64,000 nucleotides of DNA from Azolla caroliniana (GCA_043228905.1 JBHGNT010000017.1:18786001-18850000), one strand, 5' to 3'; positions 1 through 64,000 are shown, counted from the first letter of the stretch. The notes: generated by a model not told the origin, from the letters alone. Program-made: numbers and translations.

Positions 1-726
1 GCCAAAGCAAATGAAAATCTTCCGAGTCCATTTGATGATGTGGCCACATTGATCTCCAAGTTCGAATCCCAAGGACTATCAAAGGAAGATATGGTCACCC
101 TTTCAGGTGGGCCTTAAAATTAAATTTAAAGGAAGTAAACCTATAGCCATGCAAAAGAGGGGACAATGTAATGCTTAATCAAATACAATGAAGGAAATAA
201 ATCATAGGCATGCAAGCCATGTCAATGGGTTATTTCTACAAAGTTTGCACATACTTGTTTGGAATGTGTGCATGCAAATTATGACTAAATTATGTGCCCA
301 AGTTGTGTATTAGGTGCTCACACTATTGGGAAATCACGATGTATCATTTTTCGAAGTCGTCTCTATAACTTCAACAATACAAGCACAAGTGATCCTACCA
401 TAAATGTGTCGTACTTGAAATTATTAAAGAGCGTTTGCCCTCCATCTGGTGGTGATGATATACCATTTTTCTTAGATGTCAATACTCCCATCCGCTTTGA
501 TAACCAATATTTCACCAATCTTATTTATGGCAAGGGCCTTCTCACTTCTGACCAAGAGTTATTCTCCTCGGATGCCTCTACATCTGCTATTGTTCAAAAC
601 TATGCTCGAAACTACCAAGATTTTTTTGCCAACTTCCCTAAATCCATGATAGCCATGGGAAACTTGAACCCTCTAACTGGAACCTCCGGTCAAGTACGTG
701 CCAATTGTCATTTCATAAATAACTAG
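1..726 (+). CDS. Class III secretory peroxidase, last two exons (1-106, 314-726); 5' part lies outside the window
   Basis: Spliced translation ANENLPSPFDDVATLISKFESQGLSKEDMVTLSG|AHTIGKSRC...DVNTPIRFDNQYF...GLLTSDQEL...MGNLNPLTGTSGQVRANCHFIN; GT-AG intron 107-313 at the conserved LSG/AHT position (proximal heme His). Confidence 0.95.
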
Positions 727-2378
727 TTTTCATTAACAATGAGATACTTTAATTGTATAAATATGTCAACAATAAAATTTGGCCACTTTCATTACAACTA
801 CTTTTTGGCATTTGAGTGGATTAAACAAGAACTGTAATGAGAGTTACAAATGTAATTTAATGGTCAACTTCTTTGTAAGTACTAGACTTTTTAAGGGCAA
901 TCTTATTTGTTTGCACCTGTTATATTATAGAAGAGTTATTGATGTTGATGTTGCAACAGTTAGTTTTTGTAGCAAAGTGTAAGTATGGATGATCTCAAAT
1001 GAAAAGTATGCAATAACAAGCATAAACCAAAAGTCAATGCTCAAGGAATAATCCACAAACTTAAATTTTTGAACAACAAGACCAACCGGTACACCATTGT
1101 CCTTATGCATTTGATTTTGATGCAATAGCCTCATGGACTATGCATAATAATTTGTGGCAATGTAACAAAATATGTAATATGACGTACAAAGGAAACAACC
1201 ACAATGTGCTTCAACATGTGATGTGTTGTTATCCATATAGACTTTGAGCCAAATTTACTATTGAATGCTCGATTAGATATGAGTTCCATTATGTACAAAT
1301 GTGTGAGAACTACACAACAAGATGCACCATGCAAATAACACAACAATAACACTAAAAAGCCTTCAAATTACAGTTGTATTACGAGCATAATTGTAACTGT
1401 AGTAATGGGCTAGGAATGAAGGGTGAGGATTCAATTATCTCAATCCTACGGTGACAGATAACTTTAGAGAATTTCATTTACTTAACCTCTTTTTATAAAT
1501 AAAAAACACAGCCAAGTGTGAAACATTCAAGGGACTACGTTCAAGAGACCAGGGTTTGAGCCTATGTAAGAAGGCTAACTATCTTCATGGGGGGAAGCTC
1601 ATTTCTTTATTGTTTTATATAAAGACTCTGATTGTGTAACTTCACACAGGCGCGCCTCCTTCTCCTTCAAACCCAAGGTACAATCCATTTTCGTACTTGT
1701 TGGTATGGGACATCGATGGGGACTCAAATCTGTCTCTCACCTTCACTAAGGGGTGATTGGGAGGACCAACACCTTTTCTTCCTTATTTCCTTCTTAATTG
1801 GCTTAACATTAATTCCAGTTCTATTAGTTGGATTAGAGCATGATTAATGTTTTCTTGTGTTGGCTATTTTTTGTATGTTTTCCTTAATCTTGAAGCAATT
1901 AATGGAGTGCATTTTCTTGATCCAGAAACAAGAAACTCGAGAATTTCGATATTCTCTGTTTCTTTTTCTTTTCAATTGTGTTAAGCTTTTCTATTCTTTT
2001 CTCTCCTTCAAGCATTAGATACTTTGTTCATCAATATATATGATTTTATGTGGTGGATTTGTCTCGTGTTTAATACCCGTTTAGTATTAGTTGGATGTAG
2101 GTACCTAACTATAATGGGGTCTCTACGACACATGACAAAGCCTCGCTATAGTATGTTTTTCATAAGCAAAATAGATTGATTGAGTTTCCAGAGCAATCAT
2201 CATCAATGCTGAAATAACAGAGATTGTCGAGGAGTAAAGCACATAGTAAAGAAGTAAGCATGTAAGCACATGCCCCAAGCAAGTTTCACCAACTTTTTTC
2301 ATTCGGCCTCAACTATCTTGATTAGAACCCTCAATCATAATATGTTGTATGCACAAGACTCACCCCTTCAGGGGACGT

Positions 2379-3028
2379 TGTCATAGTGTATTTCGTACAC
2401 TACGTGAAAAACGTATAAAGTACTCGATTTAATAAATATTAAGAAAATATGAGAATACATGTTACATGCATAGGGCAAGATTCAAACCTTGCACCTCCAT
2501 GTTAATAAATTGAAGCTTTACCATTACACTAACACATAATAAGTATTAAAAAAACAGATATCTCAAATACAAAGGTTATTTTCACGTATATTTTTAGGAA
2601 AAACTACTTTTACATGTAGAGTGCATAAAACTTTAGTTAGAAGAAAACACATGATCGAAAAAACTAATCATGCACATCTCACGTGCATGAACATTATTAT
2701 TAGAAGAAAAGCCATAATAGGAAAAGCTATTCATAGTGTGCATGAACACTTTAGAAAAAGCATGATGCTTTCCATGTGGTAGACTATACTTAGCCTCTCC
2801 CATCACTATATAAGGTTGGGGGAAGCAAATTGTAAGCTTGTTGATTCTTGGGTTTTATTGATATTTCTAAATATTGATCTAATTGATTATATTCGTGTGA
2901 TGCATGATTTTCAATCTATCTTTTCTAATCTATTCTAATTTACTATTAGGATTCTAAGGGTTGATTAATCTAATACAATACACTTGTGGGATTCACGAGG
3001 TTTCTATATCTCTTTGTTACAATCTATT
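2379..3028 (+). mobile_element. Putative old LTR remnant (may resume at 14011-14077) that received two copia insertions
   Basis: Starts TGTCAT after a purine tract (AGGGGAC); has a TATATAA and an antisense tRNA-like cassette at 2473-2531; no partner LTR or TSD found. Confidence 0.3.
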
Positions 3029-3235
3029 TGTCGAATACGAGTGTATAATGGCCGTATTCACACTGTCCCTTTGGACAGCCCAAGTTTGGGCTATTTCTAT
3101 AAATAGCATAAAGGGCAGTTGCCCTAGGATAGTCACTATATAAAGTGACTTTGTAACCCTTAGATGGGATTGTTGTTGTTGTTGTTGGTGGTGGTGGTTA
3201 TTTTGTAACTGTTGATATTGAGAAATATAACGTTT

Positions 3236-3324
<89 letters not shown>

Positions 3325-6300
3325 ATTGCTCATTCATATACGCAGGTTCTTCACCATCACAAATGTTGTTTGTTCTTCCGCACCGATGACCTTGTCCTCA
3401 ACATTTGGTATCAGAGAGTTGGAGGTTCTTCAACCTTCTGTCGGCCTTCATCGTACACCACAACATTCTGTTTTTTGTAACTTCTTAAAGAACAGAGAAG
3501 AGAGAAGACAAACAAGAAGTTTGCATCTCACTGTGTTAAATCACTAATTGGAGTAAGCTAGCCGGTTATACTATGTTCCTGTGATTGTAACCACTTGAGG
3601 CGAGCTCCCTGTGCAACACCCGACCCAATCATGCTTCATTCGGTTAAACAACATCCGAATAGGTCACCGGACGCTATTCACCCGCTTGTTGTAACCACCC
3701 GCTTCAGATTGGTCTCCTGGCAACAACCAAATTCGTGCTTCATTCGGCTAATCGACATTCGGGAGGATCAGTTGGATCCGTCCCTCTCATCGCTACAGTT
3801 ATCCGAAGTAGAATCGGCCCAAACAATCGGTTTCTTGTAATCATTATTCGGCATAATATCGGAAGCTAACCGGGCTCACTCCGACTCGGCAACATTCGGG
3901 AAGACCAACCGATTCTATCCCTCAAGTTACCGGAGTCACTCCAAGCAAGTTCAGCAACAAGTATCCGAAACCAAACCGACTCGGGTTCAAAACCAACTAG
4001 AGTGATATCGGGTGAGCCGACCGGCTGCACCCCACTAAGGTTCATAGTCAACTCCAAACCAAGTCTTACCACTCGAAACCAAAGCAGATGGCATCAACAT
4101 CCGGCTCATCGGAGATGAGTCTAAGGAGGTTCGACGGTTCGAACTTCAACTTCTGGAAGGAACAAATGCAGGACTATCTCATAGTCAACGGTCAGATAGA
4201 CCCGATTGAGAATGAAAATCCTCCAGAAGCATACAAGGCAAACGAGTGGCTAAAGCTGGACAGAATTGTCCGCACCACGATTCGGATGCACTTGTCGGAG
4301 TCAGTGTACTTCACAATGCAATCATGCACGACAACTTTTGAACTTTGGAAAACACTGTCGGAAACTTATGAAAAGAAGGTCGTCGCAACGAAGATGTATT
4401 TGATCCGGCGCCTCTACAACTTGCGGATGAAAGAATCTGATTCAGTTCAGGCACACCTCAACGAGTACGAAAGCATAAGCTCCCAAATCTCGTCTCAGGG
4501 GACGACAATCGAGGATGAACTCAGAGCAATGATACTCATGAGTAGCCTCCCCTCTTCATGGGAAACTTTCATTACAACCCTGTGCAATGCTTCAACGACT
4601 GTTGTTAAGTACTCCGAAGTCACGAGCGCAATCCTGACTGAAGCTGCTCCGAGAAAGTCTTTCGCCAAAGACCCGGCAAATGTAGCTTACGTAGTACAAG
4701 GTTCGACCGACTGTTCGAACAACCGGGGAAGAAGTTCTTCCCAACCGCTGAACAATCAGCAAAGCCAGAGCAAGTCTCGGGACAACCGAATCTGCAACTA
4801 TTGCAAGAAACCAGGACACATCAAAGCCGACTATCGGGCACTCAAAGCAAAAACGGACAAAGCTCAGAGAGCGGATCAGAAGAGTAGCCGGCATGAGGAG
4901 GTCAACTACGTCGGCTCTTCAGCCGAAATTTTGACGACTGACCCGAACATATTGTTCATAGAGAACCTAATCGAATCATAAGTTCTGCTTACGACTGAGG
5001 AATTGAGCACATGGCTCTTGGACTCGGGCGCATCGTATCATGTGACACCTCACCGATCTCAGTTTCGGTAATACTCGAACCGACACTCCAACTCAGTTCG
5101 AGTCAGAAACTCGCAGCATTGTGCTATAATCGAAATCGGCACCGTAGAGCCCAACCTTCCGAGTGGCTCTACACTCGTACTACACAATGTCTGACACGTT
5201 CCTGAGTTCTCAAGACCCTTGATCTCAGTCGGACAGCTTGGCGAAGCCGGCATCCGTGCCGGGTTCTCATCAGGAGGGTGGACACTCCACAAAGGGAACC
5301 TCCTGCTTGCTCGAGGACCAAAGGTACACTCTTTGTACCCTTTATATGTCACACTCAAAGAGGGTGACTTATTTCTGGTTGATATCCCCGTGTCATCGTT
5401 ATGGCACAGACGACTTGGACACCTCAGCAAGGCCGGCATAATGCACTTATCCAGAGCCGGTTACATCCCCAAACTCTCCTTCTCGGATCACCAATTCTGC
5501 GAGCATTGCCAGTACGGCAAACAGGTAGCCGCATCACACCCGACATCAGCACCATGAGAATCGAGTCCCCTCGATTTGGTCCACTCGGATGTCTGTGGCC
5601 CGATGCCACATAAGTCTCTCGGCGGTGCTTCGTACTTCGTCAGTTTCATTGACAACTCGACTCGGAAGGTGTGGGCTTACCCCATTAGAACCAAAGATCG
5701 GGTGTTCTTGATCTTCTCTGAATGGCTTGCAATGGTCGAAAATCAGACCGGTCGGAAACTGAAATGTCTCCGAACTGACAACAGAGGAGAATTCAAGTAT
5801 GAAGAATTCGTCAAATTTTGCCGAGGACGCGGCATTCGACGTGAATACACGGCAACTTATAGTCCGGAGCATAACAGAATTGCAGAACGCATGAATCAGA
5901 TGATTCAAGAACGCGTAGTATCCATGCTCCAACACTCCAGACTGTCAGATGGCTTCTGGGCGGAGGCTCTACTTACGGTTGTACACATAATCAATATGTT
6001 GCCAAGTAGACCTCTAGGACTTAAAATACCTCAGGAAATATGGACCGGCAGTAAGCCAAGTTATGACAAGCTGAGGATCTTTGACTGCGAGGCATATGCC
6101 CTCATACCGAAAGACGACCGTCGGAAACTCGAACCAAGATAAAGGAAATGCGTTTTCTTTGGATATCGACCCGACGGCGAGATTGGATACCGACTCTAGG
6201 ACCCCGAGCATAGACAAATCGTCCGAAGTTCGAACGTTGTGTTCAACGAGTCGACTATGCATAAAAAGCCGAAAGGCCTATTGAAGTTCAAAGGGTTATT

Positions 6301-8620
6301 CCAAAGTGCCAACCCTTCATGAAGGCCCTGCCCACAACACGAGATCGGTTTCACGGGTAACCAACACCTCTCGTTCTGAATCCACCGATTCAGCACAGCC
6401 GAATGGCTCGGCTTCCGACCATCCGACATCTATACCCGGTGCGACCAATCCAGTCATACCTCGAAGATCCGAGAGACTGTCGCAACCTTCGAAAAGATAC
6501 TCTCCTGGAATTTTCTTTACCGACGCCGGCGAATTGACGTCTTACGAAGAAGCATCGACATCTGCCGACTCAGCCACCTAGCATCTGGCGATGGAGTCGG
6601 AAATGCAGTCCATTCACGCAAACAAGACTTGGGACTTGGTCGAATTACAGAAGAATCGGCGTGCTCTTCCGTGCAAGTGGGTCTATCGACTAAAAGAGAC
6701 ATCCGACTCAACCAACCCAAAGTACAAGGCCCGATTAGTTGCAAAGGGATTTCGACAAGAACATGGCATCGACTTCGACGAAATCTTTTCACCAGTGGTG
6801 AAAATGACAACCCTTCGTTTCATGCTCGACATCGTGGCCGCCGACAACTTGGAGCTGATTCAGCTAGATGTAAAAACGGCATTCCTCCACGGTGACCTAT
6901 AGGAGGAAATCTATATGGAGCAGCCGAAAGGCTTTGTGGCATCCGGCCAGGAACATCTAGTTTGCTGACTCAAGAAGAGTTTATATGGCCTGAAACAGGC
7001 ACCCCGACAGTGGTACAAGAAGTTCGACGACTTCATCCAATTGGTCGGCTTCTCCAAGAGCGATGAGGACCACTGTCTCTTCACCAAAACAGCTCAAGAC
7101 GGGTCTCCCGTCTTCCTCATCATTTACGTGGATAACATGCTACTCTCCGGTCGACATGTCGGAGAGCTCACTGAACTCGTTCGGAAACTATGGTTGAAGT
7201 TTGCCATGAAGGACCTCGGTCCGGCAAGACACATACTTGGTATGAAGATTAGTCGGCATCGCGATAAACAACCACTTTTCTTGTCTCAAACCGACTACAT
7301 CGGACGTGTCTTGGAACGCTTCAACATGCGCTCGGCCAAGTCTGCTTCGACCCCGCTCCCCATTAACCTTCGACTATCTCATCGAGACTGCCCGACATCC
7401 GGTCCGGAGGGGGAAGATATGAAGTCAGTATCGTATGCACCGGCAGTCTGCTCCCTTATGTACACGATGGTCGCGACACGGCCTGATGTTTCTCACGTCG
7501 TAGGAGTCGTCTACAGATTCATGCACAACCCAGGCCGATCGCATTGGAATGCAGTCAAGCATGTGTTCAAATATCTAGTTGGCACAAAAGACCACAACAT
7601 TCTTTTTGGCCCGAACTCAACCTCAGGCGTAGTTGGTTACACCGACTCGGACTTCGCCGGCTGCGTGGACAGTCGGAAATCAACAACCGGATACTACTTC
7701 AAATTCGGCAATGGAGCAATCTCGTGGAAGTCGAAACTCTAGGAGTGCACAACCACCTCAATGACCGATTCAGCAGAATATGTAGTCGGGTTCGACGCAG
7801 CAAAAGAAGCCTTATGGCTCAGTTGGCTGGTGCACACGTTTCGACAAGTCGACTCCGACTCGGCTCCAGTTGTCTACAGTGACAGTCAGGGTGCTATTGC
7901 TTTGTCAAAGAATCCGGTTCACCACAATGCCTCCAAGCATATCGACGTTTGATATCACTTCGTTCGGGACTGCATCATTTCAAGGAAAATCGGTCTCGAG
8001 AAGATATCCACAACCGATAATGTCATAGATGGAATGACCAAGTGTCTTTCGGCGGATCGTTTCCGGTCCCTTCGGCACCAGATGGGTGTAACGAAAAATC
8101 GGTCTAGTTAAAGTCAGACACACAGCACAAGATGGTTTCGGACAACCGACATCGGTCCTTTGAGGATCGGCTTCAACTCTTCCGACCCGACTGGTTCGGT
8201 CTTCTGTCTTCAGATCTTGCCGACTCTAACAAAACCGATCTGTCCGATAAACCTTGTATATACCTGTAATTTCAGATAACCCGTGTATACACCCATTACG
8301 GGGGAGTGTCGAATACAAGTGTATAATGGCTGTATTCACATTGTCCCTTTGGACAGCCCAAGTTTGGGCTATTTTTGTAAATAGCATAAAGGGCAGTTGC
8401 CCTAGGATAGTCACTATATAAAGTGATTTTGTAACCCTTAGATGGGGTTGTTTTTGTTGGTGGTGGTTATTTTGTAACTGTTGATATTGAGAAATATAAC
8501 GTTTCTTTTGTGCCTCTCTCTCTCTCTCTCTCTCTCTGTGTATTGCACATTCATATACGCAAGTTCTTCACCATCACAAATGTTGTTTGTTCTTCCGCAC
8601 TGACGACCTTGTCCCCAACA
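3029..8620 (+). mobile_element. Ty1/copia LTR retrotransposon A (full length, decayed)
   Basis: LTRs 3029-3403 and 8307-8620 (TG...CA); TSD CTATT at 3024-3028 and 8621-8625; PBS TGGTATCAGAG (tRNA-iMet) 3406-3416; PPT 8298-8306; domain order gag-PR-INT-RT-RH. Confidence 0.97.
4088..8111 (+). pseudogene. Disrupted gag-pol of copia A
   Basis: Fragments with zinc knuckle CNYCKKPGH, protease WLLDSGAS, integrase VHSDVCGP, RT YKARLVAKGF/IYVDNML and RNase H YTDSDFAG, broken by many stops and frameshifts. Confidence 0.93.
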
Positions 8621-8636
8621 CTATTAACATTCCTAT

Positions 8637-11600
8637 TGAAGAGAATTGCGCAGAATACTGCTTGGCCACAACCGAGTCTTGAATCACTTCAACGAGAATG
8701 AAACACAGAAATGGGAAACAGAGAGTGAACGCATGTACACACACACACACACACACACACACCGATACAGAGTACACAGGATGTTTACGTGGAAAAACCA
8801 TGGGAGCCCACAGACTCCAAACTAACACTATGAAGAAAGAGGGTACACTCAGAGACTCAGAGGCAACGACCTCGAGCTCAGTTTCTTCGCCAAGCGGCGG
8901 TTACAACAAAAACCGTTTTGTATCTCACTCACTCTCTCTCTTTGTCACTCACTCTGTACAACAGTTATACATACAATAATATAACAACCACCACACATAA
9001 ATTGATTGCCCTATGTCATATTTATACTTATATGAACTTAGGGCTATTTACAAATATAGCCTCAATAAGCTTACTCAAAACATATTTACAAATATGTCTT
9101 CCGGTTCTCACCGGGTTCATCCGATCTGGTTTCCGGATCTCTTCCAGTTCTCACTTGATCCATCTAATCTAGTTTCCGAATCTCTTCCGGTTCTCACCGG
9201 GCCCTCTTCATCCATAACCGGATCCCATCCAGAGGGACCAACAATCTTCCCCTTCACTCCAGCATGGGATGTCTCGCCAGCCCGATCCGCTTTCGGCACA
9301 CATTCAATTTGTTGGTTGTCAACACCTTGGTCAACATATTCCTCCGTGTGAATCTTTGTTAACACAAACTCTTGATCTTCTACTCTCTCTTGGATCCAGT
9401 GGTACCTCCGTTGGATATGTTTTGTCTGGGAATGGTAGGCCACATTCTTCGCAAGGTGGATGGTATTTTGACTATCGCAGTAGAGTCGGTATTCCTCCTG
9501 TTGGATCCCTAGCTCTCTGATGAAGTCCTTCATCTAGATTGTCTCCTTGTCGGCTTCTACAACTGCCATGTACTCCGCCTCTATGGTTGACAAAGCAACC
9601 GTCTTCTGCAGCCTCCACTGCCATGATACCGCTCCCCCTGCATAAGTCATGACATATCCGGATGTAGACTGGCTGGTATTTGCATCAGCCGACATATCCG
9701 AATCCGTGAATCCATCAAGTTGGGGATTACCAGAGCCGAACTGGAGGCACATACTCAAGGTGCCTTTCAGATACCAGAGTATCCACTGGACTGCGTTCCA
9801 GTGCTCTTTTCTGGGATTGCTCATGAACCAGCTCACCACTTCGACTGCATATCCGATATCCGGCCAGGTACATACCATCGCGTACATCAAGCTTTCGATG
9901 GTAGAGGCATATGGTATCTTCATCATATCTGTCTTCTCTGTCTTTGACCTCAAACTTTGTTTTCCAGATAGCTTGCAGTTTTTCGGAAGTGTCGATCCGA
10001 CCGGTTTCGCCTCCAACATGTTGAACCGTTGAAGCACTTTTGTCATGTACTTCTCCTGTGACAACCACAACAACTTCTTCAACGGGTCCCGAATGATGTG
10101 CATTCCCAATATTGGTCTTGCCGAACCCAAGTCTTTCATTGAGAAGGTCCGGTTTAGAGCCTTCTTCAGCATCCGAATCTTGCCTTGGTCTCGTTCGACG
10201 ATCAACATATCATCCACATATAGGAGGAGTATCAGGAAATCTCCTCCATCAAATTTCTTCACAAACACGCAATGATCAGCCAACGTCTTGTGGTACCCTT
10301 GGTCGGTCATGAAGGAGTCGAACTTTCGGTACCATTGCCGGGGAGCTTGTTTCAGTCCATATAAGCTCTTCTTTAGCCGGCACACTAGGTGCTCCTTCCC
10401 TTTCTTCTCAAATCCTTCCGGTTGATGCATGTAGATCTCTTCTTCGAGGTCACCATGGAGGAATGTCATCTTGACATCCAATTGTTGTACATCGAGGTCC
10501 ATGCTTGCTTCTATGCTCAATACCGTCCGAATGGATGTCATCTTTACTACTAGGGCAACGATCTCATCGAAGTTCACTCCTTTCTTCTACTGGAAGCCCT
10601 TCACCACAATTCGGGCCTTATACCTTGGTGAATTTCCGGCATCTCCCAGTTTCACCGTGTACACCCACTTGTTCCGGAGTGCTATCTTCCCTTTCGACAA
10701 CTCCGTCAGTTCATATGTGTGATTCTCATGTAGGGAATCCATCTCATCCTGCATGGCATTCAACCACTTGCAGTTGTGGGCGTCTCTCTTTGCTTCTTCG
10801 AAGCTTTCCGGCTCCCTCTTATCGGTTAGCAACACATGCTCTGCATCCGGAAATCTCTGGGGGGCTCTTCTCTCTCAGAGAGGATATCTCCGTCCTTGGT
10901 TTCTGACTATCGGTTCCTCTGTTTGTTCCTCATCTGAATCCGATTCGGGATCTTGTCCGGTTCCGGTGTCTCCTTCTTCTTCTTCTTCTTCGATCAGTTT
11001 GGTTTCTTGTCTGTATCCGGCCGGTTCGTCGAGTGTCATCCGGTTTTCAACCGGGTATGTCCTTGTGTCCTCAAGCTGGTTTTCATTGGATGATCCGAAG
11101 TTCATCACCTTCGTCTCCGACTCCCAATCAGCAATGGTCTTGTCTTCCATGAAGACTATGTCTCGACTCCGGAACACCTTCTTGTCGACCAGATCCCACA
11201 CCCAGTAACCGAACTCATCATCGTCATATCCAAGGAATATGCATGGCCTGGACTTAGAATCGAACTTTACTCTCTTGTCCTTTGCTACATGCACATATGC
11301 GAGACACCCGAACACCTTCAGATGCCGGTAAGACACGTCCTTACCGGTCTATAGTCTTTGCATTGTGTCTCCGTCCAAGGGGACTAAGGGTGATTTGTTT
11401 ATCACATAGGTCGTCGTCGTCAACGCCTCAGCCCAAAAGGTCTTGGGTAACTTTGCATGTGCTAGCATGCTCCGAACTCTATCCATCACGGTCCGGTTCA
11501 TCCGTTCAGCCAACCCATTCAATTCCGGCGTCTTAGGCAGGGTGAATTGGAGCCAAATTCCCTTCGACCGGCAGTACTCCTTGAACTACCCCCGATATTC

Positions 11601-13693
11601 TCCCTTGTTGTTCGCTCAAACCGCCTTCAGCTTCCAGCCGGTTTCTCTTTCCACTCTCGCGTGGAGCTCCTTGAAGACGGATAGCACCTGATCCTTCGTC
11701 TTCAACGGTGAGACCCACAGCTTCCGGCTGTGGTCATCTATGAGCATCACGAAGTACTGCGATTTGGCATGTGACTTCGTGTCCACTTGACACACATCAG
11801 TATGCACCAGCTCCAGTGGTGCATTCCATCTCATCGGTGGTCTTGGCTGGAAGGAGTTTCGGTTTTGCTTGTCGACAAGACAATCAGTGCACTTCTCAAG
11901 TTGCATGTCCTTCACCAAAATGAGATTGTCTTCGACAAGTCTCTTCATTTCCATCTCACTCATGTGACACAGTCTTTTGTGCCACAACTCACCGACAGTG
12001 TCGGATGCTACGTTCACTTCTTCCCGGCATATCCGAGCATGCATCAAATACATCGTGTTGACCTTCCAGGCTCGAGCCACTATTAGGATCCCTTTGTTGA
12101 ACTTCATGACTCCATTCCGGATGCTACCCGTGTAGCCTTCATCATCTAGCCGACCAGCTGATATGAGGTTCAGTCGAACCTCCGGAACGTGTTGGACATC
12201 CTTCAGCAACAACTTGCATCCGGTTGGTGTCGTCAACAACACGTCTCCTATGCCGATGATTCGACATGTGCCTTCATTCCCCATCCGGACGCAACCATGA
12301 TCACCGGCTGTGTAGGATGAGAAACATTTCCGATCCGGTGTCAGGTGGAACGACGCTCCGGAATCGACAACCCATGTTGTCTCATCGTCGACAAGGTTTA
12401 GCTCATTCTCCTCGGTAAGGAGCATCAGTTCTTCTTCACTTGTCGCGATTTCTGAGTAGACACTTGGATTTTCGTCTTGCCTTTTCGGAATGTTAATAAA
12501 TTCTGATTCCAATTTTGCTTACCGACGTTCCTTTCCGATCTGGGCCTCTCCGGTCCGAACCGTTTTGGTCCAAACTCTTCTTGGAATCGGTGGTGCCGGT
12601 TTCTTTCTCTTTTCGGAAATGCCAACAATTCTTTTGGAAGTGCCCTAGCTTCCCACAGTAGAAGCAAGTAGGCCTCCCCCTTGACTTCGACCTTGTCCCC
12701 GATTTGTCCCGGTTTTGAGGACTCTGATACCGGCCTCTTCCCCAATTGTGGTTATCTTTCGTGACTAAGGCCTTCGGATCGGTTCCGGACTCCCGGTCCT
12801 TACGGCGAGCTTTTTCATCTAGCAGGGTTGACTTGACTCTTGCTAGGGACAATTGTTTTCCTTCCGGCCCGGCGTTGCCCAATGTGACAACTAGTGTCTC
12901 CCAACTATTCAGGAGGGAACCGAGCAGGAGTAATGCGAGTACCTCATCGGCGAGAGGTACTTCCAACGAGGTTGCTTGGCGGATCAGTCCCTGGAAGGCA
13001 TTCATGTGCTCCGCCATACTAGAGTCGTCCTGGTACCGGAGCCTCACTAGCTTCCGGAACACCAAAACCCGATTGACAACATTCTTGTTCTAGAACATGA
13101 CGCTGATCTTCTCCCAGAGTTCATGAGCCTTGCTCTCTTCATTGAAGTTGTTGTACAAGCTCATGTCCATGAAGCACCGGATGTATGTCGTCGTCTTCAT
13201 GTGCATCACCTCCCACACTGTGGCGTCGATCTTATCCGGTCTCTTGTCCCCGAACTGAACCGGCAACCAAAGATCTTTAACCACCATCATATCCCTCATC
13301 TTCGATTTCCACACTGAGTAGTTGGAGCCGGTGAGCTTGAACATGCCATCGAACGATTCTTCCATTTCCTATGTTGTTCACTCTGATACCAGTTTGAAGA
13401 GAATCGCGCGGAATACTACTTGGCCACAACCGAGTCTTGAATCACTTCAATGAGAATGAAACACAGAAATGGGAAACAGAGAGTGAACACACATACACAC
13501 ACACACACACACCGATAGAGAGTACACAGGATGTTTACGTGGAAAACCCTAATAGGGAAAAACCACAGGAGCCCACAGACTCTGAACTAACACTATGAAG
13601 AAAGAGGGTACACTCAGAGACTCGGAGGCAACGACCTCGAGCTCAATTTCTTCGCCAATGGCGATTACAACAGAAACCATTCTGTATCTCACA

Positions 13694-13750
<57 letters not shown>

Positions 13751-14010
13751 ACTCGCTCTGTACAACAGTTATACATACAATAATATAACAACCACCACAC
13801 AAAGTGATTGCCCTAAGTCATATTTATACTTATATGAACTTAGGGCTATTTACAAATATAGCCTCCATAGGCTTACTCAAAACATATTTACAAATATGTC
13901 TTCTGGTTCTCACCGAGCTCATCCGATCCGGTTTCCGGATCTCTCCCGGTTCCCACCGGGTCCTCTTCATCCATAACCAAATCCCATCTGGAGGGACCGA
14001 TTTCCCAACA
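8637..14010 (-). mobile_element. Ty1/copia (Tork/Tnt1-like) LTR retrotransposon B (full length, decayed)
   Basis: LTRs 13395-14010 (5') and 8637-9243 (3'); TSD CCTAT at 8632-8636 and 14011-14015; PBS (revcomp CTCTGATACCA) 13381-13391; PPT ~9244-9254. Confidence 0.97.
9254..13365 (-). pseudogene. Disrupted gag-pol of copia B
   Basis: Gag from 13365, knuckle CFYCGKLGHFQKNC, WVVDSGASFH, LWHKRLCH, LLLYVDDML, FTDSDMSAD; several stops and frameshifts. Confidence 0.93.
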
Positions 14011-14299
14011 CCTATCTATCTAAAAAATTCTCCTCTTCCTAGTCCAAAACCCCAGTTGTTCCCACCCGACTCACACAACGATCTGACGCTGAAAGGCATG
14101 CCAATGCGTGTCATGCAATATTCATTGTCGAGCAAACAAGGTGGATTCATAATTTATCGAACATAGCGCAATCAATTGTCAATCAATAGTTTCATGCTCA
14201 CAGTGAATCTCTTGATCCTTCAAACTTATCCAGTTCATGTTTTTCCCTAGCAACAACAACATCTAGTTCAAGCTGGTCTTGACTATTGGTGAGCGTATT

Positions 14300-14951
14300 C
14301 ATTGAAACCACAAGCAAACCTTTCTTGAAGATGACGTGGAACTTGCCAAGGCTGAGAGAGAGAGAGAGAAGGGTGACAATTCAATACAAATGGAGGTTTT
14401 GGCGACATCAAGGTTGTTGAGGTGGGAAGGTAAACAAATTCTTAACCTTTAATTTAATCGAATGGCTGGATTGGGTTTGGTAACAGTTAAGGATGCTATG
14501 TTGGTTTCACAAAGAAGATTAATGGCTTTTCGAACAATAAGATCAACATTTCATATTCCAAAAGGCTATAACTTTATTTGGGATAAGTTGCAACAAATAC
14601 TATCTTCGCATGAGTCAATTCGTGATTTAGATGGGTGATCTCCAGAGCTTGTTTAGAGGTTTGTTGGAAATAAGAGATTGACTATGATCTCAATAAATGT
14701 TGATTATCACAAGTTGATTGACAAACATAAGTGGTTGGAAGAAAGGGTTATAAAGATATGGGGTTTTCATAAGCCCATTACTTGGTGGCTTCATCTGATC
14801 AAGGCAGGTTGGTGTTCTCGATTCATGTATGAGCCAAGGTATTTATTTGGAGACTTACGGTTGGAGCTTTACCATTAGGGGATGCATTAAAAAAAGAAAC
14901 ATTACTAAAGGATTGTGTTTCTTTTGTTCGGTGGAATTGGAACATAGTAGG
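14300..14951 (+). mobile_element. Degraded L1-like LINE ORF2 remnant, left part (interrupted by the gypsy at 14952)
   Basis: Weak RT-like fragments; joined across TSD GTAGG to the clearer LINE sequence after 20552. Confidence 0.4.
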
Positions 14952-15360
14952 TGATGAGGTGTTTAAGACAAAGGATAATCTTACACTATATGAGGGCTTG
15001 ACCAAACCGGTTAGATGGAGTTGTGACTCATAATATATTATATAGATCAAGAGAGAATCAAGAAATTAAGAAAAAAAGATAGAGAAGATGAGCAAGAAAT
15101 AAGAATGTTCTCATATTCCACTATCAAGAGAATACAAAGGAGATAAACTCCACATTCAACTAAGAAACCAAAGACCTTCTTACTACCAATCACTCAAACC
15201 CACAATTAAGACCCTTCCTCTTCCACTAAGATATCTCTTCCTTAGACTCCCTCTCCTCTTTTAGGATCCTCTCTCTATTAGTTCCTCTCTTATTAGTCCT
15301 TCCACTTCTTCTTTTATAATTTTCTTCTTCTTCCTCGTTCACGCTATTTTTAGAAGCTTT

Positions 15361-15645
15361 TGACGGGAACCCAACGTTCCTTATGCGCGATGCTCGGCCA
15401 CAACCGAGATTCTTCTCATACACAGAAAAAACGGGAAATACAACACGATACAAAGGAGAGGAAGATACACACACACTACACAGGAGGTTAATGTGGAAAA
15501 CCCCAAACTGGAGGAAAAACCACGGCAGCCCACAGGCTGCAAACTGTCACTATGTATGAATGTACAAAACAGTGAGTTCTCAGAGGCAACGACCTCGGAC
15601 TCACGCTCTTCGCCACAGGCGGCGGTTACAACAGAGGCAACGACC

Positions 15646-15697
<52 letters not shown>

Positions 15698-16262
15698 CAG
15701 TTACGCGCTCTCTCTTCTTCTTTGCACCAACAAGGAAGAATAACGACCTCTTAATATTAGTTTGCCCTAAGTCATATTTATACTAATATGACTTTTCGGC
15801 TATTTACAAATATAGCCACAATGGGCTCTCAGAAACATATTTACGAATATGTCTCTTCCCCCAGTTTATACCGGGCCTGCGCCATCCGGCTCTCCGTAGC
15901 CGAGTACTCCTCATCCGGTTCATACCGAGCCTGCACCATCCGGCTCTCCGTAGCCGGGTACTCCTCATCCGGTTCATACCGGGCTTGCACCATCCGGCTC
16001 TCCGTAGCCGAGTACTCCTCATCCGGTTCACACTGGGTCTGTATCATCCGGCTCTCTGTAGCCGGGTACTCCTCATCCGGTTCATACCGGGCTTGCACCA
16101 TCCGGCTCTCCGTAGCCGAGTACTCCTCATCCGGTTCACACCGGGTCTGTATCATCCGGCTCTCCGTAGCCGGGTACTCCTCATACCGTTTCGGCCTCGG
16201 CCGAGTTTGTTCGTCGGCACTGTTCTTCTTCCTTCCCATCCGGAGGGACCTGTCTCCCAACA
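15361..16262 (-). mobile_element. Solo LTR of the copia B/D LTR family, nested in the gypsy 3' LTR
   Basis: TG...CA, 902 bp; TSD GCTTT/ACTTT; absent from the sister gypsy LTR; shares GGCCACAACC, GTGGAAAACC, GCCCTAAGTCATATTTATAC and GAGGGACC...CCCAACA with copia B/D LTRs. Confidence 0.9.
15871..16185. repeat. 54-bp tandem repeat, ~5.8 copies, in the U3 of the solo LTR
   Basis: Unit CCGGGCTTGCACCATCCGGCTCTCCGTAGCCGAGTACTCCTCATCCGGTTCATA; 18-aa periodicity in overlapping ORFs; alternating variants give a 108-bp higher-order unit. Confidence 0.95.
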
Positions 16263-19200
16263 ACTTTTTATCTCCTATTTTTAGCTAAGACCCAGCGACC
16301 TTCTAATCGTCATATCTCCCTCATCATAGCTCCAAATTTAGTGATTTAAAAATCTATAGATAGCTCTCTTTACAAGCTTTCTAACCCATATTTAAACATG
16401 ATATTTGAGTCACACACGAAGGAGTTATGACCATTCCTGTTTTACTGTTTTTTATGGTCCGCTTTTTCTTTTTTTACTTTTCTCTTGGTTTCGTACTTTT
16501 ACTTTTGACTTCTTCCTAAGGTCTTGGTTCGTGTTCTTAGCCTCCAAATGTGAGTTATCCATGCTTTATAGTCTTCTAATGTTCAATGGCTTAGATTCTA
16601 AAAACACTTTCACATTTAGCCTTCCCCCTTGCTAGAGGCTAAGCCATTTATGGCAAAGCATTTAATGGTAGTACTTAACAAACGAAAGCTCTCTCGCCAA
16701 TCTCTTGGCTATAGACAATGGGAGAGATATAATAAAAAAGAAAATAAAAAGATGTGAGTAAAACCCCCGCTAATCAGTAGGAAAAAAACTCACACTTCTA
16801 AACACACACGCACGCACACACACATTGACAATTGCCATCACCATCTTTCTCCTTGTCAACACAAAGAAAGAGGTTACTACAATTATTATGTATTTGTCAA
16901 CTCTCCATACACAAGTAGGGCCATGGGATACATAACTCTTGATAGAAGTAAGCATGTCAACATATGAATGAATCTTTCGAGTGAGCAAACCTTTTGCACA
17001 AATACCTTCAAAGCTTCGAGACTTGTTAGAATGATTATCTTTTGAAGTACGTTGATCTTTGAATCATCCACATCTTCTTGGCACAACACATTGTTCACAC
17101 TACCTTGTTTTGTATAAATGACCATTTGATCTACAATCTCATCTCGGAAAGGAAGTGAAATTTGTTCTCATTTGGTCGAATCATTCAAGGGTTTGAAATT
17201 GATCTCATTCTTCTTTGGAACCAAAACTATAGGTGACACACACTTCAAATCTTCCATCTTATAATTGGAACTTTCTTGTAACCATGTGTTGAACTCTTGC
17301 ATAAATTCTTCCTTTTGTTCAACACTCAATTGCCGAAGCTTTGGGGAAATTGATACACTTTCCTTCAAATTGATGTGGTATTTGTTGCAAGCTTCTCCTC
17401 TTATCCCAGTACATAACACTATTTGTACTAACTATTACACACAAATCCATTAATGTCTATACATACCAACTACAATATCACTCTACATAATTAAACTACG
17501 TTTGTAACTTACTCACACATAATTCAATTCACTTCAAAATGTGTAGCTATTATAAATAACTTACAATGCCATTCATATAGTATGTGCATATATCTTCCAC
17601 TAGGTAAATGAATTGTGCACGCAACAAAGCTTTCACTTCCTTTAATAAAGCCTCCTTTTGCACGTGACCTAGCCTTCGCAACTTTTGTGCAACTGGAGTT
17701 GTACCCTCCTTTAGATTTATGCGATGTTGGATGACATCTACACCCCTAATATGAGCATAATCACTAATAAAAAGGTTAGGAAATTCTGAAATCAAATTAA
17801 TAAATTGTTGCCTCTCTTGCCCTTTAAGATCTTTAGAAATCATCTTCTCTTTCTGCTCCATAGTAATTAAACCTCCTTCATTATCTTCTTCCTTCAAAAC
17901 GACATATGATGTTGTCATTTCCCATTCTGATGAGGAATCTTCACTTTCATCACTTTCATATGCGGACCCGCTATCATATTCAGTTATTCCATCCTTTCTT
18001 TCTCAATAAGTTGTTGCCGCATATCATAATGTAAGCTCACTCCTTTTGATGACGTTATGGTCATCAAACCTTTGCTCCAATCTTGGACAACATTGAGTTC
18101 TTGCATCCATGGTCTTCCTAGTACCAAAGAATATGACGATCCTTTTAGTGGTATTACATGAAAATCCATCGAAATGCTTACCCCAAAACACTTGATGGCC
18201 ACATCCTCCACTATGCCAATGCAATGGACCACAGCCACCCTTGCTGAAGATGACCTACTAATAGGAATTCCCACTTTGTTTACCACAAATTCAGAAATCA
18301 AGCTTACTCTAGCACCACTATCAACCAAGGCATCTTTGATGTATGGTTGGTCGTATGTCCTTTCGATCTTCTACTTGCACGATCCCCACATAATGCACGG
18401 TCTTCCGACTTTGGCGAATACTTGCAAGCCGCCCCCACTCCCTTCGTAATTTCGGAGATAATTGGAGAAGTTGTGGCCATGTTATTCTTGGTCAACTTGA
18501 TATCAACTCATGCTTCAAATTGAAAGCTTCTACACCTTCTCCCATAGAAATATCCTCCATCTTTATCTTCCTTTTAGAGCGTCTCCTTCTCAATTTCTCC
18601 TTTTTCTCATTCTCTCTCAACTTCTTTTTGTGTCGTGATGCACTAGATTCTCCATCCACTTCTTTCTCCTTTTGAGAGGCTCTTGTCCTTTCCATTGGAG
18701 CTACTTCACAAACATCATCACTATCATCAATAAAATTAAGAAGATTCACATTATGAGGAATTGTAGGAACCTGAGCCATAGGAAGTGTTATGCCTCCTTC
18801 AACTTCATTGTTGTTAGGTCGTTGTCCATTCCTTTGCACTTGATACATGCCTCTTCCCAGTGCCTCTTTGTTGTCTATGAGGACATCTTGTTGAGATGTG
18901 TCCCTCCTCTTGACAAGAATAACAAATTACACCTTGATTCCCTCTAGAGCCACCACCATCGGGAATAATGTTGTGAATTGCTTGGGATTGTTGCAAGTGG
19001 GCCATCACTTCATCAAAGCGCCAATTCACCAATGCCATTGTATCTTGTTCACTCTTCACTTGTTCCACTTCTTGGGATATACTTGTTGGGTTTATTGTTG
19101 TGGTGGTATACACATTTGGAAACACTTGTCCACCATGCACAATTGAAGATGAGGCTTGAAAGTTGGCACGAGGCATCAAATTTGCACCCAAAGCTTACAT

Positions 19201-20551
19201 TTGGGGATCCCCCATGGAACTCATCATCTTCACTCGTCGATCATAATCTTGACAAACTTGGAGAAGAGCTTGATAAGTTGTTGGATCCTTCAAGCTTGCC
19301 TCCAAACGGAAATGCATATCAAGGCCCACCTTAAATTGTTCTATCTTAAACCACTCGTCTTCGGTGCCACCACGAAGACGAATCCACGTCGTCCACAATT
19401 CTTGGAAATTTCTTTCATACTCTAAAAAACCAAAAGGTGATTCCATCTTTAGTTGAAAAAGCTCCTCCCTTACCTCAATTGCACTTTGCCATTGAATATA
19501 TCTTGTACGAAATTGATGCACCAACAATTGCTATTCATTTTGCGGAAGAGAGTCATACCAATCTCGAGCACGACCATAGAATGTAGCTACCAACAAGGGA
19601 AACTTTTCGTTGTCGGTGATGCGTCCAATAGAGATGGCATGATGCTCAAAGCATGCCAAAAAGGCACCAACATCTTGTGTTCTTTCATCCGAAAATGCAA
19701 ATTGCATAGCTAAGTTAATGTAATATAGTAACACAATTAAATGATAACTTCTCCTCCTATACAGAAAGGATTGACCCTCCCTGGAACACCAAAAATGATA
19801 AGGTGTTTAAGACAAAGGATAATCTTACACTATATGAGGGCTTGACCAAACCGGTTAGATGGAGTTGTGACTCATAATATATTATATAGATCAAGAGAGA
19901 CTCGAGAAATTAAGAAAAAAAGATAGAGAAGATGAGCAAGAAATAAGAATGTTCTCATATTCCACTATCAAGAGAATACAAAGGAGATAAACTCCACATT
20001 CAACTAAGAAACCAAAGACCTTCTTACTACCAATCACTCAAACCCACAATTAAGACCCTTCCTCTTCCACTAAGATATCTCTTCCTTAGACTCCCTCTCC
20101 TCTATTAGGATCCTCTCTCTATTAGTTCCTCTCTTATTAGTCCTTCCACTTCTTCTTTTATAATTTTCTTCTTCTTCCTCGTTCACACTATTTTTAAAAA
20201 CTTTTTATCTCCTATTTTTAGCTAAGACCCAGCGACCTTCTAATCGTCATATCTCCCTCATCATAGCTCCAAATTTAGTGATTTAAAAATCTATAGATAG
20301 CTCTCTTTACAAGCTTTCTAACCCATATTTAAACATAATATTTGGGTCACACACGAAGGAGTTATGACCATTCCTGTTTTACTGTTTTTTATGGTCCGCG
20401 TTTTCTCTTTTTACTTTTCTCTTGGTCTCGTACTTTTATTTTTGACTTCTTCCTAAGGTCTTGGTTCGTGTTCTTAGCCTCCAAATGTGAGTTATCCATA
20501 CTTTATAGTCTTCTAATGTTCAATGGCTTAGATTCTAAAAACACTTTCACA

Positions 20552-21880
20552 GTAGGCATCTATTTATTTCATGCCCGATGGCAATGATGGTTTAGAGGTG
20601 TATCAATTTAGTGTAGATGTCTCTAACCGGAGTAAATCTATCTTCCGTCAGTTGGGTTTTTGCACATATGGAGAACAATGAACCAATGTCGTCTCAAAGT
20701 TTGAATTGGATATCGAGCACAATATTAGACAAGTTTATGTATTGGAAGTATCAAGCTTGGCCATTTATTACTCGTCTGAAAGTGGTACAAGCTATAATGA
20801 TTCCAATGATTTCTTATTTTTTGCCATTATTATTACCTTGGGCAAAGAAATCACTTGATCAGGTAGCTCATTCACTTAAATAAACATTGTGGGCGAAACA
20901 GTAAAAAATTGGTATGATTTGGGTTCCATGGAACAATATATGTACTCCAAAACGGTTAAGGGGATCCGCATTACAAAATTTAGAAGATCATATGATGGCT
21001 CAAAGATTCAATCTTTTAAAAGATATGTGTGTAGGTACCCAACCTTGGGCAGAAATAATTGGCTATTTTATGGAAAAGATTGGTATATACCATGGGATAA
21101 CGAGAATAACAGCCTCATGGTGGCATGTTGTTAACATTACTTGTTTATTTAAATGTTAAGAATCTAATATGGTTCAATAATCAGTGCTTTCTTAGCAATG
21201 ATGTTTGAATAGTTTAATTGTAAACCCCTTGAGTGTAGAAAAGATAGGAATTATTTGGCAATAGAGGTGTTAGCAACACCAAGGATATTACATCAGGATG
21301 AAAAAGAAAGTCTAAACTCACAGTTCAATCGAATAGTAAGGTTGGGCTTGGTAATTGTGGAAGATGTTATCTTAGAGTCACGTAGGAAAATGATGGCCTT
21401 TCGATAGTCAGAAATACGTGTTATATACCGCACGGATATGGGTATATTTGGCAATCAATATTGGCATTGCCTAGTCTAGTTTTTCCAGATTCCAGAGTTG
21501 GTGGTCGAGGAACCATGGAAAGGATTGGTCATTTGGTATTGGAAAGTCGATAATTGTGGTGCACACTAATGGTGTATACCATAAGTTGGTTGAAGATAGA
21601 GCTTGATTAGCAAATGAGTTTTGGATACATGGCACATTACTCGAAATGTAAAGTGTTGAGTTTTAGATGCAGGATGACAATCTCATCTTCCATTTCATGC
21701 GAACGTGTTTCTTTGGTGCGCGATGATCGGTGGCTTGCCTTTGGTGATGGCTTTAAAACAAAGCCATATTTTGAATGGGACATGTTTTTTTTGTACAATG
21801 GTTGACAAAGATGCCAAACGCAGGTTCATTACATGCCATGGTTGCTGAAGCCATTTGGGTGGTTATATCACAAAAGTGGT
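20552..21880 (+). mobile_element. Degraded L1-like LINE ORF2 (post-RT region)
   Basis: Fragments TRLKVVQAIMIPMISYF and WVPWNNICTPKRLRGSALQNL match the plant L1 ORF2 signature (V.W..IC.PK..GGLGL..L). Confidence 0.7.
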
Positions 21881-21889
21881 CATCAATAA

Positions 21890-22676
21890 TAAGAATCAGC
21901 AACGATTCAATTTAGGCTTAACCGGTTTGGCCTTACCCAAGCCAAACCAGTCAAGTCTAAACCGGTTTGGAACAAAAAACCTTTAGAGGTGTGAAGAAAC
22001 CCAAACAACATCACTACCACTTCCTCCTACTCTTCTCCTCCTCCTCATAACTCCCACCCCCCTCGGCCTTACCACTGATGAGTCCATCAACTTTGAGAGT
22101 CCCACCTCCATGACTCCCTCTTTGTAGACTACTATGATTGATCGGTCAATGTAACCCTTCGCGAACCTCTCGATTGCTATTGCCCATCCCTCAACCACCT
22201 TCACGTCGAGCTCACTGTGTCTTAGGTCCTAGGTCCAATTCGGAGAGAATTGGAGCTTCAACTAAGTTTTCACCTGTATGTACATAAAGAAGAAACAATG
22301 TATATAACGAGGTTCTTGTCGTCGTCCACTATGGCTTCCTCTCTCTCTCTCTCTCATGTTTGTGTGAAGATGCATCACTCAACGGTCATTTCCTTTGGCT
22401 TCCTCTCTCTCTCTCTCTCTCTCTCTCACGTTTGTGTGGAGACTTGTCACTCAATAGTCTGTTTCTCTCTCTCTAAGTTCTACCTTCTATCTTTCTAAAC
22501 CCTAATTATTAAATAAGATAAACAGCTTAACCGGTTTGGCAAGGTTCAAGCCAAGCTGACCCGAGCTTAAATCGTTTAGGTAGGCACAAACCTAAACCAA
22601 GCCAAGCCAAGCCAAGCCGTTTTAAACTGGTTTAGCTAAACGGTTTAGGCTTGAGCCGAGCCGTTGCCAATCCCTA
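21890..22676. mobile_element. MITE-like non-autonomous DNA transposon (TAGGG-type TIR) upstream of HD2
   Basis: Left end TAAGAATCAGCAACGATTCAATTTAGGCTT differs from the revcomp of the right end (TAGGGATTGGCAACGGCTCGGCTCAAGCCT) only by transitions; subterminal AACCGGTTT/CCAAG repeats; no clean 8-bp TSD. Confidence 0.65.
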
Positions 22677-22711
22677 TAATAACAAGTATTTTGTTACCTT
22701 TTAAGTGGACC

Positions 22712-22905
22712 GTGGGACCAATGTGGGTTATGTATTTGCATTTGTATTATGTACTTGTGTATTGTATATTCGTATCCGTATTGTATATTCGTATTCGTAT
22801 TCGTATTCGTATATGTGTGCATGCGAACGAGCGAGAGAGAAAGAGAAGGCAAGCAGAGCCAAAAACCTTCTTCCTTCCTTCATTCCTTTGGCGGTAACTA
22901 CATAC

Positions 22906-22946
<41 letters not shown>

Positions 22947-23000
22947 GCAGTCGCTCTGCTCTGTCTGTCCACCGATAACAGACGCTTCGCTCTAGGGTTT
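22712..23000 (+). promoter_or_regulatory. Candidate TCP site (GTGGGACC, 22712-22719) and telo-box (TAGGGTTT, 22993-23000) of the HD2 promoter/5' UTR
   Basis: Motif matches only; this pairing is established for plant ribosome-biogenesis and translation genes, consistent with a nucleolar HDT. Confidence 0.4.
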
Positions 23001-23057
23001 GTTTAGTTTCCTACGAACTATTCATTCACACAGAGCATCAGGAGGCAGGAGTTCATC

Positions 23058-25691
23058 ATGGAGTTCTGGGGTATGTAACTCTTCTATCAATCTCTCTCTG
23101 TCTCTCCCACACACACACACACACAGACACACATATCTGTCTTCTTCTTCCGCCCGTTTCTGCATGCTATTGTTTTTCAATAGTTTAGAGGTCAGAGAGA
23201 AGCGTCGCTGATCGTGTTCCTTTTATAACGGTGAATGATTTTTCGTTCCCTACACTCTTTATGGTATGATCTGCTTGCTCAAGTTTTGACTCGAAAGCAT
23301 AGCCAAAACTACTTGGGTTTCCTCTCCTTTCTGCAACCTTATGGCTCGTGTATGATGCTTCCTCCCATCCGAAATGACGGAAAACTGTGTTTTTTGGTTA
23401 TTGATTCGATGCCAAATCAGTCCTGTCTAAGAAGTGTGGCTAATCATCCTTCATGCCCGTTTTGAATGAAGACTAGCTGCTTCTCTGTCTGTCTGTGTCC
23501 TATCTCTTCTGCTAGTTTGTGTTCACAAGCTGCATATTTGTGCTGGGAGATCTTGCAACAAAGCGATGGCAATCATGATTGATTGCGAGAAAACATGGTA
23601 GCTCATTTTGGCGGTTTCGATTCGTGCAGGTGTCGAGGTTCCTAGCGGTAAGCCCGTGGCTTGTGATCCTGATGATATCTCCTACATCCATATCTCTCAG
23701 GTATCATCACCATGTTTCCTTATACAATCATCCTTTGGATGCTCTTTCTCTGTCTCTCTGTATTTCTTTCTGATCGTGGAAACTGGTATCTTTATCTTGG
23801 ATCAGGCTGCACTGGGAGAGAGAACAAGTGGGGAAGGTAAGGGTGAGCGAGTGGTGTTGAAGCTCACTGTTGACGGTAGCGAGTTCGTCATTGCTACCCT
23901 CTCAGCGGGGAAGTGCGAGCAGACCACCTTCGATCTCATCCTAGACCGAGAGTTCTTAATCTCCCATAACGGTTCTAGCAGTGTATATCTGACAGGATAT
24001 AAGACCGATGCTGTTAGAGATGAATATCCTTTCTTTCTTTCTTTCTTTTCTCTTTTGATTCTCTCATCTTGTTTCAGGAGACGCTATTGAGTTTGTGGTT
24101 TCATGTGTAGTAGTTTTGTACATTGTAACTCCTTGATTCTCTCTTCCTTTACGGACTTCTCCGATGAGGATGGGTTCTCAGGTAATAACAATGCAGAGTG
24201 AGTTACTGCCTCTTCATGATGATCCTTTTTTGGCGTGATTTGATGAATTGAATGTAAATTGAATCCAGACTCTGAAGAGGAAGAGGAAGAGGAAGATGAA
24301 GATGACGAGGACGAGGACGAAGATATCCCTACGCCAATACAGATATCTGCCAACAAGAATGGTAGTATATATATCTATCTGTCTGTTGTATGGAAGAAAT
24401 GCTCCCCTTTTCTCTGCTTCCTTCTGTTTTCTGAATGTCCTATCCAATTATACAGGTAAGCTGGCACGCAAAGTGAAAGAGAAAGGTGGAGATGGTGATA
24501 AAACCACCACCGCATCTGCGAAAGGGAAACCCTTTGATATAAATATTAATGGAAAAGCAGATGAGGATGAGGATGGTGAAGATGAAGATGAAGATGAGGA
24601 CGATGACAGTGATGTAGATCTAGTAAAAAGCCATACCTTTTAACTATTGATTGTAGTGAATGACATGACGTTTTGCAATCACATAATATATATGTGATGA
24701 ATGTCATCCAGGGGGTATTAATAGTCTCACGTTCAATTGATGATTGATCTGGTTGTAGGATATGCTGGATTCTAGAAGCGGCAGTGATCTTGATTCTGAT
24801 GACTCTGACAACGAGGATTCCTCTGAAGAGGAGGATCAAGCTAAGGTATGTAAGACCCTTTTGCGTGAAATTGGTTCATAATAAGATGAGAGGGATTTTA
24901 TTTATACATATATATTCCCTTGCGCAGGATCAGAAGAAGAGACCATTCCGTGGTGCCCAAAATGCTTCTGCAGGCAAGAAGATTAAGGTTGCAACAACCC
25001 AGGAAGATGGAAAACCAGGTCGGTGTAAATCTTCTGCTATGGCGTGTCTTAGTTATTTGATATAGTGTTAATATTATCATGATAATGTGCTAAATGCCTT
25101 TATTTGTAATAGGGAAGAAGGGAGCTAAAGCCCCTATTACCACCACCACCACCACCACCACTCCCAAGCAGCAACATTTGCAAAATGGAAAGAAAGATAA
25201 GAAGACATCTGCAAAAGAAAACGTAGTGCTCTTGCCCTTGCTTGCTTGTTTGTATTTTGGCGGTCTTTCCGTCCAACACGTGGATATAGGCGTTTACTCA
25301 ATGTGGAAATCCAAGTAGTTTTTTCATCTTTTTGATAGTGCTCTAGAGAAAGTCCTAGTTTTGGTTTTCTCTATCTTCATTGGCCTGTCAGTTCAAGTTG
25401 TGCTCTCCTAGAAACAATGCATTTACAATGGTTTAGGCCCTTGGATATTTAAATTGCTCTTCATCTTTCGTTATCAGGATGCACAACCTGCAATTCCCAA
25501 CTCTGGAAAGAAGGCTGGACGATTTGTGTGCTCACCCTGCAACAAGTAAGTGATTTCTTTGTTCAAAGGTTTTAATTTCTGTGTGAAGTGGCTCTAAGTT
25601 CTTACGTAATATTGTTATCATGTGTACATACATCAGGAATTTCAATAACGAAAGTAGTCTAAGTCAGCACATGAATGCAAAACACAAGTAA
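23058..25691 (+). CDS. HDT: HD2/HD-tuin histone deacetylase with C-terminal C2H2 zinc finger, 11 exons
   Basis: MEFWG start; exons 23058-23070, 23630-23700, 23806-24023, 24153-24181, 24269-24361, 24456-24622, 24759-24845, 24928-25018, 25113-25222, 25478-25545, 25637-25691; YIHISQAALG, FDLILD, SVYLTGY, acidic tracts, CSPCNKNFNNESSLSQHMNAKH. Confidence 0.93.
24024..24152 (+). other. U12-type (minor spliceosome) AT-AC intron in HD2
   Basis: 5' site ATATCCTTT, branch-like TCCTTGAT ~24130-24137, ends TTTAC; removal restores the frame (RDE|DFSDEDGFS). Confidence 0.9.
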
Positions 25692-27246
25692 TTTGTGTGC
25701 CAAACCACTTGGGGAAGTGTGAAATACTAGATGGCTGAACTGCTGTCCGCTACTTATTTGGTACAACACAGTATTTTGATGAGGTTTTGTCAGTGGGATG
25801 AATATATAATGGGCGATTGAAGAGATTTTTGATCCTGATCAAGTCTTATGGTTGTTGCTGCAATTCATTTCTTTAATTTTTGTAGTAAACTGGTTTTTCT
25901 TCTTTTTCAATCATCTGAAAAAACATGACTAATTGACATTCATGAACTTTTGAGATTTGTAATCCTTTCCTTTGCTGCAATGTAATGACTTTGTATGCAA
26001 CATGTGCCATCATGTCATGCTGCTTCTGCCTTTCTCATTCCTTTCGAAGTAAGAAATCTCTAATGTTCGGTAATTAGTCTTGAATGAGTAAATAAATGCT
26101 TGTGTAACTGGGGTTTTAGTCAGGTAATCTACTTTGCAACTACTCTAATTAAATCAGTCTTCTGCTTTCGATATAAAAAATCATGGTTTGTGAATATGTG
26201 CAAGTTTATTGATTGGGCCTGCAATGGCAACTATTGTGCGGAAGTATGTATTGAAGTTTTATCAATAGTGCATTGTGTGCATATAGTAGATTATGTACAT
26301 ATTTAAATAAAATGCTGAATGTTGTGTATGTTATACCGCGTGGTGTATTGTAAATGTGGTTTTGTCCTATGATGAGAAGGAACAGATATTATATTCCTTC
26401 CTTGAAATGAGGGTCTTATAGTTCATCATTAGGGCCCAAGAGGAGGTTGATGAGTTAAAATTAACGTTGACAGCAACATTCGTCTTTCAAAACACGTCTT
26501 GCTAGAGTGTGATTGTAAGCTAAATTGATGATGAGGTAGATGAGTTTAAACGTAATTTCTTAGAACTGTCTTAGTGAGTGTTGTGTGTGCTTCAAAGCAA
26601 TCTCAACTCTAAATTATGTGTGTAAAAGATATATGGTATAGAGTGTGTACATGGATTCAATAGTTTGTACATATATGGTGTAGAGTTTGTGCAAGAATTT
26701 ACGAATGGCAAAATTGGATGATGGATGGGCCATGGCATAAAAGAAAGAGCACTAGCGGACAATGTAGGTTGATATCGTGACAATAGAGTTGATGATCATT
26801 CTACTCTACATTGCTTCTATATATACAACATGTTCCCCCACCATTGTAGTGCTATGGCATGGCGTTAGCTACCACATTGGAATGAGTCATAGGGTGGTTG
26901 GTTTTCAGGAAAAAACTAGCTTGGGTGGTGATAATCAACTTCACAAAAGTAGTGTGTTTCTTTTTTGTGATCGCGAGCCACCAACCCTTCTTCTTTATGT
27001 TGCGAATTTCTTTCATTCTTTCGTTTGTTCCGTTGTAATGCGGAAGTTGTTCCACATCTCCTCCTAGGTACATACGCCCTAGTTAGTTCCTTACTAAGTG
27101 GCCGGCCTAATGGAGGGGATAAAGGGCCCAGCCTACCTAGGGGTTGGTTACTAGGCCTAGTGGAGTCAAGTGTGAACACGTTCCTTCTCTTTCTATCTTC
27201 TTTGCTTCTCATCTTCCGGCGATATATCAATGATTCATATCTATCT

Positions 27247-28305
27247 ATGGCTTCTCTCAGCCCTTTGTCGTTTGTAGCGTTTGAATGCAAGGAAAAGCCT
27301 GCGTTCTTCCTCAGTCCAGCCGCTGTAAGGCGATGGCAATGGCGATGGCGATGGCGTGCCTGCGCATCCCCTCAAGACTCGACAAATGGTGAGAAGTCCA
27401 CACTCTCACCATCACCATCACCATCACCATCATCATCATCGTCTTCTTCTTCTTCTTCACCATCGCCATCCCTTCCGAAGAAGCCCAGAACGACTGTGGA
27501 AAGCACGGATTGGATCGCCTCCTCTTTAACCAGAAGGTTCGGTCTCGGTGCCGGTCTGGCATGGGTGGCTTTCTTGGCGTTTGGGGTCATATCAGAGCAG
27601 ATCAAGACGAGGCGAGAGGTGTTCTTGGAAGAGCAAGGAACAAGGTGTGCCCCCCCCCCCCGCCCCCCCCCCCCCCCAAAAAAAAAAAGAACAAAAATTC
27701 ACTATTGTCTTTCTGTAGTCGGATGCAATCGGGTTAATCATTTCATTTCCGTTCATTGTTCCTCATAGATGGTGGAGTATTTTGCCTCTCTAGGAGGGAG
27801 GTTGCTGGATCCTTCTTTTTTTTTTATTCCCTGTAGCATGCATGGAACACTGAGCTAATTAGGGTTATGGATTTGCAGAGATGTTGTGCAGGAAGTGGTG
27901 ACCTTGCCAAACAAGCTTGAATATGTGGATTTGAGGGTGGGCGGAGGATCGAGCCCTCGTGCTGGAGACTTGGTAGTGGTGGACATGGTGGGCCGAGTTT
28001 TAGTAAGAAGCAATAATGAGGATGGTGGTGGTGGTGAATACGGCCCTCCGTTCATCGATACATTTGCCCAGAAGCGGCCGATTGCCCTCGTGTTTGGGCG
28101 CCGTCCGTTGGCACCGTCCATCTGCCCTGGTGTGGAAGAGGCCCTCCAAACTATGCGTGTCGGCGGTAAACGTAAAGTCACAGTACCTCCTGAACTTGGC
28201 TTTGGCACCTCCGGTAATATCCTAGGTGATGGCGTTTCGATCCCTCCTGATGCCACTTTGGAGTACACCGTGCAACTTCTACGAGTCTCCATTGCACCTT
28301 CTTAA
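27247..28305 (+). CDS. FKBP17-2: Chloroplast FKBP-type peptidyl-prolyl isomerase, FKBP17-2-like; exons 27247-27644 and 27879-28305
   Basis: Transit-peptide-like N-terminus; STDWIASSLTRRFGLGAGLAW...GVISEQIKTR; FKBP domain (DLRVGGG, MRVGGKRKVTVPPELGFG, IPPDATLEY); GT-AG intron. Confidence 0.88.
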
Positions 28306-29531
28306 GTGTTTTAAGAAACTTGATCTTGGGAATAGCTGGTGTATGTAGTAAGTCATCTTCTTGATGATGATGCTCACTTGCACGCTCTCCAGGCCCACCT
28401 TAGAGTGTGCTCTATCACTTGCATCTTCTTAAATGGAATCATGACATTCAAGATGTATAATATGCAAGTTTTAAGATTGCCTTGATTCTATTTCCTTTTT
28501 TGTAGTTAATTTAAACTTCGCTGGCAGTAATTGGTGTATACAAGTGGATTGTAATAATTCTTCATTTAATTTGGGCCACCAAATGGATTTGACAAACTAC
28601 TAAACGATTGTGTAAGTGCATATCAAATTACACAGAATTAGGGATATATGATTGTGACGTTTAAGGGCAATTATCAATGTGTTTTGAAATCACTAGCTTG
28701 GGAACTCAAGCCAAAATGAACTCTATATGAAGCATTCTAGCACAAGTCTTGAACATACTGTTCAGTGGTAAATGTCATATCCAATCTGAGTGTTCATGGA
28801 GACCATCTAAACTAATTACCTATAATGGGAGTGTAAATGTGAACATTTTCATATAGACATTAAATATGTGGAGATATTGGTGTCATTCACTTCAATAATA
28901 ATCTGCCCCCAATCAATCATGATTTCTCAATTAAATTGCAATAGAAGGTTGCGCAGATCAGATTTGAAATATCTAAATGTTCTGGTTAAGATAAAAAGGC
29001 CCAATGGAGACCCAAAGATGTGTTAAACCTTGAGGTGTAGAAGGGAATTCCAAATCAAGAGTTTAGAAAGTTGTAGGTCAATGAGAATGGTGCCCCTAGT
29101 GCAATATGCAAGGTGCCATTTGATCATTCTTTGCAAAATTCACTCTTAGTGGGGCACTAATCTCTTTTCATCCATTAAAACCTTTTAACCACACAGCATT
29201 TTGCTAGAGTTATGAATTCTTCGAAGAGCACTAGGAAAATGAGGGGGAAAGTGACAAGCAAAATCCTGCCATATCATACAATGAATGAACGATATTGAGG
29301 TCAAGATTATGGGCAGTCATAGCCCACCTTGACCTGACCGGACCGAACAGGACAGGACCAAAGTCACACTATGTATGTACTATTCATGAATACCCCTGCA
29401 GTAGTGACATGCAATTTGGGCGGGTGACTATCATGCCGGACTAGCAGATAACGCAACACCCACATACACAGAACAGAGCCTTCTTTTTGGCCATAGACTT
29501 TGAGGGTTTAGCAGACCTTTGGAGAGCATCC

Positions 29532-31420
29532 ATGGCGGTGGTGGTGGAGAATGAATGTGTTCTGATGCACGCCGGTGGATCCATATCTCTGGAGAAGAGG
29601 AGCCTGAGCACCCAGGATATGGAGGACGGATCGGTCCTCATCCGGACTCTGCTTGGCGAGGTCTGCGGCACAGATGTTCATCTCTTCCATGGACGCCTTG
29701 ACACCGTGCCTTATCCAATCATACCTGGCCATGTGGCTGTCGGCCGGGTTCATACCTTGCTTGGCTCCATTCGTGATGTTGATGGTTCTCTGGTAAATTC
29801 TCTCATCTTACGTCCTGAGCAGATCCTTGTTGGCAGATTTTCATGTTCATATGGGTGCATTCAGTAAAAAAAGAGTAGGAAGGTATGTATAAACGAAACA
29901 CATGCTAGTGAGGAGTCAGGGCTCCTTTTTTAGCTCATGTAAAATGTCAAAGAACCTCACTGACATGTTGGTTCTCACTCTAAACTGGATGAAGAAGAGC
30001 TTATTTGTAGATGGGATCATTTCGGTCATGCCCAATGCATGACACTAAATAACATTTTAGTGTTGTAGGGTTCTTTCACTTCAATCAATTACAGGAAGGT
30101 TTTCGTTATTCTTTTCTTGTTTTGTTTTTTTACAGGTCACTGAAGGAGATATTGTCACATTTTTGGATGTTATTGATACCTGCAATGCTTGTGTATTATG
30201 CTTGGTAATGAGGTACCTTTTAGATAATATCGTGCATTTTGTGTCCTCGTGTATAAGTTTCATTTCCTGTCACTAATAGGTTGACAAGCAATCAACAAGG
30301 TGTCCAAGAAGAAGAGTCTTAGGAATCACATGTACTGCAAATGTCTCAAGCATTACTGGCCTTCTTGGTGGCTGGTCATCCTACATATACCTTCCACCAA
30401 ATACAAAGATTATTAAGCTGCCACATAATCTATCACCACAAGTATTCATGTCAGGAGGTTGTGGGTCAGTGAAGTCTATAATTCACAGTTATTTATCAGG
30501 TTATTTTCAGAAAAGCTTTAGATGGTTGTGCATTTACATTTCGGTAATGACAGGCTACCCACTGCTTTCCATGCGATAGACAGAGCCAATATTAGGTTAA
30601 TGGATCGGGTTGTCATACAAGGTTCAGGTCCAGTTGGTTTATTGGCTGCATTGCTGGCTCAAGCCAGTGGAGCTCTTCAGGTGTTGCATTGATTATACAT
30701 TAATACAAATAATATTGTGTTGTGCAATGCACCTCAGGGTACAGCTCAAAAAAATCCATTCTGGCCATGCATCAACACTCTGAACTTTACTTATTTCAAG
30801 AGTCTTTTGAGTATTTATTCTATTCAAAATAGTGAGAATTCTTGTTAGAATGCCCCAGGTAATTGTCATTGGCGCTCCAGCACACCGATTGGAGACTGTG
30901 AAAAAGTTTGGCATTGCAGCTACTATTAACATCGAAGAGGTACAATTTCAATGTTGAATTGTCTACCGTAGCTTGAGAGATTATGGCAAATATGCTAATG
31001 TCATTATGTTTTCAGTACAGAGAAGCTTCAGCAAGAAAAGCCGTGGTTAAAGAATTGACAGGTGGCAGAATGGCTGATGTTGTGATCGAAGCAACAGGTA
31101 GGCCAGAGGCGGTGGTGGAGGGGCTTGAGCTTTGTAGGGATGGGGGCACCTATGTTGTGGTTGGGCAATACACTGACAATGGGAGTGTGGATATCAATCC
31201 ACATTTCCAAATCAATCGAAAACACATCACTGTAAAAGGTTCTTGGGGATCTGACTTCAGTCATTTTTATCGGGGTGTGCAATTCATGGCGAAAATGTCT
31301 CATCTTCCATGGGATCTTGTTGTAAGTAGAGCCTATGACTTGAAAGATGCACAAGAGGCTTTAGAATCTGTGGAAAAGCTGGAAGTTTTCAAAGCACTAA
31401 TAAGTCCACAAGCGCATTGA
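29532..31420 (+). CDS. Zinc-dependent medium-chain dehydrogenase (TM0436/5-exo-hydroxycamphor dehydrogenase-like), 6 exons, 375 aa
   Basis: Exons 29532-29792, 30136-30204, 30280-30464, 30554-30680, 30859-30939, 31016-31420, all GT-AG, total 1128 nt in frame; VCGTDVH, PGHVAVG, structural Zn CNACVLC...C, GCGLPTA, Rossmann GSGPVG, VVGQYTDNG. Confidence 0.92.
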
Positions 31421-33509
31421 AACAATATGCATGCCATCTATGCATCAATACTTGTAATTGTCATCATTTAGGTTTCATTCTTACTGGCTACACTATGGGT
31501 TGAGGTAATGATGCGCCCCTTTTGCAGATGTGCAAATGTTTTTATTACATTGAAAGGTTCGCAAACAAATTGATGAGTTTGGAATTCTATTAGAAGTCCA
31601 AGGAAATAGCTAGAACTTATCTTCAATAAATCAAAAAGCCTCCATCACATTATATGTACAAATATGCCAAGCCTTTTGAAAGGCCATTCTCATGGTTCTA
31701 GCAAGTTATATATCTCAATGGTTTTTTGAAGGTTGTTGAAGCAAGTTATGTGATAGAGATTAAGGAAGATGGGGGTATGCAACTATAGATGTTCTGATGT
31801 AACGACCATGAACACACCGAAAGATCGATCTTGAAACAACTTATTTGTTGCATTTGTCTTTCTAGCAAATCTTGATATGATGTCAAAATCAGCATATAAA
31901 TAACCATACTCGATGTTAGTAAAAGAAATGAGAGCATCAGTGCCTAAAAGAGATTAGCAATTTAATGAGTTTGCCAGATAAAGGTAAACAGTGTCCATGC
32001 ATGTCCAATGCTTTATTATAAATGGTGTTTATCATTCATGCATGTGGTACGTGATATATTCACTGGCATCAATTCAGAATAAAATGCATAGCTAGCTTCT
32101 CTGTCTATTGTGGCACCGAACAGAATGAAAAGTCATCTTTTTGACCTAAGATTGGTTTGGACTCACCAATGGACAACTGATGTGCCCTACTTTATTGGGT
32201 TGATTAGATGGGATGATTCACCTCTTTCTGTTGGCCAACATACACGGGAAAGAAAAATTCCATGTAACTTATGCTCTTTGTACATGAAAGTGTTTTTTAT
32301 TTCCATGAATAATTAATAAATCTGTATGCTATCTCCATGGGGCAACTTAGTAATGAGGATGTGATTAACAAATGAGTCTTACAAAGCAACATCCCACTGG
32401 TCTGTCATCACATGTCTCCTACATAGTAACTTCTTCCTCACACATGTAGATGCCTCCAGGCAGGCATAACTTCATCTTAAGATTTATAGCATATTTGTTT
32501 GAAGTAATCAAAATTACCACACTTTATCGGTTACAAATACACACAAAGATGTCACTACGGCATTGTAGTGATCCATAGTTCTCCAATGTAGCACTGCTAT
32601 TCTCAGAGACGACCAAAAGTTGAGAGATAGTGAGGCATGCATGCAGGTAGATGTTTCTTTTATAAACCTCTACATCTGTTACCCATTTATTACGTTTTTT
32701 TAGAGATTAGTAATTTCATCACTTCTGCCAGTTTGGTGATTAGTATATCCCCATCAGCTAGCCGGTGGGAGTGAGAATGTGGGACACGTCCAGTTTATAT
32801 TCTCCTAATTATCCTGATTTACGCTGTACATTTATTATGAAAAGATTTCCTTTTAAGTGGATGCGTGGATGTGACAATGATCTGGAGTAATATTCCATTC
32901 CCTAATACCCAGTGGGAACTAGAGCCAGCTGCAAATAACATGAGTATTTTGTATTATATTGAGCTTCTCCACGTGATGGCAATCCAACTGGGAACCTTGA
33001 TGCCAATAAGCACGACAATAATCATGATGGTCACCATGAAATATAGAGAGGTTGTATCTAGGTTGTTGACGTGTGTGACTGCATGCATACATACACATAC
33101 ATATACATGCATAGTGTGTCTGTGTGCAGCTGCATGTGTGTGACTACATACATATGCACATACACAAACACAGATAGTATATGTGTGTGCATGCCTGTGA
33201 GAATGCTTACATACATACGCACATATACACGCATACAAACTGCATGTCTATGAACTTAATTAAAAATTTGTCAAAAATATTGACTCTAGGTTAAACCCTT
33301 GTTTTTACTAAAACATATTGTACGAAGATAATCAAAATCTTCAGAACACTCAATGCTCTAGCTTGTAGCATACATAGTCTTTCAGAAATACTTTGGTCTT
33401 TGGATTGTGTGCTACTATGCCTAAATCCTGATTCCTATTGTGTGCTTGGATTGTCCAACTTGGCATTTGCAAACAAATTAGAGAGAAACCAACAAGTGAA
33501 CCAAACAGG

Positions 33510-36500
33510 TTAAGATAAGTGGACAGTGCCCGGTCCTGTCATAGCTGCAGTATGTTGAGCACGTTGAGACTCATCCTTGTAAAGAAGCTTCATCTCCTTC
33601 TTGGCAGCCCTTGCCATCCTTTTTCCATCCTTAGTAGCTGCCTATTAAACAAGATGCAAATCATGAAAAAGAATCTGAGTTCCAAAATCAAACAGGCATC
33701 ACCAGTAAGTCCTAATAACATTATCCAATACTACAAGGATATTAATAGCATGGTCAAAACTTGGATAATAAGTCAATTTTTCTGAATAAAGACATGGAAA
33801 AATACATTCAATTCTTGAGTTTCCTTATAGAGAATATGTTTGGTTCTTTTAGACTATTCTAATATGATTTTGTAACATCACCAATGCTCTCTTCCAAAGA
33901 ATGTTACATTTTTCATAGAAGAGGTAAGACAAATGCATTCAATATCATGCCCAGGAAAATATTAAAGCATAGTTGAGCTGACCAATGGCAAAACATCTTG
34001 CCATTTTCTAACAAGAGAATGTGAGACTGTTTCTTTTTGTTTCTGTTAAATTCAAATCACTCGAAAAAACATTTAGGGGTTCCAAGTTTCTTGAGCAAAG
34101 GATAAAAAACGGATGTATGAAGTATGTACACATATACATAATGTATGGACGGGTATATGTATACATGCAGTCATGCAGGTACATATGCATGCCAATGATT
34201 CTCTTATCCTGCTCCTCTCCCATTTAGTAATTTATTTTTCCATGGTCACACCTAGGAATTGGCAAACAGTGGCATCCACCATGGCTTGCTGGCTCAGCTT
34301 CAAGCCCTCATTTTTGGTTTGGCTGGGCTTGGGTTCAGCCTCAGCCTCAGCCTCAGCTCAAGGGCAGCTCAACTCGGCTCAAGCGCTTAACTTTGCCTCA
34401 TTCCTAATGCTATTTCCCACACCCTCACCCTTCACCCATTCCTAATCACCATTCTCCAATCTGCTCGAGCTGATAAGCCATGCTAGCGCAACTCAGGAGT
34501 TGCCTCTGCTTAAGCGGCATGGCGCTCAGCCTTGGTTTCGGCTTTGTTGGTTTAAGCTTTACTTTTCTCAATTGGCTTGGGGCGAAGCCATGCTGTTGCC
34601 GATTCTTTGTCACACCTTTCAGTTTGCAAACATACAGACTACCGTGGTGATCCAGTAACTAGAAAGCACATTCTTATTTGCACCTTTACACATGAGGTTG
34701 ATCCAATCTTCCTTCCATTCATTGCGAAAGGTGACTTGAGTAAGCAACATATTCTTTGTCACGCCTTAGAGCACAGTGGTTCAGTAACTAGAAGGAACGT
34801 TCCTATTTCCACCTTTACACGTGGGTTGATCCAATTCTCCTTCCATTCATTGTGAAAGGTGACTTGATTAAGCAACATATAAATGCATTCTTGGGCGAAA
34901 GACCCAGTTCATTTAATGAGATCCACTTTTATGTGAAACGTATTTGCTTCTATCCCACAACCCATTTGGCATATCAGAGCATATCTACAGAAAGTCTCAT
35001 CCTTTTCCTCTTAAATTATCTACATTGCTTTCACTTCATTACTTTATACAGGGGAGACGGAGATATGCACTCCCAAGATGATGCATATGGTCAGTCTCAA
35101 TGCAAATATTCCTGTCAACGGTTCTTTACTCAAATAAATTGCTGAAAATTTGGAAATAAATAACTTTTAAAAACAAACAATTCAGAAATAACTTTTCATG
35201 TTTGCACTTTTCTCAAGGGCCTTTCTCCTGTTTCATTTCGTGATAGACGATAAATAATAACTTCAATACTCGAATAGGAGCCAAGAATATTGCTCTTTGG
35301 TTTCTCAATTAAAAGGAAGCATTTCAGAAACAATAGAGAACAAGGATTTAAAAAATGTTTAGGACTCTCCCAAAGAGGAATGGACAATGGCGACATTATA
35401 GATAGTAGAATATGATCAGATTTGGATTTATGTAACAAGCATAATACATAAACAAGGGAACCTACAATGATTAATGATCCTAAATTAGCGTAAACTTTAG
35501 AAGTTACCTTTCGAGCTTTCTTTTCCTCCTTGGTCTCTCCCGTTCTCTGTCTACTTGCACATGGCTTCACCCCTTGGACTTCCAAAGATTTTCGATTGTT
35601 ATCACAAGATTTCCCCTTGTCAGGTTTTTGCCTTGGAAGATAGTCGATGGGTATCTGTTGCTTCCCACACAGACGAATAACAGATTTGTTGACTTCCACC
35701 CTACTAGCAATGCTCCTACTTGATCCTTTATCTGATGCATAAATCTTGCCTGGGTGATTATCCAGGTTAGAGAAAGTGGTTACTATAGTTTCACAGTCCC
35801 ATGCATCATCTTCTTCATCTGTATCTTCTGCAATAACCAACTCTTTTTCTTCTTCTGAGGATTCAAACTCCGAAAGAATGCAATCTGCTTTTTCTTTATC
35901 GACATCAACTTTCTCTTCATGCTTAAGACCTCCACCATTGGGCTTGTCCTTCAATGTACCTTCAATTTCTGCAGGGGTCTGATATTTATCGTGAGATACA
36001 GAAGTGTTTATCAAGAAGTCTGAGATCACATTGTCAAATCTGGATATAGGAGCATGCCCTCGAGTCTGGGGGTCATCATAGTCGAGCTCCCCAATGTCGT
36101 CATCATCATATTCTCGCATAGCTAGCTGCATTCATGCGTATTCAGAAAAGTTAGCAAAATGAATTTTTTAAGAGAAGAGAATGCATAGCCAGCCACAACA
36201 AAATTCTTATGCCAATAGACTGCTGATAAATTACATGGCCATTTCTCCCTATCATACATGCAATTTTAAAAGCCCATACCAGTTCAAATTGTTCATCGAG
36301 TAATCGTCCTGATCTTTCATTTTCATTGCCAATCTCAAGTTCTTCACTTGTATCTGAATACTCTGTCTCAGATTCCAAAGCACCTTCTAGCTTGTTTCTG
36401 TCGATTGTAAGTTGAGGCACAGGAGGTTTTTCTACACCATCATTCGCAATGACAACGAAGTCGTCCTCAAGCTCATCCCCAGAAACAAGCGAGTGATCGT

Positions 36501-37419
36501 CGTCATCTTCAAGCAAAGCTGCTACATCAGGGTCAACACCTTTCACTGAGGGCCCTCGTAGCTGGAAAGCATTGCCACTAACAAGCAAGGCATCACTTCT
36601 GGCTTCCTCGTTGGATGGATTCACATGAATTTTTGATGCATCATATGCCTGGTTAAAATATATCCAATGTTGGCATAATCAATCCCCAACAACTAAGGAG
36701 TTTACAAATTCTTCCAATGTGATAAATTAAAGATATCATTTTCACTCATGTTTCCCTAGAGTGTTCAACATTATGAGCTTTTATAGCCAAGGAGGAGCTT
36801 AGCTAGCTAGATATGGACTGGTTTGCTTACGAAAAACAGATAATGATAGGTCGTAATCCACAATGTGAAAACCAGTGTCGGAAAACATTCCAAATGTGAA
36901 AATCAGAGTAGTGCAATGTGTGGGAATTACGGTGTGAGATGGTAACATATGAAGAATGCTCAAGCAACTAGTGCAATAAATAAATACCTTGACATCGGGC
37001 CGCAGAAGGTCTAGACGGAGGTTGTTATTGGGAACGAAAGAGCCAGTGCGACCAGAAGGCCCAATCTCTCTGAGATGTTGTAAATAGTTGTAACCATCAT
37101 CAGGAAACCCTAGCTCTATAATCTCCTGCCGAGCAACAGTTGTAGCAGAGCTACTACTTTTAGAAGGGACACGCAAGGATCGATCTTTACCTCTTCCTTC
37201 TCCTCCTTCCTCTTCTTCTGCGTCTTCGAAGATGGAACCTTCACTCTCGTCATCGTCAAAGCCTGCCACGTGGCCATGGCCTCCACCCACTCTCATGAAG
37301 ATCCTGTCATGACCGTTTCCATCGCCATCGATATCTCCATAGGCCTGTTCAGAGGAATCCTTGAAGACGAGGCGGAAGGTTGCAGCCTTCTTCTTGTCGA
37401 TGAATTTCTTCTTCCCCAT
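33510..37419 (-). CDS. LTV1: LTV1 (low temperature viability 1), 40S biogenesis factor, 4 exons
   Basis: Exons 37419-36988, 36648-36280, 36125-35508, 33641-33510; MGKKKFIDKKKAATFRL, LGFPDDGYNYLQHLREI, WDCETIVTTFSNLDNHPGKI, ETKEEKKARK|AATK...KKEMKLLY. Confidence 0.93.
34253..34608. mobile_element. hAT-type MITE in the last intron of LTV1
   Basis: TIRs TAGGAATTGGCAA / TTGCCGATTCTTT; exact 8-bp TSD GTCACACC at 34245-34252 and 34609-34616; internal GGCTC/AGCC repeats; TIR resembles the element at 21890. Confidence 0.82.
34604..34880. repeat. Imperfect tandem duplication (2 x ~130-150 bp), each copy with a hairpin
   Basis: TCTTTGTCAC...CAGTAACTAGAA...CACCTTTACAC...GAAAGGTGACTTGA.TAAGCAACATAT occurs twice. 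Confidence 0.85.
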
Positions 37420-37849
37420 TGCGCCACGCGAGATAGCAGAGCAGAGCAGAGCAGGGCAGGGCAGGGCTCGCGAGGCTTATACACAGCTTAACTATATATA
37501 TCCGGATCTTCAAAACTGAGCTCAACCTTTTTCATATTTACCAATCTAGCCCGCCCCCCTGCCTTCAAAACCATTACTAAGTAGTCTCTCCAATTCATAC
37601 TTGCCCAAATTGCATGTCATGAATTTTGGGTTGTCCAATGATAATTATTTTGCTTTGTATCATCTACATGCTTTGCGTTCAATGTGTTTCTTGTCATCTC
37701 CATAATGACATTCCAATAAGAGATCCTCTCTGTCAAACAACGTTGCTATATGGCATAATTTTGACAACGTTGCTATATGGTATAATTAGATTAGCTCGCC
37801 ACACCCTCATAAAATTGGGGAGAAGATCTTGTCAATCCTTCATTTTGCA

Positions 37850-40450
37850 AAACATAAACTAGACTTCACGCATTGTATAACCTTCACAATTCGAACACAC
37901 TATATCAATAAAAGCCACATAGTTTCACTTGACGATGGCCCTCTTTTTGCATTGGCATCCCTTACAACACCATATGGGCCTAATGTCATGGATGACATAA
38001 GTTCTTTATATTGACGAGACATAAGTAGGAACATCACATTTAGTTCATCCAATATCTTTTGAATATGATGTTTATAGTATGGCAGCATGGGTTTAGGCTT
38101 GTCATTATTGTGACTACTCATATCCATACCAAATTGTTGCACGTGTAAAGCATCTCTATTTATAAAATGCCATGTTTGTCTTCTATTTCCAAACACCCAA
38201 CCTGTGCGCATTTCAAATATCGGAACAAATACATTGATCCGTCGACAACTATCATGTCTCAAGAAAGCTATATTGTCATGTGTCATGGTTGTCATCATTA
38301 GCAAACAATAGACTTTCAGAGCAAAACTTCATATGTAAGAATAAAGAACGAATAAGCCCTTAATGACAATGAAAGGACACTCAATAGACGTCCTTTACAA
38401 AGATATGGTTTCCCTAAAGCCTTAAAGAATGAATAAGCCCTCGATGATGATAAAAAGACACCCTATAAACCTCCTTTACAAATATATGTTTTCCATAAGG
38501 CCTTTTCAAACTTGTTTTCGACAAACAATCCTCTCATTTGAGTTTAAATTTAAACCTAGTTCTTGCAAAATTTATCTATATTTATCGTAGAAACGAGATC
38601 ATCGTATTTAACCTCCACAACAATATTGATCTATAGAAGGTTATTTCTTAGAATAGCACGACAAGTGTGCACATCTAAACACCTATTGATAGGGACAATC
38701 TAGTTCAACTCCTATATATTCAAGTCGAGCTTCCTTGTTTCTTGCGTAATGCCCAAGCAATACACAAAGTTGGTTATGTATCATCCACATTTTGATTCAT
38801 CCCCAAAGGTACCTAACGAGATCGGTAATGTGTGATTGTATTGATATAATGTGAAGATCACCAGGCCATGTGACACGTTAGATGATCAACATCCTAGTCC
38901 ATTTCATTTGGTTGATGGACCTAGTTATGAAGTTGAAGTTTTTTTTACTCCAACATCATGCATAATGAATTATATTGCCTCACAAATTTGTTGGTTTAAA
39001 CACATCATTATTGAACTTGGGAACTTGCAAAGAGTCTTGTCAATGGTTTAGTTCTCATACCAAAGTTATGTCGTATTATGATAAGATAGGTTTTAGTTCA
39101 CATATTGCAACTTATGGAGTTCATTGTCATAAGAGGGGGATGATATCACGATCATACAATATGTCATATATCCCTTAGCGGAATTGAATTCATGACTACC
39201 TTGACACACTATATCAATATTGTAGCATTATGCATGATAGTTGAATGGTAAGCATGAGTTAACATTAGGTGACGAGCATGCACAACACTTGGTGATGATA
39301 TATATTATAATGAAGCTCCAATATTGCAAACCCATTATAGTTCATTGTTTGGGCCAATGTGTTAGAACATGATATTAACATTGTTGTAGTTCTTATGTGA
39401 AGAAAACAAATATTTTATTTTTCCCATTGTCTATTTATCATTGTTTGACCTTTAGCCTTCAAAGAGGCAAGAGAGGAGAGTGTAGGGCGAGAAACAAGAG
39501 AGCAAGACAACGTCATGAGATGGATGTTGAAATAACAACTAGCAAGAAAAATAAAACAATCAATTAATCAACATCTATGATTGGGATTGATTGGCTTGAG
39601 ATCAACCATGGGGAAAACACTCCCTTTTTATATAGTACAGAGGTATGACCTTTCCTTTTTCTTAAAATTAAACTAGCTAGAAATTGTGAGCATGAACTAT
39701 GTTTCATTTCCTTAAAACAAAGAACATCGAAAAACAAAGTGCTCACACCATCTACTCGATGGTAGTCACACAACTCCTTATGCATTAGGGGAAAGCATCT
39801 TATGACGTGACCATCAAAGTGTTCCTCACAACTTCCATTATAAGAGTAGTTTTCCCTAAGCTTTGGTTCACCTCTTGAAAGTAAGCAATTTTATAATAGT
39901 TCTATAAGGGTGAGAACAAAATAGAAAGGTGTTCTTGGATTTTGATCCTCTGACACATTATAAACATTGAGAGGTGATGTTCCTGGGGAATTTGCAAGAA
40001 CTAGGTTTAAATACGATGATCTCGTTTACATATAGATAAATATTGTTGTGGAGGTGCACATTTATGATTGGGCATATTTTCTCTTTCCATCATTCATGGC
40101 CTTCAAAAGGTTATGCCATATTTGTAAGCTAAATGATGAAGGTTGTGTTCCTCGCCATCTTTCCTTTATCCTCCCATTGTTTCCAAACCATAAATTACCA
40201 TGTTTATCCTCCCATTGCTACTTCACTTCCATCTCATTGTGTACATCCTTTCCACCATTTATGGAATTTCCAACCTCAATCTATGATCTTGTCCAACACT
40301 TAATCCCACACTTGACATACTTCTATTTCTATATTTGGCAAGATTCATGATTATTTCACTTGCTAGTATCATTCCTTTTCTAAGTGATAATTGCTTGGAT
40401 CCTATACTTTATTGCCTTTAAATCAAGATGCCAATACTTTAAAACTTGAC
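37850..40450 (-). mobile_element. Possible highly degraded Mutator-like transposase remnant
   Basis: Only weak, broken coding-like fragments (ORF 37900-38304; an MW...H..ET-like stretch ~38720-38790); no TIRs identified. Confidence 0.25.
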
Positions 40451-40598
40451 AATCACTATGAACTTGATGCGAAAGGAGAACAAAAACATAAACAAGCTTT
40501 CAATTGTTGTAGTACTTGAGCATAAAGTACATGACTTTACGATATGCTATGTGCATGATAGTCCTCATTGGACAAGGACACTTTATAAAGAAATTGAG

Positions 40599-40630
<32 letters not shown>

Positions 40631-41515
40631 TTACGTAAATGGATTAGAAGGGTTATGCATTGCAGAGAAGAGAAGAGGAATCTCTAAATCTTCAAAGGCT
40701 CTAGAGCTAGTATCAAAAAGACATATGACCAAAGGTATTTATTTACACAACAAAAGCATGTTTTATTTGAAGACGCAAGTCATAATGTCGTCATGTCCAG
40801 AATATTCTAAAAGCACATAAAGAAGCATAAAGCTTAATGCCCACTACACATAACATTTTAGTTTCGTTAGTTTGTTGGCTAATGAGAGCTCAAATCACAT
40901 GTTTGCAAATGAGGTATTATTATGGTTTGAATACAAGTGATGAAATGCGACATTGTTATGTTATGAACACAAATTATGAAGTGTGTACAATAGGTTTAGT
41001 TCACATGAAACAATAGGCGATTCGTGATGCGGATTGTATTCCTCGCAATATTGTTACAATTAAATAACCATACATCATGCATGCTCACATGCATTTTACA
41101 TTATCAACATAAGTGCCATACATCATGATTCATGACATCGAGATGGAAGTGAAGTAGGAATGGGAGGATAAAGGAAACAATGGGAGCATTGTTTCCAAAC
41201 CGTAAATTACCATGAGGTGGAAAGGGTGTACATTTGAAGAAGCTCACGAGACTCGAGTATATGTCGACAACTAACATTTGTGCATGCAGTAGCCTGACCA
41301 ACGGGGTCGTCAAAGTCCCCTCCCTTCTTCCCCAAAAGCCATCAAGAGAGAGAGAGAGATGATGCAAAGAAGGAAAGAGAGAAAGAGCAACACTTGAAAA
41401 GAAGCACGAGAAATAATTCCTTCATTTTCCTTCTAACGATGAAAAGGAAAGAGCTCCATCAAAAATTAAAATCTTGATTTCATACCGTTCATGCCTAGGC
41501 CCCACCCCCACAACA

Positions 41516-41605
41516 CATACATACATATCTTGTACGTATATGTATACGTATGCATACGTATATACGTATATACGTATACATACGTATATATATACATATA
41601 CGTAC
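41516..41605. repeat. TATACG/ACGTAT low-complexity repeat upstream of the glucanase
   Basis: Repeated palindromic TACGTA/TATACG units. Confidence 0.75.
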
Positions 41606-41958
41606 ACATCTCATACTGTCGCGTCGCCTCCACTTCTGCGTCGTCTTCTTTCTGTTACAGTTTCTTTCTTTTTTCTTCTTTCTTTGCCTGCCATCGGATC
41701 ATCAGACGCGCTCATGCTGTCACCTGACTCCGTGCTTGCTTACTACACACACCCAAGAAGACGAAGACGAAGACGAAGACGAAGAAGCCCTGATTTCATG
41801 TCCTGATCTGCTCAGTATATCCATCCATTTTAAGGAGGAGGAGGAGGAACCGCAAGGCAAGCTCTGGCTACAGAGCAGGACTAGTTAGTTAGTTTAGTTG
41901 GTTGAGTTAGTTAAGTTAGTTACTGGAAGGAGAGCTGGATAGTCCGTCTCCACACGAC

Positions 41959-44040
41959 ATGGTGGTCTTCCACAGAAGGTTCATGGATCGTAACGCGAAT
42001 GGATACTGTATGTGTTTGTTGCTGTGGCTGTGGGTGTGCTTGATGATGGCAGTTTCCAAGGACATGGATATGGTGGTGATGGTGCAGAGCTTGGGGGTGA
42101 ACTGGGGCACACAGGCGTCTCACAAGATGGCCCCATCCTCGGTGGTGCAGATGCTCAAGGACAATAACATAAAGAAGGTGAAGCTTTTCGATTCCGATGC
42201 AGATACTCTGCGGGCACTTGCAGGGAGCGGGATCGAGGTCATGGTCGCCATTCCCAACAACCTCCTCAGAGCCATGACCGATTCCGACCAGGCCGCTGCC
42301 TGGGTCCACAAGAATGTGGCCACCTACATCTTCCAAGGTGGCGTCAACATCAAGTAGGTACTGAATCATCAAGAGTTTTTTTTGCTGCCCATTCATGTAT
42401 CCTTCTGCCCTAGTACTTGGATTCTTGACAAGTTTTAGTTCTCGTGTTTCCATTTGTTAATAATCATCATCATCCCATGGATTCTTGACCCCAAGTTCTC
42501 TAATTTTTCACATGCCATTCTGTTTCCCTGTACATACATATATGGAAGCATGATCTCGTTGTTTAGTAGTCCTCCATGAAGTCTTGGACTATAAGTTTTT
42601 GGGTGAGTTGGTAGCAGCCGCAGCAGACAAGTAAATTAATGATTTTGCTTAAGAGTACTCTTTAGGGTTTGGATAGGTTCTGTTTGAGTTGATCAGTTTG
42701 TTGGACATATTCTTCTTCTTCTGGGTATTATTATATCGTGCCACATAAATATGCTTAAGAGTACATACTCCTTTAGGATCTTGATAGGTTTTTGTTAGCG
42801 TTGATCAGTTGGTTGCACATATTCTTCTTCTCCTGGGTATTATTGTATTGTGCCACATAAATATTGACTGTTTTTTTTTAGGTATGTGGCTGTGGGGAAT
42901 GAGCCTTTTCTGAGGACCTACAATGGAAGCTTCATCAGCCTAACCTTCCCTGCGCTTCGCAATATCCAGAACGCCCTCAACAATGCGAATCTCGGGGATG
43001 AGATCAAGGCCACTGTTCCATCCAATGCTGATGTCCTCTCAGATGCCCAATTGCCCTCCCAAGGAACCTTCCGTGCGGACATCTTCGAGCAAATGATGGA
43101 AATCGTCCAATTCCTACACCGGAATCGCTGCCCTTTCACCGTCAACATCTACCCGTTCATAAGCCTCTATGATAACCCGAATTTCCCAATTGATTATGCT
43201 TTTTTCGAAGGCACTGGGGTGAGTGTAGTTGATGGATTGAAGGTATACAAGAATGTGTTCGATGCAAGCTATGATACGCTTGTGGCTGCCCTTGAGAGTG
43301 CCGGTTTTGGGGACATGCCCATCATTGTGGGGGAGATAGGGTGGCCCACTGATGGCTTTGAGGAGGCCACACCCCACAATGCTCAAAGGTTCAACCAAGG
43401 CTTCCTGGATCATATCCAGAGCAATGCCGGCACGCCGAGCCGCCCCAACACTAATATCAACTTCTATCTCTTCAGCCTTCTAGATGAGGATCAAAAGAGC
43501 ATCGAACCAGGAAATTTCGAGCGGCATTGGGGTGTTTTTCAGTACAATGGAGTGGCCAAGTATCCTCTCTCGATCGTGGGATCCTCCTCTAACAACGGAG
43601 GCAAGCTTGTAAATGCACGTGGAGTTCAGTACCTTCAGCAAAGATGGTGCATTTTGGCTGAGAATGCTGCTAACCAGCTTTATTCCACAAATGTGGGCAA
43701 ATCGGTCACATTCGCGTGTACCTACTCAGATTGTACCTCCCTTGGCTATGGGAGCTCTTGCAATCCGTACCTTGATGCTAGAGGCAATGCGTCCTTTGCG
43801 TTTAACCAATACTTCCAGATCAATAGTCAGAAAGCTGGTAGTTGCTACTTTGATGGCCTTGCCTCTATCACATACAGCAATCCCTCAGTGGGAAGCTGTG
43901 AATTCATTGTACAGTTAGCAACCTCCTCCACTGGGATTAGGCCCGGCCCTTACAATTCACCTCTATTCTACGTCTCTCTATTATTGATGGCGATGTCACC
44001 ACTAACAAGGGGAGGGTGCCATAAAGCTCTCCATTATTGA
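41959..44040 (+). CDS. Glucan endo-1,3-beta-glucosidase (GH17 + X8/CBM43), probably GPI-anchored; exons 41959-42353 and 42882-44040
   Basis: Hydrophobic N-terminus; LGVNWGTQASH, KVKLFDSD, YVAVGNEPFL, IIVGEIGWPTDG, GNFERHWG; X8 cysteine pattern; hydrophobic tail. Start codon uncertain. Confidence 0.95.
42647..42864. repeat. ~105-110 bp direct duplication in the glucanase intron
   Basis: GCTTAAGAGTAC...GTTGATCAGTT...CTGGGTATTATT...GTGCCACATAAATAT occurs twice in tandem. Confidence 0.85.
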
Positions 44041-44628
44041 AACATATATTAAACACTATATATGTATATATGCACATTGGCATATGAGCTTTCAATTGGG
44101 ATATGCTACAGATAAAAAAATTTGACGTATGAGCGTTCAATTGGGCAATTTCATTTATTAGAATTGCTAACTTTGTTGCTATCTATACCCACCCCTCTTT
44201 TCTAAACCCCAAGTCCAAGAAAGAACGAGATTTGTCGGGCTCTCATTAACGTGTAAAAAAAGGAGAATTATGATATGATAATCTCCCCTTTTCTGTTATG
44301 ATATGTCATGCCTGCCCTAACTGATTCTTACCTGTCATTGCTTTGTCGCCTTAATGTATTGCCTAATAATGCACAGGCCATTCATTCATTGGTGCTTGTC
44401 ATGTGGGTAACACTTAATACTTTGTTCCACCCCCCATTGAATCCCTTCTATCCTATCCCCATCACATTAACAAACAAAGGGTTGTTTCCACTTTCCACCT
44501 TATAATACTCTCTCTTTATACCTCCCCCATCTTTTGAAATGGAATTTTAGAAAAGTGACAATAATTGTGCCTCAAAAGTTTTTGGATGGAATTTAGGCCC
44601 AACAAAAAAAGGTAACAATTTTTTATGG

Positions 44629-44653
44629 CCGAGTTTCAAGACGGGTCGAATGG
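44629..44653 (-). other. 25-nt fragment matching 25S/26S rRNA (LR3/NL4 region)
   Basis: CCGAGTTTCAAGACGGGTCGAATGG vs recalled plant LSU antisense CCGTGTTTCAAGACGGGTCGAATGG; flanks unrelated. Confidence 0.6.
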
Positions 44654-46288
44654 AATGCCTAGAGATCGTACTATTCGTCCTTGGGAAATGTTAATGATTC
44701 GATGATTATGCACACAGCTAACATGTTCTCGTACTTGTGATTATCTTTACCTCTCTTTTTTGCAAAAGGAGTGTTGAGGTGAGTGATAACCATCCAAGAT
44801 TAAATAACATTTGCTTTGTCTTCATGAAATCAATGTCGAACGCGTCACCTGTATCACGATGTCCAAAGGCAATATTTTCATATTCTACTATAATATGTAT
44901 AATGTAGGTGTAATGCCTTATTGAAATTGTAAAAGACATGAAAGCCAAAGGGAAGTCCTTGCAATATAATGGTCTTGTATAACATCCCCATGGAGTTAGC
45001 CAGACCTGAACGAAAACACATGGATAAATCTCTAAAATTGATAAAGAGATTTCACATCCATGTGGAGCAAGCTTGATTGGGGTTCTCAATGGTCAGAGGG
45101 TTTGAAAGAAGCTCAATCATTAGTATGAATTTGGCATTTGTGGATTAGGCTTGGGCAACATGCTAATAATTTTTAATTGCATGCATTATCTCATGCACCT
45201 TCTAAATGCATTTGGAAAAATATTTTTAAGTGAGCTTCACGGTTGCTTATGGAGTATATCCAGAAGTGTTCATCTTGACTTCTCAAGGATTTGCTATAAA
45301 TTAATATTTAAAAGTTCTTTTGAGAATAAGGATAATTCAAATGGGTAAACAACATTATTTGGATCCCTTTGCATCTTTGGCAACAATGGTTGTTTTCAAA
45401 TGGGATTTTTATGTTACACGAGTATTCAATCTTTCATTGAGTTGATATGAAGTAGGAAGCATTATTTACATCTTATGTATTCTTAAAACCTTTTAATTTA
45501 AAAGACATCGTAAAGAATATGCATCCGATCAATACTGAAAATTTAATAGATGTTTTTATATTTTCGTTGAATTCTATGTACCGGAATATTACTTTTGTTA
45601 TCCAACGGTAATTTGGTAAGGCATTTACAATATTTTAGTATGCCTTTTAGCAAAGCAATGTGTATTAAACTGGATGGAAGATATAATTTACTTTTTGAGC
45701 CTTATCTATATGACATTAATGCGAAAAGAAAACTATGATTGATTGTTTTCCACACAACTATGATACTTGGGCACAATTGCCTTTATGCATGCAAAGGAAA
45801 ACTTAAGCTCAATTGTGTTTCCATTCAACTTATTTAATGTTATCTAAAGTAGGCACTTTCTCTTTCATATTACTAGTGGGTAGACCATGTGGTGTTAACT
45901 TTACCCCATGAGTGACTCTATCTATATGTTAACCAAGGACGATAATGCATCATCATCATCTCTCTTTAAGTTATTAACCTATGGATGTTGGCCCGTTTAA
46001 ATATGCCAAACGCTACAACTTTTTCCTCGATATGGATTAATTCAACAATGCAATTATCCTCAATACAGATGGTAAACATGGTGACCATATGCAAAACATG
46101 GACAAGTCAAATGTCTACAAGATGTAAAGATCAACAAAGATTTGGGATTTCTACATTGCCAAAAAGGGGAGGATCAACATTAGGATGTGATATGCAGCAT
46201 ACAAACAGTTTCATGGGATGTGTATTTTCAAAACATATTTGTCTACGAAAAAATTCTAAGTTGTCCACTAACATTCTAAATTTATTTG

Positions 46289-47355
46289 TTTTTTTTTTTT
46301 TTTTTTTTTTTTTCAAAGTAAAGCTACTTTCCCATTAGTTAGGAAGGATTATTACATAGAGTCTATAAGGAGATTTATACACACATCGGGGAGACTTCCT
46401 CCGATCAAGCCAAAGAAGATGAGCCACTTACATTGCCTTGCGGCCTAACTTAATGTAAGAAGCTACCTATATCCAAGGCAATGCCCTTCAATGTGGCCTC
46501 GTACGAGTCGGCTCTTGGGGCCTACACCGAAAAGAGGGTGGCAGGTGAATAGGAAACAACCAACGTGGGGGCTGGTAGTTCCACCTCGGGCCACTCCCGC
46601 CTTGCATCACCATAGGTGTGTTCCGCCATTTCTGCCAAAAGCGCAAACGGGCAGTGGTCACGTCGTTGGAGTGGCTGCAGATCTCTTCTAGTTGCCCTCG
46701 TAGGCAGCTGATAAGCGCGAACCATATGTCCATGATCACTTCCTCCGGGGGGCGTACCGTACCTTGGAAGACCTTGAGGCAACGCGCTTTCCATATATAC
46801 CACAAGGTGAAACCTGCGATCAACAACCAGATTTCCGGAAACCTAGGGGATGCGGGCTACAAGCCTCTTTCAAAACGGATCTTGACGATTTTGCCTCTCG
46901 TGCATACATAGCACCAACTATCCGCATTGACGACGTCCGTCCACCCTTCGACCGAGTGATCAATCCATGCCGCAGCGCTCCACGAGGCTGTTCCTTCAAC
47001 GTCACATGCCACAAGGAGGCGAGTCACTCTATCCCATATCTTTTGAGCTTGAGGGCAATCCCACAAACAATGTCTCAGAGACTCATTAGGTAGAGAGCAC
47101 AGTGGGCAGCCTAACGGGCCGCCCCGTTTATCTAACCATTCGCCAACGGGCACCACATTATGACCGATCTGCCACCAAAAGAGCTTGATCTTTTCAGGCA
47201 TGTGGAGACGCCAAAGACCCTTCCAAAAGGCAATGAGCGCCTCATCGGGGATGCCCAATGTTCGCCAGCCGTTGCGAAGGGGGCCGCCTCGCTGCAGTTG
47301 CAAAGTCCGACCCAATTTAGTGGTGTAATCGAAGAAGCTATCAAGAAGCTAATAT
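46289..47355 (-). mobile_element. 5'-truncated L1-like LINE with poly(A) tail
   Basis: zf-RVT motif FWKGLWRLHMPEKIKLFWW...CPLC...ESLRHCLWDC and LWYIWKARC; one frameshift; poly-T run 46289-46313 on +; GC-rich island in AT-rich flanks. Confidence 0.9.
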
Positions 47356-48932
47356 AAGTCATTTTCATAAATGTAAACATTATTATAAATTTTTTTATGT
47401 TAGTTCTTCATTGATTTTATAAACCGTAAATCGTAAGAAATGTAAAATTTACTCAAAAACCTCATAACATTACATAAAGATGATATAATCCAATCTTAAC
47501 AACATATTGTCACTGATAAGAAACTTCTATTCTTTATATCCTTCCAAGCTTCAAAGCAGTCTTTCCACATGACCTCTTCAAAATCGATCTCTTTTCATTC
47601 GAGAAAACGGCATGTAACTTATAATAAAAATGTGTCAAATAACACCAAATTTAGGCAAAACTTCTAAAAGGCAAGAAGGTTTACAATTCAACATCCATGT
47701 TATCCATTGTTTAATTCTAAGCATTGGTGAGCCATAAAGCAACAAGTAATGTGTATTGATGCAATTCTAACATTTATCTAATATATGTACACACACGTGT
47801 ATGTGTAAAGAATTAGTTTGGATGAGGGGAGTAGTATTGTAACTTGAAGATTAGTTCGTGTAAGTTAACTATAACTTAGAGACTAATTAGGGATAAAGAC
47901 ATGAACATACACATAATAATGGAATACATTTACGATAGTAGAAATGGATCGACAAAAAGAAGAAGTTATGAGGGTTATACTTGGCTTTCATATTGTGAAG
48001 GATGACCTCTTCAGTGTCTTCCGTTCTGTTGTGGTATATACAGAACCATGCCACACCTTGGGGAAGCATCTTGCACAATGTGGAGGTATACATATAACCA
48101 CACTCATCTCTCCTAATGGCTACCGAATAAAATAATGCAAGCCACACATTGGGTGAGCGCAAAGCATGTTAAATGGGAGAAAGTGATGACCGAAATGAAT
48201 TGACAAAAGGAGGAAGAAATTGAAATCATTTTAATGAGTTGTGGAAAGTTGGAAAACCATATAGAAACTAACCACCCCCGCACTAAATAATACCCCCACC
48301 TGCCCCACTTTCACCCACAAAACGCAACCTGCACCCTCACCAATAAAGAGGTTGCTAAAGTGAAGGCTTGTGTGACCATCTTAGCCAAACGTGTATGAAT
48401 GACCACCAACCAATTCGTATAGCAATTGAGCAAAATGTTTGTAGCTGCATAAGCCTTCATACTACCTTGAAAAACGAAAAAAATTATGAGGTGTAGGAAT
48501 CCAAGGATCACCCCACCATATGCCAACATCAAAACAACAAACACAAAGTGTTGATGATGTTTGACACTTTTACAATAGACTTGAAGAAGGCATTTGACTA
48601 TCTTTAAAGATTTTTCACTACGAAAGTATTTAGCATAACAAATACTTGGCGTGGTTGAGAACTTTCAAAGAAAAGTCCGAGGAGCACCTACAACATATAA
48701 TGATCCTTATGGAGGAATGTATTAAGCCATCGAGGAACAAATCTAAATGACATAGATGTGGATACAAACATTGTAGGTCCCCCCTCAACACCACCACTCA
48801 ATCTATGGTTGTTACTAATCAGTGCACCACAATAGCCATTCCACAACTGAAAGACACAACCACATCTTTAATATTGTTGGAGAATTAACATGTGAAAACA
48901 ACTAGTGCATCCGTGCACTCATCTATATCAGG

Positions 48933-50400
48933 TGTAAAGAATCAGGAGTGATTTTGTGCAACGGAAGAGATGTGCGTGTGTGTGTATGTGTGTGTGTGTG
49001 AGAGAAGACAATGTATACATAAAACAAGAAAACTATATTAACAAGAAGCAAGAATGAACCAACAACCATTACAAAGAGAAGGAGAAGATACTTATGGAGT
49101 CACCTTCTTTGTAAGTTCTCTCACTAGAATCGTCTCTTGTGAAAGAAGTGGAGTTTTAACTATTTATGAAATATGTGTCATAGGACTTAAAGTTCTATGA
49201 CACACTAGTTACTATGTACTAGGAGGTGGGGTGTTCACATGCTTGCGATACTAAGGTGTGTTCCCACACTAGGGAAGTTGAGTTTGATTCTCAACACGCC
49301 CCCTCAAACACAACTTCCAATCGCCGGATAGTTGGTTCGGATTGGTCTGGTTTCGACTTCGGCTATGGATGGCCGGCTCACTCTTGTGTTCGTTTTGGTT
49401 CGTTCAACTTCGTGTCGAATGGCTCCTTATCCTTACTCCCTCTCAAGCTTGCTAATTAGTGATCAAAAGACCGAGGTTCGCCATGAACTGTTGCAGTTTG
49501 TTAACTCCTAGGGCCTTCATGAAGATGTCGGCTGTTTGCAGATTCGTACTGATGTGTTGCAAGTTGACATCTCCAGCCAGGACATGATCTCGGATGAAGT
49601 GATAATGCACCTCAATGTGCTTTGTCTGAGCGTGAAAGACTGGATTCCGAGCCAGATGAATACTGCTCATATTGTTACAATAATGGAGAATTGGATCCAT
49701 GATGGGAACACCGATCCTTCAAGATTGTTTTGTGCCAAATGGCTTCGCATGTGGCGACAGCCAGACCCCTGTCTTCGGCTTCTGTGCTCGGCAGTGCGAG
49801 TGTTAGTTGCTTCTTGCTACTCCAAGATATGGCTTTGCTGCCGAGGGAGAAGATGAAGCCCAATGTGGATCGTGTCGGCTTTGTAGCTGGCCTAATCGAC
49901 ATCGGTGTACCCTTCGAGTCGAATCGGTGTGCCAATTGTAGAGGACGTCGTAATCTATGGTTCCACTCACATAGAGTAACACTTGCTTAGCATAGTCCAT
50001 GTGAATGTTTCATGGTGACTGCATAAACTGGCTAAGGAGGCCGACTGGGTAACCGAGGTTGGGTCGAGTAATGACGAGGTAGATTAGGTTTCCGACTAGT
50101 TGACAATAGAAAGTCGGCTCACACTCTTCTATGCTGGAATCAACATCTAGCTTTAGATTTCGATCGAGAGGGGTAGCGATAGGCTTACACTTTGTCATCC
50201 CAAGCTTGTAAAGAAGATTAAGGATATAGTGTCGTTGGGTGATCATGATCTCGTTTGGAGTTCGAATAACTTCTATTCCTAGGAAGTAATGGAGATCCTT
50301 CATGTCTTTCATTTCGAAATGCTTTTTGATATGATCAATATCTACTAAATGCTCTTTTCCAATGACCAAGTCATCCTCATATATTACGATAAGTACATGT
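48933..50400 (-). mobile_element. Partial degraded Ty1/copia (3' LTR plus RT/RNase H)
   Basis: LTR 48933-49296 (TG...CA) adjacent to PPT TGAGGGGGCG; FEMKDMKDLHYFLGIEV, ISWSSKKQ, NPVFHAQTKHIEVHYHFIRD. Confidence 0.85.
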
Positions 50401-52911
50401 CACCATGGACATGACAACAGTCATGTCATGATTCGAACTCTTGACCTCTTGTATTATAATAAATTGTTATGTTTTAACCAACACATCCAATACATGGTAA
50501 TATTGTTGTAGTAGATTATTAGAGGTTATCTATTCCACGCGTTAGGAGATTTTAGAAGCTTGTAGAAAGCTCCAGAAGCTTGTGCATGTAAATGAGTCTC
50601 TGCATGGAACTACTTTTCGAGCCCACAAACATGTATAAATACATGGGTTCGCCTTGACCCTAGTCAAGGTGAACAACGCCAGTTACGAAATTCAATATTC
50701 TGCTTGTTTATCTCTTGCTTCCTTGCTTCTCTCTCTCTCTCTAATTATCTTACCTTTCATCTAGCTCTGTTATGCTCTACTCTATCTGTCTGTGAAAGTT
50801 TGTTCACCTTCTATCTCCAAAGCTTGATGATGTCAAATTCTACCGAGAGCATAAATCAACTATTGGAAGCCATGCATAAACTCCAACTTGAAAATGAGAA
50901 TCTTCAGGAATCTCTCCAGAAACTCCAAGCTAGGACTCCAATGGAACTGGAGAATGAAATAACCAAGTCCCCTCCTACATCAAGGAATCTCCTATCTATA
51001 GAGTATGGTCCCTCGTCAATCCTCGCTCCAATTCCTCTTCACCCCACTTCAACTATAGAACCCAATGTCAGTTTACCTGACAAGTTTGATGGCACAAGGG
51101 CGCAATTCCGGGGCAACGATTTGGATGAAACGTTCATTCGTAAACACAACTTTCTAGTTGTCTGATTGCCAAAGCCTATCCAAGTAGAAGCTATTGATGG
51201 GCAAATGCTCTCCTTTGGCGTAGTCACCGAAACCATAGTCCCCCTCATTTTGCAGCTCGGGAGCCACCAATAGGCCTTATTATTTTACCTCATCACTTCA
51301 TCGAGATATCCAAACATAGTTGAGTTGTCTTGGCTGAAACCCAATAACCCTGTTATAGATCGGCACAACCACTCGTGTACTTTCAACCACCAACTCACAT
51401 GGAGGTTGGAGTGGCTTCCCATGTTACGCGTCAGAATGGCCTAGATCATTTTTTGTCGAGCACTCCTTCATTCAAGTAGGCAATGGTTCCAACTTGGAAG
51501 CTCATACCCCCGTCACAACACACTCCATATCAATGGGCACTAACTCAGAGTCGAGTACCCTAGCTTTGGTTCCCATGAAAACCAATATGGACTCGCTTCC
51601 ATCCAAATATGGTGACTTTGCTTATGTGTACGAGAAGAAGAATGTAGATCACTTACCGGAGCATTGATCATATGATTGTCCAATCGATCTGCAGGAAGGC
51701 ACCTCAGGGCTTCATCCAACCATCTAAGTCACCAGCTGGGGCCCCATCTTGTTTATGAAGAAAAAAGGATGGATCATTGCGCCAGTGTGTGTATTATTGT
51801 GGCCTCAATAAAATCACGATATGTAATCACTACCCTTTACCGTTAATCTTAGAACTCCTCAATTGCCTTCATAGTGCACGTGTCTTCTCCAAGATGGACT
51901 TGCGGGGGCATACAACTTAGTTCGGATTAAACCTGGTGATGAATGGAAGACAACATTTCGTACACGACACAAACACTTCAAGTAGAAGGTAATGCCTTTC
52001 GGACTCACCAATGCGCCATTTGTTTTTCAACATATGATGAACGACATATTTTGAGAATACCTTGATCACTTTGTCGTTATCTACCTTGATGACATTCTTG
52101 TCTTCTCATCGAGCATTGAAGAGCATACTCACTACGTTCAATTGATTCTCTTCACACTCAAGGAGCATGGCATGTATGCCAAGAGAGAAAAATGTGAGTT
52201 TGATCGCAATTCCATAGAATTTCTTGGTTATGTTATCTCACCCCAAGGCATCACCATGGATCCAAGGAAAATCACGATTATCCAAGAATGGGCCACTCCA
52301 AAACGAGTAAAGGATGTCCAATCGTTCCTTGGTTTTGCGAATTTCTATCGGTGATTTATCAAGGGGTTCTCCTATTGAATACGAGCTTCTAATGGACGTA
52401 TTCACATTGTCTCCTTTGTACACACTAGGCTTAGGCTACTTATGTAAATAGTGAGAAGGGCAGTTGCCCTAAGTCAGTCAGTATATAAACTGACTTTGTA
52501 ACCTTAAGTTATACAGGGGTTGTTCCTTGTGGCTATTGTAATATATTCCGACATGTGCCTAACTGTTTCTCTCTCTCTCTAACGCACCAATTACATTCCT
52601 GTTTTTTTGTCTATGTTGCCATCAATCCATTGTGATCTTGTATCTACTTAAGATCTTCCACTAGAGGACTGTTGATCTTGTTCCGCATTAGATGATGATG
52701 CTCCCAACATATGGTATCAGAGCGAGGTTTTATTTGATTCTGCCGCCGCCATCTATCTAACCTCCATCGACAACTCTTCTCCTATACACCTTGAAGATCT
52801 CGATTGGCAACTCCTCGTGAAATCACATTTGACGAAGAGAGACAACTCAAGGTTTGCACTCCACTATTCGAAATCACTCTTGAAGCTACATACCGTGCCT
52901 CAGTCGGTTAG

Positions 52912-53195
52912 TGTTAGGAATCGATGCTTCGATTCACCTTCACCACTCGGCCACAACCAAGTAATCGCGAATCAATGTAGCAGAAAATAGGAACCACACG
53001 AGAGAAACACACGAATACACAGGGATTAACGTGGAAAACCCTAGATGGGAAAAACCACGGGAGTACAAGACTCCAAACCAACACTATACAAAGAGAAGTA
53101 TACAATGGCGAGCTGCAAGGCGACGACCTTGAGCTCGCTGTCCTCGCCACAGGCGGCGGAAATACACAGAGGCGTCGTCCTCTTCCTCTCTCACG

Positions 53196-53232
<37 letters not shown>

Positions 53233-56200
53233 GGCTGCTCCCTCTTCACTCCTCTTGAGTGGAAAAACAGAAAAATGATAAGCAACACTACAACAGTTTG
53301 CCCTAAGTCATATTTATACTTATATGACTTTGGGTTATTTACAACTGTAGCCTCAGGGGGCCCATAGCGAACATATTCACGGATATGTCCCTGCATCCGG
53401 ATCGCTCTCCGGGTACATTCGTCATCCGGTACCGAAACCGGGGTCTTCGTCATCCGGATCCGAAACCGAAACCGGGCTTGTCGGCATTCATCTCCGATAT
53501 CCGACCATCCCATGCGAAGGGACCCTAATCCCAACAAACTCCCCCTTCACTTCGGCATGGGATGTCTCTCCAATCCGATCCTCTTCCGGCATGCTTCCAG
53601 CTTGTCCGGTGTGAGGACCTTGGTCAGCATATCCGACCCGTTCTCGTCCGTGTGGATCTTTGTCAGCACGAACTCCTTGTCTTCTATCCTTTCCCGGATC
53701 CAGTGATATCTTCGCTGGATGTGCTTCGTCCGGGAGTGATAGGCCGCGTTCTTCGCAAGGTGGATTGCACTCTGACTGTCGCAGTAGAGTCGGTACTCCT
53801 CCTGTCGGATACCAAGCTCTCTAATGAAGTCCTTCATCCATATTATTTCCTTGCCGGCTTCAACAGCCGCCATGTACTCCGCCTCCGTGGTTGACAGCGC
53901 AACCGTCTTCTGCAGCCTCGACTGCCATGAAACAGCTCCCCCTGCATACGTCATCACATACCCTGATGTGGACCGGCTGGTATCTGCATCAGCCGACATA
54001 TCCGAATCGGTAAAGCCGTCGAGTTCGGGCTTTCCGGAGCCGAATCGGAGGCACACATTTGCCGTGCCCTTCAGGTATCGGAGTATCCACTTGGCCGCGT
54101 TCCAATGCTCTTTGCCGGGATTGCTCATGTACCGGCTCACCACTCCGACTGCATATCCTATGTCCGGTCTCGTACACACCATGGCGTACATCAAGCTCCC
54201 GACGGCTGAGGCATACGGCACTTTCATCATATCCTCCTTTTCAGCCTTTGTCTTGGGGCTTTGCTTGCTGGACAGCTTGCAGTTTGTCGGGAGGGTCGAT
54301 CCGACCGGTCTTGCTTCCGACATGTTGAACCGTTTAAGCACCTTTGTCACGTACTTCTCTTGTGACAGCCACAACTGCTTCTTGCTCCGGTCCCGGATGA
54401 TGTGCATCCCTAGTATTTGTCTCGCCGGACCCAGGTCCTTCATTGAGAAGGTTCGGTGAAGAGCCTTCTTCAGCATCCGGATCTTGACCTGGTCCCGTCC
54501 GACGATCAACATGTCGTCCACGTACAGGAGGAGTATTAGAAAATCTCCTCCTTCGAACTTCTTCACAAACACGCAGTGGTCGGACTGCGTTTTGAGGTAC
54601 CCTTCGTCGGTCATGAAGGAGTCGAACTTCCGGTACCATTGCCGGGGAGCCTGCTTCAGTCCGTAAAGGCTCTTCTTCAACCGGCATACCAGGTGCTCCT
54701 TCCCTTTCTTCTCGAATCCTTCCGGTTGCTGCATGTAGATCTCTTCTTCGAGGTCACCGTGAAGGAATGCCGTCTTCACGTCCATCTGTTCTACCTCGAG
54801 GTCCATGCTTGCCGCTATGCTCAGCACTGTCCGGATGGAGGTCATCTTCACTACCGGGGCAAATATCTCGTCGAAGTCGACGCCCTTCTTCTGCTGAAAC
54901 CCCTTCACCACTATCCTGGCTTTGTATCTCGGGGGTTTTCCGGCATCTCCCGGTTTCAGCTTGAACACCCACTTGTTTCGAAGTGCCCGCTTTCCTTTCG
55001 GCAACTCCACAAGTTCATATGTGTGGTTCTCATGCAGGGAATCCATCTCGTCCTGCATGGCACTCAACCACCTGCGGCTCTGGGTGTCATGCTTCGCTTC
55101 CTCAAAGCTCTCCGGCTCCCCCTCGTCGGTTAGCAACACGTGCTCTGGTTCCGGAAATCTCCGGGGGGCCCTTCTCTCTCTTTGAGGGTATCTCCGTTTC
55201 GGAGCTTCGGTAACCGGTTCTTCCGATTCTTCTTCTTCATCCGAATCCATTTCGGGATCGGGGCCGGTTCCGGTATCATTTTCATCTTCTTCGGCCGGTT
55301 CTGTTTCTTCACCGTCTTCGGCCGGGTCCTCGAGTGCTAACCGGTCCCTTGCCGGTCGGGACTGCTCCTCGTAGAGTTGATCCTCACCGGTCGACTTGAA
55401 GCTCTTCATCTTCTTCTCCGACTCCCAGTCGGCGAGTGTCTTGTCCTCCATGAAGATGATGTCTCGACTCCTGACCATCTTCTTGTCGACCGGGTCCCAT
55501 ACTCGGTAGCCGAACTCATCGTCGCCGTAACCGAGGAATATGCATGGCCGGGTCTTTGGATCTAGCTTTCCTCTCCGGTCCTTTGCCACATGCACGTATG
55601 CGAGACACCCGAATACCTTCAGATGCCGGTAGGATACTTCCCTACCGGTCCACACTCTCTGCGGCGTGTCTCCGTCCAAAGGTACTGAGGGTGATCGGTT
55701 TATCACATATGTCGCCGTCGACATTGCCTCAGCCCAAAACCCCTTGGGTAATTTCGCATGTGCCAGCATACTCCGAACCCTCTCCATTATGGTCCGGTTC
55801 ATCCTCTCGGCCAGCCCGTTCAGTTCCGGCGTCATCGGCACAGTAAACTCGAGCCGGATTCCCTTCGAGCGACAGTACTCCTGGAACTGCCCCCGGTATT
55901 CCCCTCCGTTATCCGCTCGTATCGCTTTCAGCTTCTTGCCGGATTCCCTTTCCACTCTCGCGTGGAGTTCTTTGAAGACGCACAACACTTGGTCCTTTGT
56001 CTTCATCGGTGCCGTCCACAGTTTTCGGCTATGATCATCGATGAATGTTACGAAGTACTGGGCTCCGCCATGTGACATCGTTTCTACCTGACACACGTCA
56101 GTGTGCACCAACTCCAATGGTGCGCTACGTCTCGTCGGTGGCCTTGAGTGGAAGGAGGTTCGGTTCTGCTTACCGGCCAGGCAATCGGTGCACTTCTCCA

Positions 56201-58271
56201 GGTGCACATGCTTCACTGGGATAAGGTTGTCTTCTGCAAGCCTCTTCATCCCCTTCTCACTCATGTGGCACAGTCTCTTGTGCCACAGCTCACCGGCAGT
56301 GTCGGCTGCCACATTCAGCTCTTCCGGACATAACCGGGCATTCATCAGGTACAGTGTGTTGACTTTCCGGGCCCGAGCCATTATCAGGCTCCCCTTGCTG
56401 AACTTCATTACGCCGTTCCGGATGCTACCTGTGTAGCCTTCATCGTCTAGCCTCCCGGCCGAAATCAGGTTCAATCGAACCTCCGGAACGTGTCAGACAT
56501 CCTTCAGCAGCATTTTGCATCCAGTCGGGGTTGTCAACCACACGTCTCCTATGCCGGCAATCCGGCACGTACCTTCATTTCCCATCCGAACACAGCCATG
56601 CTCGCCGGCTGTGTAGGATGAGAAGTATCTTCTCTCCGGGGTCAGGTGGAACGATGCTCCGGAATCGACCACCCAGGTCGTCTCATCGCCGGCAATGTTT
56701 AGTTCACCTTCTTCGGTGATGAGCATGATCTCCTCTTCACTTGCCGCGAGTGCCGTCGTTCCTTTCCGGTCCTGTCCTCGCCGATCCGAACCATTCCGGT
56801 CCGTGGCTCCCCGGTATGCACCGTTTCTCTCCGGTGACTTCTTCGAATCGGTGTTGTCGGTTCCATTGTCTTTTCGGTAATGCCGACAATTCTTTCGGAA
56901 GTGCCCCGGCTTCCCACAGTGGAAGCATGTGGGTCTTCCTCTTGACTGCGACCGGGTCCCCGACTTCTCCCGTCTTTGCGGACTCCGGTTCCATTGTCTT
57001 CCCCGATCCGATTCGGTAAACAACATCTTCGGGTCGGAGGCCGGTTCCTTATCTCTCCGACGCGCTTCTTCATTCAAAATACTTGTCTTTACCGTTTGTA
57101 AGGACAAGTTATCTTCGGTGCAGGAGGTGCTGAGAGTCACCACCAAGTTCTCCCAGCTTTCTGGCAATGTACACATCAGGATGATGGCTTGCATTGCATC
57201 CTCCAACGGGAACTTAATCGCCGCAAGCTGGTTCACGAATCCCATGAACGTGCTTACGTGTTCAACCATACTCTCGCCGTCCCGGTACTTGAGGTTCACT
57301 ATCTTCCTCATCAGGGAGGTCCGGTTCAACGCATTCTTCCTCTCGTAGAGGCCCGACAGCTTCTTCCACATCTCATATGCGTTGGTGTCGTTCGCCACAT
57401 GTTGTAGGACGCTTACATCGACATATTGTCGGATCGTCGCTACGGCTTTCCGGTTCAGGAGCTTCCACTCCGACTCAAGTACCCCCTTCGGTATTTCCGA
57501 CCTGTCAATCGGTTCGTACAGGTCCCGAACAATCAGAAGATCCTCCATCTTGATCTTCCAGTCGGCGTAATTCTGTGCATTCAGCACCATCATCCCCGGC
57601 TGCCCGCTGCCGCCGCCTTCCATTTTCTGCAATAGTCGCTCTGATACCAGTTTGTTAGGAATCGATGCTTCGATTCACCTTCACCACTCGGCCACAACCA
57701 AGTAATCGCGAATCAATGTAGCAGAAAATAGGAACCACACGAGAGAAACACACGAATACACAGGGATTAACGTGGAAAACCCTAGATGGGAAAAACCACG
57801 GGAGTACAAGACTCCAAACCAACACTATACAAAGAGAAGTATACAATGGCGAGCTGCAAGGCGACGACCTTGAGCTCGCTGTCCTCGCCACAGGCGGCGG
57901 AAATACACAGAGGCGTCGTCCTCTTCCTCTCTCACGCTCTATCTCTCTCTCTCTCTCTCTCTCTCACGGCTGCTCCCTCTTCACTCCTCTTGAGTGGAAA
58001 AACAGAAAAATGATAAGCAACACTACAACAGTTTGCCCTAAGTCATATTTATACTTATATGACTTTGGGTTATTTACAACTGTAGCCTCAGGGGGCCCAT
58101 AGCGAACATATTCACGGATATGTCCCTGCATCCGGATCGCTCTCCGGGTACATTCGTCATCCGGTACCGAAACCGGGGTCTTCGTCATCCGGATCCGAAA
58201 CCGAAACCGGGCTTGTCGGCATTCATCTCCGATATCCGACCATCCCATGCGAAGGGACCGTAATCCCAACA
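52912..58271 (-). mobile_element. Ty1/copia D (Tork/Tnt1-like), very recent insertion into the 5' UTR of copia C
   Basis: LTRs 57653-58271 and 52912-53536 differ by eye only in (CT)n length and one substitution; TSD GTTAG at 52907-52911 and 58272-58276; PBS 57638-57649; PPT 53537-53547. Confidence 0.98.
53547..57623 (-). CDS. Gag-pol polyprotein of copia D, intact except one in-frame TGA at 56493-56495
   Basis: ORFs 56493-57632 and 53547-56474 are in the same frame, separated by TGA-HVPEVR; CCHC knuckle, DSGA protease, integrase, RT YVDD and RNase H all complete. Confidence 0.93.
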
Positions 58272-58613
58272 GTTAGGGGGAAATCGAATAGTTCATCTGA
58301 CGCTATCCCCTCACTCACCGTAACCACTCGAAGCAAACACGACTCCAGGGGCAACCCCAATCTGTGTTTCATCCGGTTGAACGACTTTCGGGAGGACCAA
58401 TTGGCTCCGTCCCTATCATCGGTGCAGTTACCCGAAATAGGATCGGCCTGGAGAATCACACATAATCCGTGTTGGGAAATCTCAGAAAATCGATATTCGA
58501 AACCGACACGACTTGTGGCCAACTCCAACTAAAACGACATCGAGTGAGCTTGGCTGCTGCATTCCACCACAATTCGTAGCTAACTACGAACAAAGTCTAT
58601 CAAACCAACATAG

Positions 58614-61600
58614 ATGTCATCAACATCCGGCTCATCAGAAATGAGTCTAAGGAAGTTTGATGGATCGAACTTCAACTTCTGGAAGAAGCAAATGCATGAC
58701 TATTTAATAGTCAAGGGACAAATTGACCCCATTGAGAATGAAGACCCTCCAGAAGAATACAAGTTGCTTGAATGGGAAAAGCTCGACAGAATCGTTCGAG
58801 CCACCATTCGAATGCACCTATCGGAGTCGGTGTACTTCACAGTGCAATCGTGCTCGACTGCCTTCCAAATGTGGAAGACACTTTCGAACACTTATGAAAA
58901 GAAGGTCGTCGTCACCAAGATATACCTGATTCAACGCCTTTATAACATTCAGATGAAAGAGTTCGGCTTGGTCCAAGCACACCTTAACGAGTACGAAAGC
59001 TTAAGCTCCCAAATTGCAGCCTAAGGGACGACTATCGAGGATGAACTAAAAGCAATGCTGCTTATGAGCAGTCTCCCTCCTTCTTGGGAAACTTTCGTTA
59101 CAACCATGTGCAATGCGTCGACAACTGCCGTCAAGTACTCCTCAATCACGAATGTAATTCTAACTGAAGCATCTCGGAGAAAATCGTTTGCAAATGATTA
59201 AGCCAACAATGCCTATGTAGTACAAGGTTCGACTGACCGATCGAATAGCCGTGGAAGAGGTTCTTCACGGTAGTCGAACAATCAACGAAGTCGGAGCAAG
59301 TCCTAGGATAATTGAGTCTGCAACTACTGCAAGAAACCCGAACACATCAAAGCCAATTGCCGTGCACTCAAGGCAAAAAACGATAAGGCTCAACAAGCCG
59401 ATCAGAAGAGTGGTCGACACGAGGAGATCAACTACGTCGGCTCTACAACCAAAGTATTATCAAACGACCCGAACATACTATCAATTGAGAAGCCAATCAA
59501 ACCAGAAGTTCTGCTCACGATAGAAGAATTGAGCACATGGCTTTTAGATTCAGGTGCGTCCTTTCATGTGACTCCTCATCGATCCCAATTCTGGCAATAC
59601 ACGGCCTGACATTCTGACTTAGTTCAAGTTGGAAGTTTGCAACAATGCGACATAATTGGAATTGGCACGGTAGAGTTCAACCTTGCGGGTGGCTCTACAT
59701 TAGTACTATGCAATGTCCGACATGTACCTAAGCTCTCCAGACCACTGATCTCAATCGAAAAATTGGATGAAGAAGATATTTGTGCTGGCTTCTCATGAGG
59801 AGGGTGGACACTCCACAGGGGGAACCTCTTGCTTGCTCGAGGGCCGAAGATACACTTATTGTATCCTTTGCACTTCACACTTAGAGAGGGTGACCTGTTT
59901 CTAGTTGACATCCCCGAGTCATCACTATGGCATGGACGACTCAGACACCTCAACAAGACCAGCATCACACACTTATCTAGAGCCGGATACATCCCCAAAC
60001 TCTCCTTCTCAGATCATCAGTTCTGCAAGCATTGTCAATACGGCAAACAAACAGCCATGACACACCCGTCATCCACCCCGAGAAAATCGAGTCCACTCGA
60101 TTTGGTCCACTCATACGTCTGTGGTCCTATGCCACATTAGTCTCTTGACGGCGCTTTGTACTTTGTCAAGTTCATTGACGACTCAACTCGGAAGGTGTCG
60201 GTTTATCCGATCAAAAAAACCAAAGATCGAGTGTTCTCGATCTTCTCTGATTGGCTCGCTATGGTTGAGAATTGTTAAGAATTAGGTAATTAACTACGGG
60301 TTAACTAGTACCTAATTATGTGATTAAGCTAAGAGGAAGATTATGTGATATGTGTGTGTATGTGTGTGAGAGGAAGAGAGAGAGGAAGATACACTTATGA
60401 ACAACACAAGATGGGGGATGATAAATTCTATATTAAATTAGCAATATCATCATCAAATACAAAAATACCCACAATGAGGTATATATACATCTCATGTGCA
60501 AAGGTGCACATGTGTGAGTAGAATATAGGTACTAAGGTGTAAGTCCTATATTAAATGTACTTAGGAGTTGAGGATCTAGAATATTCCACTTAAGTACAAG
60601 GTCCTATTTAAGGCGTTATAATCAACACTCCTAACTAGATTCTATTTAGGTAACTACAAAGTTATATGGTTGACTAAATAACTAAACTAAGTTGAGCTTG
60701 ATCTCTCAACAAGAACCAGTCTGGCCGAAAACTGAAGTGTGTTCGAACTGATAACAGGGGAGAGTTCAAATAAGAGGAATTCGTTAGATTTTGCCGACAA
60801 CGAGGCATAAGACGTGAATTTACGGCACCCCTCAATCCGGAGCAAAATGGAGTTGCCAAGCAAATGAATCAGACAATTCAAGAAAGGATAGTTTCCATGC
60901 TCCAACACTCTGAATTGTCGAATGGCTTCTAGGTACAGGCCCTACTTACAACAGTACACATAATCAATATGTCGCCGAGTAGGCCTCACGGACTTCGGAT
61001 CCCTCAGGAATTATGAACCGGTAGTAAGCCGAATTACGACAAGCTTAGGATTTTCGGATGCGAGGCGTACGCCCTCATCCCGAAAGATGATCACCGCAAA
61101 CTTGCACCAAGGTCCAAGAAATGTATTTTCCTCGATTATGGACCCGATGGCGAAATTAGTCGAGCATAGACAAATTGTTTGAAGTTCGGACATCGTGTTC
61201 AACGAGTCAACCATGCATCAATTAGTCGAAAAACCGATTGAAGTCCGAAGGGTAATTTTCTCCGATGTGCCAACCCTTCACGAAGGCCCAACTCACAACA
61301 TGTGGTCAGCTTCACGGGTAGCTTAAACCTCTAACACTGACTCGGCAATGTCAGACACCACATCCAAATGACTCGGCTTTGGACCATCCGACCACAACAC
61401 TTGATGCGACCAGTCCAATCATACCTCAATGATCCGAGAGACTGTCGCAACCCCCGGAGACATACTCTCATGGTATCTTCTTTATGGACGTCGGAGAACC
61501 GATGTCATATGAAGAAGCGTCGGCATCAGCCGACTCGGCCACCTGGCATCTGGCAATGGAATCCGAAATGAACTCCATTCATGCATACAACACATGGGGC

Positions 61601-63070
61601 TTGGTCGAATTACCGATGAATCAACATTATCTTCCGTGTAAGTGGGTCTATCGAGTTAAGGAGACGTCTGATTCGGCCACCTCAAAATTCAAGGCCAGAT
61701 TACTAGCAAAGGGTTTTCAATAGGAATATGGCGTCGACTTCAACGAAATTTTTTCACTAGTGGTGAAAATGACCACCCTTCGCTTTATGCTCGGCGTAGT
61801 GGCAGCCGAGATTTGGAGCTGATTCATCTAGATGTCAAAACGGCTTTCCTGCATGGTGATCTTGAGGAGGAAATTTATATGGAGCGGCCGAAAGGCTTCG
61901 TGGTATCTGGCCAAGAACATCTAGTTTGCCGACTCAGGAAGAGTCTTTACGGCCTGAAATAGACACCGCAACAGTGGTACAAGAAGTTCGATGACTTCAT
62001 CCAATCGATCGGCTTCTCAAAGAGCGATGAGGACCACTGTCTCTTCACGAAAACACCTCGGGATGGATCACCCATCTTCCTCATCATCTACGTGAGCGAC
62101 ATGCTCATCTCAAGTCACCATGCCGGAGAACTCATCGAACTTGTTCAAAAACTGCAATTGAAGTTTTCCATGAAGGACCTTGGTCCGACTCAACACATTC
62201 TTGGCATGAAAATAAGTCGGAATCGAAATCGAAGACAATTGTTTCTGTTTCAATCCGACTATATTGGATGTGTCTTGGAATGCTTCAACATGCAATCGGC
62301 AAAATCTGCTTCAACCCTGCTCCCTATTAGTATTTGACTGTCTCAGCGAGACTACCCCGCATCCAGTACAGAGGGGGAGATTATGAAGTTGGTACCGTAT
62401 GCACCAGTAGTAGGCTCCTTGATGTACGCGATGGTTGCAACATGGCCTAACATTGCTCACGCCGTTGGAGTTGTCAGCAGATTTATGCACAATCCTGGCC
62501 GATCGCATTGGAACGCAGTCAAGCATGTGTTCAAATATCTGGTGGGCACAAAAGACCTTGGTATTTTATTCGGCCCAAACGACATCTCAGGCGTAGTCAG
62601 ATACACCGACTCGGACTTTGCAGGTTGCATAGACAGCCATAGATCAACAACCAGATATTGTTTTAAACTTGGAAATGGAGTGATCTCATGGAAATTGAAA
62701 CTTCAGGAGTGCACCGCCACATCTACGATAGAGGCCGAATACGTAACCGCATCTGATGTGGCAAACGAGGCCCTATGGCATAGTCAGTTGGCCTACACAT
62801 TTTGATAAGCTGAAATCGGCTCGGCTCCAATTGTTTAGAGTGAAAGTCATGGTGTTGTTACGCTGTCGAAAAATCCGGTTCATCACAACGCCTCTAAGCA
62901 TATTGATGTTCGATATCATTTCGTTTGGGACTGTGTCATTTTAGGGAAAATCGGCCTTGAGAAGGTACCTACAACCGATAACGTTGCAGATGTAATGACC
63001 AAGTGTCTCTTAGTGGATCGATCTCGATGCCTTTGGCATCGAATGGACGTAATGAAGAATTAGTCCGATT
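58614..63070 (+). pseudogene. Disrupted gag-pol of copia C
   Basis: Collinear with copia A; many stops and frameshifts; integrase interrupted by a solo LTR. Confidence 0.9.
60273..60711. mobile_element. Solo LTR inserted in the integrase of copia C
   Basis: TGTTAAGA...TCTCAACA; TSD AGAAT/AGAAC; the integrase reading MVEN|QSGRKLK resumes across it; ends and GT/GA tract resemble the LTR at 48933-49296. Confidence 0.9.
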
Positions 63071-64000
63071 AAATCGGACACCCAGGATGTTCCTTGGACA
63101 ATAGACTTGGATAGTTCGAACTTAGGCTTTAGTCTCTCTGAACTTAGCCAATCCTGCCTTCTGCTCTTCGGAGTTCACCGATTCAAACGAATTCTCGATT
63201 ATTTAGAAACCTTATATCAATTTGTATTGTACATTCATTTCAATTTACAAATTTCAGATGTATACGCCCATTATAGGGGAGTGTTGAATACGGGCTTCTA
63301 ATGGACGTATTCACACCATCTCCTTTGTACACACTAGGCTTAGGCTACTTAAGTAAATAGTGAGAAGGGCAATTGCCCTAAGTCAGTAAGTAGATAAACT
63401 GACTTTGTAACCTAGTTATACAGGGGTTGTTCCTTGTGGCTATTGCAATATATTGCGACATGTGCCTAACTGTTTCTCTCTCTCTAATGCACAAATTGCA
63501 TTCCTGTTTTTCTGTCTATGTTGCCATCAATCCATTATGATCTTGTATCTACTTATGATCTTCCACTAGAGGACTATTGATCTTGTTTTGCATTAGATGA
63601 TGGTGCTCCCAACATCTCGGTCATAGTACAACCCTTGATTGAGCTTACTCGTAAAGGGATGGCGTTTCAATGGACTCCATCTACTCACCACACTTTCGAC
63701 CTACTCAAGGAATTTTTTACAAATGCTCTAGTCCTCCTTCACGTCGACCCCACTAAGCCTTTTCAAGTTGAAACAGATGTATCTAACTTTGCCATTGGTG
63801 CCATCTTATCCCAAACAGATAATGATGGCATCCTACGTTTGGTGGTGAACTACTCCTGAAAATTCACAGCTCCAGAAATCAACTACCCCATCTACGACAA
63901 GGAGCTTGCTATGATAGTTGTAGCTTTCACAGAGTTGAGACCTTACTTGGTTGGGGTGCAACATCGGGTTCGGGTAATAACCAATCATAAACATTTATTG

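Follow-up and report, generated by a model that had tools for sequence, protein, structure and literature searches.

Within the MDR superfamily, the catalytic zinc of GSNOR is reported to be bound by Cys, His and Cys together with a mobile Glu that follows the His; in the algal enzyme this Glu moves on and off the zinc, and water substitutes for it in some subunits (10.1101/2020.08.31.275875). CamD, the 5-exo-hydroxycamphor dehydrogenase (FDEH_PSEPU), has been described as part of a small separate MDR group (PMC2792335). By sequence and by fold, the closest solved relative of the gene presented here is TM0436 of Thermotoga maritima (1VJ0), for which our literature search returned no functional study, only a table listing and an unrelated marker. 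We take the CDD group of its relatives to be the one named MDR_TM0436_like. Concerning gene history, a first major episode of prokaryote-to-streptophyte transfers has been described by Ma et al. 2022, as relayed in PMC12448838.

The gene of Azolla caroliniana studied here has the MDR fold and the two-zinc layout in common with plant ADH/GSNOR, CAD and sorbitol dehydrogenase, but it differs from them by an identity of 15-25% only to solved members (a comparison by identity), by a Val in place of the Glu and by another origin. This low identity agrees with the first-pass annotation of the locus, which had placed the protein outside these plant families. Prokaryotic proteins carrying the Gly-His-Val (GHV) motif are, in contrast, 55-60% identical to it.

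Gene structure and surroundings

The gene was analysed within a window of 64,000 nucleotides, by which we mean the whole stretch of DNA under study. Its parts and two neighbours are given below (window positions, strand, description).

27859-28302, +, FKBP_C exon (neighbour)
29423-31655, +, spliced transcript including UTRs, minimum span (contig X1; contigs cannot show true ends)
29532-31420, +, whole gene: 6 exons, 5 GT-AG introns, 1128 nt, 375 aa, single terminal stop
29532-29792, +, exon 1, aa 1-87: start codon, GroES-like domain, Cys45-x-Thr47-Asp48-x-His50, Gly66-His67-Val68
29793-30135, +, intron 1: 343 nt, phase 0, GT-AG; skipped in X1 and X2
30136-30204, +, exon 2, aa 88-110: Asp98; structural-zinc Cys103, Cys106, Cys109
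30205-30279, +, intron 2: 75 nt, phase 0, GT-AG; skipped in X1, X2 and X4
30280-30464, +, exon 3, aa 111-172: Cys118 (structural zinc); Cys171 (third catalytic-zinc ligand, by homology)
30465-30553, +, intron 3: 89 nt, phase 2, GT-AG; skipped in 4/4 runs
30554-30680, +, exon 4, aa 172-214: Rossmann GxGxxG, residues 195-200
30681-30858, +, intron 4: 178 nt, phase 0, GT-AG; skipped in 4/4 runs
30859-30939, +, exon 5, aa 215-241: cofactor-specificity loop Gly219-Ala220-Pro221...Arg224
30940-31015, +, intron 5: 76 nt, phase 0, GT-AG; skipped in 4/4 runs
31016-31420, +, exon 6, aa 242-375 and stop: remaining cofactor domain, subfamily motifs
36802-37476, -, LTV-domain exon (E 1.6e-4, below the Pfam cut-off)

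Contigs of all four public runs compared, from four studies, skip introns exactly: all five junctions were seen in X1 and X2, four in X4 and three in X3. The runs are not on record as RNA, and the transcript evidence is the spliced contigs themselves. X1 is a single contig of 1472 bases that spans 29423-31655 with 0 differences, and exon 1 is likewise covered by spliced contigs. Among the exon differences found in related contigs, 12 of 15 are synonymous, a purifying pattern. When exon 6 was searched against the plant's own 523-Mb genome, the only match was exon 6 itself, and the gene sits on a large, chromosome-scale contig with plant neighbours. It is a real, spliced, single-copy plant gene. 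The 375-aa ORF with five GT-AG introns drawn by the first-pass annotation is therefore exact, all five junctions being present in spliced contigs, and contamination, which had been judged unlikely, is excluded by these contigs, by the FKBP and LTV-domain flanks and by the own-genome match of exon 6.

Several other features were observed in the window. Between 31446 and 31594, one X4 contig skips 147 bases within the 3' UTR, and the skipped piece ends AA..AG, which is not a standard intron. The FKBP_C neighbour is presumably FKBP17, a name consistent with its motif. Separate from this exon, a nucleoplasmin-like domain followed by an acidic stretch lies at 23602-24456 (+), in a gene that is likely of HD2 or FKBP53 type. 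Retroviral-type aspartyl protease and zinc-knuckle matches at 17987-19194 (-) correspond to retrotransposon remains, and a glycosyl hydrolase of family 17 with an X8 domain (beta-1,3-glucanase type) lies at 41920-44037 (+). The GC content reaches 49-56%, with strong skew, at 53000-58000 and 4000-13000, versus a background near 40%.

Protein family and predicted chemistry

The protein shows the features of the MDR superfamily, with ADH_N (E 3.4e-8, exon 1) and ADH_zinc_N (E 1e-14, exon 6) both above the Pfam cut-off and with the catalytic C45, H67 and C171 and the structural C103, C106, C109 and C118 all present. The best PDB match of exon 6 is 1VJ0 (E 1.5e-17). As a stand-in for the window's own spliced protein, the Adiantum orthologue P0002, 80% identical to it, was modelled with AlphaFold; this model (pLDDT 89.9) matches MDRs only, with 1VJ0 as top structural match (TM 0.89, 35% identity). 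Against PDB sequences, P0002 also matches TM0436/1VJ0 best (E 3e-58, the next match being at 3e-21), and TM0436 is indeed the closest structure, as had been suggested by the first-pass annotation. The two proteins are alike in the spacing of the structural zinc ligands (C-x2-C-x2-C-x8-C), in a Cys as third catalytic ligand and in a Gly instead of Asp in the cofactor loop. They differ in that TM0436 has Gly-His-Glu (GHE), lacks the GQYTD, INPH and FLDV motifs and falls outside the GHV subfamily; at 35% identity it is not an orthologue. GHV and the six other motifs quoted in the first-pass annotation are all present in the Azolla protein and GHE is absent, but the motifs had been attributed to TM0436, which lacks most of them, and they are signatures of the neighbouring GHV subfamily.

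Within this subfamily, V or I follows the His in each of the 231 non-plant rows tallied, with L in several further Asgard loci; of the 30 plant rows with a residue at the Glu position, 29 have Val. The zinc ligands are invariant in 66/66 Asgard-clade rows and in 165/165 other GHV rows. Judged by these signatures, GHV marks a separate, uncharacterised prokaryotic subfamily neighbouring TM0436. Our searches found no characterised or solved member of the GHV subfamily, and the ESM Atlas returned generic bacterial MDR clusters only. In an NCBIfam scan, none of six proteins rose above any curated cut-off (HpnZ, Tdh, IolM, IdnD and other equivalogs); HpnZ_proposed (TIGR03366) was the top model for all six, at 107-170 bits against a cut-off of 328, and the proteins are thus not members of it. 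The name CamD has been transferred automatically to some relatives (P0052). As a stand-in for CamD we used a plasmid protein annotated '5-exo-alcohol dehydrogenase', which is 38% identical to the fern orthologue and whose gene lies in no camphor cluster; one P450 was found among 52 neighbouring genes of prokaryotic loci scanned.

Cys45, His67, Cys171, Thr47, the four structural Cys, GxGxxG 195-200, Asp98, Tyr293 and Trp318 are invariant in 231/231 non-plant rows and nearly invariant in plants, suggesting that the enzyme is probably active. We predict a cytosolic, NADP(H)-preferring alcohol/aldehyde oxidoreductase. The catalytic zinc would be bound by Cys45, His67 and Cys171 and the structural zinc by Cys103/106/109/118, with Thr47 and His50 acting as a putative proton relay. 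Since Val68 stands in place of the mobile Glu of other MDRs, the fourth zinc site may be held by water or substrate. In the cofactor loop of MDRs, an Asp usually selects NAD. Gly219-Ala-Pro-x-x-Arg224 occupies the place of this Asp in the Azolla protein and the GHE paralogue of Asgard archaea has the Asp in 7/7 loci, so that NADP(H) is the predicted cofactor. In the model of P0002 the first strand begins at residue 4, which would leave no space for a transit peptide and points to the cytosol.

As to the substrate, polyol dehydrogenases have a Glu at the position of the third zinc ligand. The ADH-type Cys found here therefore speaks against 'L-iditol dehydrogenase', as some relatives are labelled by JGI. 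Nor did we find support for the terpenoid or polyol alcohols proposed in the first-pass annotation, given this Cys and the 38% identity only of the '5-exo-alcohol dehydrogenase' relative. The invariant Asp98, Tyr293, Trp318 and Asp321, positions taken from the alignment, suggest a polar pocket, and as a tentative proposal the reaction might be the reduction, with NADPH, of an aldehyde or ketone that is small, polar and not a sugar. We had also considered that Asp98 compensates for the lost Glu at position 68, an idea that was dropped since the Asgard GHE paralogue has the same Asp.

Prokaryotic neighbourhoods were not conserved and thus yield no substrate. Indeed, among 621 ORFs around 80 loci, the largest family in common occurs at 6 of the 80 loci, and the 52 neighbours scanned (51 of the 65 adjacent co-directional genes and one further) comprise transporters, peptidases, arginase-family proteins, molybdopterin-dehydrogenase FAD subunits and sugar enzymes, with no pattern. 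At Hodarchaeales-type loci (L009, L013, L017, L085, L113), an arginase-family gene lies downstream in several and an MFS transporter upstream in four, a context for which a link to amines or amino-alcohols is possible. At the Gemmatimonadota loci L042, L062 and L059 a molybdopterin-dehydrogenase FAD subunit (by Pfam in 2/3) precedes the gene, which suggests an alcohol-to-aldehyde-to-acid coupling.

Relatives in plants, other eukaryotes and prokaryotes

A search with exon 6 found named orthologues in Adiantum, Ginkgo, Taxus, Diphasiastrum, Selaginella, Marchantia, Riccia, Calypogeia and Mesotaenium, and those of Physcomitrium and Ceratodon came from cluster look-ups. These genera represent a conjugating alga, mosses, liverworts, lycophytes, ferns and gymnosperms. 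Identity to the spliced protein is 62-83%, but 52% for Mesotaenium, whose model is partly mis-predicted. With a profile of 16 plant proteins, 24 plant-clade rows scored at least 577 bits, and the next match, an Asgard archaeon, reached 536 bits. The 120 matches listed in this profile search name no angiosperm, hornwort, Klebsormidium, Chara or chlorophyte; the absences from angiosperms and earlier algae refer to word-based searches with 120 matches listed in each, most rows carrying no name. The plant rows form one clade (100/100) with the algae outside the land plants and the ferns sister to the gymnosperms, and the window's gene groups with the ferns, next to the gymnosperms. The tree of the plant clade follows the plant phylogeny from the conjugating alga through the gymnosperms. 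Because the streptophyte orthologues group together and branch in agreement with the species tree, any transfer must be ancient, and the horizontal acquisition advanced by the first-pass annotation does not stand as a recent event.

Copies were also found in other eukaryotes. One, recovered by a profile search of 50% clusters, belongs to the bdelloid rotifer Didymodactylos carnosus; its proteins P0225 and P0374 have Asp at the cofactor loop, and the gene model looks to keep an intron. A metagenome scan revealed a eukaryote copy with eight introns of 43-67 nt (L159:2393-3926, also L158 and L165), none of which is at a plant intron position, and this copy is placed inside a bacterial clade that includes a Verrucomicrobia row. 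Its short introns look fungal, which is an impression only. The rotifer and L159-type copies fall inside two distinct bacterial clades, each placement having starred support. The GHV subfamily thus appears to have entered eukaryotes at least three times, which makes a transfer plausible for the plant copy too. No other eukaryote was named in the plant clade among the matches listed in three homology searches. Three further proteins, P0070, P0172 and P0424, come from single-gene JGI contigs of 1150-1282 bases, barely longer than the gene, and are possibly transcripts. They lie near the base of an Asgard-rich clade, have GHY in place of GQY and are grouped with Asgard rows in maximum-likelihood trees (98/85).

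In prokaryotes, a scan of GTDB gave at least 595 confirmed stretches; the best 80 of these, which were kept, come from Asgard archaea, Chloroflexota, Armatimonadota, Acidobacteriota, Planctomycetota, Gemmatimonadota and others. At 1e-60, matches occurred in 67 of 301 Asgard genomes: the GHV/GHL type, which is close, in 24 of these and a more distant one in the other 43. All 24 close-type carriers belong to one Asgard class (24 of its 83 genomes), and the close type occurs in 17 of the 24 genomes of the order that contains the Hodarchaeota-labelled genome G002; we read this class as Heimdallarchaeia and this order as Hodarchaeales. The distant type is GHE in 7/7 loci examined and falls outside the GHV subfamily. 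In the same search, none of the 43 genomes (of 301) with this GHE/Asp-type paralogue (L105-L111) also had the close GHV type.

Trees were built under LG+C20+F+G4 from sets of 101, 57 and 78 rows, drawn from 366 rows and later additions. The plant clade, which is nested among prokaryotes with support, joined the Asgard-rich clade at 100/96 (101 rows), 100/98 (57 rows) and 100/97 (78 rows, the bootstrap being not fully settled). This join was recovered after SR4 recoding (SH-aLRT/bootstrap 94.7/86) and after removal of 10% (97.5/100) or 20% (95.2/90) of biased columns, using a smaller row set and columns picked without the plant rows; after recoding or column removal, the monophyly of the Asgard rows themselves is lost or no longer supported. 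FIMNKY content is 0.19 in plants, 0.18 in bacteria and 0.27 in Asgard rows, so that plants are closer to bacteria in this respect and shared composition is not an obvious cause of the grouping. In a FastTree of 388 rows, the sister clade of plants comprises 128 rows, of which 52 bear Asgard labels (with some genomes present twice), 2 bear other archaeal labels and 74 are without a name, among them its two deepest branches; none is a named bacterium. With regard to the basal rows, neighbouring genes were compared with Asgard genomes: one, next to P0185, was without a match in the 5 searched, and another, a hemL fragment, gave a 70% match to an Asgard genome, which is suggestive only. Heimdallarchaeia are the best-supported, maximum-likelihood sister of the plant clade, in a tree that is the best but not proven.

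Origin of the plant gene

The best explanation of these data, to which we assign a probability of about 0.5, is a single transfer from a Heimdallarchaeia-related lineage to an early streptophyte of a gene for a predicted NADP(H) alcohol/aldehyde oxidoreductase. The gene would have been taken up once, in ancient times and before plants reached land; introns would then have been gained, and the gene would later have been lost in angiosperms. The wider statement seems reasonably probable, namely that this is an enzyme of Heimdallarchaeia origin seen, among eukaryotes, in streptophytes only, whether a late Asgard gift or a host relic, from an unstudied GHV family conserved from conjugating algae to conifers and lost in angiosperms. 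The domesticated bacterial gene of the first-pass annotation is upheld in part: a prokaryotic origin is likely, but the best-supported sister, Heimdallarchaeia, is an archaeal group and not a bacterial one.

The donor is not settled, because two of the four bacterial groups put to the AU test survive it. Eight such tests were run, on groups chosen once the tree had been seen. Plants with Anaerolineae (p 0.013), with Armatimonadota (marginally, p 0.049) or with the L159 eukaryote (p 6e-6) were rejected, as was a single clade of all eukaryotes (p 0.002). Not rejected were plants nested with Kariarchaeaceae/Heimdallarchaeota rows (p 0.12), plants with P0070/P0172 (p 0.30), with a Negativicutes-containing clade (p 0.28) and with a Ktedonobacteria/Acidobacteriota/Planctomycetota clade (p 0.145). 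Moreover, in the C20 trees plants branch as sister to the sampled Heimdallarchaeia copies and not within them, so that no donor is pinned. It is thus possible, if somewhat unlikely, that an unsampled bacterium was the donor to the early streptophyte, the Heimdallarchaeia gene having come from the same bacteria or the grouping being a single-gene artefact, with the function unchanged. The subfamily is far more diverse in bacteria, its root falls among them, and two other eukaryotes acquired it from bacteria; more than 800 plant genes of bacterial origin are reported in a review (PMC12448838). No column is strictly diagnostic for plants and Asgard, and softer counts give 18 columns for plants with Asgard versus 14 for plants with bacteria. 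Against such a donor speak the absence of named bacteria from the 128 sister rows and an Asgard grouping that withstands mixture models, recoding and site removal.

Descent from the Asgard host through the last eukaryotic common ancestor, with retention in streptophytes only, is unlikely, although a topology with plants as sister to all Heimdallarchaeia is what is expected if eukaryotes branch just outside Heimdallarchaeia (PMC12222021); an alternative view has Hodarchaeales as sister of eukaryotes (PMC10307638). The gene is common in the Hodarchaeales-type order (17/24), and P0070, P0172 and P0424 could be eukaryotic transcripts, with P0070/P0172 as a possible sister to plants. However, such a relic demands loss in chlorophytes and in every other eukaryotic supergroup, and the three homology searches named no further eukaryote in the clade among the matches listed. 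Both non-plant copies nest in bacteria, one of them without an intron position in common, and their joint clade with plants is rejected. The plant stem is short as well (0.48, for a plant crown depth of 0.44 and an Asgard stem of 0.11): a stem about equal to the crown depth would be short for roughly two billion years inside eukaryotes, and at the crown rate the time represented by the stem would fall far short of that between the origin of eukaryotes and plants, which would fit a long stay in a slower prokaryotic lineage. A passage of the archaeal gene through a microbial eukaryote of the P0070/P0172/P0424 group and from there to streptophytes is very unlikely. It would suit the small size of these contigs, the short N-terminal extensions of two of the proteins, the failure of a metagenome scan with P0070 peptides to recover the P0070 contig and the acceptance of P0070/P0172 as sister to plants by the AU test, but the eukaryotic nature of the three is a guess and the maximum-likelihood trees put them with Asgard. 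Practically no weight is left for a recent lineage-specific transfer, for contamination or for a divergent plant ADH/CAD/SDH member. The 55-60% identity to prokaryotic proteins might favor the former two, against which stand the spliced contigs, the chromosome-scale contig with plant neighbours and the orthologues across streptophytes; the 15-25% identity to the plant families speaks against the last. A viral vector was also considered and rejected, as viral contigs gave 18 pattern matches, 0 of them confirmed.

A transfer from a Heimdallarchaeia-related lineage would be of wider interest, Heimdallarchaeia being the archaea nearest to eukaryotes. The gene offers a test case for whether Asgard archaea exchanged genes with eukaryotes after eukaryogenesis, and for how often patchy 'Asgard-like' genes are relics or transfers. 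It further suggests that non-flowering plants conserve an enzyme activity which Arabidopsis-centred work would overlook, with knockout-ready orthologues in Marchantia (Mp2g01880) and Physcomitrium. Our literature search found no report on the gene or on an Asgard-to-plant dehydrogenase, and a prior listing in Ma et al. 2022 is possible. Marchantia, Ginkgo and CDD identifiers gave no match in the main texts searched, the identifiers tried gave none in the supplements of PMC11906373, PMC11096116 and PMC13419835, and alcohol dehydrogenase is not mentioned in PMC12747264.

To conclude, the gene resembles the first-episode transfers of Ma et al. 2022, as these are set out in PMC12448838, in its timing, its range from Zygnematophyceae through land plants, its introns and its prokaryotic sisters. 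It differs from them in that the donors reported there are mainly bacteria and fungi (PMC12448838), and the word 'archaea' is absent from the main text of that review. In kind, this is the known ancient prokaryote-to-streptophyte transfer; what is new is the GHV family in plants and its Heimdallarchaeia sister group.
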